Both the position numbers and the translations under genes were made by a program. Below, piece after piece: positions 1 to 64,000 of a DNA stretch of 64,000 bases. The notes beneath the pieces are model-generated. The model did no database searches and was not told the DNA's origin. It was given only the letters and a program-made list of their open reading frames with translations. The stretch lies in contig NIVC01002678.1 in assembly GCA_002269645.1 (NCBI GenBank), forward strand, positions 86,056 to 150,055, given 5' to 3'. How positions within the stretch are numbered: the stretch's first letter is position 1; every line of letters begins with the position of its first letter. The DNA is from Macrostomum lignano (lineage: Eukaryota).

Positions 1-695
1 ACCCTCCCCCCAACTTTATCTATTTCGTCTCGCAAAACTGAGTACAATATTTGCAAAAAGTTAAAGTATGGAAATAGTTTTTCAAATGCTGTGCTTTTTC
101 TTTTCATATTTAAAGCAAACAACTTATATCCCCGAACTCAGCGTTGCAAGATCTTTCCAGCAATATAAGTTTTTCTTTTCAAAGTTTAAAACTCGAGGAA
201 CAGTTAGCGTTTGAAACTGTCTGATTTATAGCATTGAAGTATGGAGTGTACGTTCACTGCCTGCTTGCAAGTTGATGCATTGAATTTCAATGTCCAACAA
301 ATACACAGGGCTGCCCATTGAGAGGCAGGAAAACTTATCAGTAGCCATATCATTGCGCAATTATCTATACAGTCAGCCAGTGAGCCAGGGTCCAAGTGTA
401 CACACGCAGCCACTGAGAACGCTCCCACCCCCCACTGGAAAGAAAATACACTACAGAGATAGGGAAAAGTTGTGGCGCAATCACTAAAAATTCGTGCATT
501 TTTTCAACTCCAAGCAGAAAGAGGGGACAATTAAGATTATCAAAGGTCAAGATTCAAGTTTTCTGCTTTTTTGAGGATCTTAGAAATTAAAATTTCAGAA
601 TTAAAATAGCCTATAGCCGACCTCGGATAATTTCCAATCTTCCCATATAAGTTTCAACGCTGAGTTGCCACTATTCAAGGAGGAGTTGTCGAAAT

Positions 696-727
<32 letters not shown>

Positions 728-899
728 ACACGTCAACTTTAGTATATATAAGTGGAACTCCTCCTTCGGAGGAGAAAGGGGAAGAACTCCCATCACCGGA
801 ATTCCATTCCCTGAAATATCCATCAACTGAAATTCCATGTCTTGAACCCTATCTTCCAAATCGTCTCCAAATTCTTTAGAAAACCTTTCAAAGACCATA

Positions 900-1925
900 G
901 CTCAAAGACTCTCAAGTCTCTCATATCTCCTCTCTCCACTCTGTGCTATTATCGTGACTCTCTTCTCTCTCCTCTCTCTCATCTCATCTCTACCCGTACT
1001 CCCTTATTTATGTTTTCTCCCTCGTCTTTCGTCTGTACCCTCTCCTGTCTCTTGTCTCCTCTCTTCTCTCATATCTCTCCTCTTCACTTCTGTCTCCTGT
1101 CTTCTCTCTTCTCTCTTATCTCTCCCTCTTCTCTCCTCTTTTATATGTCATCCCTATTCACTTATCTATCGTCTCTCTTAACCCTCTCTCTCTTCTCTTT
1201 TCTTTCCTCTCTGCTCTCATTTCTCATATCTCATATACGCTCTCACACTCCACTTACTTGTCTCCAATCTTTCTTTCCTCCTTTCCACTTTTCCCTGTCT
1301 CTTCTCTTCTCTCTTTTCTATCCTCTCCATTCTCTCTTTTCTCCTCCCCTTGCTCCTTTTATCTTCTCCCCTCTCTTCTCTAATCTCTTCTCTCTTCTCT
1401 CTTATGTTCTCACTCATCTCTTATCATCGCATCTCTCATCTCTCCTCTCCTCACTACTTTCCTCTCTTAACTCTCTTATCTATTTCATCTCTCTCCTCTC
1501 TCCTCTTTCTCTTCTCCTCTCGCTTCTTCTCTCGCTTCTCTCTCCTATCTCTCCTCTCATCTCTACTACCGTATTTATATCTTCTAACTGGTCCTTCGTC
1601 TCTACTCTCTCCTTTCTCCTTTCTCCCCTCTTTTCTCCTTTCTTGTCTCTCCTGTCTCCCCTCCTCTCTCATCCCTCATCCCCTCATCTCACTCTTTCTT
1701 TCTCCTCTACTCTCCCCTCTCTTCTATTTTCTCTGTACGCTCTTATCCCTAATCTATTTTCTCTCCTCTCTCCTCTTTTCTTCTCTCTCCCTCTTCGTTC
1801 CCGCCTAAATCCCCTCTTCTCTCCAATCTGTCATGTCTAATATCTCCACTTATTTCTACTCTGTTTTCTATCATCTCATCTCTCTTCTGCTTTCATTCTT
1901 CTCTTTACTCTTTTCTCTGACTGAT
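900..1925 (+). repeat. Polypyrimidine (CT-rich) low-complexity tract of unit 1
   Basis: Almost exclusively C/T on the plus strand. Homologous tracts lie at ~3700-4665, ~7300-8280, ~10615-11650 and ~13995-14975. The last three contain pure (CT)n runs near 7581-7652, 10893-10957 and 14270-14347. Confidence 0.9.
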
Positions 1926-4726
1926 TGAAGATGCCAAATCCATCAAGATCCTCTCCGCGAAGCAGAAATCCTGTCCGTGCAACTGAAAACCATCGAAATC
2001 CTCTCCGTGAAACTGGACTCCTTCGAAATCCTTTCCGTGAAACTGAAAACCATCGAAATTCTCTCTTTTAAACTGGACTCAATCGAAATTTTCTCCGTCA
2101 AAAAAATAAATATCAGGATTCATTGGTTAGGGTTATTGTTAGGGTTAGGGTTAGGGTTAAAGCTACACACAGCTGCGTGTTCAAATAAAAATTGAACCAA
2201 TTGAATCAATTGATTGCGCAACCGATTTCTCAGTCAGTCAGTATCAGTCTCAGTTAAAGTTAACAAAAAGATTGCGCAAACTAAATCAACCCTCCAGTAC
2301 ACAGAGACCGACCCCTTTTCAATACGCAGTAGCAGTTAGAAATTGAACGCCGAACTGTTGGGGGCATTGAACCAAAAAATGAGTACAATCTTTGCATAAA
2401 GCTAAAAGTATGGAAATAGTTTTTTTGATGCTGCTCTTTTAGTCTTTATATTTATAGCAAACAATTTATATCCTCGAACTCAGCGTTGCAAGATCTTTTC
2501 AGCAGGATAAGTATCTTCTCTTAAAGTTTAGAACTCGAAGAGCAGTTAGCGTTTGAAAGTTCCCGTTTTAAGGCATTGAAATATCGCGTGTACGTTCACT
2601 GCCTGCCAAAGAGGCTCGCAAATTTATTCATTCATTAAACAGGCTGGCTATTACACAGGGCAGCCTATTGAAAGGCACAGATAATAAAACAAATTGATGG
2701 CGCAACCGATTTCACAGTCAGTCAGTATCAGTCTCAGTTAAAGTTAACAAAAACATTGCGCAATCTAAATCAACCCTCCAATCCACAGCAGTAGTGAGAA
2801 GTTGAACCCTCCCCCCAACTTTATCTATTACGTCTCGCAAAACTGAGTACAATTTTTGCAAAAAGTTAAAGTATGGAAATAGTTTTTCAAATGCTGTGCT
2901 TTTTCTTTTCATATTTAAAGCAAACAATTTATATCCCTGAAATCAGCTTTGCAAGTTCTTTCCAGCAATATTAATTTTTTCTCTCAAAGTTAAAAACTCG
3001 AGCAACAGTTTGCGTTTGAAAGTTTCTGATTTAAAGCATTGAAATATCAATTGTACGTTCACTGCCTGCTAAAGAGGCCCGCAAGTTTATGCATTGAATT
3101 TCAAGGTTCAACAAAACACAGGGCTGCCTATTGAAAATTAGAACACAAATCTTTGCGCAATTGTCTATAAAGTCAGCCGGTGAGCCAGGGTCCGATTGTA
3201 CACATGCAGCCATTTAGAACGCCCCATCCCCCCACTGGAGAGAAAATACACTGCCAAGGTAGCAAAATTTTATGGCGCAATCACTTAAAATTCATGCAAA
3301 TTTTCAGCTCCGAGCAGAAAGAGGGGACAATTAAGATTATCAAAGGTCAAGACCGCCGTTTTCTGCTTTTTTGAGGATCTTAGAAATTAAAATTTCAGAA
3401 TTAAAATAGCCTATAGCCGACCTCGGATAATTTCCAATCTTCCCATATAAGTTTCAACGCTGAGTTGCCACTATTCAAGGAGGAGTTGTCGAAATGACAG
3501 ACACACAGACAGACAGACAAACAAACAACACGTGAACTTTAGTATATGTACGAGTGGAACTCCTCCTTCGGAGGAGAAAGGGGAAGAACTCCCATCACCG
3601 GAATTCCATTCCCTGAATTATCCATCAACTGAAATTCCATGTCTTGAACCCCATCTTCCAAATCGTCTCCAAATTCTTTACAAACCTTTCAAAGACCATA
3701 GCTCAAAGACTCTTACGTCTCTCATATCTACTCTCTCCTCTCTTCGCTATTATCGTGACTCGCTTCTCTCTCCTCTCTCTCATCTCATCTCTACCCCTAC
3801 TCTCTTTTTTATCTCTACTCCCTTATTTATCTCTTCTCCCTCGTCTTTCGTCTGTACCCTCTCCTGTCTACTCTCCTATCTTCTCTATTATCTCTCCCCT
3901 TTTCTCTCCTCTCTCATATCTCATCTCTACTTACTTATCTATTGTCTCCGCTCTACTTTCTCTCTTCTCTCTGCTCTCATTTCTCGTATCTCTTATACGC
4001 TCTCACCCTCTCTCTTTCTTATCTACCATCTTTCTTCCCTTTCTACTGCATCACCTGTCTCCTCTCCTCTCTTTTCTCTCCTCTCCATACTCTCTTCTCT
4101 CGTCTCATCTCCCCTCATCTCTTCTCTAATCTCGAATCTCTCCTCTCTCATATCTCTTCTCTACTCACTTATCTATTCTCTCTCCTCTGCTCCCCTTTTA
4201 CACTTTCCTATATGCTCTCACTCCCATCCTCTCCTTTCTTATCTCCTGTTTTTTACACTCCTTTCTACCACCTGTCTCCTCTCGTTTCTCTCCTCTCTGC
4301 ACTCTCATCTTTACCCTCTTCTTTCTCCTCACTACTTTCTTCTCTTAAATCTCTGATTTCTGATCTTTCATCTCTCTCCTCTCACCTCTCACCTCTCTCC
4401 TCTCTTTCCTCTCTTCTATTGCCTCTGTACGCTCTTATCCCTCCTTTCTTCTCTCTCCTGTCTCCTCTCTGCTATCTCATATCTCCTCTCTCATATCCTC
4501 TCCCTTCATCTCCTCTCTCCTCTTCTCTTCTCTCTCCTTCGTTCCCGCCTTACTCCCCTCTTCTCTCTCATCTGTCATGTCTAATCTCTCCACTCATTTC
4601 TACTCTGTTTTCTATCATCTCATCTCTCTTCTCTTTTCATTCTTCTCTTTACTCTCTTCTCTGACTGATTGAAGATGCCAAATCCATCAAGATCCTCTCC
4701 GCGAAGCAGAAATCCTGTCCGTGCAA

Positions 4727-5090
4727 CTGAAAACCATCGAAATCCTCTCCGTGAAACTGGACTCCTTCGAAACCCTCTCCTTGAAACTTAAATCCATCAA
4801 AATGGTCTCCATAAAACATAAATCAATCATAATTTATCTCCGCGAAACAGAAATCCTCTCCGTGAAGCTGAACATCATCGAAATTCTCTCCGTGAAACTG
4901 AACATCATCGAAATCCTTTCCACGAAACTGAACACCATTGAAATCCTCTCCACGAAACTGAACACCATTGAAATCCTCTCCACGAAACTGAACACCATCG
5001 AAATCCTCTCCACGAAACTGAACACCATTGAAATCCTCTCCACGAAACTGAACACCATCGAATCCTCTCCACGAAACAGAAATCCTCTTC
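4727..5090 (+). repeat. 30-bp minisatellite (GAAATCCTCTCCACGAAACTGAACACCATY), expanded in unit 2
   Basis: The period is visible directly and as the 10-aa repeat EILSTKLNTI in the spurious ORF 4721-5179. Only ~3-4 degenerate copies occur in the other units (e.g. ~1980-2100, ~8340-8470). Confidence 0.88.
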
Positions 5091-5175
5091 GTCAGAATTT
5101 AAACATTGAAATCGTCTCCGCTAAACTTGACTTAATCGAATTTTTTCCGTCAAACAACTCAACTCGCCAGATTCA

Positions 5176-5205
5176 TTAGGGTTAGGGTTAGGGTTAGGGT
5201 TAGGG
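5176..5205 (+). repeat. Interstitial telomeric repeat (TTAGGG)5
   Basis: Five perfect TTAGGG units. Shorter tracts occur at the equivalent position in the other units: 2127-2156, ~8512-8529, ~11884-11907 and ~15208-15231. Confidence 0.92.
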
Positions 5206-6002
5206 TTAGAACTACGCACAGCTTCGTGTTAAAAGGCACAGATAAAAATATTGAACTAATTGAATCAATTCATTGCGCAACCGATTTCACAGTCAGTCAG
5301 TATCAGCCTCAGGTAAAGTTAACAAAAACATTGCGCAATCTAAGTCAACCCTCTAATACACAGCAGCAGTGAGAAGTTCAACCCTCCCCCAACAATCTTT
5401 GCAGATTAAAGTACAATCTTTGCAGAAAGTTAAAAGTATGGAAATAGTTTTTCAAATGCTGTGCTTTTTCTTTTCATATTTAAAGCAAACAACTTATATC
5501 CCCGAACTCAGCGTTGCAAGATCTTGCCAGCAATATAAGTATCTCCTCTCAAAGTTTAAAACTCGAGGAACAGTTGCCGTTTCTAATTTCCCAATTTCCC
5601 GACTGCTTGCCTGAGAGGCTCGCAATTTTGTACATTGAATTTCACTGCCAAGCTAATACACAGGGCCGATAATAAAAAAGTGAACCAATTGAATCAATTG
5701 ATTGCGCAATATATTTCTGTGTTAGTCAGTATAAGTCTCAGTTAAAGTTAACAAAAAGTTTGCGCAATCTAATCAACCCTCCAATACAAAGCAACTGACC
5801 CCCTTCCTATACACAGCGCCAGTTAGAAGTCGAAACCCCAACTTTATCTCTCACCTCTCGCCAAAATGAGTACAATCTTTGCAGAAAGTTTAAAGTATGG
5901 AAATAGTTTTTGCAATGCAGAGCTTTTAGTTTTCATATTTAAAGCAAACAATTTATATCCCTGAAATCAGCTTTGCAAGTTCTTTCCAGCAATATAAATT
6001 TT

Positions 6003-7147
6003 TTCTCTCAAAGTTAAAAACTCGAGCAACAGTTTGCGTTTGAAACTTTCTGATTTAAAGCATTGAAATATCGATTGTACGTTCACTGCCTGCTAAAGAG
6101 GCTCGCAAGTTTATGCATTGAATTTCAAGGTTCAACAAAATCACAGGGCTGCCTATTGAAAATTAGAACACAAATCTTTGCGCAATTGTCTATACAGTCA
6201 GCCAGTGAGCCAGGGTCCGATTGTACACAGGCAGCCATTTAGAACGCCCCATCCCCCCACTGGAGAGAAAATACACTGCAGAGATAGGGAAAAGTTGTGG
6301 CGCAATCACTTGAAATTCATGCAAATTTTCAGCTCCAAGCAGAAAGAGGGGACAATTAAGATTATCAAAGGTCAAGACCGCCGTTTTCTGCTTTTTTGAG
6401 GATCTTAGAAATTAAAATTTCAGAATTAAAATAGCCTATAGCCGACCTCGGATAATTTCCAATCTTCCCATATAAGTTTCAACGCTGAGTTGCCACTATT
6501 CAAGGAGGAGTTGTCGAAATGACAGACACACAGACAGACATACAGACAAACAACACGTCAACTTTAGTATTAAGATTCTCTCAAAGTTAAAAACTCGAGC
6601 AACAGTTTGCGTTTGAAACTTTCTGATTTAAAGCATTGAAATATCGATTGTACGTTCACTGCCTGCTAAAGAGGCTCGCAAGTTTATGCATTGAATTTCA
6701 AGGTTCAACAAAATCACAGGGCTGCCTATTGAAAATTAGAACACAAATCTTTGCGCAATTGTCTATACAGTCAGCCAGTGAGCCAGGGTCCGATTGTACA
6801 CAGGCAGCCATTTAGAACGCCCCATCCCCCACTGGAGAGAAAATACACTGCAGAGATAGGGAAAAGTTGTGGCGCAATCACTTGAAATTCATGCAAATTT
6901 TCAGCTCCAAGCAGAAAGAGGGGACAATTAAGATTATCAAAGGTCAAGACCGCCGTTTTCTGCTTTTTTGAGGATCTTAGAAATTAAAATTTCAGAATTA
7001 AAATAGCCTATAGCCGACCTCGGATAATTTCCAATCTTCCCATATAAGTTTCAACGCTGAGTTGCCACTATTCAAGGAGGAGTTGTCGAAATGACAGACA
7101 CACAGACAGACATACAGACAAACAACACGTCAACTTTAGTATTAAGA
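6003..7147 (-). repeat. Near-exact tandem duplication of the ~573-bp 5'-terminal module
   Basis: 6003-6575 is repeated at 6576-7147. The only difference I noted is one C in a C-run, and both copies end in ACTTTAGTATTAAGA on the plus strand. Confidence 0.88.
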
Positions 7148-7173
7148 CGAGTGGAACTCCTCCTTCGGAGGAG
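7148..7173 (-). other. Helitron-like 3' terminus: 7-bp hairpin with GAA loop followed by CTCG
   Basis: Plus strand CGAGTGGAA-CTCCTCC-TTC-GGAGGAG is a perfect 7-bp inverted repeat. Hairpin copies lie at 758-774, 3560-3576, 7157-7173, 10470-10486 and 13846-13862. Confidence 0.7.
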
Positions 7174-7578
7174 AAAGGGGAAGAACTCCCATCACCGGAA
7201 TTCCATTCCCTGAATTATCCATCAACTGAAATTCCATGTCTTGAACCCCATCTTCCAAATCATCTCCAAATTCTTTACAAACCTTTCAAAGACCATAGCT
7301 CAAAGACTCTTACGTCTCTCATATCTACTCTCTCCTCTCTTCGCTATTATCGTGACTCTCTTCTCTCTCCTCTCTCTCATCTCATCTCTACCCCTACTTC
7401 CTTATTTATCTCTTCTCCCTCGTCTTTCGTCTGTACCCCCTCCTGTCTCCTCTGTTCTCTGTTCTATCACATCTCTATTCTTCACTTCTGTCTCCTGTCT
7501 CCTCTCTTCTCTCTTATCTCTCCTTCTTCTCTTCTCTCTCATATGTCATCTCTACTCACTTATCTATCGTCTCTCTTA

Positions 7579-7655
<77 letters not shown>

Positions 7656-10407
7656 TCTCATTTCTTATATCTCATATACGGTCTCAGACTCTACTTTCTT
7701 GTCTCCCATCTTTCTTTCCTCCTTTCCACTACCCCCGTCTCTTCTCTTCTCTCTTTTCTAATCTCTAATCTCTTCTCTCTTATGTTCTCACTCATCTCTT
7801 CTCCTCGCATCTCTCATCTCTCCTCTCCTCACTACTTCCCTCTCTTAACTCTCTCATCTCTGATTTTTCATCTCTCTCCTCTCTCCTCTCGCTCTTTTCC
7901 TTTCGCTTCTCTCTCCTCCCTCTCCTCTCATCTCTACTACTTTATTTATATCTTCTCCCTCGTCTTTCGTCTCTACTCTCGTCTGTCTCCTTTCTCCCCT
8001 TTTTTCTCCTCTTTTCTCTCTTCTCTCTCCGCTCCTCTCTCATCTCTCATCCCTCATCTCACTCTTTCTTTCTCCTATTATCTCTCTTGTCTCCCTTTGC
8101 TATCTCATATATCCACTCTTATCTCCTCTCTCCTCTTCGCTTTTCTGTCCTTCGTTCCCGCCTTAATCCCCTCTTCTCTCCAATCTGTCATGTCTAATCT
8201 CTCCACTCATTTCTACTCTGTTTTCTACCATCTCATATCTCTTCTCTTTTCATTCTTCTTTTTATTCTCTTCTCTGACTGATTGAAGATGCCAAATCAAT
8301 CAAGATCCTCTCCGCGAAGCAGAAATCCTGTCCGTGCAACTGAAAACCATCGAAATCCTCTCCGTGAAACTGAAGAGAATCGAAATCCTCTCCGCGAAAC
8401 AGAAATCCTCTCCGTGAAACTGAAAACCATCGAAATTCTTTCTTTTAAACTGGACTCAATCGAAATTTTCTCCGTCAAAAAGAATAAATATCAGGATTCA
8501 TTGGTTATTGTTAAGGGTTAGGGTTAGAGCTACACACAGCTGCGTGTTCAAATAAAAAATGAACCAATTGAATCAATTGATTGCGCAACCGATTTCACAG
8601 TCAGTCAGTATCAGTCTCAGTTAAAGTTAGCAAAAAAATTGCGCAATCTAAATCAACCCTCCAGTACACAGAGACCGACCCCTTTTCAATACGCAGTGGC
8701 AGTTAGAAATTGAACCTCAAACTTTTGGGGGCATTGAACAAAAAAATGAGTACAATCTTTGCATAAAGCTAAAAGTATGGAAATGGTTTTTTGAAACATT
8801 TTATATCCTCGAACTCAGCGTTGCAAGATCTTTTCAGCAGTATAAGTCTCTTCTCTTAAAGTTTAGAACTCGAAGAGCAGTTAGCGTTTGAAAGTTCCCG
8901 TTTTAAAGCATTGAAATGTCGCGTGTACGTTCACTGCCTGCCAAAGAGGCTCGCAAGTTTATTCATTTACTACACAGGCCGGCTATTACACAGGGCAGCC
9001 TATTGAAAGGCACAGATAATAAAACAAAATTGATGGCGCAACTGATTTCACAGTATGTCAGTATCAGTCTCAGTTACAGTTAACAAAAAGATTGCGCAAT
9101 CTAAATCAACCCTCCAATACACAGCGCCCGACCGCCTTCCACTACGCAGTGGCAATTAGCAATTGAACCCCCCAAATTTATCTCTGACCTATCGCAAAAA
9201 TAAGTACAATCTTTGCAGCAAGTTAAAAGTAAAAGTAATAAAATCGTTTTTTGAATGCTGTGCTTTTAATTTTTACAGTTAAAGCAAACAACTTATATCC
9301 CTGAACTCAGCGTTGCAAGATCTTTCCAGCAATATAAGTCTCTCCTCTCAAAGTTCAAAAATCGAGCAACAGTTAGCATTTGAAACTTTCTGATTTAAAG
9401 CATTGAAATATCGAGTGTACGTTCACTGCCTGCTAGAGAGGCTCGCAAATTGATGCATTGAATTTCACTGTCCGCCAGTTAGCTAGGGTCCAAGTGTACA
9501 CACGCCGCCACTGAGAACGCTCCTATCCCCCCACTGGAGAGAAAATACACTGCCAAGTTAGCAAAATTTTATGGCGCAATCACTTAAAATTCATGCAAAT
9601 TTTCAGCTCCAAGCAGAAAGAGGGGACAATTAAGATTATCAAAGGTCAAGACCGCCGTTTTCTGCTTTTTTGAGGATCTTAGAAATTAAAATTTCAGAAT
9701 TAAAATAGCCTATAGCCGACCTCGGATAATTTCCAATCTTCCCATATAAGTTTCAACGCTGAGTTGGCACTATTCAAGGAGGAGTTGTCGAAATGACAGA
9801 CAGACATACAGACAGACATACAGACAGACATACAGACAGACAAACAACGCGTCAACTTTAGTATATATAGAGATAGATAGATTTTCTTTTCAAAGTTTAA
9901 AACTCGAGGAACAGTTAGCGTTTGAAACTGTCTGATTTATAGCATTGAAGTATGGAGTGTACGTTCACTGCCTGCTTGCAAGTTGATGCATTGAATTTCA
10001 ATGTCCAACAAATACACAGGGCTGCCCATTGAGAGGCAGGAAAACTTATCAGTAGCCATATCATTGCGCAATTATCTATACAGTCAGCCAGTGAGCCAGG
10101 GTCCAAGTGTACACACGCAGCCACTGAGAACGCTCCCACCCCCCCACTGGAAAGAAAATACACTACAGAGATAGGGAAAAGTTGTGGCGCAATCACTAAA
10201 AATTCGTGCATTTTTTCAGCTCCAAGCAGAAAGAGGGGACAATTAAGATTATCAAAGGTCAAGATTCAAGTTTTCTGCTTTTTTAAGGATCTTAGAAATT
10301 AAAATTTCAGAATTAAAATAGCCTATAGCCGACCTCGGATAATTTCCAATCTTCCCATATAAGTTTCAACGCTGAGTTGCCACTATTCAAGGAGGAGTTG
10401 TCGAAAT

Positions 10408-10439
<32 letters not shown>

Positions 10440-10460
10440 ACGCGTCAACTTTAGTATATA
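7148..10460 (-). mobile_element. Representative non-autonomous Helitron-like unit
   Basis: On the minus strand the start is TATATACTAAAGTTGAC..(GTCT)n; sister ends read TCTTAATACTAAAG (6575, 7147) and TCTATATATACTAAAG (9871, 13249, 16572). The end is the hairpin CTCCTCC-GAA-GGAGGAG followed by TTCCA-CTCG. A 5'-TC, a subterminal tetranucleotide microsatellite and a 3' hairpin plus CTRR-like end are established Helitron hallmarks. CTCG is a variant of CTRR. No Rep/helicase ORF is present in the unit. Confidence 0.68.
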
Positions 10461-10891
10461 CGAGTGGAACTCCTCCTTCGGAGGAGAAAGGGGAAGAACT
10501 CCCATCACCGGAATTCCATTCCCTGAATTATCCATCAACTGAAATTCCATGTCTTGAACCCCATCTTCCAAATCGTCTCCAAATTCTTTACAAACCTTTC
10601 AAAGACCATAGCTCAAAGACTCTTACGTCTCTCATATCTACTCTCTCCTCTCTTCGCTATTATCGTGACTCTCTTCTCTCTCCTCTCTCTCATCTCATCT
10701 CTACCCCTACTTCCTTATTTATCTCTTCTTCCTCGTCTTTCGTCTGTACCCCCTCCTGTCTCCTCTGTTCTCTGTTCTATCACATCTCTATTCTTCACTT
10801 CTGTCTCCTGTCTCCTCTCTTCTCTCTTATCTCTCCTTCTTCTCTTCTCTCTCATATGTCATCTCTACTCACTTATCTATCGTCTCTCTTA

Positions 10892-10961
<70 letters not shown>

Positions 10962-13783
10962 CTGCTCTCATTTCTTATATCTCATATACGGTCTCAGACT
11001 CTACTTTCTTGTCTCCCATCTTTCTTTCCTCCTTTCCACTACCCCCCGTCTCTTCTCTTCTCTCTTTTCTAATCTCTAATCTCTTCTCTCTTATGTTCTC
11101 ACTCATCTCTTCTCCTCGCATCTCTCATCTCTCCTCTCCTCACTACTTCCCTCTCTTAACTCTCTCATCTCTGATTTTTCATCTCTCTCCTCTCTCCTCT
11201 CGCTCTTTTCCTTTCGCTTCTCTCTCCTCCCTCTCCTCTCATCTCTACTACTTTATTTATATCTTCTCCCTCGTCTTTCGTCTCTACTCTCGTCTGTCTC
11301 CTTTCTCCCCTTTTTTCTCCTCTTTTCTCTCTTCTCTCTCCGCTCCTCTCTCATCTCTCATCCCTCATCTCACTCTTTCTTTCTCCTCTACTCTCCCCTC
11401 TCTTCTATTTCCTCTGTACGCTCTTATCCTTCATCTATTCTCTCTCCTATTATCTCTCTTGTCTCCCTTTGCTATCTCATATATCCACTCTTATCTCCTC
11501 TCTCCTCTTCGCTTTTCTGTCCTTCGTTCCCGCCTTAATCCCCTCTTCTCTCCCATCTGTCATGTCTAATCTCTCCACTCATTTCTACTCTGTTTTCTAC
11601 CATCTCATATCTCTTCTCTTTTCATTCTTCTTTTTATTCTCTTCTCTGACTGATTGAAGATGCCAAATCAATCAAGATCCTCTCCGCGAAGCAGAAATCC
11701 TGTCCGTGCAACTGAAAACCATCGAAATCCTCTCCGTGAAACTGAAGAGAATCGAAATCCTCTCCGCGAAACAGAAATCCTCTCCGTGAAACTGAAAACC
11801 ATCGAAATTCTTTCTTTTAAACTGGACTCAATCGAAATTTTCTCCGTCAAAAAGAATAAATATCAGGATTCATTGGTTATTGTTAAGGGTTAGGGTTAGG
11901 GTTAGAGCTACACACAGCTGCGTGTTCAAATAAAAAATGAACCAATTGAATCAATTGATTGCGCAACCGATTTCACAGTCAGTCAGTATCAGTCTCAGTT
12001 AAAGTTAGCAAAAAAATTGCGCAATCTAAATCAACCCTCCAGTACACAGAGACCGACCCCTTTTCAATACGCAGTGGCAGTTAGAAATTGAACCTCAAAC
12101 TTTTGGGGGCATTGAACAAAAAAATGAGTACAATCTTTGCATAAAGCTAAAAGTATGGAAATGGTTTTTTGAAACATTTTATATCCTCGAACTCAGCGTT
12201 GCAAGATCTTTTCAGCAGTATAAGTCTCTTCTCTTAAAGTTTAGAACTCGAAGAGCAGTTAGCGTTTGAAAGTTCCCGTTTTAAAGCATTGAAATGTCGC
12301 GTGTACGTTCACTGCCTGCCAAAGAGGCTCGCAAGTTTATTCATTTACTACACAGGCCGGCTATTACACAGGGCAGCCTATTGAAAGGCACAGATAATAA
12401 AACAAAATTGATGGCGCAACTGATTTCACAGTATGTCAGTATCAGTCTCAGTTACAGTTAACAAAAAGATTGCGCAATCTAAATCAACCCTCCAATACAC
12501 AGCGCCCGACCGCCTTCCACTACGCAGTGGCAATTAGCAATTGAACCCCCCAAATTTATCTCTGACCTATCGCAAAAATAAGTACAATCTTTGCAGCAAG
12601 TTAAAAGTAAAAGTAATAAAATCGTTTTTTGAATGCTGTGCTTTTAATTTTTACAGTTAAAGCAAACAACTTATATCCCTGAACTCAGCGTTGCAAGATC
12701 TTTCCAGCAATATAAGTCTCTCCTCTCAAAGTTCAAAAATCGAGCAACAGTTAGCATTTGAAACTTTCTGATTTAAAGCATTGAAATATCGAGTGTACGT
12801 TCACTGCCTGCTAGAGAGGCTCGCAAATTGATGCATTGAATTTCACTGTCCGCCAGTTAGCTAGGGTCCAAGTGTACACACGCCGCCACTGAGAACGCTC
12901 CTATCCCCCCACTGGAGAGAAAATACACTGCCAAGTTAGCAAAATTTTATGGCGCAATCACTTAAAATTCATGCAAATTTTCAGCTCCAAGCAGAAAGAG
13001 GGGACAATTAAGATTATCAAAGGTCAAGACCGCCGTTTTCTGCTTTTTTGAGGATCTTAGAAATTAAAATTTCAGAATTAAAATAGCCTATAGCCGACCT
13101 CGGATAATTTCCAATCTTCCCATATAAGTTTCAACGCTGAGTTGGCACTATTCAAGGAGGAGTTGTCGAAATGACAGACAGACATACAGACAGACATACA
13201 GACAGACATACAGACAGACAAACAACGCGTCAACTTTAGTATATATAGAGATAGATAGATTTTCTTTTCAAAGTTTAAAACTCGAGGAACAGTTAGCGTT
13301 TGAAACTGTCTGATTTATAGCATTGAAGTATGGAGTGTACGTTCACTGCCTGCTTGCAAGTTGATGCATTGAATTTCAATGTCCAACAAATACACAGGGC
13401 TGCCCATTGAGAGGCAGGAAAACTTATCAGTAGCCATATCATTGCGCAATTATCTATACAGTCAGCCAGTGAGCCAGGGTCCAAGTGTACACACGCAGCC
13501 ACTGAGAACGCTCCCACCCCCCCTGGAAAGAAAATACACTACAGAGATAGGGAAAAGTTGTGGCGCAATCACTAAAAATTCGTGCATTTTTTCAGCTCCA
13601 AGCAGAAAGAGGGGACAATTAAGATTATCAAAGGTCAAGATTCAAGTTTTCTGCTTTTTTAAGGATCTTAGAAATTAAAATTTCAGAATTAAAATAGCCT
13701 ATAGCCGACCTCGGATAATTTCCAATCTTCCCATATAAGTTTCAACGCTGAGTTGCCACTATTCAAGGAGGAGTTGTCGAAAT

Positions 13784-13815
<32 letters not shown>

Positions 13816-14267
13816 ACGCGTCAACTTTAGTATATACGAGTGGAACTCCTCCTTCGGAGGAGAAAGGGGAAGAACTCCCATCACCGGAATTCCATTCCCT
13901 GAATTATCCATCAACTGAAATTCCATGTCTTGAACCCCATCTTCCAAATCGTCTCCAAATTCTTTACAAACCTTTCAAAGACCATAGCTCAAAGACTCTT
14001 ACGTCTCTCATATCTACTCTCTCCTCTCTTCGCTATTATCGTGACTCTCTTCTCTCTCCTCTCTCTCATCTCATCTCTACCCCTACTTCCTTATTTATCT
14101 CTTCTTCCTCGTCTTTCGTCTGTACCCCCTCCTGTCTCCTCTGTTCTCTGTTCTATCACATCTCTATTCTTCACTTCTGTCTCCTGTCTCCTCTCTTCTC
14201 TCTTATCTCTCCTTCTTCTCTTCTCTCTCATATGTCATCTCTACTCACTTATCTATCGTCTCTCTTA

Positions 14268-14350
<83 letters not shown>

Positions 14351-16619
14351 TCTCATTTCTTATATCTCATATACGGTCTCAGACTCTACTTTCTTGTCTC
14401 CCATCTTTCTTTCCTCCTTTCCACTACCCCCCGTCTCTTCTCTTCTCTCTTTTCTAATCTCTAATCTCTTCTCTCTTATGTTCTCACTCATCTCTTCTCC
14501 TCGCATCTCTCATCTCTCCTCTCCTCACTACTTCCCTCTCTTAACTCTCTCATCTCTGATTTTTCATCTCTCTCCTCTCTCCTCTCGCTCTTTTCCTTTC
14601 GCTTCTCTCTCCTCCCTCTCCTCTCATCTCTACTACTTTATTTATATCTTCTCCCTCGTCTTTCGTCTCTACTCTCGTCTGTCTCCTTTCTCCCCTTTTT
14701 TCTCCTCTTTTCTCTCTTCTCTCTCCGCTCCTCTCTCATCTCTCATCCCTCATCTCACTCTTTCTTTCTCCTATTATCTCTCTTGTCTCCCTTTGCTATC
14801 TCATATATCCACTCTTATCTCCTCTCTCCTCTTCGCTTTTCTGTCCTTCGTTCCCGCCTTAATCCCCTCTTCTCTCCAATCTGTCATGTCTAATCTCTCC
14901 ACTCATTTCTACTCTGTTTTCTACCATCTCATATCTCTTCTCTTTTCATTCTTCTTTTTATTCTCTTCTCTGACTGATTGAAGATGCCAAATCAATCAAG
15001 ATCCTCTCCGCGAAGCAGAAATCCTGTCCGTGCAACTGAAAACCATCGAAATCCTCTCCGTGAAACTGAAGAGAATCGAAATCCTCTCCGCGAAACAGAA
15101 ATCCTCTCCGTGAAACTGAAAACCATCGAAATTCTTTCTTTTAAACTGGACTCAATCGAAATTTTCTCCGTCAAAAAGAATAAATATCAGGATTCATTGG
15201 TTATTGTTAAGGGTTAGGGTTAGGGTTAGAGCTACACACAGCTGCGTGTTCAAATAAAAAATGAACCAATTGAATCAATTGATTGCGCAACCGATTTCAC
15301 AGTCAGTCAGTATCAGTCTCAGTTAAAGTTAGCAAAAAAATTGCGCAATCTAAATCAACCCTCCAGTACACAGAGACCGACCCCTTTTCAATACGCAGTG
15401 GCAGTTAGAAATTGAACCTCAAACTTTTGGGGGCATTGAACAAAAAAATGAGTACAATCTTTGCATAAAGCTAAAAGTATGGAAATGGTTTTTTGAAACA
15501 TTTTATATCCTCGAACTCAGCGTTGCAAGATCTTTTCAGCAGTATAAGTCTCTTCTCTTAAAGTTTAGAACTCGAAGAGCAGTTAGCGTTTGAAAGTTCC
15601 CGTTTTAAAGCATTGAAATGTCGCGTGTACGTTCACTGCCTGCCAAAGAGGCTCGCAAGTTTATTCATTTACTACACAGGCCGGCTATTACACAGGGCAG
15701 CCTATTGAAAGGCACAGATAATAAAACAAAATTGATGGCGCAACTGATTTCACAGTATGTCAGTATCAGTCTCAGTTACAGTTAACAAAAAGATTGCGCA
15801 ATCTAAATCAACCCTCCAATACACAGCGCCCGACCGCCTTCCACTACGCAGTGGCAATTAGCAATTGAACCCCCCAAATTTATCTCTGACCTATCGCAAA
15901 AATAAGTACAATCTTTGCAGCAAGTTAAAAGTAAAAGTAATAAAATCGTTTTTTGAATGCTGTGCTTTTAATTTTTACAGTTAAAGCAAACAACTTATAT
16001 CCCTGAACTCAGCGTTGCAAGATCTTTCCAGCAATATAAGTCTCTCCTCTCAAAGTTCAAAAATCGAGCAACAGTTAGCATTTGAAACTTTCTGATTTAA
16101 AGCATTGAAATATCGAGTGTACGTTCACTGCCTGCTAGAGAGGCTCGCAAATTGATGCATTGAATTTCACTGTCCGCCAGTTAGCTAGGGTCCAAGTGTA
16201 CACACGCCGCCACTGAGAACGCTCCTATCCCCCACTGGAGAGAAAATACACTGCCAAGTTAGCAAAATTTTATGGCGCAATCACTTAAAATTCATGCAAA
16301 TTTTCAGCTCCAAGCAGAAAGAGGGGACAATTAAGATTATCAAAGGTCAAGACCGCCGTTTTCTGCTTTTTTGAGGATCTTAGAAATTAAAATTTCAGAA
16401 TTAAAATAGCCTATAGCCGACCTCGGATAATTTCCAATCTTCCCATATAAGTTTCAACGCTGAGTTGGCACTATTCAAGGAGGAGTTGTCGAAATGACAG
16501 ACAGACATACAGACAGACATACAGACAGACATACAGACAGACAAACAACGCGTCAACTTTAGTATATATAGATAGATAGATAGATAGAGATAGATATAGA
16601 TAGAGAGAAAGAAGATTGA

Positions 16620-17129
16620 ATCTCGACCCGTCCTAACTATTGCTATTTACACTCAGCCCAAGCCCAACCCCCCCATTCTGATTAAATTAACTGCACCCCC
16701 AACACGCGGAGGTTTTATTTGCATTTGCACCCACCCCCCCCCCTCCCCCCAAATACACAGCGACCCGCGGGCGGAGGTTGGGGTGGCTATTTTTACAAAC
16801 AGACTGCAACCCCTCTACTGGAGAGACAGAGTGGCCACAGGAGGGCCAAAGAAGGTTAGGAAATTAGTTTTCTGCTTTTTTAGGGATCTCAAAATGAGAA
16901 AATGAAATATTAAAATAGCTATAAACCCAGTCCGGAAAATTTGCAGTTTTCCCATATAAGTTTCAACGCTGACTTGCCAGTAGTTTAGGAGAAAAATTGC
17001 AACACACATACATACAGACAAACAAACAAACATCGCACCACTTTTAGTATTAAGAAGAAAATTGCAACACACATACATACATACAAACAAACAAACATCG
17101 CACCACTTTTAGTATTAAGAAGAAGAAGA
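16620..17129 (-). mobile_element. Diverged relative of the Helitron-like 5' module with a duplicated terminus; outermost 5'-TC at 17129/17128
   Basis: 16870-17120 aligns by eye with the array module (TTTTCTGCTTTTT..TTAAAATAGC..CCCATATAAGTTTCAACGCTGA..microsatellite..CTTTTAGTATTAAGA). The terminal ~60 bp is duplicated (ends near 17058 and 17129). The minus strand begins TCTTCTTCTTCTTAATACTAAAAG. Confidence 0.7.
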
Positions 17130-17167
17130 TAATTAGAATAAATGATGAATGCTTTGGTGCTGCTACA
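17130..17167 (-). repeat. Truncated 3' LTR of element 1 (38 bp)
   Basis: TAATTAGAATAAATGATGAATGCTTTGGTGCTGCTACA exactly matches 21498-21535 and is adjacent to the PPT. Confidence 0.9.
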
Positions 17168-17172
17168 AGATA

Positions 17173-17185
17173 CTCCCCCTTCCCC
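17173..17185 (-). promoter_or_regulatory. Polypurine tract GGGGAAGGGGGAG
   Basis: Purine run on the minus strand, 5 nt before the 3' LTR start TGTAGC. Confidence 0.85.
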
Positions 17186-17328
17186 ATAACGGAGTACTTC
17201 TAGGATTAAAACAACGAATTAACAGGAGGGAAATTTGGGGTAACAGATTCATGGCGCTACTTCTCTAGAATCAAATTGTCAAGTGTAATCAAGGAGTGTA
17301 GAATCAAGTCAAGTCAAGAAGTGTAGTA

Positions 17329-20300
17329 TCAAGGTGTAAAATATTTTATCGACGGCTGAGAGGCAAATCGAACATGGCGAAAACTTCTTGAACGAGTATT
17401 AGCGGCTGGTGAATCATTAGGCGGAGCAGTAGGCTCTGGAAGGGTCTCCGGTGGCGGCGGCGGTAGCGTAGCTGGTTTAAGTCGGTCGATTGACACTGTG
17501 GTGGGCCGGCCGTTGATCTCTAGCGTCATTGTTGTTTCATGTCTGCTAAGAACAGCGAACGGGCCTTGATAAGGTGCTTCAAGCGGACGCCTCACGCGAT
17601 CTAACCGTAGCCACACGTGTGTGCAGGAGTCCAGCGCGGTCGGCATATGGGTGGGGACCGGACGAGTTCGCGGTAGGCGGTAGGGGAAAAAAAATTGGTG
17701 GAGCTTGGTCGATAGCTCTGTCAGAGTCGAAGTGTCGGCCACTACTTGCGGAACCATGGGTTGCTCTCCAGTAACAAGTGAGAAAGGTGATGATCCGGTT
17801 TCGTCCGCAAAGATACGCATTCCAAGAAGAACGAGAGGCAGTTGGCTCAACCAGTATTTTCCGCGTGCTTTTAGGCCCGTCTTCAACGTTCTATGAGCGC
17901 GTTCGACGATGCCGTTGGCTCGCGGATTGTATGAAGAAGTTCGGATATGGTGAATCCCCAGGTGCTGCGTCAGGTTTTTCATGAGCTCGGCTCGGAACTG
18001 CGTCCCTTGGTCGCTAATCAATGTAAGCGGTGGTCCGAAGCGGGCAATCCAGGATGCTAGGAAAGTCCGCGCGACGGTCTCAGCCGTGGTGTCCATGACG
18101 GGAGTAGCCTCGATCCAGCGTGTGTATGAATCCACCATGGTCAGCAGGTATCGGGGTTTTGGTCCAACCGCGTCGGATTCGGGCGGCGTCAATGGTCCGA
18201 CTAGGTCGATGTGCACCGTCGTGAATCGTTGCGATGGTACTGGTAACTGGTGGAGCGGCCGGTGAATATGCTTGCTAACTTTGCATTGCTGGCAGCGCTC
18301 ACATTCAGTGACCCACTTCTTGATGTCGGCGAACATATTAGGCCAGAAAAAACGGTATCCGACAAGCCTCTGTGTCGCTTTTACTCCCGGGTGCGCCAAA
18401 GTGTGTAGCGAATCAAACACTTTTCGGCGAAGCGGTCCTGGTACTTCAGGGCGTGGGTTGGCTTGTGAAGTCTCGCAGCGAAGCGGGCACTCTGGGATTC
18501 CGATGTCAAAGTGCTTGAACTGGCCGGCCGGAGTGTCTTCAGGCGTTAGATCTTTCTGAGCTCTTGCAATAGCCGGAAGGTCAACGGCTGTTGGGACATC
18601 TTCTAAGAGTCGCACGTTGTTGGTCTGGGTAACTGAGGATGGTTCTGGACGAGACAGTGCGTCGGCTACTACGTTGTCTTTACCGGCGATGTATACAATG
18701 TCGAGAACGTACTCAGTTATCGCTGAAAGTTGGCGCTGTTGGCGGTCAGAGAAACGCTGTTTCCGATTCTTGAAAGCTCCCACGATTGGCTTGTGGTCAC
18801 AGAACACCGTGACAGGGCGACCTTGGACCATGTGCTTCCAGGTTTTGACGGCGGCGAAAATAGCCAGTAGTTCTCTGTCGAACGTGCTGTAGGCTCTCTC
18901 GGTATCCGACAGTTTGTGCGAGTAAAAAGCTAGGGGTGCAGACTTGTCGTCTACCACTTGATGTAGGGCTGCGCCTAAGGCCGTTGAGCTTGCGTCCGTA
19001 GTGATAGTGAGCGTTGCGCTAGGTTCGGGGAACGCTAAAGTTACGGCCTCAGCCAGGCTGTTTTGAAGCAGTTTCCAAGCTTCGTCATGCTGGTTCGTCC
19101 AGACGAACTGACTCGAACTGACGAGTTGGCGAAGAGGCTGTACTACTTGGGCGTATGCGGGGATGCAACGTTGGTAGAAACCAAACATTCCCAGATAGCG
19201 CTGGAGCGTCTTTTGATCGGTCGGGGCCTGCAGTTTGCGAAGGGCCTCCACTCGAGTGGGAAGTGGCTTGATTCCCTCGGCTGATACGAGGTATCCCAGA
19301 AATTCCACTGAGTCTCGGAAGAACTGACACTTCGCTGCGTTAACCCTCAGACCTTTGTCCGTTAGACGCTGAAGGATGGCTTGCAGATGTTGCTCGTGTT
19401 CTTGTCGAGAAGTGCTGTGCACTAGGATGTCGTCGATGTATGAAACGACAAAGGGGAAATCTCGAAAGATTGCGTCGACGAACCTCTGGAACGTGCTAGC
19501 TGCGTTGCGCAGTCCGAAGGGCATTCGAAGGTATTCGAAAGATCCAAAAGGGGTGCAGATTGCGGTCTTTTCTATCGCGTCTTCAGCCATGGGGACGAAG
19601 GGATAGGCCTTGACGAGGTCAAGGGTGCTGAATACTTTCGACCCATGCAGCTGGTTGTGGAAGTGGTTAATGTTCGGTATGGGGTACCGATCGGGCTTGG
19701 TCACGGCGTTCAAAGCTCGATAGTCACCACAAGGGCGCCAAGATCCGTCTTTTTTTCTCACCATATGAAGGGGCGATGCCCACGGGCTGGAAGATGGTCG
19801 GACGATTCCGAGTCGAAGCAGCTTGTCAAACTCTTCCTTTGCAACATTGAACTTTTCCGGTGACAGTGGTCGTGGTCGGCAGAAGATCGGCTCGCCTTCC
19901 GTTTCGATCGGATGTCGGACGCCTGTTGCGGATGGGGTCGTGTAGTCGGGCGCCTCTAGTACGCGTGGAAACTGGGTGAGCGGGTTTGATGGTTCCATTT
20001 CCGTTGTCACGTTGATTTGTGGAACTGGATCGGAAGAGCAGTTCAGGGCTGTGGATAATTCCGTTACTGGGTCTGTGATGCGTCTCGACTTAAGGTCGAT
20101 GATCAAACCGAACTTTACGAAGAAATCCGCTCCGAGAATCGGTGCCGTATTAGTGACGATGAATGTTGCTGGGTATGGTCGCCGGAGCCCCGGAATAGAG
20201 AGAGTCAGGCAGCATTGTCCAAAGGTACGGATCTCGTGTCCACCAATGCTGCGCAACTTCACGGGTGTCGGAGTAAGCAGATTTTGAGGGACGTACTGTA

Positions 20301-20544
20301 GAGGCAGGAGTGACCGTTCGGCTCCAGTGTCAACAATAAATGAAACCATGGTGCGAAGAACGTTGCAACGGAGTAACAAAGTGGTGGCCTTGCTCTGGTC
20401 ACGGGTCGGCCAGGGCACGTGACCGACTAGTTTGAAGCACTTTCTAGAGTTGGGCTGTTTGCACGCGAGTGATCTGGTGTTGTCTGGCGGCTGCTGAGCA
20501 TCGTTGTGGGTTTGGGACCGGGCCATTTGCACCAAGGTCGGCAC
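17329..20544 (-). CDS. pol: Pol polyprotein of element 1, uninterrupted, in the -1 frame relative to gag
   Basis: Protease IVDTGA; RT WRPCGDYRALN and YIDD; RNase H TDAS, DRELLAI, DHKP and VVADALSR; integrase H..HPG..C..C, HIDLVGP, SDQG and NGIVERAHR; GPY/F-like PYQGPF. There are no internal stops over 1071 codons. Confidence 0.96.
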   Translation of the reverse strand: MPTLVQMARSQTHNDAQQPPDNTRSLACKQPNSRKCFKLVGHVPWPTRDQSKATTLLLRCNVLRTMVSFIVDTGAERSLLPLQYVPQNLLTPTPVKLRSIGGHEIRTFGQCCLTLSIPGLRRPYPATFIVTNTAPILGADFFVKFGLIIDLKSRRITDPVTELSTALNCSSDPVPQINVTTEMEPSNPLTQFPRVLEAPDYTTPSATGVRHPIETEGEPIFCRPRPLSPEKFNVAKEEFDKLLRLGIVRPSSSPWASPLHMVRKKDGSWRPCGDYRALNAVTKPDRYPIPNINHFHNQLHGSKVFSTLDLVKAYPFVPMAEDAIEKTAICTPFGSFEYLRMPFGLRNAASTFQRFVDAIFRDFPFVVSYIDDILVHSTSRQEHEQHLQAILQRLTDKGLRVNAAKCQFFRDSVEFLGYLVSAEGIKPLPTRVEALRKLQAPTDQKTLQRYLGMFGFYQRCIPAYAQVVQPLRQLVSSSQFVWTNQHDEAWKLLQNSLAEAVTLAFPEPSATLTITTDASSTALGAALHQVVDDKSAPLAFYSHKLSDTERAYSTFDRELLAIFAAVKTWKHMVQGRPVTVFCDHKPIVGAFKNRKQRFSDRQQRQLSAITEYVLDIVYIAGKDNVVADALSRPEPSSVTQTNNVRLLEDVPTAVDLPAIARAQKDLTPEDTPAGQFKHFDIGIPECPLRCETSQANPRPEVPGPLRRKVFDSLHTLAHPGVKATQRLVGYRFFWPNMFADIKKWVTECERCQQCKVSKHIHRPLHQLPVPSQRFTTVHIDLVGPLTPPESDAVGPKPRYLLTMVDSYTRWIEATPVMDTTAETVARTFLASWIARFGPPLTLISDQGTQFRAELMKNLTQHLGIHHIRTSSYNPRANGIVERAHRTLKTGLKARGKYWLSQLPLVLLGMRIFADETGSSPFSLVTGEQPMVPQVVADTSTLTELSTKLHQFFFPYRLPRTRPVPTHMPTALDSCTHVWLRLDRVRRPLEAPYQGPFAVLSRHETTMTLEINGRPTTVSIDRLKPATLPPPPPETLPEPTAPPNDSPAANTRSRSFRHVRFASQPSIKYFTP

Positions 20545-21269
20545 GTACGGGCTTGTGAAGCGTAGAATAGATGGCCATTACAGATCTTAGGTCTCTTACG
20601 ATAGGATCGCTGTTGCCGGTGATCTCCTTCGTACGCCTGCCTAGGCTTGAACGCGCCGTGCGGTCTTGAATCCCTGGCTTCGGACGTGCGCTGAATGGGT
20701 AAAAACGGAGTTCGGCTGCCCGCGACGGCTAACATGCTGTCGGCGATTTTGGCGAAGTCTTCTAGCGGAGATTTTTCATGACCGACCAACGCAGAACGGA
20801 TGTGCGTTGGGAGCGCCGTGAGCAGGCGTGACTTGATGATAGACTCGTCGGCTGCTAAACCCACTTCGATGAAGCGGCGCTTAATGTCAGTTACCAATTG
20901 CGAAGGGCGTTTGTCGCCGAGTTCTACTGCTGCAAGGGCTTCCTCGATACGCTGGTGGCGGTTGGCGCGCAGTGAGTCTAGAACAGCTGTTTTGAGTCGG
21001 TTGTATTCGACGATGTCTATGTCGATGTAGCAGGCAACATCCTCCGGGAGAGCGGCCAGTGCGTGGTGGAATTTGGTGCTGGCAGAGCTGATTCCAGCCA
21101 GGGTAAATTGTGATTCGAGTTGGCGGAACCAAATCTCGGGTGCTTGACGGTAGAACGGCGGTGGTCTAATTGTGGCGCGTTGTACCGACGCTACCGGTTC
21201 CGGTATGGCGTTCTCCGAAGAAGCTGCTGGAGTGTCTGATGTAGGTTGTTGACGTTGGGTGTCTTCCAT
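20427..21269 (-). CDS. gag: Gag of element 1
   Basis: The first ATG is at 21269 (MEDTQRQ..; the track starts 10 codons earlier at a GTG). It contains PPPFYRQAPEIWFRQLESQF..TKFHHALAALP, typical of this Gag class, and C-x2-H-x9-C-x3-C (CNGHLFYASQARTCRPWC), the CHCC motif of the CsRn1 clade. Confidence 0.9.
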   Translation of the reverse strand: MEDTQRQQPTSDTPAASSENAIPEPVASVQRATIRPPPFYRQAPEIWFRQLESQFTLAGISSASTKFHHALAALPEDVACYIDIDIVEYNRLKTAVLDSLRANRHQRIEEALAAVELGDKRPSQLVTDIKRRFIEVGLAADESIIKSRLLTALPTHIRSALVGHEKSPLEDFAKIADSMLAVAGSRTPFLPIQRTSEARDSRPHGAFKPRQAYEGDHRQQRSYRKRPKICNGHLFYASQARTCRPWCKWPGPKPTTMLSSRQTTPDHSRANSPTLESASN

Positions 21270-21300
21270 TGTCGTAGTCGTCGAGTGTTGGGATTGCACG

Positions 21301-21311
21301 CTCTGCTACCA
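21301..21311 (-). promoter_or_regulatory. Primer-binding site TGGTAGCAGAG (initiator tRNA-Met-like)
   Basis: An 11-nt complement of the 3' end of metazoan tRNAi-Met (..CUCUGCUACCA), located 3 nt from the LTR. Confidence 0.8.
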
Positions 21312-21314
21312 ATT

Positions 21315-21535
21315 TGTAGCGTTAGGTTACCGCTACAAGCTTACGAGTGTATGTGGCACTTCGAAGATAGCTAGCAAAAGCGGGAGGCTTTTTAGTATAT
21401 TTTGTCATTGCGTTGGGGGCTATTTAGCGCTGGGGCGAACGAATAGTACAGAAGTGTCTATGGGTGAACTAAAGCGATTGGAATATAGAATAAGAAATAA
21501 TTAGAATAAATGATGAATGCTTTGGTGCTGCTACA
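21315..21535 (-). repeat. 5' LTR of element 1
   Basis: TG...CA termini with a 6-bp terminal inverted repeat TGTAGC/GCTACA. The PBS lies 3 nt inside. The PBS-proximal 23 bp forms a 7-bp hairpin (TGTAGCG...CGCTACA). Confidence 0.9.
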
Positions 21536-21595
21536 AGTAATTTTCCAACTCCAAAGTAAATGTAATCTGACAAAACGACTGACATTCTGTTTCAT

Positions 21596-22090
21596 ATTAC
21601 ATGCTACTTCATAGGGCATGCTATTTCTTGACATGCTATTTCATATAACATGCTATTTCATGACATGCTATTTCTTATAAAATGCTACTTCATGACATGC
21701 TATTTCATATAAAATGCTATTTCATGACATGCTATTTCATATAAAATGCTATTTCATGACATGCTATTTAATGACATGCTATTTCATGACATGCTATTTA
21801 ATGACATGCTATTTCATGACATGCTATTTCATATAAAATGCTATTTCATGACATGCTATTTAATGACATGCTATTTCATGACATGCTATTTCATGACGTG
21901 CTTTTTTATGACGTGCTATTTTATGACGTGCTATTTTATGACGTGCTATTTCATGACGTGCTATTTCATATAAACTGCTATTTCATGACATGCTATTTAT
22001 TGACATGCTATTTCATATGACATGCTATTTCATGACATGCTATTTCAAATGACATGCTATTTCATATGACATGCTATTTCATTACATGCT
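21596..22090 (+). repeat. 15-bp satellite (ATGACATGCTATTTC)n; resumes briefly at 26478-26510
   Basis: The period is visible directly and as the 5-aa repeats MLFHD/CYFMT in the ORF track. The same motif continues right of the LTR element that interrupts it. Confidence 0.9.
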
Positions 22091-22216
22091 TGTGGTATCC
22101 CCAGACTAATTGTTCATTTCATTTATCTATGCTTGTACCATAGAGTATTCTATTCTTTATATTACACGCGACCGCCAAGAGAAACTTTATATTGCTTGGC
22201 CACACGAACACCACAT

Positions 22217-22230
22217 TGGTGGCAGCGGTG
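22217..22230 (+). promoter_or_regulatory. Primer-binding site complementary to tRNA-Leu
   Basis: The 14-nt TGGTGGCAGCGGTG is the complement of the 3' end of metazoan tRNA-Leu(AAG/UAG) (..CACCGCUGCCACCA). Confidence 0.85.
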
Positions 22231-22276
22231 AAAAGAGAAAAGCTACGGATGTACTATTGAGAAAATACCTCGCAGG

Positions 22277-25200
22277 ATGGCCTCAGCACAGTTCTACAGC
22301 ATTGGGCATTTCGATCCAGACGAAGATCCGCTCAACAATGCAGATAAGTGGAACGAGTATGTGCAGGAAGTCGAGCTGTTCATGGAAGTGCAAGGAATAG
22401 CCGACGAAAAGAAGCAAGCTACATTCTTGCTTCTAGCAGGGCCGAAAATCCGAAAGCTGTTGCAAACCGTAAGCTATGAACAAGGCTACGAAGCAACGAA
22501 GGAAGCGCTCAGCTCTCTATTCCAAGGTGCAACCAATAGCGTCCATGAGACTTACAAGCTGCTGTCAGTTAGCCAGATAGAGGGAGAAACGTTTGATTCC
22601 TTCTACAGTCGTCTAAAAAGTGCAGCAAAGTACTGCAACTTGCACGTCGAGTACAAGCCTGGAGGAAACGAGAGTACAGTGAAGCTTAGCTTCGAGGATC
22701 GCCTGCTACGCGATCTGATAGTCCTAAAGAGTACATCAAAGCCGCTAAGGACTCTGCTGCTAAAGGAAGGCTCTGACCTCACCTTAAAGAAGGCAGTAGA
22801 AATCAGCAAGAATTTCGAAGCAACAAAAACGCAGGCTAAAGACATTGAAAAACCAACCAATGAGGCGCGCAACACAGTCAGCAAAATCGACAACAGACCA
22901 ACTAACAAGCTACAGTTCAAACAGACTGACAAGCGGACATCAACTCCAAACACCAACAAGTGCGATCGAGTCTGCTACAGATGCAACAGAACAGGTCACC
23001 GTCCCTGGGATTGCTTCGCTCGTAACATGGAATGCAAAGTTTGCCATAAGAAAGGGCACATCAAGCAAGCATGTAGACTATGTCTAAAGACAGGGAGCAG
23101 AATAAAAACCAGAAATATTCAGATATCTGAGCAACCGGAAGAGCAAAATGGCAACGACGAATCGAATGGTGAAGAGATCAACACTGTCGCTATGACTGAA
23201 TCGAAGGAATCAGCAGGCGCAAGAGCCAAAGTGAAGATCAATGGTATTGAGAGTACAGTGCTCATTGACTCCGGATCTTCAGCAAGTTTGATAAGTATGA
23301 AATCGTGGGAGTTAGTGAAGTCAAAGGATACCGTCCTAAACAGATCAGAAAAGCCAAGACTATATGCCTATATGTCGAAAAAGGCGCTGGAAGTCTTGGG
23401 AACAACAACACTGGTTGTGATGGCTGGAGACTCAGTGAAGCGAATCAAATTTATCGTGACGTGCGGTATCAACGCTGAGACAATACTCGGATGTCAAGAC
23501 AGCATCGATTTGAATTTGCTGCAGATAACGATCAATCAGATTGAGAAGAAAAACGAAGAAATCGAACGAATTCTGAAAGATCATCAGGAGGTATTTCAGG
23601 GAGTTGGTAGATTGACCACGCAGCCAGCAGTGACCATTGCTCTGAAGGAAGGAAGCACGCCGACATCACAATCGATAACAAGAGTAGCTGCCCATCTCAG
23701 AGAAGCACTCCTACAAGAACTGGAAGAGCAGGAAAACTCAGGAATCATAGAGAAAGTTGATGGTCCCAGTGCATGGCTTTCGCCGCTAGTTGTCGTCCCA
23801 AAAGGAAAGACTGGTAATGTACGACTGACCGTTGACTTTCGAAACTTAAACGAGGCAACGGAAAAGCTACAATTTCCTATCCCATCTCTGGATGATCAGC
23901 TCACCAATATGGGAGAAGCAAGCTGCTTCAGCTACATTGATGGCAAGAAAATGTTCCATCAAATTGAACTGGACAGTGAATCTAGACATCTGACAACGTT
24001 CTCAACAGGAATCCCTGGACAACCGCTGTACAGGTACAAACGATTGCCGATGGGTTGGGCCAACTCGTCATTCTATCTTCAAGCCTACATGACAAAAGTT
24101 TTGGCTGGTTTACTAGGGCTACTAAAATACTAAATATTTAGGATGATATAATTGTGTATGGAAAGGACGTCATGGAACACAACAACAGGCTAAAGCAGGT
24201 CTTAGCAAGGCTCGTGGAGAACGGCATGACCGTTGGAAAGGAAAAATGCAAATTTGGAATGAGTAAAGCTACTTTTATGGGATTTATTCTAACCGAGAAG
24301 GGAATAACCATCCACGAGAAGAAAACGGAAGCTATTCAAATGTTCAAACCACCGTGCAATCCAAGTGAAGTTAAATCGTTTCTTGGTCTAGCACAATTTG
24401 TTGCTCGATTCGTACCAAACCTAGCAACCTTGTCGAAGCCTCTGAATGACCTCACAAAGAAAGGAAAAACTTGGGAATGGGGTCCAGAACAAGAAAATTC
24501 TTTCAACAGCATCAAAGCAGCGATCAGCTCAACGGAAACGCTCGCGTACTTTGTAACAGGGCGAGAAACTCAGCTGCGAGTAGACGCTAGTCCTGTCGGT
24601 CTTGGTGCGATCTTGGTTCAGAGGCAGAAAGGTGGAAATCTACAGCCAGTTTGCTATGCCAGTAGAACTCTCACAGACGTGGAGACTCGATACAGTCAAA
24701 TCGAGCGAGAAGCATTTGCAATTAAATGGGGATGCGAGAAAATTTCTCACTTTCTCAAAGGAGCAGCCGAATTTACGGTAATAACGGATCATAAACCTCT
24801 ACTCGGATGTTTTGCATCGAACTCAAAACCACCACCAAGAATTGAGCGTTGGGCAATGAGATTGCAGCCATTCAACTTTAAGATAAAATATGAACCAGGC
24901 GACACCAACGAGGCAGATATTTTGTCGAGACAACCGGTGAAAACACCAAACGACACACTCTGCAATTGATGCAACATCGCATTCGTTAACAGCAAACTTG
25001 AAAGCGCAGTAAGCACAGCTCTGAGCTTAAGAGCAGATCCGAAAAGATTCTGCGATTGATGATGAAATTGTCGAGGCACTGGAATCAATAGTATCAGGAG
25101 GAACATGGAAAAAGCACAACAAACTATTTGCAGAAAGAAATAAACTATCGGAGCAGAATGGAATTCTCCTGTACTAAGACCGCATTGTCTTGCCGAAGAG

Positions 25201-26332
25201 TCTGCGACAAAAAGCTCTGTTAATTGCCCATGAAGGACATCAAGGCATTTCCAAAGCCAAAGAACGACTGCGAAGTACCGTATTTTGGCCTGGTATAAGC
25301 AAAGACGTGGAGATCTTTTGCAAGAAATGCAATGTGTGCATCCACACAACGAAAAAAGGAAGTCGGATCCCAATTGTGCCAACGGAAATTCCGGATAAGC
25401 CGTGGGACAAAGTGGCAATGGACTTCAAAGGACCACTTCCGAATGGTAGCAACCTGCTAGTTTTCATCTACTACCACTCGAGATTTCCTCTAGTGTTCAT
25501 CATGAAGCGCACAGAAGCGAGCGACGTAGTGCGAATTCTAAAGAAAGTGATTTCACTATTTGGACCATTGAAAGAACTCGTCTCAGACAACGGAACAAAT
25601 TTCTGTTCGAAAGTCGTTGACGAATACCTTAACAGTCAAGGCGTCATTCACTCTCGGATAATTCCGCGTCACCCAGCAGCAAATGGGGAGGTGGAAAGAT
25701 TCAATGAAACATTGAACAAAGTCATCAGAAGATCCAGAATTTTGAATGGATCAAGTTTTGAAGAGGAATTTCAAATCTTTTTGCACGCCTATAGAACAAC
25801 ACCGATGAGAGCAACAGGCGTAGCGCCAGCAAACCTTTTCTTTCGGTGGAGCGCGCGGACAAAACTTCCTCAAATGAACGACGAGACAATAGATCCTTTG
25901 ATTAAGCAGAAAGATAAAGACGCCGACTACAAAAGAAAAATGTCCAACTACGCTAATCGGAACGCTCGTGACTGCGACATCAAAACAGGTGACACAGTAG
26001 TGATTGAAAGGGAAGCAAGGAACAAGTACGATAGTATTTTTGGTACAGAGCAATACTACGTAAGGAAGCGAGTCGGAGGACTGTTGATCCTGGAGAACAA
26101 AAGTGGCACAATCAAGAAGCGCCACGTTAATAAGGCCAGAAAGATATTCCCAGACTCAGAATCGGACGAGGATCTGGTAACGTTTTCTGGTGGAGGAGGA
26201 ATGAGCGACAGTCAGCGAGAAAAGAGGGACGCATCCGAAATACCACAGTGTGATCCAAGAACAATGCGCAGAAGTGGACTCCGACCACAGACTGTACTGA
26301 GGAGGCCAATTCGTTTCCCTACAATGAACTGA
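22277..26332 (+). pseudogene. gag-pol: Disrupted gag-pol of element 2
   Basis: 22277-24133 has CYRCNRTGHRPWDC and CKVCHKKGHIKQAC knuckles, protease LIDSGSS and RT LTVDFRNLN. The YLDD motif is broken by an indel at ~24121-24146. 24154-24969 carries the RT end and RNase H (VDAS, EREAFA, TDHKP). Further frameshifts and a TAA occur near 24967-25183. 25190-26332 is integrase (HEGHQG..C..C, MDFKGP, SDNG, NGEVERFN). Confidence 0.93.
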
Positions 26333-27191
26333 TTTTACTAAAGGTGGAGGGATGTGGAATCCCCAGACTGATTGTTCATTTCATTTATCTATGCTTGTAC
26401 CATAGAGTATTCTATTCTTTATATTACACGCGACCGCCAAGAGAAACTTTATATTGCTTGGCCACACGAACACCACAATGATATTTCATGACATGCTATT
26501 TCATGACACGCCGATTCTTATGAAAAGCTAGCAGCATCTCCAGCCCACACCAGTCGCAGCTTCTGGCAGCAACCGGCCTGCAGCCAAGATGGCTGCCCAT
26601 CAATCTGACCAACATCCCCAGCCCGTTGCCTCGCATTGCTGAGATAACAATTGAGCACATAAGGCCCGAATTTCTTGCATAACTTCATACAGCAAGCAGT
26701 CAGTTTTGCTGACTTGGGCTTTGCACCAATGGAGAAAATTCACTTCAGAAATTTAGTGCAAATATTAAAAATTAAATTAAAATTTTTATTGAATAAAAAA
26801 TAATAAAATTCATTCACATTCTTTCAGTTAAAGTTTAAAAAATTTTAGTTGATAAAGTTTCAAAAAAAGCAAAAACATTTTTTTTGAATTTCAGTTTAAA
26901 CAATATCGATTTACTAATTGCAATTCATTTCAAACTAAAAACTTAAAATGACATGTTCGGTCTGTTGTTCGATCTCTCAATAAAACTTCATGCCGCTGTA
27001 TCGAAATAAAAATTATCTCGAATTCCAGCCGCAGCAACCAGGAATTCGAAAAACTCGAAAATTCCTCGCTCTGCAGTGGCTCTATAAATATGGCTCGCCA
27101 TCTCGGCAAGTTTTGCGACTCTTCGACAGCTAAGCGAGGCGGAGGAATCTCATCAGAAGACCAACTCAGCATTCAGGTCTGGTGAGTCATT

Positions 27192-30100
27192 TTCTCAGAC
27201 CTGTGCCGTGAAGTGTCAGTCCTCACTGAGCCTCTCTTCATCTGCTCTCGTGTCTGCCCTCACTGAGCCGCTCTTCATCTGCTCTCGTGTCTGCCCTCAC
27301 TGAGCCGCTCTTCCTCTGCTCTCGTGTCTGCCTTTCTTAGCCGCTCTTCATCTGCTCTCGTGTCTGCCCTCACTGAGCCGCTCTTCATCTGCTCTCGTGT
27401 CTGCCTTTCTTAGCCGCTCTTCATCTGCTCTCGTGTCTGCCTTTCTTAGCCGCTCTTCATCTGCTCTCGTGTCTGCCTTTCTTCGCCGCTCTTCATCTGC
27501 TCTCGTGTCTGCCTTTCTTAGCCGCTCTTCATCTGCTCTCGTGTCTGCCTTCACTGAGCCGCTCTTCATCTGCTCTCGTGTCTGCCCTCACTGAGCCGCT
27601 CTTCATCTGCTCTCGTGTCTGCCCTCACTGAGCCGCTCTTCATCTGCTCTCGTGTCTGCCCTCACTGAGCCGCTCTTCCTCTGCTCTCGTGTCTGCCTTT
27701 CTTAGCCGCTCTTCATCTGCTCTCGTGTCTGCCCTCACTGAGCCTCTCTTCATCTGCTCTCGTGTCTGCCTTTCTTAGCCGCTCTTCATCTGCTCTCGTG
27801 TCTGCCCTCACTGAGCCTCTCTTCATCTGCTCTCGTGTCTGCCTTTCTTAGCCTCTCTTCATCTGCTCTCGTGTCTGCCTTTCTTAGCCGCTCTTCATCT
27901 GCTCTCGTGTCTGCCTTTCTTAGCCGCTCTTCATCTGCTCTCGTGTCTGCCCTCACTGAGCCGCTCTTCATCTGCTCTCGTGTCTGCCTTTCTTAGCCGC
28001 TCTTCATCTGCTCTCGTGTCTGCCCTCACTGAGCCGCTCTTCATCTGCTCTCGTGTCTGCCCTCACTGAGCCGCTCTTCATCTGCTCTCGTGTCTGCCTT
28101 TCTTAGCCGCTCTTCATCTGCTCTCGTGTCTGCCTTTCTTAGCCGCTCTTCATCTGCTCTCGTGTCTGCCTTTCTTAGCCGCTCTTCATCTGCTCTCGTG
28201 TCTGCCTTTCTTAGCCGCTCTTCATCTGCTCTCGTGTCTGCCTTCACTGAGCCGCTCTTCATCTGCTCTCGTGTCTGCCCTCACTGAGCCGCTCTTCATC
28301 TGCTCTCGTGTCTGCCCTCACTGAGCCGCTCTTCATCTGCTCTCGTGTCTGCCCTCACTGAGCCGCTCTTCATCTGCTCTCGTGTCTGCCCTCACTGAGC
28401 CGCTCTTCATCTGCTCTCGTATCTGCCTTTCTGTTCTCAGGCTGTGCCGTGAAGTATCATTCCTCACTGAGCCGCTCTTCATCTGCTCTCGTGTCTGCCC
28501 TCACTGAGCCGCTCTTCATCTGCTCTCGTGTCTGCCCTCACTGAGCCGCTCTTCATCTGCTCTCGTGTCTGCCCTCACTGAGCCGCTCTTCATCTGCTCT
28601 CGTGTCTGCCTTTCTTAGCCGCTCTTCATCTGCTCTCGTGTCTGCCCTCACTGAGCCGCTCTTCATCTGCTCTCGTGTCTGCCCTCACTGAGCCGCTCTT
28701 CATCTGCTCTCATGTCTGCCTTTCTTAGCCGCTCTTCATCTGCTCTCGTGTCTGCCCTCACTGAGCCTCTCTTCATCTGCTCTCGTGTCTGCCTTTCTTA
28801 GCCGCTCTTCATCTGCTCTCGTGTCTGCCCTCACTGAGCCGCTCTTCATCTGCTCTCGTGTCTGCCCTCACTGAGCCGCTCTTCATCTGCTCTCGTGTCT
28901 GCCTTTCTTAGCCGCTCTTCCTCTGCTCTCGTGTCTGCCTTTCTTAGCCGCTCTTCATCTGCTCTCGTGTCTGCCCTCACTGAGCCTCTCTTCATCTGCT
29001 CTCGTGTCTGCCTTTCTTAGCCGCTCTTCATCTGCTCTCGTGTCTGCCCTCACTGAGCCGCTCTTCATCTGCTCTCGTGTCTGCCCTCACTGAGCCGCTC
29101 TTCATCTGCTCTCGTGTCTGCCTTTCTTAGCCGCTCTTCCTCTGCTCTCGTGTCTGCCTTTCTTAGCCGCTCTTCATCTGCTCTCGTGTCTGCCCTCACT
29201 GAGCCTCTCTTCATCTGCTCTCGTGTCTGCCTTTCTTAGCCGCTCTTCATCTGCTCTCGTGTCTGCCCTCACTGAGCCTCTCTTCATCTGCTCTCGTGTC
29301 TGCCTTTCTTAGCCTCTCTTCATCTGCTCTCGTGTCTGCCTTTCTTAGCCGCTCTTCATCTGCTCTCGTGTCTGCCTTTCTTAGCCGCTCTTCATCTGCT
29401 CTCGTGTCTGCCCTCACTGAGCCGCTCTTCATCTGCTCTCGTGTCTGCCTTTCTTAGCCGCTCTTCATCTGCTCTCGTGTCTGCCCTCACTGAGCCGCTC
29501 TTCATCTGCTCTCGTGTCTGCCTTTCTTAGCCGCTCTTCATCTGCTCTCGTGTCTGCCTTTCTTAGCCGCTCTTCATCTGCTCTCGTGTCTGCCTTTCTT
29601 AACCGCTCTTCATCTGCTCTCGTGTCTGCCCTCACTGAGCCGCTCTTCCTCTGCTCTCGTGTCTGCCTTTCTTAGCCGCTCTTCATCTGCTCTCGTGTCT
29701 GCCCTCACTGAGCCGCTCTTCATCTGCTCTCGTGTCTGCCTTTCTTAGCCGCTCTTCATCTGCTCTCGTGTCTGCCCTCACTGAGCCGCTCTTCATCTGC
29801 TCTCGTATCTGCCTTTCTGTTCTCAGGCTGTGCCGTGAAGTATCATTCCTCACTGAGCCGCTCTTCATCTGCTCTCGTGTCTGCCCTCACTAAGCCGCTC
29901 TTCATCTGCTCTCGTGTCTGCCCTCACTGAGCCGCTCTTCCTCTGCTCTCGCGTCTGCCCTCACTAAGCCGCTCTTCATCTGCTCTCGTGTCTGCCCTCA
30001 CTGAGCCGCTCTTCATCTGCTCTCGTGTCTGCCCTCACTGAGCCGCTCTTCATCTGCTCTCGTATCTGCCTTTCTGTTCTCAGGCTGTGCCGTGAAGTAT

Positions 30101-33100
30101 CATTCCTCACTGAGCCGCTCTTCCTCTGCTCTCGTGTCTGCCCTCACTAAGCCGCTCTTCATCTGCTCTCGTGTCTGCCCTCACTGAGCCGCTCTTCATC
30201 TGCTCTCGTATCTGCCTTTCTGTTCTCAGGCTGTGCCGTGAAGTATCAGTCCTCACTGAGCCGCTCTTCCTCTGCTCTCGTGTCTGCCCTCACTGAGCCG
30301 CTCTTCCTCTGCTCTCGTGTCTGCCCTCACTGAGCCGCTCTTCCTCTGCTCTCGTGTCTGCCTTTCTTAGCCGCTCTTCATCTGCTCTCGTGTCTGCCCT
30401 CACTGAGCCGCTCTTCATCTGCTCTCGTGTCTGCCCTCACTGAGCCGCTCTTCATCTGCTCTCGTGTCTGCCTTTCTTAGCCGCTCTTCATCTGCTCTCG
30501 TGTCTGCCTTTCTTAGCCGCTCTTCATCTGCTCTCGTGTCTGCCTTTCTTAGCCGCTCTTCATCTGCTCTCGTGTCTGCCCTCACTGAGCCGCTCTTCAT
30601 CTGCTCTCGTGTCTGCCCTCACTGAGCCGCTCTTCATCTGCTCTCGTGTCTGCCTTTCTTAGCCGCTCTTCCTCTGCTCTCGTGTCTGCCTTTCTTAGCC
30701 GCTCTTCATCTGCTCTCGTGTCTGCCCTCACTGAGCCTCTCTTCATCTGCTCTCGTGTCTGCCTTTCTTAGCCGCTCTTCATCTGCTCTCGTGTCTGCCC
30801 TCACTGAGCCTCTCTTCATCTGCTCTCGTGTCTGCCTTTCTTAGCCTCTCTTCATCTGCTCTCGTGTCTGCCCTCACTGAGCCGCTCTTCATCTGCTCTC
30901 GTGTCTGCCCTCACTGAGCCGCTCTTCATCTGCTCTCGTGTCTGCCCTCACTGAGCCGCTCTTCATCTGCTCTCGTGTCTGCCCTCACTGAGCCGCTCTT
31001 CATCTGCTCTCGTGTCTGCCCTCACTGAGCCGCTCTTCATCTGCTCTCGTGTCTGCCTTTCTTAGCCGCTCTTCCTCTGCTCTCGTGTCTGCCTTTCTTA
31101 GCCGCTCTTCATCTGCTCTCGTGTCTGCCCTCACTGAGCCTCTCTTCATCTGCTCTCGTGTCTGCCTTTCTTAGCCGCTCTTCATCTGCTCTCGTGTCTG
31201 CCCTCACTGAGCCGCTCTTCATCTGCTCTCGTGTCTGCCCTCACTGAGCCGCTCTTCATCTGCTCTCGTGTCTGCCTTTCTTAGCCGCTCTTCCTCTGCT
31301 CTCGTGTCTGCCTTTCTTAGCCGCTCTTCATCTGCTCTCGTGTCTGCCCTCACTGAGCCTCTCTTCATCTGCTCTCGTGTCTGCCTTTCTTAGCCGCTCT
31401 TCATCTGCTCTCGTGTCTGCCCTCACTGAGCCTCTCTTCATCTGCTCTCGTGTCTGCCTTTCTTAGCCTCTCTTCATCTGCTCTCGTGTCTGCCTTTCTT
31501 AGCCGCTCTTCATCTGCTCTCGTGTCTGCCTTTCTTAGCCGCTCTTCATCTGCTCTCGTGTCTGCCCTCACTGAGCCGCTCTTCATCTGCTCTCGTGTCT
31601 GCCTTTCTTAGCCGCTCTTCATCTGCTCTCGTGTCTGCCCTCACTGAGCCGCTCTTCATCTGCTCTCGTGTCTGCCTTTCTTAGCCGCTCTTCATCTGCT
31701 CTCGTGTCTGCCTTTCTTAGCCGCTCTTCATCTGCTCTCGTGTCTGCCTTTCTTAACCGCTCTTCATCTGCTCTCGTGTCTGCCCTCACTGAGCCGCTCT
31801 TCCTCTGCTCTCGTGTCTGCCTTTCTTAGCCGCTCTTCATCTGCTCTCGTGTCTGCCCTCACTGAGCCGCTCTTCATCTGCTCTCGTGTCTGCCTTTCTT
31901 AGCCGCTCTTCATCTGCTCTCGTGTCTGCCCTCACTGAGCCGCTCTTCATCTGCTCTCGTATCTGCCTTTCTGTTCTCAGGCTGTGCCGTGAAGTATCAT
32001 TCCTCACTGAGCCGCTCTTCATCTGCTCTCGTGTCTGCCCTCACTAAGCCGCTCTTCATCTGCTCTCGTGTCTGCCCTCACTGAGCCGCTCTTCCTCTGC
32101 TCTCGCGTCTGCCCTCACTAAGCCGCTCTTCATCTGCTCTCGTGTCTGCCCTCACTGAGCCGCTCTTCATCTGCTCTCGTGTCTGCCCTCACTGAGCCGC
32201 TCTTCATCTGCTCTCGTATCTGCCTTTCTGTTCTCAGGCTGTGCCGTGAAGTATCATTCCTCACTGAGCCGCTCTTCCTCTGCTCTCGTGTCTGCCCTCA
32301 CTAAGCCGCTCTTCATCTGCTCTCGTGTCTGCCCTCACTGAGCCGCTCTTCATCTGCTCTCGTATCTGCCTTTCTGTTCTCAGGCTGTGCCGTGAAGTAT
32401 CAGTCCTCACTGAGCCGCTCTTCCTCTGCTCTCGTGTCTGCCCTCACTGAGCCGCTCTTCCTCTGCTCTCGTGTCTGCCCTCACTGAGCCGCTCTTCCTC
32501 TGCTCTCGTGTCTGCCTTTCTTAGCCGCTCTTCATCTGCTCTCGTGTCTGCCCTCACTGAGCCGCTCTTCATCTGCTCTCGTGTCTGCCCTCACTGAGCC
32601 GCTCTTCATCTGCTCTCGTGTCTGCCTTTCTTAGCCGCTCTTCATCTGCTCTCGTGTCTGCCTTTCTTAGCCGCTCTTCATCTGCTCTCGTGTCTGCCTT
32701 TCTTAGCCGCTCTTCATCTGCTCTCGTGTCTGCCCTCACTGAGCCGCTCTTCATCTGCTCTCGTGTCTGCCCTCACTGAGCCGCTCTTCATCTGCTCTCG
32801 TGTCTGCCTTTCTTAGCCGCTCTTCCTCTGCTCTCGTGTCTGCCTTTCTTAGCCGCTCTTCATCTGCTCTCGTGTCTGCCCTCACTGAGCCTCTCTTCAT
32901 CTGCTCTCGTGTCTGCCTTTCTTAGCCGCTCTTCATCTGCTCTCGTGTCTGCCCTCACTGAGCCTCTCTTCATCTGCTCTCGTGTCTGCCTTTCTTAGCC
33001 TCTCTTCATCTGCTCTCGTGTCTGCCCTCACTGAGCCGCTCTTCATCTGCTCTCGTGTCTGCCCTCACTGAGCCGCTCTTCATCTGCTCTCGTGTCTGCC

Positions 33101-33246
33101 CTCACTGAGCCGCTCTTCATCTGCTCTCGTGTCTGCCCTCACTGAGCCGCTCTTCATCTGCTCTCGTGTCTGCCCTCACTGAGCCGCTCTTCATCTGCTC
33201 TCGTGTCTGCCCTCACTGAGCCGCTCTTCATCTGCTCTCGTGCCTT
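27192..33246 (+). repeat. Satellite of 37-bp (A), 36-bp (B) and 72-bp (C) monomers with a 2154-bp higher-order duplication
   Basis: The core GCCGCTCTTCATCTGCTCTCGTGTCTGCC is followed by CTCACTGA (A) or TTTCTTA (B). C carries GTATCTGCCTTTCTGTTCTCAGGCTGTGCCGTGAAGTATCATTCCTCACTGA. Identical track ORFs are offset by 2154 bp (29247/31401, 29683/31837, 30415/32569). Confidence 0.95.
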
Positions 33247-33416
33247 TGTTGATGCGTCCATAGACATGGCTGGAAATGCGGACTCTTCTTTGTCGGAACT
33301 TTCAATTTCCTCGCAACCGTCTTCAATTGTCAGCCACGTCGTATTTTTGCTTAATGCCCTCTGACAGATTTCTTTTACAGGAGGGAGAATAGTGAGTTCT
33401 AAGAGAGAATAGTTTG

Positions 33417-33586
33417 CTACACCCCGAAAGCAAAGATGAAGAGACCAGCTGCAGTACCAACGCTTGAGCATGCAGCGTAAAGTTGGCCATGTGAGAAGCA
33501 GGGTGACTCCAAGTTGATTCTGGCCAGCGAATTTTTCTTAAGCGACTGTCCCTGGGCTTCATGGTCTGGGCAAACCTTCGGATGGG
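33417..33586 (-). pseudogene. Helitron RepHel/PIF1-like helicase C-terminal remnant
   Basis: Two frames join to give PIRRFAQTM / AQGQSL..INLESPCFSHGQLYAACSSVGTAAGLFIFA. This resembles the known Helitron helicase C-terminus (P(I/V)RLAFAMTINKSQGQSL..GLNLENPCFSHGQLYVACSRVG). There is a frameshift near 33558. Confidence 0.8.
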
Positions 33587-33599
33587 ATGACAGTAAGGA

Positions 33600-34300
33600 T
33601 AGAAAATAAAAAAGAAAGAAGGGCGGGCAGAGAAGGCGGAGAGAAGAGATAAGGAGAGCAGAGGGAAAAGGGAAGTGAGAGGTGAGATGGGGAGAGAAAG
33701 GAACAGAAAAGAGAAAGGAGGGGAGAGAAGAGGGAGAAAGGAGAGCGGGAGGAGAGATGGGGAGAGAGGGGAGAAAGGAGAGAATAGAGAGAAGCAAAAA
33801 GGCGAGAAAGAAAAGATAGAAAAATTAGTGAGGAATAATATAGACGGAAAGGGGAGAGAAATAAACAAAGGAGAGAAGAGGGAAAAGAGAGTACAGAGAA
33901 AGTGGTAGAGGTGGAGAGAGAGGAGAGAAGAGAGAGAAAGAGAGGAGATATGGGGAAAGATTGGAGAAAAAATAGAAAAAAGAGAAAGAGAGGAGATATG
34001 GGGAAAGATTGGAGAAAGAAGAGAAAAGAGAGGAGAAAAGATAGGAGACAAAAAAAGATAAATAAGTGAGAGATGGTACAAAAGAAGAGGGGAGGGTGGA
34101 GAGAAAGGAGAGGAGAGAAAAGGGGAAAGAAGAGAAAGGAAAAAGGGATGAGAGTTGAGATGGGGAGAGAGGGGAGAGAGGGGAGAAAAGTTAGGATAGG
34201 AGAAATTGGAGTGGGAAGAGAATTAGGGGAGAGAGGAGGGGGAGAGGGGAGAAACCGGGAGGGAGAAGCGTGGAGAGAGGAGAGATGAGAGACAGAGGGC
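33600..34300 (+). repeat. Polypurine (GA-rich) low-complexity tract
   Basis: Almost exclusively G/A on the plus strand; it produces spurious L/S/F/P-rich minus-strand ORFs. Confidence 0.88.
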
Positions 34301-35266
34301 TGAAAAAAGACACCAACTTGAGCGGGCCGGAGTTTGCCGACCCCTGCTCCAGAGTCAAGAACTCGATCGGAACCTGTTGGTGCCACTTGCTGGTGTCAAT
34401 GATCTTGTCTGTGGCTTGTTTTCCTTCTGCCGCACTTGCACTGTGCAGAGCTATCTGTGTTGCCTGCTTCCTCTCTGCCATGTGATGTTACTGCGCCAGC
34501 ATAATATGCTTATCTTTTGAGGCATTTAAATTTTAAGACGCCTTTAAGTACAACTAATATGAGTATTACTAGCTCGTATTTCCATTTTGAGTGATTAAAT
34601 TAGTAGGATTGTACCGTATCCCTTCTCATTATTTTTAACATTTTGCAGTGTCTAAGCTGCCCTTTATCTGATGTCGTGTCTGCCTTTCCCTTCTCAGACT
34701 GTGCCGTATGGAATTCAGCTGTATTCAAATCGTAGACTATTAATTATGGATCTAAACGATTATTTGTTGAATATAGATTTTTATATTTGAATCATTCAAT
34801 AGATTCGCAGAAAATAATTTGTTTTTTTGTGACGTGTTAATTGCATAAATTTAGCACATTTAAATCATTTCTTATTCTTTATTTCGAATGAGGTCAGTTT
34901 TGTGTTGACGCGAGCGAAAGTTGAGGGCATTGCTCACCTTGCGATTGACTGAACACAGACATCTGCACAATTTCTCCCACTCCTCATCCCTCTCCTGCCC
35001 CTCCCTCTCCTTCCCATCCCTCTCTCCCATACATTTACTTCTCATTCCACTTCTTCCATCGTCTCCTTCTTTTAAAGCACCTCACGTAATCACCCACCCA
35101 CCTGTTTGAATGATTTTTGCACCTAAAATATTAGTATATTTGTGTGGACATTGCACACTTTCATATTTTCTATCAAAACCCCTCCAGAACCGACTCGAAC
35201 TGATTCAAGAAGCGTCAAAACCAATCGAATTTTACTCCCGTCTGAAGCAACTTGCTAGCTTCGAAA

Positions 35267-38200
35267 ATGCACGCCTGTCTGGCTGCAGTGATCGCAATTG
35301 CATTGCTTGGATTTCAAGTTGAAGCTGCAGAAAAAGACACCAGCAAGACTGTCGATGCCAACGCCCTGGAGCAGTACGGTCCGGCTGTAGACGCGATTGC
35401 AGACGCAATCAGCAACTCAGACAAGAAGACCAAGGACTTGCTGGATGATCTCACGCAATCAACTGACGGTCAAGCCACCCCACTAATCACCAAGGAAATT
35501 CTAAAGAACATGCTAAACGAGCGCTCGGCAAAGACGCAGAAAGCGGGCACTAGATCCATCAGTCTGCAGGCCGAGCAGGGCTTCAACGGATTCTCCAACT
35601 ATCAGCCTTCGGGTTGGGTGATGACGGAGACTGTGGGCGAGCCTGACAAGGTGACGGAAGACGCAGAAGACAAGATGCCCGTCTATGTCTATCCGATGGG
35701 AGTTGGTCCGGTGTTGATGAATGGGTGCACAGGTGCATCCTATCCCAAGACTAGCAAATGCTACTCCAGCAAGGTTCCTGGCAATGGCAATACAATCTGC
35801 ATGAAGCTCCTGGATGCTGCCGCGTACATCGGCGTCGGCTTCGACGGACGAGGATTCTACAAGATCGAGAGCCGCAAAGCCAGTCTGGTGCAACGCTACT
35901 GCTCCAACATGGCTAAATTCCTGGGCAAGGACGTACCCGACACGATGAACGTGTTTGGTATCTTCGAGACCACAGCTGAGACCAAGTCGTTCCGGTCTGC
36001 GGACGAGTACATGAGCTACATCAGGGACAAAGCCGGTCTATCAGAGCAGCGAAATTTGTTCTTGAGCGAGGCTCGCCAGCACGGCACTTCTGAGGCGTCT
36101 GGGTTCAATCTCGGTGCGATAGGTGGAATCGTCGGTGGTGCTATTGGAGCCATAGCGGGTGGGCCTGCGGGAGCGGCCTTGGGAGCGACGCTTGGTGGCG
36201 CGGTGGGTGGCTCAATTTCATCTGGATCAGGAGAAAGCTCTGGCGACTCATCATCAACCACTAGCAGCCAATCGGCCTCAAAAAATTCACAGTATTCCCA
36301 GGCTGCAAGAAAACAAGGTTCTACTGAGGATTTCTTTGCCATCATGTATGTGAGTGTAATCATGTACGAAATTTCACTGGATGATGTGAAGCCCAATGAC
36401 ATCAACTTCGCTGCGCTCAGAGACTACATGAGTCTTCCAGAGTCCTACTTTTCAGTGGGCGCTGCCAGCAAATTTCAAGACTTTCTGCTACGCTGGGGCA
36501 CGCATTTTATCCGGTCTGGAAAGTTCGGCGGTCAGCTAAAAATCACAAAGAGAGCAAAGACAAACAAGTTTGCGTCGTCGGAAGAGTTTGCCAGTCTGGC
36601 TGAGACCGAGTTCCAGTCAATGTTTTCATCGCTGCAGTCAAAGTATTCTCAGCAAACCACTCGTACAGGCTTTTTGGGTTTTGGCGGAAAGAAAACTACT
36701 ACAACGAAATCGAGCAGTGCAAAGTCGGAGAGCCAGTACAGGAGCACAAGAAATGAACGTAATCAAGAGTCGCACAGTTCTAGCGGGTCCGAGTTTACCC
36801 AGACCACCGTCGAGGCTCAGGGAGGAACTCCGGAAATCGCAGAAGCCCTCGTTGACTTTTACACTCCGGCATTCAAGCAGCTGTACCACAGGTGGATCGC
36901 CTCCATCAATGACTATGTGAAGCCGTTCGAGTTCAAGCTGAAGCCCATCGATCAGCTGTTCGACATGAACATGGACGACCTGTTTCCGGCTGGAAACCGC
37001 GACTTTGGCTGTGTTGGAAGTGCGGGGAGCAAAGTGAATATTTTGACAGAGCCCAAAACTCGTCGTCGCTACTACCTCGATGAGGAGACTTACTTTGCTA
37101 ACAATAAGACTAAAACTAAATTGGTTAAGATTTACTGCAAATACAAGAACCAACAAGACTTTCAGAACGCTCTAAAGAGACGAAGACTCTCACTGGAGAA
37201 GGCCGTAGCTGCGTACATGACGGAAGGTCCTTTCCCAACCTCCTCACACGAGTTGAAAGCAGGACAACCCGGTTGCGAGAGCTCTACACTGGCCAAGATC
37301 GACGTGTTCAACTCAAATAACAACACACTGACGTTTCTGCAGCTCAAGAAATCCCCGTTTTTAATAGCTTTCGATCTGCCTCAGGATATTCCGAACTTGT
37401 TGAAATCGCAAGCCAAGTATGTGATGACGTATCTAAAAGACAGGTGGTTTGCGACAGAGCCAGGACACCATCATGCGCACTTGTACGAAGGCTGTCAGCT
37501 CGAAGGCTTCAAGCCAGCTGAGACTAAGATCTGTATCTGGAGCATCATCCTCACCTATGAGGAGGAGACGGGCTTCTTCCATATCGATCCGCTTGACTTT
37601 ATTGCATCAAAGCGCCGCAACCCAAACCTTCCAGACTGGATAGAGGGTACCACGTTTGCTAGGGCTTCTCGGATAGAAGGGCAAAAAGGCGCAAACTCCA
37701 CTGCTGCGGCATCAATTCCGTGCAACGTTCGGTGGTTGAACTCTCACAGACTGGACCCTGATCGGGAAGAAAACTGTCTTTACTTTACGGCTGCGACTGC
37801 TGGAGACATCTTTGTTATATTCGCGTCCATACCAAGAGACCACACAACATGGTACTACCTGCAGATCAATATGGATGGAGTGACATTCTACAAAGCAATG
37901 AAACCGCAAAAGAGAGACTATCAGAAGGGAATGGGGACACTTGGTGACAAGAACCTGTACCAGTCCTACTTCTTGTGTGCGAATCAGGCCAATGGATCAA
38001 TTCTAATGCAGTTCGGTAAGGCGGGCTCGAACAGCGAGATCGGCACTGTCTACTCTGGGTACAAGTTCCGATCGGACAGTCAGTACAGCCGCCTGTCTTT
38101 CTACACATTCGGAGCGGGCTCGAAGTCTGTGTCACTGATGGACATTCACCTCACCAAGGACATGCCGCAAGTGGAGTGTTTGAACAATAACTACAAGATG

Positions 38201-39611
38201 GTTGATGGTCACTGCATCCTGGATTGTCACAAAGAGTGCATTGACTGTAATCTAGCAAAAGATGACACCAGCTGCTTCCAGTGTCGCAATGTGCGCGTTG
38301 AATTGTGGAATTCTATTGGGGGCAGAAGAGTCAGGACAGTGCAGTGCTTGCCAGAGTGTCCGGTTGGCTACCAACTGAGTGACAGCAAGGAAAACCTGTG
38401 CGTGCCCTGCCAACCAGGTACTTTCAAGAACACAACGGGAAATCATAACTGCTTGGCATGCGCTCCTGGATGTTTTTCTGCATCACAAGCGACTGTGAAT
38501 TGCATGCTCTGCAGTCCAGGAAATTTCGCTTCCAAGCCAGGATCGGTACAGTGCCAGCAGTGCCATGTTGGAACAGCGAGCAGTTTTAACGGATCAACTT
38601 CGTGCGGGGCCTGCAGTGCCGGCTTGTTCGCAGCTCAGCGAGGTCAAACGGAGTGCACACCATGTCCAGTCGGACAGTTCAATAAAGCAGAGAGACAGAC
38701 GCAGTGCCAGTTGTGCTCTGCGGGGTTCTTCGCCGACAAGCCAGGTCAGAAATCTTGCAGTGCTTGCCCTGCTGGAACATCGAGTGCTGAGGGCTCAGTG
38801 AGCTGCGCCAACAACTGCAAGAGGGGCGAGTTCAGTCCAGCCGAGGGCATCCCTTGCGCCAAGTGCCCTGCAGGCTCGTTTACTCCCAGCGCGGGATCGG
38901 TAAACTGCACTTCGTGTGCCGAAGGCAGCTATTCCAGTAGCGCTAGGTCAGCGTCTTGCATCCCGTGCCCTGCTGGGAGCTTTGCTGACCAAATATCCTC
39001 AACAAACTGTAGCCAGTGCCCTGCAGGCTCGTTCAGTCCCAGCGCGGGATCGGTAAATTGCACTTTTTGTGCCAAAGGCAGCTATTCCAGTCGCGCCGGA
39101 TCAGCTTCTTGCACCCCGTGTCCCCGGGGATTCTACCAGCCACTGGCAAACCAGACGCACTGTAAGAGCGCCATGCCAGGGTGGTACGTCGACACGGAAG
39201 ACCGTTCGGAGCAGAGAATGTGTCCGCTGGGGAAGTATTCCGGTGCTGCTGCATCAGAATGCACCGTTTGTCCTTCTGGGACCTTTGCTGACCGAGTGGG
39301 CTCAACCAACTGCAGCCAGTGCCCTGCTGGAAGCTGGAGTAACGCTGGCTCTGCATCTTGCCAGCTGTGCAAAGGAGGCTCATTCTCAGTTGGAAACGCT
39401 GCTAACTGCACTCTGTGCCCAGCAGGCACTTTCTCAAACAGCTCAGGCAGCAGCGAGTGCTCGAAATGTCCCGCTGGCACCTACGCCAGCGAATCCGGTT
39501 CCCAAAAATGCGAATATTGTAATTTGTTTTCCCTTAGTCGTCACAGCGGAATGACGCATTGTGACCAATGCCCTGACTCTGGGAGTACCTTTGGCACGGA
39601 TACATGTTACC
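35267..39611 (+). CDS. Exon 1 of a secreted MACPF-domain protein with furin-like and ephrin-receptor-like (GCC2/GCC3-type) cysteine repeats
   Basis: ATG at 35267 starts the signal-peptide-like MHACLAAVIAIALLGFQVEA. MACPF features are YIGVGFDG (35825) and the signature W-G-T-H-F-x6-G-G (WGTHFIRSGKFGG, 36494-36532), ending near KLKPIDQLF (~36960). Furin-like CHKECIDC..C..C and CLPECPVGY follow, then ~22-24 CxxCxxG(T/S)(F/Y) repeats. A canonical donor C|GTAAGT lies at 39611/39612. Confidence 0.9.
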
Positions 39612-39696
39612 GTAAGTAGGAGCGTAATTGCATTTTCAATATTCTGTTTGTTGCTTTTATATGGCCTTTATTATCAATAACTCTAAAATTCTTCAG

Positions 39697-40106
39697 CCAA
39701 TTTGCGCATGAGGTGTTGGATAAGTTTTGGCGAATGTGAAAAAACTATTGATGGCGATTTGGACACATATGGAACAGCAATTATGAGTGACCATGTACCA
39801 AAGGGCGCTGAAATATTCCGGACCTATTTCGGGTACAAACTCGACCGAGTTTCATCTGTGAAAGGGTTTCTAATCTGGCGGAACAAAAAGTCACGCATGT
39901 CATTCAAGAATCTGATGCTGAAACTACTTAATTCTGGTCGGAAAGATATTGTTGACTGTACATTTGAATACGATGTTGATGAAATCGTTACATACCACAA
40001 AACCTGCTCTAGTTCGAATATTAAATATGTGGTAATCATTCAAAGGTATTCGGATTATGAAAGACGAGAAATCAACGTTGCCGAAGTCACATTGTATGCC
40101 AATTAG
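39697..40106 (+). CDS. Predicted exon 2: C-terminal galactose-binding-like (F5/8 type C/discoidin or F-type lectin-like) domain
   Basis: An 85-bp AT-rich GT-AG intron (39612-39696) ends TTCTTCAG. The phase-1 splice joins in frame: ..TCY-P-NLRMRCW. The exon has IDGDLDT near its start and KYVVI..INVAEVTLY at its end, the pattern of galactose-binding-like beta-sandwiches. The splice is predicted, not observed. Confidence 0.75.
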
Positions 40107-42360
40107 TTGGCTGGCTGAAAAAATTACCGAAAACTATGCTCGGATAATGAAGACTTGAGTTGAAATGCAAAGTTTTTCTTTCTGGAAATACAATGTGCAT
40201 CAGATACGATGAAAAAAGTTATTCGCATGGCGAAAAATTTTAAGGACTTCGTTTTTTCGCAGAGGGTTTAGCATTGCATCCGGCCACAAGTCTTAAGTCA
40301 AGAGTTTTAAGTATTAATCAGACCGCAAGCCCCTCTCTGTCATTTCATGCTTACTTTTGAACTTTTTACTTTTTACATGTTTACTCTCATGACAGTCTGA
40401 TAATAGATAGATAAGTTTAACAGAAAACAGTTTATTCTCTAGTTTACTCGCATTCGGCGTCTCAAAATGTTTTCTTTCAGTCAAGCACGTCTCTGCAATG
40501 TGCCAACGGGAAAGGACACAGCCTCTGCCATAGCATCACTTTATTTGTAATCAAACTTGCCTTTGCCGTATCAATTATTACATCGGCAGTAAATCTACTC
40601 ATCTCTGCATTTGTTGGCGGAGAGGTAATTTGACCTACTGTAATATTTAAACAAAGCTCTTCTGCGAGTTGAAAACAGGGCAGAGGCAGAACAAATGCGG
40701 AACCTGTGTAGCGGTAGAGCTTTACTTAGGCCTGCTACTAACCCTAACACAGTATTTGGTTCATAGCTGGCACAAGTGGCCATCCAGTGTTTGTTACGAT
40801 CTGTGACTGCTACTCTGTGATTTCAGAATTTTGTCTTATGGAGGACAATCGGTGCTCCTCCGTGTGCTGGCTTAGTTAAAGTTGGATCAGACTCGGGACC
40901 AGGTCCTGAAAGAGTTGACAGGATAGGTGGTAACCAGAATGGAGCAGATGGGGATCAGGATGGGGTAGAAGGGGAACAAGGATGGGGTTGAACGGAATCT
41001 ATAGGGTAGAGGGGAAATCAATACGGGGTGGAGAGAGAATCGCGAGATGGAGTAGAAAGGAGTCGGAGTATGGTGGAAGGTAGAAGGGGTGGGTTTGGGA
41101 TAGGACAATAAGTTTCGGAACAAGTTTCGGTTAAAAGATTAAATCTGAAAAGCTGAGTGACGGCGCCACCTTCCCACAGAACTCGAATTCCTACACGCAT
41201 TGCCCTCTCACCGCAGGTGAAAGAACCGCAGATTCTGCTTTGCTCTCGCATCGCCAACTCCATCATTCGAGTCAATTCAGCCTCCGAAGTAAAGCAATAT
41301 AAGCTATTAAAGCAGCAACTGATACTTAGCAAATGACTGAGTGTTACTCAAGCCCTCGGTCTGAGAACATTTTCTCCATCTGGCAGCCGGCTTTCACTCA
41401 AAAATCAAAACTGAGATTATTCATCAAACTTGTTATTATAGCCGTTGTATTCTAACGGTATGATCGTACCAAACCATTCCCTCTTGTTCCTACACCAATT
41501 AAGGGATCCGCTTTTGACAGTTTTCTTCGCTGCACCGGAACCGGTCCGAGCAACGCAGGCAGAAAGGATTCAAGAACACGCGCTAACTGTCTGTTACGCA
41601 CCTTTCACACGCGAATCAAATTGACAGTCCTCGAGGTCAACGAGATATTCAGTGATTCTGCCAAAAGGTCGGATTTATCGTCTAAGCGCCTGCGTATTGA
41701 GTACACCAATCAACACTGCCATAGTGCAGCCTCGCCAAGCCTTCAAATTTCATCGCCTCATCAACCATGTCTATTTGCGTTATCTCCGACTACGATGGTC
41801 ATTCGTCTTCAGTCAAATGACTATACTCACTCGGTTGCGAATTTCTCTAATTTCTGATTGGTTTACGGGTGGGGGCGGGGGGTTTTATACCGACGTGGTT
41901 TGGCGGTTTGAGCCTCTCTGCCTTGGTTGAAAATTTTCAACCAAAGAAGCTGACCGCTTTCCCTCTTGCCTCATCGCGCTTCCTCGCTGTCCTCGCCAAT
42001 TTCACTGCTTGTGTGTTTGTGTTTGGTGGAGCCAGTGTGCTAAGCTTCTCGAACCTCGATATTATGCAAGCTTTGGATTCAAGGTTGAGATTCCATTCAC
42101 CAGCGTAGCTTGCGGAATGACCTGCAGAGCAGGTCATAGACTATTTCAGAATATTTTAGACACAGCCGTATCCTGCGATAGCAGGCGGATTAGCTGAAGT
42201 GGGGTGATGGCCGGGTGGGTGGGTATGAATGAAAAACAGTAAAATTGTAGAATTCATGAAATCAAGAAAGCTTAAAGCTACAAAAGTGAAGTAAAGTGCA
42301 AATTAATTAATTAAATCATCAGCAGCTTTATTAAGTGCAATAAATTCCGAGTGTCGGATA

Positions 42361-44064
42361 GTGTTTGTCATCGCTGCGGCTCAAGTGCAATTTGATCCGG
42401 ATACCGACTCCGAACATGAAGAGGAGGAAGGCTGGCTAACAGCGGATGAGGGCGAAGATGAAGAAGAGGAGGACCTGCATCTCCAGCCAAATGAAGACAC
42501 CGAATGCTTGCCAAATGATGATTGGGCGGCACGTGAAGCTGGGCAGGATCAACGGCCAGATGCAGAGCTCGAGTTCTTGGGAATGCCCGGTGTGAATCCT
42601 GACCTGCCGAGACCAGAGACTGCCAATGACGATCCAGCTGCGTTTTTCAATCTGTTTCTGACTGCTGACCTGCTGCAAGAGCTCTGCGCTTGGACCAATG
42701 CGCGGGCGTGGCGCAAATTCGACGAGCTGCAAGCATCGATGCCAAACCTGCCTCAAAGGTTCTCTGCGTGGAAAGACGTGACCGTGGACGAGATGAAGAA
42801 GTTTGTCGCCATGTCGCTTTACATGGGAATAGTTAAAAAGCCCGAGATCGCCAACTATTGGAGCAAATATGATTTCTGCGCAACACCTTTCTTCAAACAA
42901 CTCGCTTGCCTGACAAGGGACAGGCACCAACAGATCAGTAGCCAATTGCGCTTCTATGACTGCAACAACTTCGATGGAAACGACCCGCTAGCAAAGGCAA
43001 GACCATTTATTACTGTTTCTGAGGTCTGTCGCAGTGTGTACATGCCAGAAAAAAGAAATTAGTGTCGGCGAAGAGCTAGTCCTGTTCAGGGGTCGTGTCA
43101 CATTTCGTCAATATATTCCATCCAAGAAAGCGCGATATGGCATAAAACTGTATTGTCTTTGCGAAGCTAGATCCGGTTACGTTAACAACTTCTTAGTACA
43201 CTCTAGTAGAGCTGAGAATGAGCGATTCGGTCAAGGTCTCGGGTGTGGGGGGCTGTCTCTGAGTGAGAAAGTCCTGGTGGAGGCAGTTAGGTACGTATTG
43301 GATTTAGGTTATCACGTCTTCTGCGATAGCTGGTTTGGATCTTATCGGCTTGCGATGTATCTACTGCAGCGGAGCACCTTGCTGATATGCACAGTTCGCG
43401 CCGATCGCGGTGTCCCAGATGGCCTTCGTGGTATTCAGGTCCACCAAGCTCCAAGCTGCACGTTTATGCGCAAAGGAAACGTGCTAGCGTTGAAAATAGT
43501 TGACAGGAAGAGCTCCGGGCTAAAGAAAGTTTACTTCCTTGACACGCAAGGCGTAGCCCAACTTCACCCTGTTCACCAAATCGTGCAAAACGAACTGGTC
43601 ATCCAGCAGAAGCAACAGACAGTTGTATCGTACAACAAATTTATGGGTGGTGTCGACAGGCTTGACTCTGCCTTGCAGCCATACAACCCATGCCAGCGGA
43701 CTCAGAAGTGGCCCACAAAGCTCGGAGCGCACCTTTTTCTTGTACATGCCAGAAACGGCTGGGTTGTGTACCGATCATTCGGAGGTACACAGGAGTTTTT
43801 GAAGTTTTTGGATAAAGTTCATCAAGAACTTTATCAACTCCTCTGGACCAGGTCGTGTAAGAGCTGGTCGAGCACAGCAGCAGCCAGCAGTGGCTTACCA
43901 ACAGCACTCGCTAAAGCGCATTAAAGCCACCGAAGCGCAAGCCCGACCAACGAAGCGGCGCAGGCAGTGCTACAGAAACTGTCTTCTGCTGCGGCTTATG
44001 TGAAGGAAACCCTGGACTGTGCGCAGCCCCCTGTTTTGCTGACTGGCATGCCGCACAGTTGTAA
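42361..44064 (+). pseudogene. piggyBac-like (PGBD4-type, DDE_Tnp_1_7) transposase, frameshifted
   Basis: Acidic N-terminus, then FFNLFLTADLL..WTNARA, WKDVTVDEMKKF and YWSK. After a frameshift near 43040 come ISVGEELVLFRGR..RQYIPSKKARYGIK, FCDSWF and YNKFMGGVDRLD. The cysteine-rich tail TVFCCGLC..PGLC..PCF..WH is in another frame and ends TAA at 44064. No TTAA-bounded TIRs were identified. Confidence 0.92.
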
Positions 44065-44199
44065 CTTAAAATTATTTTTTAGTTTTCAGAGACAATGGCA
44101 GCTCAAATTTAATTGACAAAGATAAGCGGCATAACTTCGGTTTCCCGCTCTAAATTATTTTCCGGATTATTTTAAACTTTCAGTATAAAACTAGCAATC

Positions 44200-45700
44200 T
44201 ACGCCCCCCGTTGGGGAGCCAAAGAAATGCAAACACGTTTTTTTAATAAGCTACATGTAGCCTTGAAATCTTAAAAAATCTCCTGTCAAACTTCTAACCC
44301 TAACCCTAACCCTAACCAAAACCCTAAATTCAATATTTTGTCCATGAGTTTTTGCATGATGCTTCTATATTTTTACATGACGCTTCCATTATTTTTGCAT
44401 GATGCTTCCATGATAAACATTTTAATAAGCTACATGAGCTAAGTTATAAGCTACCCTAACCCTAACCCTAACCCGAATCTTAACGCAATAACCCTGAACC
44501 TAACCCTAAACCTAAACCATAATACCAACCCTAACACTAACCCTACAGCCTGACAACTGCATTAAATTTGTGAAGCGCTAGTAGTATTTTTAGCTTAGTA
44601 TCTTAGCGTTGGGGAGCCAAAAATGCAGTACAAGTTTTGTAATAAACTACATGTAGCATCTCTTTGCAATATATCTCAGAAGTCCCTTGTAAGCCTTGAC
44701 ATGTCAGTAATTCCCCCCCCCACAAGCTTAAACATATCAACTTCCCCCCTTGACATTTCAGCGATGCCCCCAATAAGCCTTGAAATCTAAAAAAATCTGT
44801 CAACCTTCTAACGTACCCTAACCTTAGCCTAACCCTAACCCTAACCCTAGCCTAACCCTAACCCTAACCCTAACCCTAACCTAACCCTAATCCATTGAAA
44901 TTTCAGTAATTCTGAGTCATTATAGCACTACCACAGCATTATAGCGATTCCCTGCAAGCCTCGACATCGTAGGGATTCCCAAATGAATCTCTTAACTTCG
45001 ACATGAAGCTTCTTTTATTTTTTACATTACGCTTTTTCTATCAGCGATCCCTCCCCTGAGGAGCCAAAAAATAATGTAATAAATTTTTTTCAATAAACTA
45101 CATGTAGCTTCTGACTTTAGCCTTGAAATCTCATTTATACCCCCGTGAGCCTTGACATCTCAGCTTTTCCCCCCGTAAGCCTTGACATGTCAGCGATGCC
45201 CCCCATAAACCTTCTAATCTAAAAAATCCCCTGTGAACCTTGAAACCCGATAAAATATAACCCTCAAACCACACCTGACCTAAACCTAACTTTAACCCAA
45301 CCTAAAGCCTTGAAATCTCAGCAATTCTTCTCCCCTAAGCCTTGGCATTTTAGTGATTCCTTCTTTAAGAATCACAGCACTATAACGATTCCCTCCAAGC
45401 TTTGACATCGTAGCTATTCCCAAATGAATCTTTTACTCGTAACTTTGACATGACTTTTATTTTATGTATACATAGTGCTACTTTTATTTTTTACATGACT
45501 CTTCTTCTATCAGCGCCCCCCCCCGTGGCGAGCCAACAAAGAATGTAATAAAAAAATTCAGTAAAGTACATGAACTTTGAAGTAGCTTCTGACTTTGCTT
45601 TGACATCTCAGAAACCCCCCCCTCCCCCCTGTAATCTCAGTTATTCTCTGTGAGCCTTGACGTCTCAGTAATTCTCCCAAGCACAGCACTATAGCTTCAT
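44200..45700 (+). repeat. About four degenerate ~400-470 bp units with (CCCTAA)n tracts
   Basis: The anchor GAGCCAA..TAA(G/A)CTACATGTAGC..CCTTGAAATCT occurs near 44216, 44614, 45061 and 45530. CCCTAA runs lie at 44295-44317, ~44453-44545 and 44816-44890. Confidence 0.75.
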
Positions 45701-48700
45701 TTAATTTTTATATGACACCTTTCATGTCTGACATGACGCTTCTTTTGATTTTTACATGACGCTTCTTTTATTCTTCCATGATGCTTCTTAATTTTTTAAA
45801 TGACACTTTCATTAGTTTTTATATGAGGCTTCTATGATTGTTTACATGACGCTTCTATGATTGTTTACATGACGCTTCTATGATTTGTACATGACACTTC
45901 TATGATTGTTTACATGACGCTTCTATGATTTTTTACATGACGCTTCTATGATTTGTACATGACACTTCTATGATTGTTTACATGACGCTTCTATGATTTG
46001 TACATGACACTTCTATGATTGTTTACATGACGCTTCTATGATTTTTTACATGACGCTTCTATGATTGTTTACATGACGCTTCTATGATTTTTACATGACA
46101 CTTCTATGATTGTTTACATGACGCTTCTATGATTGTTTACATGACGCTTCTCTGATATTTACATGGCGCTTCTATGATTTTTTCATGACGCTTCTATGAT
46201 TTTTTCATTACGCTTTTATGATTTTTTACGTGACGCTTCTATGATTTTTACATGACGCTTCTATAATTTTTATGACGCTTCTATGATTTTTTACATGACG
46301 CTTCTATGATTTACATGACGATTCTATGATTTTTGTATGACGCTTCTATGATTTTTACATGACGCTTCTATGATTTTTACATGACGATTCTATGATTTTT
46401 GTATGACGCTTCTATGATTTTTTACATGACGATTCTATGATTTTTACATGACGCTTCTATGATTTTTACAGGACGCTTCTATGATTTTTACACGACGCTT
46501 CTATAATTTTTATGACGCTTCTATGATTTTTTACATGACGCTTCTATGATATTTACATGACGCTTGTATAATTTTTTACATGACGCTTTTATGATTGTTT
46601 ACATGACGCTTCTATGATTTTTACACGACGCTTCTATGATTTTTACATGACGCTTCTATGATTTTTACATGACGATTCTATGATTTTTGTATGACGCTTC
46701 TATGATTTTTACATGACGCTTCTATATTTTTATGACGCTTCTATGATTTTTACATGACGCTTCTATGATTTACATGACGCTTCTGTGATTTTTTACATGA
46801 CGCTTCTATGATTTTTACATGACGCTTCTATGATTTTTACATGACGCTTCTATGAATTTTACATGACGATTCTATGATTTTTGTATGACGCTTCTATGAT
46901 TTTTACATGACGCTTCTATGATTTTTGTATGACGCTTCTATGATTTTTACATGACGCTTCTATAATTTTTATGACGCTTCTATGATTTTTTACATGACGC
47001 TTCTATGATTTACATGACGATTCTATGATTTTTACATGACGCTTCTATGATTTTTACATGACGCTTCTATGATTTTTACATGACGCTTCTATGATTTTTT
47101 ACATGACGCTTCTATGATTTTTACACGACGCTTCTATGATTTTTACATGACGCTTCTATGATTTTTACATGACGATTCTATGATTTTTGTATGACGCTTC
47201 TATGATTTTTACATGACGCTTCTATAATTTTTATGACGCTTCTATGATTTTTTACATGACGCTTCTATGATTTACATGACGCTTCTGTGATTTTTTACAT
47301 GACGCTTCTATGATTTTTACATGACGCTTCTATGATTTTTACATGACGCTTCTATGAATTTTACATGACGATTCTATGATTTTTGTATGACGCTTCTATG
47401 ATTTTTACATGACGGTTCTATGATTTTTGTATGACGCTTCTATGATTTTTACATGACGCTTCTATAATTTTTATGACGCTTCTATGATTTTTTACATGAC
47501 GCTTCTATGATTTACATGACGATTCTATGATTTTTACATGACGCTTCTATGATTTTTACAGGACGCTTCTATGATTTTTACACGACGCTTCTATGATTTT
47601 TACATGACGCTTCTATGATTTTTGTATGACGCTTCTATGATTTTTACATGACGCTTCTATGATTTTTACATGACGCTTCTATGATTTTTTACATGACGCT
47701 TCTATGATTTACATGACGCTTCTATGATTTTTGTATGACGCCTCTATGATTTTTTACATGACGCTTTTATGATTGTTTACATGACGCTTCTATGATTGTT
47801 TACTTGACGCTTCTATGATTTTTTACATTGACGCTTCTATGATTTTTTACATGACGATTCTATGATTTTTACATGACGCTTCTGTGATTTTTACAGGACA
47901 CTTCTATGATTTTTACACGACGCTTCTATGATTTTTACATGACGCTTCTATGATTTTTACATGACGATTCTATGATTTTTGTATGACGCTTCTATGATTT
48001 TTACATGACAATTCTATGATTTTTGTATGACGCTTCTATGATTTTTACATGACGCTTCTATGATTTTTACATGACGCTTCTATGATTTTTTACATGACGC
48101 TTCTATGATTTTTGTATGACGCTTCTATGATTTTTACATGACGCTTCTATGATTTTTACATGACACTTCTATGATTTTTTACATGACGCTTCTATGATGT
48201 ACATGACGCTTCTATGATTTTTACATGACGCTTCTATGATTTTTACATGACGCTTCTATGATTTTTTACATGACGCTTCTATGATTTACATGACGCTTCT
48301 ATGATTTTTTACATGACGCTTCTATGATTTTTACATGACGCTTCTATGATTGTTTACATGACGCTTCTATGATTGTTTACATGACGCTTCTATGATTTTT
48401 TCATGACGCTTTTATGATTTTTTCCATGACGCTTCTATGGTTTTTTACATGACGCTTCTATGATTGTTTACATGACGCTTCTATGATTTTTACATGACGC
48501 TTCTATGATTGTTTACATGACGCTTCTATAATTTTTTATGACGCTTCTATGATTTTTTACATGACGCTTCTATGATTTTACATGACGCTTGTATATTTTT
48601 ACATGACGCTTTATGATTTTTACATGACGCTTCTATGATTTTTACACGACGCTTCTATGATTTTTACATGACGCTTCTATGATTTTTACATGACGCTTCT

Positions 48701-51700
48701 ATGATTTTTATGACGCTTCTATGATTTTTACATGACGCTTCTATATTTTTATGACGCTTCTATGATTTTTACATGACGCTTCTATGATTTACATGACGCT
48801 TCTATGATTTTTACATGACGCTTCTATGATTTTTACATGACGCTTCTATGATTTTTACATGACGCTTCTATGATTTTTACATGACGATTCTATGATTTTT
48901 ATGACGCTTCTATGATTTTTGACATGACGCTTCTATGATTTTTACATGACGCTTCTATGATTTTTACATGACGCTTCTATGATTTTTATGACGCTTCTAT
49001 GATTTTTTACATGACGCTTCTATGATTTACATGACGCTTCTATGATTTTTACATGACGCTTCTATGATTTTTATGACGCTTCTATGATTTTTACATGACG
49101 CTTCTATGATTTTTACATGACGCTTCTATGATTTTTACATGACGCTTCTATGATTTTTACATGACGCTTCTATGATTTTTGTATGACGCTTCTATGATTT
49201 TTACATGACGCTTCTATGATTTTTACATGACGCTTCTATGATTTTTACATGACGCTTCTATGATTTTTACATGACGCTTCTATGATTTTTACATGACGCT
49301 TCTATGATTTTTATGACGCTTCTATGATTTTTACATGACGCTTCTATGATTTTTACATGACGCTTCTATGATTTTTACATGACGCTTCTATGATTTTTAC
49401 ATGACGCTTCTATGATTTTTACATGACGCTTCTATGATTTTTACATGACGCTTCTATGATTTTTTACATGACGCTTCTATGATTTACATGACGCTTCTAT
49501 GATTTTTACATGACGCTTCTATGATTTTTACATGACGCTTCTATGATTTTTACATGACGCTTCTATGATTTTTACATGACGCTTCTATGATTTTTTCATG
49601 ACGCTTCTATGATTTTTTCATGACGCTTCTATGATTTTTACATGACGCTTCTATGATTTTTACATGACGCTTCTATGATTTTTACATGACGCTTCTATGA
49701 TTTTTACATGACGCTTCTATGATTTTTACATGACGCTTCTATGATTTTTACATGACGCTTCTATGATTTTTACATGACGCTTCTATGATTTTTATGACGC
49801 TTCTATGATTTTTACATGACGCTTCTATGATTTTTACATGACGCTTCTATGATTTTTACATGACGCTTCTATGATTTTTACATGACGCTTCTATGATTTT
49901 TGTATGACGCTTCTATGATTTTTACATGACGCTTCTATGATTTTTATGACGCTTCTATGATTTTTACATGACGCTTCTATGATTTACATGACGCTTCTAT
50001 GATTTTTACATGACGCTTCTATGATTTTTACATGACGCTTCTATGATTTTTACATGACGCTTCTATGATTTTTACATGACGATTCTATGATTTTTGTATG
50101 ACGCTTCTATGATTTTTACATGACGCTTCTATGATTTTTATGACGCTTCTATGATTTTTACATGACGCTTCTATATTTTTACATGACGCTTCTATGATTT
50201 TTTACATGACGCTTCTATGATTTTTACATGACGCTTCTATGATTTTTACATGACGCTTCTATGATTTTTACATGACGCTTCTATGATTTTTACATGACGC
50301 TTCTATGATTTTTACATGACGCTTCTATGATTTTTATGACGCTTCTATGATTTTTACATGACGCTTCTATGATTTTTACATGACGCTTCTATGATTTTTA
50401 CATGACGCTTCTATGATTTTTACATGACGCTTCTATGATTTTTACATGACGCTTCTATGATTTTTACATGACGCTTCTATGATTTTTACATGACGCTTCT
50501 ATGATTTTTACATGACGCTTCTATGATTTTTACATGACGCTTCTATGATTTTTACATGACGCTTCTATGATTTTTACATGACGCTTCTATGATTTTTACA
50601 TGACGCTTCTATGATTTTTACATGACGCTTCTATGATTTTTACATGACGCTTCTATGATTTTTACATGACGCTTCTATGATTTTTACATGACGCTTCTAT
50701 GATTTTTACATGACGCTTCTATGATTTTTACATGACGCTTCTATGATTTTTACATGACGCTTCTATGATTTTTATGACGCTTCTATGATTTTTACATGAC
50801 GCTTCTATGATTTTTACATGACGCTTCTATGATTTTTACATGACGCTTCTATGATTTTTACATGACGCTTCTATGATTTTTACATGACGCTTCTATGATT
50901 TTTACATGACGCTTCTATGATTTTTACATGACGCTTCTATGATTTTTACATGACGCTTCTATGATTTTTACATGACGCTTCTATGATTTTTACATGACGC
51001 TTCTATGATTTTTACATGACGCTTCTATGATTTTTACATGACGCTTCTATGATTTTTACATGACGCTTCTATGATTTTTACATGACGCTTCTATGATTTT
51101 TACATGACGCTTCTATGATTTTTACATGACGCTTCTATGATTTTTACATGACGCTTCTATGATTTTTACATGACGCTTCTATGATTTTTACATGACGCTT
51201 CTATGATTTTTACATGACGCTTCTATGATTTTTGTATGACGCTTCTATGATTTTTACATGACGCTTCTATGATTTTTACATGACGCTTCTATGATTTTTA
51301 CATGACGCTTCTATGATTTTTACATGACGCTTCTATGATTTTTACATGACGCTTCTATGATTTTTACATGACGCTTCTATGATTTTTACATGACGCTTCT
51401 ATGATTTTTACATGACGCTTCTATGATTTTTACATGACGCTTCTATGATTTTTACATGACGCTTCTATGATTTTTACATGACGCTTCTATGATTTTTACA
51501 TGACGCTTCTATGATTTTTACATGACGCTTCTATGATTTTTACATGACGCTTCTATGATTTTTACATGACGCTTCTATGATTTTTACATGACGCTTCTAT
51601 GATTTTTACATGACGCTTCTATGATTTTTACATGACGCTTCTATGATTTTTACATGACGCTTCTATGATTTTTACATGACGCTTCTATGATTTTTACATG

Positions 51701-54700
51701 ACGCTTCTATAATTTTTGTGACGCTTCTATGATTTTTTACATGACGCTTCTATGATTTACATGACGCTTCTATGATTTTTACATGACGCTTCTATGATTT
51801 TTACATGACGCTTCTATGATTTTTACATGACGCTTCTATGATTTTTACATGACGCTTCTATGATTTTTACATGACGCTTCTATGATTTTTACATGACGCT
51901 TCTATGATTTTTATGACGCTTCTATGATTTTTACATGACGCTTCTATGATTTTTACATGACGCTTCTATGATTTTTACATGACGCTTCTATGATTTTTAC
52001 ATGACGCTTCTATGATTTTTACATGACGCTTCTATGATTTTTACATGACGCTTCTATGATTTTTACATGACGCTTCTATGATTTTTACATGACGCTTCTA
52101 TGATTTTTATGACGCTTCTATGATTTTTACATGACGCTTCTATGATTTTTACATGACGCTTCTATGATTTTTACATGACGCTTCTATGATTTTTACATGA
52201 CGCTTCTATGATTTTTACATGACGCTTCTATGATTTTTACATGACGCTTCTATGATTTTTACATGACGCTTCTATGATTTTTACATGACGCTTCTATGAT
52301 TTTTACATGACGCTTCTATGATTTTTACATGACGCTTCTATGATTTTTACATGACGCTTCTATGATTTTTACATGACGCTTCTATGATTTTTACATGACG
52401 CTTCTATGATTTTTACATGACGCTTCTATGATTTTTACATGACGCTTCTATGATTTTTACATGACGCTTCTATGATTTTTACATGACGCTTCTATGATTT
52501 TTACATGACGCTTCTATGATTTTTACATGACGCTTCTATGATTTTTACATGACGCTTCTATGATTTTTACATGACGCTTCTATGATTTTTACATGACGCT
52601 TCTATGATTTTTACATGACGCTTCTATGATTTTTACATGACGCTTCTATGATTTTTACATGACGCTTCTATGATTTTTACATGACGCTTCTATGATTTTT
52701 ACATGACGCTTCTATGATTTTTACATGACGCTTCTATGATTTTTACATGACGCTTCTATGATTTTTACATGACGCTTCTATGATTTTTACATGACGCTTC
52801 TATGATTTTTACATGACGCTTCTATGATTTTTACATGACGCTTCTATGATTTTTACATGACGCTTCTATGATTTTTACATGACGCTTCTATGATTTTTAC
52901 ATGACGCTTCTATGATTTTTACATGACGCTTCTATGATTTTTACATGACGCTTCTATGATTTTTACATGACGCTTCTATGATTTTTACATGACGCTTCTA
53001 TGATTTTTACATGACGCTTCTATGATTTTTACATGACGCTTCTATGATTTTTACATGACGCTTCTATGATTTTTACATGACGCTTCTATGATTTTTACAT
53101 GACGCTTCTATGATTTTTACATGACGCTTCTATGATTTTTACATGACGCTTCTATGATTTTTACATGACGCTTCTATGATTTTTACATGACGCTTCTATG
53201 ATTTTTACATGACGCTTCTATGATTTTTACATGACGCTTCTATGATTTTTACATGACGCTTCTATGATTTTTACATGACGCTTCTATGATTTTTACATGA
53301 CGCTTCTATGATTTTTACATGACGCTTCTATGATTTTTACATGACGCTTCTATGATTTTTACATGACGCTTCTATGATTTTTATGACGCTTCTATGATTT
53401 TTACATGACGCTTCTATGATTTTTACATGACGCTTCTATGATTTTTACATGACGCTTCTATGATTTTTACATGACGCTTCTATGATTTTTACATGACGCT
53501 TCTATGATTTTTACATGACGCTTCTATGATTTTTACATGACGCTTCTATGATTTTTACATGACGCTTCTATGATTTTTACATGACGCTTCTATGATTTTT
53601 ACATGACGCTTCTATGATTTTTACATGACGCTTCTATGATTTTTACATGACGCTTCTATGATTTTTACATGACGCTTCTATGATTTTTACATGACGCTTC
53701 TATGATTTTTACATGACGCTTCTATGATTTTTACATGACGCTTCTATGATTTTTACATGACGCTTCTATGATTTTTACATGACGCTTCTATGATTTTTAC
53801 ATGACGCTTCTATGATTTTTACATGACGCTTCTATGATTTTTACATGACGCTTCTATGATTTTTACATGACGCTTCTATGATTTTTACATGACGCTTCTA
53901 TGATTTTTGTGACGCTTCTATGATTTTTTACATGACGCTTCTATGATTTTTACATGACGCTTCTATGATTTTTACATGACGCTTCTATGATTTTTACATG
54001 ACGCTTCTATGATTTTTACATGACGCTTCTATGATTTTTACATGACGCTTCTATGATTTTTACATGACGCTTCTATGATTTTTACATGACGCTTCTATGA
54101 TTTTTACATGACGCTTCTATGATTTTTACATGACGCTTCTATGATTTTTATGACGCTTCTATGATTTTTACATGACGCTTCTATGATTTTTACATGACGC
54201 TTCTATGATTTTTACATGACGCTTCTATGATTTTTACATGACGCTTCTATGATTTTTACATGACGCTTCTATGATTTTTACATGACGCTTCTATGATTTT
54301 TATGACGCTTCTATGATTTTTACATGACGCTTCTATGATTTTTACATGACGCTTCTATGATTTTTACATGACGCTTCTATGATTTTTACATGACGCTTCT
54401 ATGATTTTTACATGACGCTTCTATGATTTTTACATGACGCTTCTATGATTTTTACATGACGCTTCTATGATTTTTACATGACGCTTCTATGATTTTTACA
54501 TGACGCTTCTATGATTTTTACATGACGCTTCTATGATTTTTACATGACGCTTCTATGATTTTTACATGACGCTTCTATGATTTTTACATGACGCTTCTAT
54601 GATTTTTACATGACGCTTCTATGATTTTTACATGACGCTTCTATGATTTTTACATGACGCTTCTATGATTTTTACATGACGCTTCTATGATTTTTATGAC

Positions 54701-57700
54701 GCTTCTATGATTTTTACATGACGCTTCTATGATTTTTACATGACGCTTCTATGATTTTTACATGACGCTTCTATGATTTTTACATGACGCTTCTATGATT
54801 TTTACATGACGCTTCTATGATTTTTACATGACGCTTCTATGATTTTTACATGACGCTTCTATGATTTTTACATGACGCTTCTATGATTTTTACATGACGC
54901 TTCTATGATTTTTACATGACGCTTCTATGATTTTTACATGACGCTTCTATGATTTTTACATGACGCTTCTATGATTTTTACATGACGCTTCTATGATTTT
55001 TACATGACGCTTCTATGATTTTTACATGACGCTTCTATGATTTTTACATGACGCTTCTATGATTTTTACATGACGCTTCTATGATTTTTACATGACGCTT
55101 CTATGATTTTTACATGACGCTTCTATGATTTTTACATGACGCTTCTATGATTTTTACATGACGCTTCTATGATTTTTACATGACGCTTCTATGATTTTTA
55201 CATGACGCTTCTATGATTTTTACATGACGCTTCTATGATTTTTACATGACGCTTCTATGATTTTTACATGACGCTTCTATGATTTTTACATGACGCTTCT
55301 ATGATTTTTACATGACGCTTCTATGATTTTTACATGACGCTTCTATGATTTTTACATGACGCTTCTATGATTTTTACATGACGCTTCTATGATTTTTACA
55401 TGACGCTTCTATGATTTTTACATGACGCTTCTATGATTTTTACATGACGCTTCTATGATTTTTACATGACGCTTCTATGATTTTTACATGACGCTTCTAT
55501 GATTTTTACATGACGCTTCTATGATTTTTACATGACGCTTCTATGATTTTTACATGACGCTTCTATGATTTTTACATGACGCTTCTATGATTTTTACATG
55601 ACGCTTCTATGATTTTTACATGACGCTTCTATGATTTTTACATGACGCTTCTATGATTTTTACATGACGCTTCTATGATTTTTACATGACGCTTCTATGA
55701 TTTTTACATGACGCTTCTATGATTTTTACATGACGCTTCTATGATTTTTACATGACGCTTCTATGATTTTTACATGACGCTTCTATGATTTTTACATGAC
55801 GCTTCTATGATTTTTACATGACGCTTCTATGATTTTTACATGACGCTTCTATGATTTTTACATGACGCTTCTATGATTTTTACATGACGCTTCTATGATT
55901 TTTACATGACGCTTCTATGATTTTTACATGACGCTTCTATGATTTTTACATGACGCTTCTATGATTTTTACATGACGCTTCTATGATTTTTACATGACGC
56001 TTCTATGATTTTTACATGACGCTTCTATGATTTTTACATGACGCTTCTATGATTTTTACATGACGCTTCTATGATTTTTACATGACGCTTCTATGATTTT
56101 TATGACGCTTCTATGATTTTTACATGACGCTTCTATGATTTTTACATGACGCTTCTATGATTTTTACATGACGCTTCTATGATTACATGACGCTTCTATG
56201 ATTTTTACATGACGCTTCTATGATTTTTACATGACGCTTCTATGATTTTTTACATGACGCTTCTATGATTTTTACATGACGCTTCTATGATTTTTACATG
56301 ACGCTTCTATGATTTTTACATGACGCTTCTATGATTTTTACATGACGCTTCTATGATTTTTACATGACGCTTCTATGATTTTTACATGACGCTTCTATGA
56401 TTTTTACATGACGCTTCTATGATTTTTACATGACGCTTCTATGATTTTTACATGACGCTTCTATGATTTTTACATGACGCTTCTATGATTTTTACATGAC
56501 GCTTCTATGATTTTTACATGACGCTTCTATGATTTTTACATGACGCTTCTATGATTTTTACATGACGCTTCTATGATTTTTACATGACGCTTCTATGATT
56601 TTTACATGACGCTTCTATGATTTTTACATGACGCTTCTATGATTTTTACATGACGCTTCTATGATTTTTACATGACGCTTCTATGATTTTTACATGACGC
56701 TTCTATGATTTTTACATGACGCTTCTATGATTTTTACATGACGCTTCTATGATTTTTACATGACGCTTCTATGATTTTTACATGACGCTTCTATGATTTT
56801 TACATGACGCTTCTATGATTTTTACATGACGCTTCTATGATTTTTACATGACGCTTCTATGATTTTTACATGACGCTTCTATGATTTTTACATGACGCTT
56901 CTATGATTTTTACATGACGCTTCTATGATTTTTACATGACGCTTCTATGATTTTTACATGACGCTTCTATGATTTTTACATGACGCTTCTATGATTTTTA
57001 CATGACGCTTCTATGATTTTTACATGACGCTTCTATGATTTTTACATGACGCTTCTATGATTTTTACATGACGCTTCTATGATTTTTACATGACGCTTCT
57101 ATGATTTTTACATGACGCTTCTATGATTTTTACATGACGCTTCTATGATTTTTACATGACGCTTCTATGATTTTTACATGACGCTTCTATGATTTTTACA
57201 TGACGCTTCTATGATTTTTACATGACGCTTCTATGATTTTTACATGACGCTTCTATGATTTTTACATGACGCTTCTATGATTTTTACATGACGCTTCTAT
57301 GATTTTTACATGACGCTTCTATGATTTTTATGACGCTTCTATGATTTTTACATGACGCTTCTATGATTTTTACATGACGCTTCTATGATTTTTACATGAC
57401 GCTTCTATGATTTTTACATGACGCTTCTATGATTTTTACATGACGCTTCTATGATTTTTACATGACGCTTCTATGATTTTTTACATGACGCTTCTATGAT
57501 TTTTACATGACGCTTCTATGATTTTTACATGACGCTTCTATGATTTTTACATGACGCTTCTATGATTTTTACATGACGCTTCTATGATTTTTACATGACG
57601 CTTCTATGATTTTTACATGACGCTTCTATGATTTTTACATGACGCTTCTATGATTTTTACATGACGCTTCTATGATTTTTACATGACGCTTCTATGATTT

Positions 57701-60700
57701 TTACATGACGCTTCTATGATTTTTACATGACGCTTCTATGATTTTTACATGACGCTTCTATGATTTTTACATGACGCTTCTATGATTTTTACATGACGCT
57801 TTCTATGATTTTTACATGACGCTTCTATGATTTTTACATGACGCTTCTATGATTTTTACATGACGCTTCTATGATTTTTACATGACGCTTCTATGATTTT
57901 TACATGACGCTTCTATGATTTTTACATGACGCTTCTATGATTTTTACATGACGCTTCTATGATTTTACATGACGCTTCTATGATTTTTACATGACGCTTC
58001 TATGATTTTTACATGACGCTTCTATGATTTTTTACATGACGCTTCTATGATTTTTACATGACGCTTCTATGATTTTTACATGACGCTTCTATGATTTTTA
58101 CATGACGCTTCTATGATTTTTACATGACGCTTCTATGATTTTTACATGACGCTTCTATGATTTTTTCATGACGCTTCTATGATTTTTACATGACGCTTCT
58201 ATGATTTTTACATGACGCTTCTATGATTTTTACATGACGCTTCTATGATTTTTACATGACGCTTCTATGATTTTTACATGACGCTTCTATGATTTTTATG
58301 ACGCTTCTATGATTTTTACATGACGCTTCTATGATTTTTACATGACGCTTCTATGATTTTTACATGACGCTTCTATGATTTTTACATGACGCTTCTATGA
58401 TTTTTACATGACGCTTCTATGATTTTTACATGACGCTTCTATGATTTTTACATGACGCTTCTATGATTTTTACATGACGCTTCTATGATTTTTACATGAC
58501 GCTTCTATGATTTTTACATGACGCTTCTATGATTTTTACATGACGCTTCTATGATTTTTTACATGACGCTTCTATGATTTTTACATGACGCTTCTATGAT
58601 TTTTACATGACGCTTCTATGATTTTTACATGACGCTTCTATGATTTTTACATGACGCTTCTATGATTTTTACATGACGCTTCTATGATTTTTACATGACG
58701 CTTCTATGATTTTTACATGACGCTTCTATGATTTTTACATGACGCTTCTATGATTTTTACATGACGCTTCTATGATTTTACATGACGCTTCTATGATTTT
58801 TACATGACGCTTCTATGATTTTTACATGACGCTTCTATGATTTTTACATGACGCTTCTATGATTTTTACATGACGCTTCTATGATTTTTTACATGACGCT
58901 TCTATGATTTTTACATGACGCTTCTATGATTTTTACATGACGCTTCTATGATTTTTACATGACGCTTCTATGATTTTTACATGACGCTTCTATGATTTTT
59001 ACATGACGCTTCTATGATTTTTACATGACGCTTCTATGATTTTTACATGACGCTTCTATGATTTTTACATGACGCTTCTATGATTTTTACATGACGCTTC
59101 TATGATTTTTACATGACGCTTCTATGATTTTTACATGACGCTTCTATGATTTTTACATGACGCTTCTATGATTTTTACATGACGCTTCTATGATTTTTAC
59201 ATGACGCTTCTATGATTTTTACATGACGCTTCTATGATTTTTACATGACGCTTCTATGATTTTTACATGACGCTTCTATGATTTTTACATGACGCTTCTA
59301 TGATTTTTACATGACGCTTCTATGATTTTTACATGACGCTTCTATGATTTTTACATGACGCTTCTATGATTTTTACATGACGCTTCTATGATTTTTACAT
59401 GACGCTTCTATGATTTTTACATGACGCTTCTATGATTTTTACATGACGCTTCTATGATTTTTACATGACGCTTCTATGATTTTTACATGACGCTTCTATG
59501 ATTTTTACATGACGCTTCTATGATTTTTACATGACGCTTCTATGATTTTTACATGACGCTTCTATGATTTTTACATGACGCTTCTATGATTTTTACATGA
59601 CGCTTCTATGATTTTTACATGACGCTTCTATGATTTTTACATGACGCTTCTATGATTTTTACATGACGCTTCTATGATTTTTACATGACGCTTCTATGAT
59701 TTTTACATGACGCTTCTATGATTTTTACATGACGCTTCTATGATTTTTACATGACGCTTCTATGATTTTTACATGACGCTTCTATGATTTTTACATGACG
59801 CTTCTATGATTTTTACATGACGCTTCTATGATTTTTACATGACGCTTCTATGATTTTTACATGACGCTTCTATGATTTTTACATGACGCTTCTATGATTT
59901 TTACATGACGCTTCTATGATTTTTACATGACGCTTCTATGATTTTTACATGACGCTTCTATGATTTTTACATGACGCTTCTATGATTTTTACATGACGCT
60001 TCTATGATTTTTACATGACGCTTCTATGATTTTTACATGACGCTTCTATGATTTTTACATGACGCTTCTATGATTTTTACATGACGCTTCTATGATTTTT
60101 ACATGACGCTTCTATGATTTTTACATGACGCTTCTATGATTTTTACATGACGCTTCTATGATTTTTACATGACGCTTCTATGATTTTTACATGACGCTTC
60201 TATGATTTTTTACATGACGCTTCTATGATTTTTACATGACGCTTCTATGATTTTTACATGACGCTTCTATGATTTTTACATGACGCTTCTATGATTTTTA
60301 CATGACGCTTCTATGATTTTTACATGACGCTTCTATGATTTTTACATGACGCTTCTATGATTTTTACATGACGCTTCTATGATTTTTACATGACGCTTCT
60401 ATGATTTTTACATGACGCTTCTATGATTTTTACATGACGCTTCTATGATTTTTACATGACGCTTCTATGATTTTTACATGACGCTTCTATGATTTTTACA
60501 TGACGCTTCTATGATTTTTACATGACGCTTCTATGATTTTTACATGACGCTTCTATGATTTTTACATGACGCTTCTATGATTTTTACATGACGCTTCTAT
60601 GATTTTTACATGACGCTTCTATGATTTTTACATGACGCTTCTATGATTTTTACATGACGCTTCTATGATTTTTACATGACGCTTCTATGATTTTTATGAC

Positions 60701-64000: not shown

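Follow-up and report, generated by a model that had tools for sequence, protein, structure and literature searches.

A two-exon Macrostomum lignano gene encodes a putatively secreted MACPF protein with a cysteine-rich stalk and a predicted, divergent F-type-lectin/discoidin-like tip

The window analyzed here, the final 64 kb of Macrostomum lignano contig NIVC01002678.1 (100% identity across 7501 bp), contains an intact and transcribed two-exon gene, the features of which are listed in Table 1. An ORF on the forward strand (35252..39619, with the earliest ATG at 35267) continues into a second ORF once the intron is removed, and exons 35267–39611 and 39697–40106 together encode the full-length protein. 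The intron opens with the donor GTAAGT at 39612 and closes with the acceptor ...TTCTTCAG at 39696, while its retention would give an in-frame TAG at 39617–39619. The spliced junction reads CY-P-NLRMRC, and the stop codon TAG lies at 40104–40106. The 39611/39697 junction is used exactly by two transcript-derived GenBank models, PAA55987.1 at the locus itself and PAA74317.1 at a 96.8%-identical copy, the latter being annotated with the same junction and a full-length C-terminal domain. Because the Mlig_3_7 GenBank annotation was made from RNA-seq and transcript assemblies (PMC5730564), this junction has indirect transcript support. Moreover, a diverged paralogue (P0001, locus L001) is interrupted at exactly the same codon and in the same phase by an intron (TAC C/GTAAGT...TTTCAG/GC), which is 100 nt long and cannot be aligned with the intron of the window gene. 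The ORF join, the two GenBank models, and the L001 intron all agree with the sequence-only reading, in which two ORFs had been joined through an 85-nt phase-1 intron into a protein of 1584 residues.

Table 1 Features of the MACPF gene in the window
Feature	Position	Strand	Basis or identity
Coding region, two exons, 1584-aa product	35267..40106	+	M. lignano locus BOX15_Mlig029702g1 (PAA55987.1)
Putative signal peptide, aa 1–20 (MHACLAAVIAIALLGFQVEA/AEKD)	35267..35326	+	Hydrophobicity
N-terminal region, weakly conserved, aa 21–129	35327..35653	+	Column identity to family 0.15–0.29
MACPF domain, aa ~130–570	35654..36976	+	Pfam match aa 336–566 (nt 36272–36964)
Gly/Ala-rich "glycine-zipper" segment, aa 279–315	36101..36211	+	Kyte–Doolittle 1.56; weak Gly-zipper_YMGG match, E 0.06 (Pfam)
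MACPF signature W-G-T-H-F-x6-G-G (WGTHFIRSGKFGG), aa 410–422	36494..36532	+	Read from sequence
Family-specific conserved ~400-aa mid-region, aa 571–965	36977..38161	+	Conservation across family
ConA-like/galectin-like beta-sandwich (model), final ~150 aa of mid-region, aa ~815–965	37709..38161	+	AF2 and Foldseek
Stalk, ephrin-receptor-like/TNFR-like repeats, aa 966–1446	38162..39604	+	Pfam PF07699, E 1e-46
Intron, 85 nt, phase 1, GT-AG	39612..39696	+	ORF join; junction shared by PAA55987.1 and PAA74317.1
C-terminal (tip) domain, aa ~1449–1584	39697..40103	+	Divergent galactose-binding-domain-like (F-type lectin/F5/8 type C fold)

The gene has already been deposited, as a GenBank "hypothetical protein" (PAA55987.1) that GenBank/UniProt also name "MACPF domain-containing protein." This model can be rebuilt exactly from window segments 35267–39611, 39697–39936, 39949–39965, and 39991–40035, which places two noncanonical gaps of 12 nt (GT..TA) and 25 nt (GA..TA) within exon 2; they shift the frame, truncate the last domain, and are too short to be plausible spliceosomal introns. 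That the window copy really yields the resulting 1548-aa protein, ending ...NSVVDCTFHTTKPALVRILNMW with an incomplete tip domain, is hardly credible even though PAA55987.1 is the model deposited at exactly this locus, since it requires both gaps to be introns, the genomic ORF is unbroken through 40106, the 97%-identical copy carries the full domain in its annotation, and de novo transcripts were placed by BLAT at minId 0.8, which allows the transcript of a paralogue to land here (PMC5730564). The two-exon, 1584-aa structure is the better one; the C terminus of PAA55987.1 is misannotated and is due for correction.

The leader contains the most hydrophobic 19-mer of the whole protein (Kyte–Doolittle 2.07), and hydrophobic N-terminal leaders were also seen by eye in the paralogues P0002–P0004. 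Because of this leader, and because no hydrophobic segment of transmembrane grade was found by Kyte–Doolittle analysis in the C-terminal ~1200 residues, the protein is putatively secreted, in line with the earlier proposal of a secreted product lacking a C-terminal transmembrane anchor. The MACPF domain was recognized by Pfam (PF01823) with 55.2 bits against a cutoff of 21.5 (E 1.4e-14). A family MACPF profile matched PDB entries for C6 (2e-6), C8-alpha (4e-5), and perforin-1 (1.3e-4), followed by C7, GNIP1Aa, and C9; the domain is of the complement/perforin type. The signature is intact, and a second GG motif (VEAQGG) is found downstream at aa 515–520. Both are invariant across phyla in alignment A6, the signature through its columns G287, H289, G297, and G298, which bears out the MACPF assignment of the sequence-only reading. 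The glycine-zipper segment sits where TMH1 of a MACPF domain would be expected and, from its position, may correspond to it; it is retained in P0003–P0005, with a shorter form in amphioxus, Lingula, and Owenia. The presumed TMH1 and TMH2 segments (aa ~260–355 and ~437–517) are of suitable length and are unusually rich in Gly, Ser, and Thr.

The mid-region gave no sequence match in Pfam or in a profile search of the PDB, MPEG1 included, and nevertheless contains 42 invariant columns among 12 sequences from four phyla. In its AF2 model (pLDDT 67), the closing ~150 residues are predicted to form a ConA/galectin-like sandwich, for which Foldseek returned galectins, SPRY, LG, and CBM66 domains (TMt 0.4–0.6). 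The gene is under purifying selection, with dN/dS = 0.21 overall between the window gene and its near-identical copy and 0.11 in the mid-region. With no sequence counterpart in Pfam or the PDB, the mid-region would define a new domain family.

The stalk comprises 13 Ephrin_rec_like (PF07699) stretches in Pfam and includes an internal 153-nt duplication (38862–39139). Twenty-three CxxC motifs and 57 cysteines were counted within aa 966–1450, in agreement with the ~22–24 repeats of the sequence-only reading. Pfam calls no furin-like repeats at aa ~970–1040, so that this label of the sequence-only reading is a descriptive one. Two other M. lignano proteins, P0056 and P0069, have the stalk and tip without a MACPF domain; stalk and tip are therefore a separable recognition module. 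Overall, Pfam, the CxxC count, and the fold evidence described below support the order previously given: signal peptide, MACPF, mid-region, cysteine stalk, and galactose-binding-like domain.

The tip is, by sequence profiles and modeling, a divergent member of the F-type-lectin/discoidin fold. HHalign, with a query built only from the tips of the window gene, P0001, and P0063, matched F5_F8_type_C_2 domains at 96.7% (E 4e-10), compared with 0.5% for a reversed control, and the reverse HMM comparison against the tip gave 17.2 bits (E 2e-7 at Z = 1). A tip profile matched the fucolectin-related protein 2j22 in the PDB (E 3.9e-4). A four-sequence tip profile retrieved 481 proteins at E ≤ 1e-3, and 7 of the 10 top nonfamily matches scanned with Pfam were tandem PF22633/PF00754 proteins. 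The AF2 model of the tip (pLDDT 84, pTM 0.80) was built on an alignment that included F-type domains and is biased toward that fold; its best Foldseek match was lectinolysin (4gwj/3lek, E 5e-6, TM 0.64), and TM values of ~0.65 were obtained for lectinolysin, SpX, and CBM32. While the galactose-binding-like fold foreseen for exon 2 is thus supported by HHalign, the 2j22 match, AF2, and Foldseek, the Pfam models PF22633 and PF00754 gave no match to the window tip even at E ≤ 10, and only subthreshold matches to the tips of P0002 and P0004. Within the fucose triad of F-type lectins, the histidine is kept (SDH, aa ~1481, aligned with the conserved His), whereas the motif NRxDCCxxR reads RNKKSRM-S in the tip, with both arginines, the aspartate, and the CC pair gone, and hence the CC disulfide missing. 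With both arginines of the His/Arg/Arg triad replaced and the disulfide absent, glycan binding by the tip is a candidate activity at most, and something other than a sugar may be its ligand. The description "lectin-tipped" given to this protein earlier therefore stands as a statement of fold and not of function.

Colinear matches to the MACPF domain and mid-region were found in M. lignano, Branchiostoma, Lingula, and Owenia (E 0 to 1e-70, query coverage 63–100%). They include the paralogues BOX15_Mlig017717g9, Mlig022132g2, Mlig021963g3, and Mlig023775g1, Branchiostoma LOC118430059, LOC144875283, and LOC144869188 as examples, Lingula anatina LOC106160199, and an unnamed product of Owenia fusiformis. 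Identity over these two regions is 32–68% among the relatives, paralogues included, and 32–38% between flatworm, amphioxus, brachiopod, and annelid (alignments A2 and A6), and the family motif block PCN[VI][KR]W-N-H ... FTAA-GD-FV-F is present in the window protein. Most relatives have an ephrin-receptor-like stalk, which varies in length and is almost missing in Owenia, and a C-terminal binding domain. The tips differ among members: Lectin_C with EGF (P0008), Lectin_C (P0009), CUB with a canonical F-type lectin bearing the complete motif H...RVDCCSER (amphioxus P0011), F5/8C (P0016), SRCR (P0012 and P0019), Kringle (P0005), and, by sequence inspection, Kringle-like (P0003). Several of these swapped domain types occur in innate-immune recognition proteins. 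The family has undergone lineage expansion, M. lignano having at least 8 models and Branchiostoma at least 10. Sequence comparison thus places the window protein in an apparently unnamed bilaterian MACPF subfamily with a fixed core, a rod, and an interchangeable tip. A literature search found no paper on a family combining MACPF, mid-region, stalk, and tip. The gene itself is not new, given PAA55987.1, and the architecture occurs in uncharacterized models of the four genera above, with tips that vary.

We see about an even chance that the gene product is a recognition-coupled, pore-forming defense or attack effector; how it would bind a ligand, form pores, and serve the animal is inferred as follows. 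The C-terminal domain would dock on a ligand, probably a glycan, exposed on the surface of a foreign cell; the stalk would space or orient the protein; and the MACPF core would oligomerize and insert its two hairpin clusters, perforating the target membrane. The "glycan-targeted immune effector or toxin" of the sequence-only reading may be understood in the same conditional sense. A literature search for expression, activity, function, or localization of any family member found none. Several points count against a pore-forming effector, among them that many metazoan MACPF proteins are nonlytic (PMC5483515), that the ~480-aa rod is geometrically awkward if tip and MACPF domain share one membrane, and that the presumed TMH regions are unusually rich in Gly, Ser, and Thr.

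The last of these points is among the grounds for a rather unlikely alternative, namely that the protein is a nonlytic extracellular MACPF protein similar to astrotactins, BRINPs, or Torso-like, acting in adhesion, matrix organization, or signaling with the stalk and tip as ECM/adhesion modules. The TMH1 and TMH2 regions are of low complexity and not clearly amphipathic, the combination of cysteine-rich repeats and a discoidin, CUB, or Kringle domain is also characteristic of matrix and adhesion proteins, and conserved nonpore MACPF proteins are common among animals (PMC5483515). However, both the signature and the second GG motif are complete and do not vary between phyla, a membrane anchor is absent, and expansion within lineages, accompanied by exchange of recognition-type tips, is more in keeping with a defense family than with housekeeping or developmental genes. 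Quite improbable, by comparison, is a pore-former with a tip that, rather than sensing a glycan on the target, binds membrane lipid directly or anchors the protein to the mucus or glycocalyx of the worm with the MACPF domain facing outward. The canonical sugar-binding arginines are gone. The ~480-aa stalk also makes it hard for tip and MACPF domain to meet on one membrane, and its length would make sense if the protein anchored itself to the worm. Lipid docking also has precedents in the perforin C2 domain and in the C domains of factors V and VIII, coagulation-factor F5/8C domains that bind phospholipid. On the other hand, the tip is closest, in structure as in sequence, to carbohydrate-binding modules, and amphioxus P0011 retains the complete F-type motif.

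Returning to the recognition-coupled effector, it is conceivable, and we propose this tentatively, that the family is an ancient, undescribed group of immune effectors shared by protostomes and deuterostomes, with a MACPF and ConA-like domain, a rigid rod, and swappable recognition tips, expanded independently in flatworms and amphioxus. If so, it would represent a germline-encoded repertoire of "recognition-addressed perforins" with F-type lectin, C-type lectin, discoidin, SRCR, CUB, and Kringle tips. M. lignano is amenable to transgenesis and RNAi, which makes the idea testable there.

Comparing the window protein with known MACPF systems, C6–C9 and perforin-1 have the nearest solved MACPF domains by profile search and are likewise secreted, and the C-terminal beta-sandwich (C2) that docks perforin to its target has a counterpart in the sandwich at the C terminus of the window protein. 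The window protein has, in addition, the 400-aa region and the 480-aa stalk. It contains no TSP1, LDLa, EGF, CCP, or FIMAC domain (Pfam, E ≤ 1) as expected of C6–C9, and neither the C2 nor the EGF match of the MACPF-EGF-C2 architecture of perforin-1. MPEG1/perforin-2 and apextrin are both invertebrate-expanded MACPF immune proteins, and M. lignano reportedly has 13 MPEG1 genes (PMC10781884). The window protein lacks the P2 domain, transmembrane helix, and cytoplasmic tail of MPEG1, no MPEG1 structure was matched by the family MACPF profile in the PDB at E ≤ 1, and Pfam found no ApeC domain as in apextrin, the C-terminal domain being F-type/discoidin-like instead. By domain content, the Pfam and PDB profile searches therefore uphold the earlier exclusion for these four groups.

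Lectinolysin of Streptococcus mitis (PDB 3lek and 4gwj) also combines a MACPF/CDC pore-former and an F-type-lectin-fold domain in a single chain, and its lectin domain targets this bacterial toxin to glycans. However, it is bacterial and belongs to the CDC rather than the MACPF sequence family; the lectin lies at its N terminus, beside the pore module, with an intact fucose/Lewis-antigen site, whereas the tip of the window protein is C-terminal, far from the pore module, and has lost both arginines. In apple-snail perivitellin-2 (PcPV2/PmPV2), a disulfide bond links a MACPF chain and a tachylectin chain, and this "lectin plus pore-former" toxin is similarly a case of an animal MACPF that a lectin delivers (PMC3667788; bioRxiv 10.1101/2019.12.23.880021). 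It differs in having two chains, a tachylectin beta-propeller instead of an F-type/discoidin sandwich, and no stalk, and its sequence relationship to the window protein is seen at the MACPF domain alone. If the family truly forms pores, it would provide animals with a single-chain equivalent of these lectin-guided pore-formers. Bilaterians would then have varied their perforin-like effectors through exchange of the recognition domain while the core stayed fixed, a point that bears on how invertebrates achieve specificity without antibodies.

The gene is composed of two exons joined by an 85-nt phase-1 intron and encodes a 1584-residue protein, which confirms what the sequence-only reading had proposed from two separate ORFs. 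At its 3' end, the first ORF reads ...TGT TAC C|GTAAGTAG, and excision of the intron produces the phase-1 join ...TDTCY-P-NLRMRCW.... The splice is backed by four independent lines of evidence, namely the locus model, a near-identical copy, a diverged paralogue, and the transcript-based annotation. The 85-nt intron belongs to the exon set from which the window reproduces the protein PAA55987.1 (P0171, locus BOX15_Mlig029702g1) exactly, and PAA74317.1 (P0023), the product of a 96.8%-identical copy on another contig, has the same junction followed by a full-length downstream domain. Paralogue P0001, 95% identical to the gene product over the stretch aligned by BLASTP, has an intron at the matching codon and phase of its locus, but this intron is 100 nt long and unrelated in sequence, and the protein downstream of it reads R-K-IRMKC. 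Moreover, the Mlig_3_7 annotation draws on RNA-seq processed with StringTie/TACO, on de novo transcripts placed by BLAT, and on TransDecoder (PMC5730564), which gives the 39611/39697 junction indirect support from transcripts. No canonical AATAAA poly(A) signal was seen by eye in the ~650 nt past the stop codon.

PAA55987.1 and the 1584-residue model differ in exon 2 only, where two gaps in the GenBank CDS shift the frame, so that the protein stops at 40035 with its C-terminal domain truncated. These gaps are too short for spliceosomal introns and are probably an artefact of a paralogous transcript mapped at minId 0.8. The genomic ORF is unbroken to 40106 and agrees with PAA74317.1, the model of the sister copy, in which the domain is complete. 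On these grounds, the 1584-residue model is the better one, and it is very improbable that the truncated GenBank product is the real protein.

Features of the gene and of the surrounding window (window positions unless marked aa)
Feature	Position	Strand	Remarks
First ORF, 1455 codons	35252-39619	+	first ATG 35267
Intron, 85 nt	39612-39696	+	starts GTAAGT, ends pyrimidine-rich tract then CAG
Second ORF	39702-40106	+	frame differs from first ORF
Tip domain	aa ~1449-1584		exon 2
Gap in PAA55987.1 CDS, 12 nt	39937-39948	+	non-canonical ends GT..TA
Gap in PAA55987.1 CDS, 25 nt	39966-39990	+	non-canonical ends GA..TA
Internal tandem duplication in stalk, 153 nt (51 aa)	38862-39139		1.8 copies, 82% identity
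Tandem array, ~3.3-kb unit	1-16600		about five copies, 82-96% identical
Ty3/gypsy-type LTR retrotransposon copy	17329-21299	-	
Ty3/gypsy-type LTR retrotransposon copy	22277-26332	+	
Minisatellite, 37 bp	27213-33242		~165 copies, 88% match, strongly skewed composition
piggyBac-like transposase (DDE_Tnp_1_7)	42361-43924	+	frameshift, two overlapping ORFs
Satellite, 22 bp (ACATGACGCTTCTATGATTTTT)	45731-64000		~833 copies, 96% match; reaches contig end

The gene region (34000-41500) matches contig NIVC01002678.1 of the M. lignano assembly Mlig_3_7 (GCA_002269645.1) with 100% identity across 7501 bp, and the coordinates place the window as the final 64 kb of this 150,055-bp contig. The window around the gene is eukaryotic and rich in repeats. 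In one of the two Ty3/gypsy copies, a 1071-aa protease-RT-RNaseH-integrase ORF is intact and accompanied by a DUF7041 gag-like ORF; in the other, pol is broken into three ORFs. CT-rich low-complexity pseudo-ORFs in the ~3.3-kb array (for example, 10406-11569 and 13782-14981) had no Pfam match. Upstream of the window, the same contig carries three fragmentary family models (PAA55986.1, PAA55985.1, and BOX15_Mlig012635g1), which are 98% identical, suggesting a nearby second gene copy.

The protein begins with a hydrophobic leader (aa 1-20) that is the top Kyte-Doolittle window of the whole sequence (2.07), and the C-terminal ~1200 residues contain no TM-grade segment on the same scale; the protein is therefore predicted to be secreted and unanchored. 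No furin-type processing site (R-x-[KR]-R) is present in it. The MACPF domain (aa ~130-570) scores 55.2 bits in Pfam against a cutoff of 21.5. Neither its signature WGTHFIRSGKFGG nor the later GG is disrupted, and both are invariant across the family. Against the PDB, the family MACPF profile matched complement C6 (2e-6), C8-alpha, perforin-1, C7, the bacterial MACPF GNIP1Aa, and C9; MPEG1 was absent from these matches. Family profiles were needed, as single-sequence phmmer was insufficient: the N-terminal 1045 residues alone gave a marginal match to GNIP1Aa (E 0.18) and no other. Membership in MPEG1 was considered because 13 MPEG1 genes have been reported for M. lignano (PMC10781884), and it was rejected since the protein lacks the P2 domain, the TM helix, and the tail, and the profile did not match MPEG1. 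In addition, an unusual GxxxG-rich Gly/Ala "glycine zipper" (GFNLGAIGGIVGGAIGAIAGGPAGAALGATLGGAVGG, aa 279-315, window 36101-36211) sits in what is presumed to be the first membrane-inserting region of the domain. Three M. lignano paralogues retain the zipper, the paralogue P0002 lacks it, and in other phyla it is shorter.

The region that follows (aa 571-965) is strongly conserved across phyla, with 42 columns invariant among 12 sequences, and it matched nothing in Pfam or in a profile search of the PDB. Its AF2 model, of moderate confidence (pLDDT 67), has a beta-sandwich in the final ~150 residues, for which Foldseek retrieved galectins, SPRY, laminin-G, and CBM66 domains (TM 0.4-0.6). With this moderate support, the last ~150 residues may adopt a ConA-like fold. 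The cysteine-rich stalk (aa 966-1446) comprises 13 Ephrin_rec_like stretches (Pfam, E 1e-46) with 23 CxxC motifs, and the 153-nt duplication within it is a recent repeat expansion.

For the isolated C-terminal tip, Pfam gave no match even at E<=10, and single-sequence searches (phmmer against the PDB and a word-indexed homologue search) were empty. A family profile of four tips, run against the PDB, matched the fucolectin-related 2j22 (E 3.9e-4), then F5/8C, galactose oxidase, and CBM32 chains, and in a library of 1.84 billion proteins it retrieved 481 at E<=1e-3. Seven of the ten top library matches scanned with Pfam were non-family proteins, all with tandem PF22633/PF00754 domains ("NedA-like galactose-binding" and F5/8 type C). 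An HMM built from those outside domains only scored the tip at 17.2 bits (E 2e-7, single test). Likewise, HHalign with the tips of this gene, P0001, and P0063 only gave a probability of 96.7% over 115 columns (E 4e-10); the reversed control gave 0.5%. The AF2 model of the tip (pLDDT 84, pTM 0.80), which was built on a mixed alignment that included F-type sequences, best matched the lectinolysin lectin domain, S. pneumoniae fucose-binding modules, the galactose oxidase N-domain, and CBM32s (all TM ~0.65). Because the profile, HMM, HHalign, and AF2 results all detect an F-type/F5/8C-type fold, the assignment is sound, and the galactose-binding-like domain that had been read from exon 2 is borne out. 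The tip has not preserved the F-type fucose triad: the His aligns, but NRxDCCxxR is replaced by RNKKSRM-S. "Lectin" is a structural label for the tip.

A search with the N-terminal 971 residues yields paralogues in M. lignano (57-95% identity) and proteins in Branchiostoma spp. (32-36%), in Lingula anatina and Owenia fusiformis, and on two environmental contigs. Every one of them is colinear with the gene product across the MACPF domain and the region after it; a word-indexed search with an alignment of the latter region returned two proteins only and did not widen the taxonomic range. The C-terminal module is swapped among these proteins. It is Lectin_C and EGF in P0008, Lectin_C in P0009, CUB and an F-type lectin whose H...RVDCCSER motif is complete in the amphioxus P0011, F5/8C in P0016, SRCR in P0012 and P0019, and Kringle in the M. 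lignano paralogue P0005 (Kringle-like by sequence inspection in P0003); the divergent F-type-like tip is shared by this gene, P0001, P0002, and P0004. Three M. lignano proteins (P0056, P0069, and P0175) have the stalk and an F-type-like tip with no MACPF domain; P0069 and P0175 also have an N-terminal hydrophobic leader, and some such proteins retain the CC pair lost from the tip of this gene.

Between the two near-identical copies, dN/dS is 0.21 overall and 0.11 in the conserved region after the MACPF domain; the tip alone has one synonymous and three non-synonymous differences, too few for dN/dS. Against the 97%-identical copy, dS drops roughly ten-fold, from 0.12-0.15 upstream to 0.012 in the tip exon (39697-40106), a drop that could reflect gene conversion of the 3' end. 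As GenBank already contains the gene, it is not new in itself. Family proteins carry only the names "uncharacterized" or "MACPF domain-containing", and neither a description of the family or architecture nor expression data was found in the literature searched, although a paper may still exist. The gene is an uncharacterised member of a MACPF subfamily that is apparently undescribed.

The best-supported reading makes the product a secreted effector whose action is tied to recognition of a target: the variable tip would bind a ligand on a target surface, and the conserved MACPF core would oligomerise and perforate the membrane, possibly in an immune or toxic role. The analysis shows the identities of the domains, the secretion signal, the conservation, and the exchange of tips; ligand binding, oligomerisation, lysis, and the immune or toxic role are inferred from these. 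The sequence-only reading had proposed a glycan-targeted immune effector or toxin; the secreted MACPF-stalk-tip architecture holds, and the glycan-targeted part is weakened by the unconserved fucose-binding triad. That the protein is instead a non-lytic adhesion or matrix protein is somewhat unlikely, yet many animal MACPFs are non-lytic (PMC5483515), a weak point of the effector reading, as are the atypical TMH composition and the long stalk between the tip and the pore module. The loss of the sugar-binding residues is a further weak point. It is quite unlikely that the tip instead binds lipid or tethers the protein to mucus of the worm itself. As a recognition-coupled pore-former, the proposed effector has functional analogues in lectinolysin and in the snail PV2 toxin, which combines MACPF with tachylectin (PMC3667788).

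Follow-up and report, generated by a model that had tools for sequence, protein, structure and literature searches.

A 38-residue glycine zipper, encoded at 36101–36214 (+) of the window (the whole 64,000-nt stretch of Macrostomum lignano DNA analysed here), lies at the tip of the TMH1 region of a MACPF protein, and we give a probability of roughly 0.45 to the reading that it forms an alpha-helical hairpin at the TMH1 turn which inserts into a target membrane. MACPF/CDC proteins serve as the textbook example of proteins that enter membranes by refolding helices into beta-hairpins. As the zipper sits where the hairpin should turn, this protein may enter membranes by a helical hairpin and not by a beta-barrel alone; if so, a conserved zipper hairpin on the TMH1 tip would mean that the superfamily can combine both modes of insertion. 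Exact translation of the segment gave the hydrophobic glycine zipper that the initial annotation had read there (GFNLGAIGGIVGGAIGAIAGGPAGAALGATLGGAVGGS, aa 279–316 counted from the ATG). Our literature search found no paper in which MACPF occurs together with a glycine zipper, with GxxxG or with Ephrin_rec_like, nor any that mentions the Mlig locus tags.

The segment belongs to a 1455-codon open reading frame (35252–39619, +) that is listed with a TTG start at 35252, the ATG at 35267 being the likely start codon. The gene (35267–40106, +) is intact, consists of two exons and encodes a 1584-aa product with a signal-peptide-like N-terminus (MHACLAAVIAIALLGFQVEA, 35267–35326, + strand, read from the sequence); paralogs have equivalent hydrophobic N-termini by sequence comparison. 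Exon 1 (35267–39611, +), which rests on the reading frame, Pfam and homologues, covers aa 1–1449 of 1584. It is followed by an inferred 85-nt intron (GTAAGT...TTCAG, 39612–39696, +), across which the exons join in frame and within which the stop codon of the open reading frame (39617–39619) falls. The inferred exon 2 (39697–40106, +) was placed by paralog alignment and encodes a discoidin (F5/8 type C)-like domain ending in INVAEVTLYAN; its product could be aligned over its whole length with the C-terminal end of paralog P0002 (E = 8e-7), where Pfam has a weak F5_F8_type_C match.

From N- to C-terminus, the product comprises the MACPF domain (~aa 149–572, 35711–36982, +; Pfam, AF2 model and Foldseek), a conserved domain of unknown fold (~aa 575–965, 36989–38161, +), 11 Ephrin_rec_like repeats and the discoidin-like end. 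The middle domain is common to the window protein and its amphioxus, Lingula and Owenia homologues, in whose alignment the conserved columns run from aa 575 to 960; it had no match in Pfam or in a PDB sequence search, and the N-terminal region likewise had no Pfam match. The Cys-rich Ephrin_rec_like/TNFR-like repeats (11 Pfam stretches, 38177–39611, +) were matched, with a family profile against PDB sequences, by the mastigoneme protein Mst1 and ELAPOR1. The closest relatives are M. lignano hypothetical proteins with 95%, 61% and 57–58% identity, and a DNA copy 94.8% identical was found in an M. lignano assembly contig. Beyond the flatworm, MACPF plus Ephrin_rec_like proteins of Branchiostoma, Lingula, Owenia and Glandiceps are full-length homologues (32–36% identity; E = 3e-173 to 8e-142 over 62–97% of the query).

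The host domain is a genuine MACPF, as the initial annotation had supposed. Pfam MACPF (PF01823) scored 55.4 bits against a cutoff of 21.5 (aa 341–571 in the numbering of the open reading frame), and the signature (Y/W)-G-(T/S)-H-(F/Y)-x6-G-G is present at the start of strand 3 as WGTHFIRSGKFGG (aa 410–422, 36494–36532, +; homologue alignment), with G411, H413, F420, G421 and G422 invariant in 21 homologues. PDB sequence searches gave little (only marginal matches with the single sequence; C8 alpha at ~1e-3 and otherwise only the Cys-rich repeats with the profile), and a fold search was therefore needed. An AF2 model of aa 120–600 built from 51 sequences had a core pLDDT of 70–90 and contained a bent sheet of four strands and two clusters of helices, one (TMH1) linking strands 1 and 2 and the other (TMH2) strands 3 and 4. 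All 49 Foldseek matches of this model to the PDB at E ≤ 0.001 were MACPF structures (probability 1.00), including GNIP1Aa (3e-12), Mpf2Ba1, Plu-MACPF, perforin, C9 and MPEG1. An earlier AF2 run (711 aa, 21-sequence alignment) reached a pLDDT of 40.9 and is usable for the order of secondary-structure elements only. We rejected membership of the MPEG1/perforin-2 family: the profile matched none of the MPEG1 chains among the PDB sequences, the Foldseek likeness does not go beyond the general MACPF fold, and the C-terminal half consists of the unknown domain, Ephrin_rec_like repeats and the discoidin-like end, where MPEG1 has its P2 domain and C-terminal transmembrane helix. M. lignano has been reported to carry 13 MPEG1 genes (PMC10781884).

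Four core strands in the AF2 model delimit the two TMH regions. Strand 1 (aa 227–242, ...DTMNVFGIFETTAETKSF, 35945–35992, +; E108–123 in the model) carries a VPDxM that is nearly invariant in homologues, as is the YEI of strand 2 (aa 354–371; FFAIMYVSVIMYEISL at 36332–36379, +; E235–252); strand 3 spans aa 413–432, and strand 4 (aa 512–518; TTVEAQGG at 36803–36826, +; E393–399) includes a GG that is invariant or nearly so. Residues 279–316 lie between strands 1 and 2, C-terminal to two CH1-type helices, which places the insert inside TMH1 as the initial annotation had proposed; it had estimated ~105 aa for TMH1 and ~85 aa for TMH2, and the model gives ~111–113 and ~79–80 aa. With the homologue alignment added to the model, TMH1 (aa 243–355, 35993–36331, +) divides into a polar N-arm of 36 aa with two helices, the 38-aa zipper and a Ser/Thr-rich C-arm of 39 aa, and TMH2 (aa 433–512, 36563–36802, +) into an N-arm of 35 aa, the tip GFLGFGG (aa 468–474, 36668–36688, +; alignment) and a C-arm of 38 aa. 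The Ser/Thr-rich polar flanks and the short TMH2 tip are thus as first described; the tip is kept as FLGFG or FLGLG in paralogs and in P0022. Since the arms of the two regions are matched in length (36/39 residues in TMH1, 35/38 in TMH2), the zipper replaces the TMH1 hairpin turn at the level of GFLGFGG. The TMH arms are uniformly polar and have no alternating hydrophobic pattern, which leaves the zipper and the TMH2 tip as the only membrane-compatible parts.

This layout sets the window protein apart from known MACPF/CDC pore formers (perforin, C9/C8, MPEG1, Plu-MACPF, GNIP1Aa, Mpf2Ba1, pleurotolysin B). It shares with them the fold, the Pfam MACPF match, the signature and two helical or disordered TMH regions between strands 1–2 and 3–4, whereas sequence similarity is very low (best PDB sequence E ~1e-3, to C8 alpha) and the wholly polar arms, the 38-aa zipper in place of the TMH1 turn and the C-terminal architecture differ. 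The amphioxus/Lingula/Owenia/Glandiceps family is closer, with the same MACPF core, unknown middle domain and TMH2 length and, in many members, Cys-rich repeats, but it lacks the zipper: its TMH1 tip is a 14–16-aa Gly/aromatic stretch (GGGAFGLGWSAGGG) and its TMH1 is ~33 aa shorter. TMH regions are unusually long throughout the family, at ~80 aa, compared with roughly 55–60 aa in perforin and C9. These proteins point to a metazoan subfamily of MACPF proteins, so far uncharacterised, whose TMH regions are polar and unusually long.

Within the zipper, arm 1 is formed by G8-G12-G16-G20, the turn by G20-G21-P22 and arm 2 by G24-G28-G32-G36; 15 of its 38 residues are Gly and none is charged. At 16–20 residues each, the arms are at the short end for a helix spanning a bilayer. 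The Gly spacing exceeds chance given the composition of the segment, with 11 GxxxG pairs observed where 200,000 shuffles gave an expectation of 5.1 (p = 5e-5). Gly pairs numbered 11 at i+4 and 9 at i+8, with none at i+2 or i+6, and the hydrophobicity spectrum peaked at 90 degrees. AF2 was not confident about the zipper (pLDDT 21–28): the better model shows no helix there, and the poor one only short helices of low confidence. Sequences rich in Gly, Ala, Ile and Val can adopt beta structure too, and residues spaced at i+4 share one face of a strand as well.

We also weighed an extended beta-hairpin, in which the zipper would add ~19 residues to each TMH1 strand and yield a transmembrane beta structure of extra length or double depth, built from Gly-rich strands. 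Refolding of TMH regions into beta-hairpins is established for MACPF/CDC proteins, Gly/Ala/Val/Ile-rich segments are beta-prone, the central GGP could be a beta-turn, and the TMH regions of this family are already long. The lengths of the two regions argue against it. Between fixed anchors, TMH1 measures 154 aa with the zipper and 121–123 aa without it, whereas TMH2 does not grow along with it (141 aa in zipper-bearing versus 137–141 aa in zipperless proteins). Given this surplus and the matched arms, 38 residues are left without a TMH2 partner to extend a continuous barrel, and the extra strands would have no TMH2 neighbours to close it. The segment also has no period-2 alternation of polar and apolar residues to go with the missing i+2 Gly pairs, and as a hypothetical strand it is apolar on both faces, a poor lining for a water-filled lumen. 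The tip of the zipperless paralog even exceeds the zipper in power at beta-like angles, although this counts only weakly. Of the functional options raised by the initial annotation (a hybrid pore, an extra-long pore or an anchor at the barrel tip), each still a candidate, these points favour by inference a helical hairpin at the barrel tip, and we regard the longer beta-hairpin as unlikely.

A helical hairpin of this kind has a bacterial counterpart in design. The zipper has a pair of (G/A/S)xxxGxxxG ladders flanking a central turn within ~40–45 aa, and the only Pfam families it touched were the Gly-zipper families (PF05433, PF13441, PF13488), end to end (profile positions 7–44 of 45) but below threshold: YMGG reached 20.1 of 28.9 bits and the others 15.8 of 25 and 12.2 of 24.2. 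With every score below the gathering threshold, we do not count the segment as a member of these families; paralog zippers scored lower still. As the matches are sub-threshold and low-complexity, we speak of similar design, not of homology. A PDB sequence search aligned the zipper to the glycine-zipper region of SlyB, a lipoprotein whose glycine-zipper domains are described in PMC12408116, in a passage citing Janssens et al. 2024, as oligomerising into ring-shaped transmembrane assemblies. The geometry of these rings is compatible with a MACPF ring. Bacterial Gly-zipper domains such as that of SlyB resemble the window zipper in their ~40 aa, two GxxxG-ladder arms with a central turn and aliphatic-plus-Gly composition; they differ in being joined to a lipoprotein, whereas the window zipper lies inside a eukaryotic MACPF TMH region.

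In several bacterial toxins, too, it is a glycine zipper that brings about insertion into the membrane or its permeabilisation (PMC10240207, PMC12744356, PMC5380434), and membrane insertion, translocation or depolarisation depends on GxxxG motifs in tandem (PMC10240207, PMC12744356, PMC5380434, PMC11630599). The tandem GxxxG motifs liken the window zipper to the N-terminus of T6SS Tde1, T7SS TelE and EsxX, Caulobacter CdzC/CdzD and ionophoric CdiA-CT. These are, however, small bacterial effectors acting alone, whereas the window zipper is a sub-module of a large eukaryotic protein that is predicted to form rings. Among the matches listed from a library of 1.84 billion proteins, hypothetical protein P0152 (782 aa) from a Verrucomicrobia MAG aligned with the zipper region of the query (E = 3.2e-9) and contains three helix-GGPAG-helix hairpins, for example GGAIGGAIGAVTGGPAGAAAGAAIGG; it is bacterial, has no Pfam MACPF match, and its likeness is confined to the zipper. 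We rejected acquisition of the zipper from bacteria, for which the sole support is a sub-threshold likeness of design, the P0152 match being limited to the zipper itself.

Four paralog lineages in Macrostomum and two relatives from marine metagenomes have the zipper; it is absent from the close paralog P0002, the environmental relative P0032 and all amphioxus, Lingula and Owenia homologues. Because it is missing from more distant homologues and from two close ones, it is best read as a lineage-specific insert with secondary losses and not as a family-wide feature; its absence from P0002 and P0032 further implies that some function of the family can be performed without it. Parsimony on a neighbour-joining (NJ) tree left one gain with two losses tied with multiple gains (three events each). 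We prefer a single gain, which the shared length, position and non-Gly residues of the sequences would suggest. Where present, the zipper is 38 aa long in all five sequences compared, with 15 of 38 positions invariant down to 41% overall identity and conserved non-Gly positions that are aliphatic and never charged. Its pN of 0.13–0.23 (pS 0.70–0.87, synonymous sites saturated) matches that of the MACPF core (0.09–0.16), compared with 0.46–0.51 in the adjacent Ser-rich C-arm. Neither outcome that the initial annotation had named as refuting its proposal arose: the model keeps the segment inside TMH1, and those homologues that carry it do not vary it freely.

These rates bear on the possibility that the segment is functionless, Gly-rich filler expanded neutrally by replication slippage. 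Ser-rich low-complexity sequence does adjoin the zipper, the zipper was probably lost twice, and TRF found a weak 12-bp × 2.2 repeat (score 38) in the DNA of the second arm. This was the only TRF match, and paralogs use differing codons for the same residues, which rules out a DNA tandem-repeat or low-complexity artefact. Neutral expansion is also at odds with a pN equal to that of the core and 2–4 times below that of the neighbouring arm (again with saturated synonymous sites), with a fixed length and 15 invariant positions across proteins 41–58% identical overall, and with the non-random period-4 pattern; we consider it highly implausible.

For the helical hairpin, we infer a helical conformation, membrane insertion, packing of helices in a ring and pore formation, in the following sequence. 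The protein would be a secreted, pore-forming-type MACPF of a free-living flatworm, in one clade of whose family the TMH1 turn has been swapped for a 38-residue module of two hydrophobic GxxxGxxxGxxxG arms and a Gly-Gly-Pro turn, which we propose to work as an alpha-helical hairpin and which has the same design as bacterial 'glycine zipper 2TM' domains. Being only marginally hydrophobic, the module would allow the protein to be secreted in soluble form; its best 19-mer has a summed free energy of +3.5 to +4.4 kcal/mol on the Hessa scale, which fits passage through the translocon and insertion later. At the target membrane, the module would be the part that enters the bilayer, and in a ring oligomer the Gly faces of adjacent hairpins might pack side by side. 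The long polar TMH arms, with 35–39 residues per strand, could then form an extramembranous beta-barrel stalk above the module, with the aromatic GFLGFGG tip of TMH2 at the membrane interface. Taken further, this would amount to a third MACPF/CDC insertion architecture, with a polar beta-barrel stalk, a SlyB-like ring of zipper hairpins (one per subunit) and TMH2 tips as an interfacial girdle, a proposal that we regard as conceivable but doubtful.

The same free energy speaks against a different use of the hairpin, namely as a tether that anchors the protein in the producer's granule membrane or cell surface, or that holds it inactive or aggregated until release, since it argues against co-translational integration by the translocon. 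Perforin-2/MPEG1 sets a precedent for a membrane-tethered MACPF protein, both flanks of the hairpin would be luminal and thus compatible with a secretory protein, and zipper-bearing and zipperless paralogs coexist, as expected if their localisation differs. A tether could sit anywhere, however, whereas the zipper lies right at the tip of the hairpin and at the height of the TMH2 tip, as insertion into a target membrane requires, and we find use as a tether decidedly improbable.

It is also improbable, in our estimate, that the protein has no membrane role, acting in recognition, adhesion or signalling, with the zipper as a flexible or self-associating Gly-rich element for oligomerisation or condensation. 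With TMH arms that are wholly polar and tips that are short in the zipperless relatives, it is doubtful whether the family forms a classical transmembrane barrel; binding modules are many (Ephrin_rec_like repeats, discoidin-like end), and astrotactins and BRINPs are known non-lytic MACPF proteins. Against this stand the invariance of the WGTHF-x6-GG signature and hinge glycines across homologues, the proven pore formers among the nearest fold matches, and the aliphatic character of the conserved non-Gly positions in the zipper, whereas polar substitutions would be expected in a flexible linker. Not every MACPF protein is lytic, and pore formation in the subfamily of the window protein is a prediction.

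Together with paralog P0002, to which it is 61% identical, the window gene would form a natural with/without pair for the role of the hairpin tip, one that would inform on the first membrane contact and on prepore-to-pore conversion. M. lignano is a laboratory model, so that the question is directly testable there. By analogy with complement components, zipper-bearing and zipperless paralogs might co-assemble.

Translation of positions 36101–36214 (+) reproduced exactly the segment read in the initial annotation, GFNLGAIGGIVGGAIGAIAGGPAGAALGATLGGAVGGS, a 38-residue glycine-rich stretch referred to here as the zipper. It lies in an open reading frame spanning 35252–39619, whose plausible gene start is ATG 35267; a signal-peptide-like stretch (MHACLAAVIAIALLGFQVEA) comes next. 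Numbered from this ATG, as are all residues below, the zipper occupies aa 279–316. The protein carries a MACPF domain (Pfam, 55.4 bits; cutoff 21.5) and, in its C-terminal third, 11 Ephrin_rec_like repeats (Pfam). The stop codon of the frame (39617–39619) falls within a consensus splice donor: a putative intron of 85 nt (39612–39696, +) starts with GTAAGT at 39612 and closes with a TTCAG acceptor ending at 39696. In-frame continuation into the putative exon 2 (39697–40106, +) would add a discoidin (F5/8 type C)-like C-terminal domain of ∼135 aa, which aligns over its full length with the C-terminal, also discoidin-like part of the M. lignano paralog P0002 (E = 8e-7). For these reasons, the gene probably has at least two exons and a product of ∼1584 aa. 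A conserved domain of ∼390 aa (36989–38161, +) follows the MACPF domain and is common to flatworm, amphioxus, Lingula and Owenia proteins, with motifs including PC..W.N..R.DP and FTAA..GDIFV.FA.IP...TWYY; it found no match in Pfam or in a PDB sequence search, and may be a target-binding domain.

The closest database protein was P0001 (95% identity), a hypothetical protein of the free-living flatworm M. lignano. Hypothetical proteins of the same species came next, P0002 at 61% and P0003, P0004 and P0005 at 57–58% identity, and then uncharacterised amphioxus, Lingula and Owenia proteins, alignable over most of the sequence at 32–36% identity. When 1.84 billion representative proteins were scanned exhaustively with HMMER, only 278 relatives reached E ≤ 1e-3, and no paper in the searched literature mentions these M. 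lignano loci; the family is small and unstudied.

A first AlphaFold run of the protein, with 21 aligned sequences, reached a pLDDT of only 41, and a second, with a usable core, covered aa 120–600 with 51 homologues (core pLDDT 70–90, pTM 0.55). All 49 PDB matches of the second model at E ≤ 0.001 (Foldseek) were MACPF proteins, among them GNIP1Aa (3e-12), Mpf2Ba1, Plu-MACPF, TgPLP1, perforin and C9, as well as C6, C8, MPEG1, pleurotolysin B and astrotactin-2. Profile, signature and fold all place the protein in the MACPF superfamily, as a member of an unnamed subfamily of the amphioxus/Lingula/Owenia type. An identity as MPEG1 was rejected on a family-profile search of PDB sequences and the fold search. 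In canonical MACPF domains, strands 1 and 2 are linked by TMH1 and strands 3 and 4 by TMH2, the two membrane-inserting hairpin regions. The model has this topology: strand 1 (aa 227–242) is followed by two helices and the disordered stretch holding the zipper (pLDDT 21–28), strand 2 (aa 354–371) by a helix-turn-helix, and strand 3 (aa 413–432), beginning at the invariant WGTHF-x6-GG signature, by a helix, disorder and then strand 4 (aa 512–518). This order agrees with the earlier placement of the zipper between core strands 1 and 2, in TMH1; the strand boundaries come from a moderate-confidence model, which does not reliably give the conformation of the zipper.

Counted between the same conserved anchors in every protein, the TMH1 and TMH2 segments measure 154 and 141 aa in the zipper-bearing proteins (window protein, P0003, P0004 and P0005), as against 123 and 141 aa in zipperless P0002 and 121 and 137 aa in most of the amphioxus proteins, also zipperless; TMH1 of the zipperless Lingula and Owenia proteins measures 119 and 126 aa. 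Only TMH1 is lengthened, by about the size of the insert. By model and sequence together, the 38-aa zipper of the window protein is framed in TMH1 by an N-arm of 36 aa and a C-arm of 39 aa, and the 7-aa tip of TMH2 (GFLGFGG) by an N-arm of 35 aa and a C-arm of 38 aa; the arms of the two are equal to within 1 residue. As modelled, the zipper would stand in place of the TMH1 hairpin turn, and TMH2 has no counterpart with which it could continue a closed barrel. The TMH regions of other MACPFs refold into beta-hairpins; if the arms did so here, the two hairpins would end at one level, hairpin 1 with the zipper emerging from its very tip and hairpin 2 with its aromatic tip. The arms consist throughout of polar sequence (Ser, Thr, Gln and charged residues) without an alternating hydrophobic pattern, which would leave the zipper and the TMH2 tip as the only membrane-compatible parts. 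Throughout the family, TMH regions are ∼80 aa long, which exceeds those of perforin and C9, roughly 55–60 aa. Over P0006–P0058 and family-wide, anchor-to-anchor TMH1 lengths fell into classes of 113–115 aa (with zipper), 68–103 aa (mostly 76–94) and 37–41 aa. The zipperless amphioxus proteins likewise have mostly polar TMH regions of ∼80 aa with Gly/aromatic tips (GGGAFGLGWSAGGG in TMH1, SSSWFHKHE in TMH2), a combination that is unusual among MACPF proteins.

Glycine makes up 15 of the 38 zipper residues in the window protein, giving 11 GxxxG pairs against 5.1 expected by shuffling (p = 5e-5). Spacing i+8 has nine Gly pairs, spacings i+2 and i+6 have none, and the ladders G8-G12-G16-G20 and G24-G28-G32-G36 stand on either side of a G20-G21-P22 turn. 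Among five compared sequences (window protein, P0003, P0004, P0005 and the metagenomic relative P0022), the zipper is always 38 aa long, 15 of 38 positions are invariant (11 Gly, 3 Ala, 1 Leu), and charged residues are absent except for three in P0005. Codons of the window gene were compared with those of the P0003 locus in the genome and of the P0004 contig; pN was 0.13–0.23 for the zipper, 0.09–0.16 for the MACPF core and 0.46–0.51 for the adjacent Ser-rich C-arm (pS 0.70–0.87, saturated, 0.60–0.83 and 0.62–0.86, respectively); with three sequences and saturated synonymous sites, only the pN contrast in this dN/dS comparison is meaningful. TRF found a weak 12-bp × 2.2 repeat in the zipper DNA and nothing more. 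The pN contrast and fixed length, together with the weakness of this repeat, rule out a slippage artefact, and leave neutral filler an extremely improbable explanation.

Our preferred reading, to which we assign a probability of roughly 0.45, is that the zipper would insert into the target bilayer as an alpha-helical hairpin, that in a ring oligomer such hairpins would pack laterally through their Gly faces, and that the polar TMH arms would form a long extramembranous barrel above them. We favour it because of the period-4 pattern without polar/apolar alternation, the two symmetric 16–20-residue arms around GGP, the position at a hairpin tip lacking a TMH2 partner, and the marginal hydrophobicity. 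An extended Gly-rich beta-hairpin, which would follow the habit of other TMH regions and has to be set against the same periodicity, is possible if unlikely. The Hessa-scale sum of the best 19-mer was +3.5 to +4.4 kcal/mol, and hydrophobicity this marginal should let the protein get past the translocon and be secreted in soluble form. That the zipper serves to tether or store the protein in the cell that makes it seems quite improbable, as does a non-lytic role.

The only Pfam families touched by the zipper were Gly-zipper families (YMGG, Omp and 2TM), in end-to-end alignments that were all below threshold, and in a PDB sequence search the part of the E. coli lipoprotein SlyB that aligned with it was the glycine-zipper region. 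SlyB zippers are reported to form transmembrane rings by oligomerisation of 11–13 subunits (PMC12408116, citing Janssens et al. 2024). Several bacterial toxins need glycine zippers for membrane insertion, translocation or depolarisation (PMC10240207, PMC12744356, PMC5380434, PMC11630599). In design the window zipper resembles the glycine zipper 2TM domain, but its scores stay below the profile thresholds of that family, and by analogy it may be said to work like it rather than to be a member. In the searched literature, no paper paired MACPF with 'glycine zipper' or GxxxG, and no earlier description of a MACPF with a glycine-zipper hairpin as its TMH tip was found. P0152, a 782-aa protein from a Verrucomicrobia MAG that matched through the zipper region in the representative protein search, has three helix-GGPAG-helix hairpins of the same glycine-zipper design; Pfam gave weak DUF6861 and Gly-zipper matches and no MACPF match.

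The zipper occurs in four paralog lineages of Macrostomum (the window/P0001 pair, P0003, P0004 and P0005), in P0022, present in Tara Oceans and further marine metagenomes (41% identity, without the Pro), and, GGP-centred and preceded by strand 1, in the 113-aa metagenomic fragment P0101; it is absent from all other family members. In a neighbour-joining tree of core columns, with both TMH regions left out, the zipperless environmental protein P0032 paired with zipper-bearing P0022 (99%), zipperless P0002 paired with the window protein (98.5%), and zipper-bearing P0004 joined P0003 and P0005, also zipper-bearing (99%); the latter two groups united at 100%, and all of these at 96.5%. By event counting, one gain with two losses was no better than repeated gains. 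The better reading is probably that the zipper was gained once and then lost in P0002 and in P0032, because zipper length, position and non-Gly residues are shared. P0032 retains LGPIGG, which resembles the zipper's first residues, and the replacement tip of P0002, SVSATISAFSISS, has more beta-type periodicity power (weak evidence). Zipper-bearing and zipperless proteins offer a natural comparison, with and without the zipper, in an animal kept in the laboratory.

Within assembly GCA_002269645.1, contig NIVC01004190.1 (2924–7258) is 94.8% identical in DNA to the window gene over 4.5 kb, and the window gene and that locus are thus paralogous or homeologous copies. The two zippers are identical at 37 of 38 residues. 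An in-frame stop in the Ser-rich C-arm of TMH1 marks the NIVC01004190.1 copy, either pseudogenised or affected by a sequence error, and as a result the NCBI gene model P0001 begins downstream of the zipper. The P0004 contig holds a complete ORF, including the discoidin-like end, without the intron, which suggests a spliced transcript and hence that this zipper-bearing paralog is probably expressed. P0027 (NCBI MEE4248891.1; 405 aa, 1250-bp contig), which its annotation assigns to a Kangiellaceae bacterium MAG, shares 55% identity with aa 415–710 of the window protein; its contig is probably eukaryotic and mis-binned into the bacterial MAG.

Two large satellite arrays flank the MACPF gene region: a 37/73-bp unit in 165 copies (6 kb, 27213–33242) just upstream, and a 22-bp unit in 833 copies (96% matches) from 45731 to the window end at 64000. 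A macro-tandem repeat of ∼3.3-kb units fills 1–16585, where 6194–13260 and 9467–16585 are 96% identical and older copies 81–90%; it holds internal 30/80-bp minisatellites and ORFs of 387–399 aa that had no Pfam match. Two Ty3/gypsy-type pol regions (17329–26332) are separated by a 15/32-bp minisatellite (21580–22090). On the minus strand, a single ORF of 1071 aa runs without interruption through protease, RT, RNase H and integrase and has a DUF7041 ORF upstream; the plus-strand pol consists of three separate ORFs (RT; RNase H; integrase). What is probably a truncated copy of a transposon lies at 43034–43924, where a 296-aa ORF matches a piggyBac-type transposase over its C-terminal two thirds (DDE_Tnp_1_7, E = 2.5e-31). 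CT-rich low-complexity DNA (33300–34500), situated shortly before the MACPF gene, produces spurious long ORFs rich in Ser/Leu/Phe/Pro on the minus strand and Arg/Glu/Gly/Lys on the plus strand.
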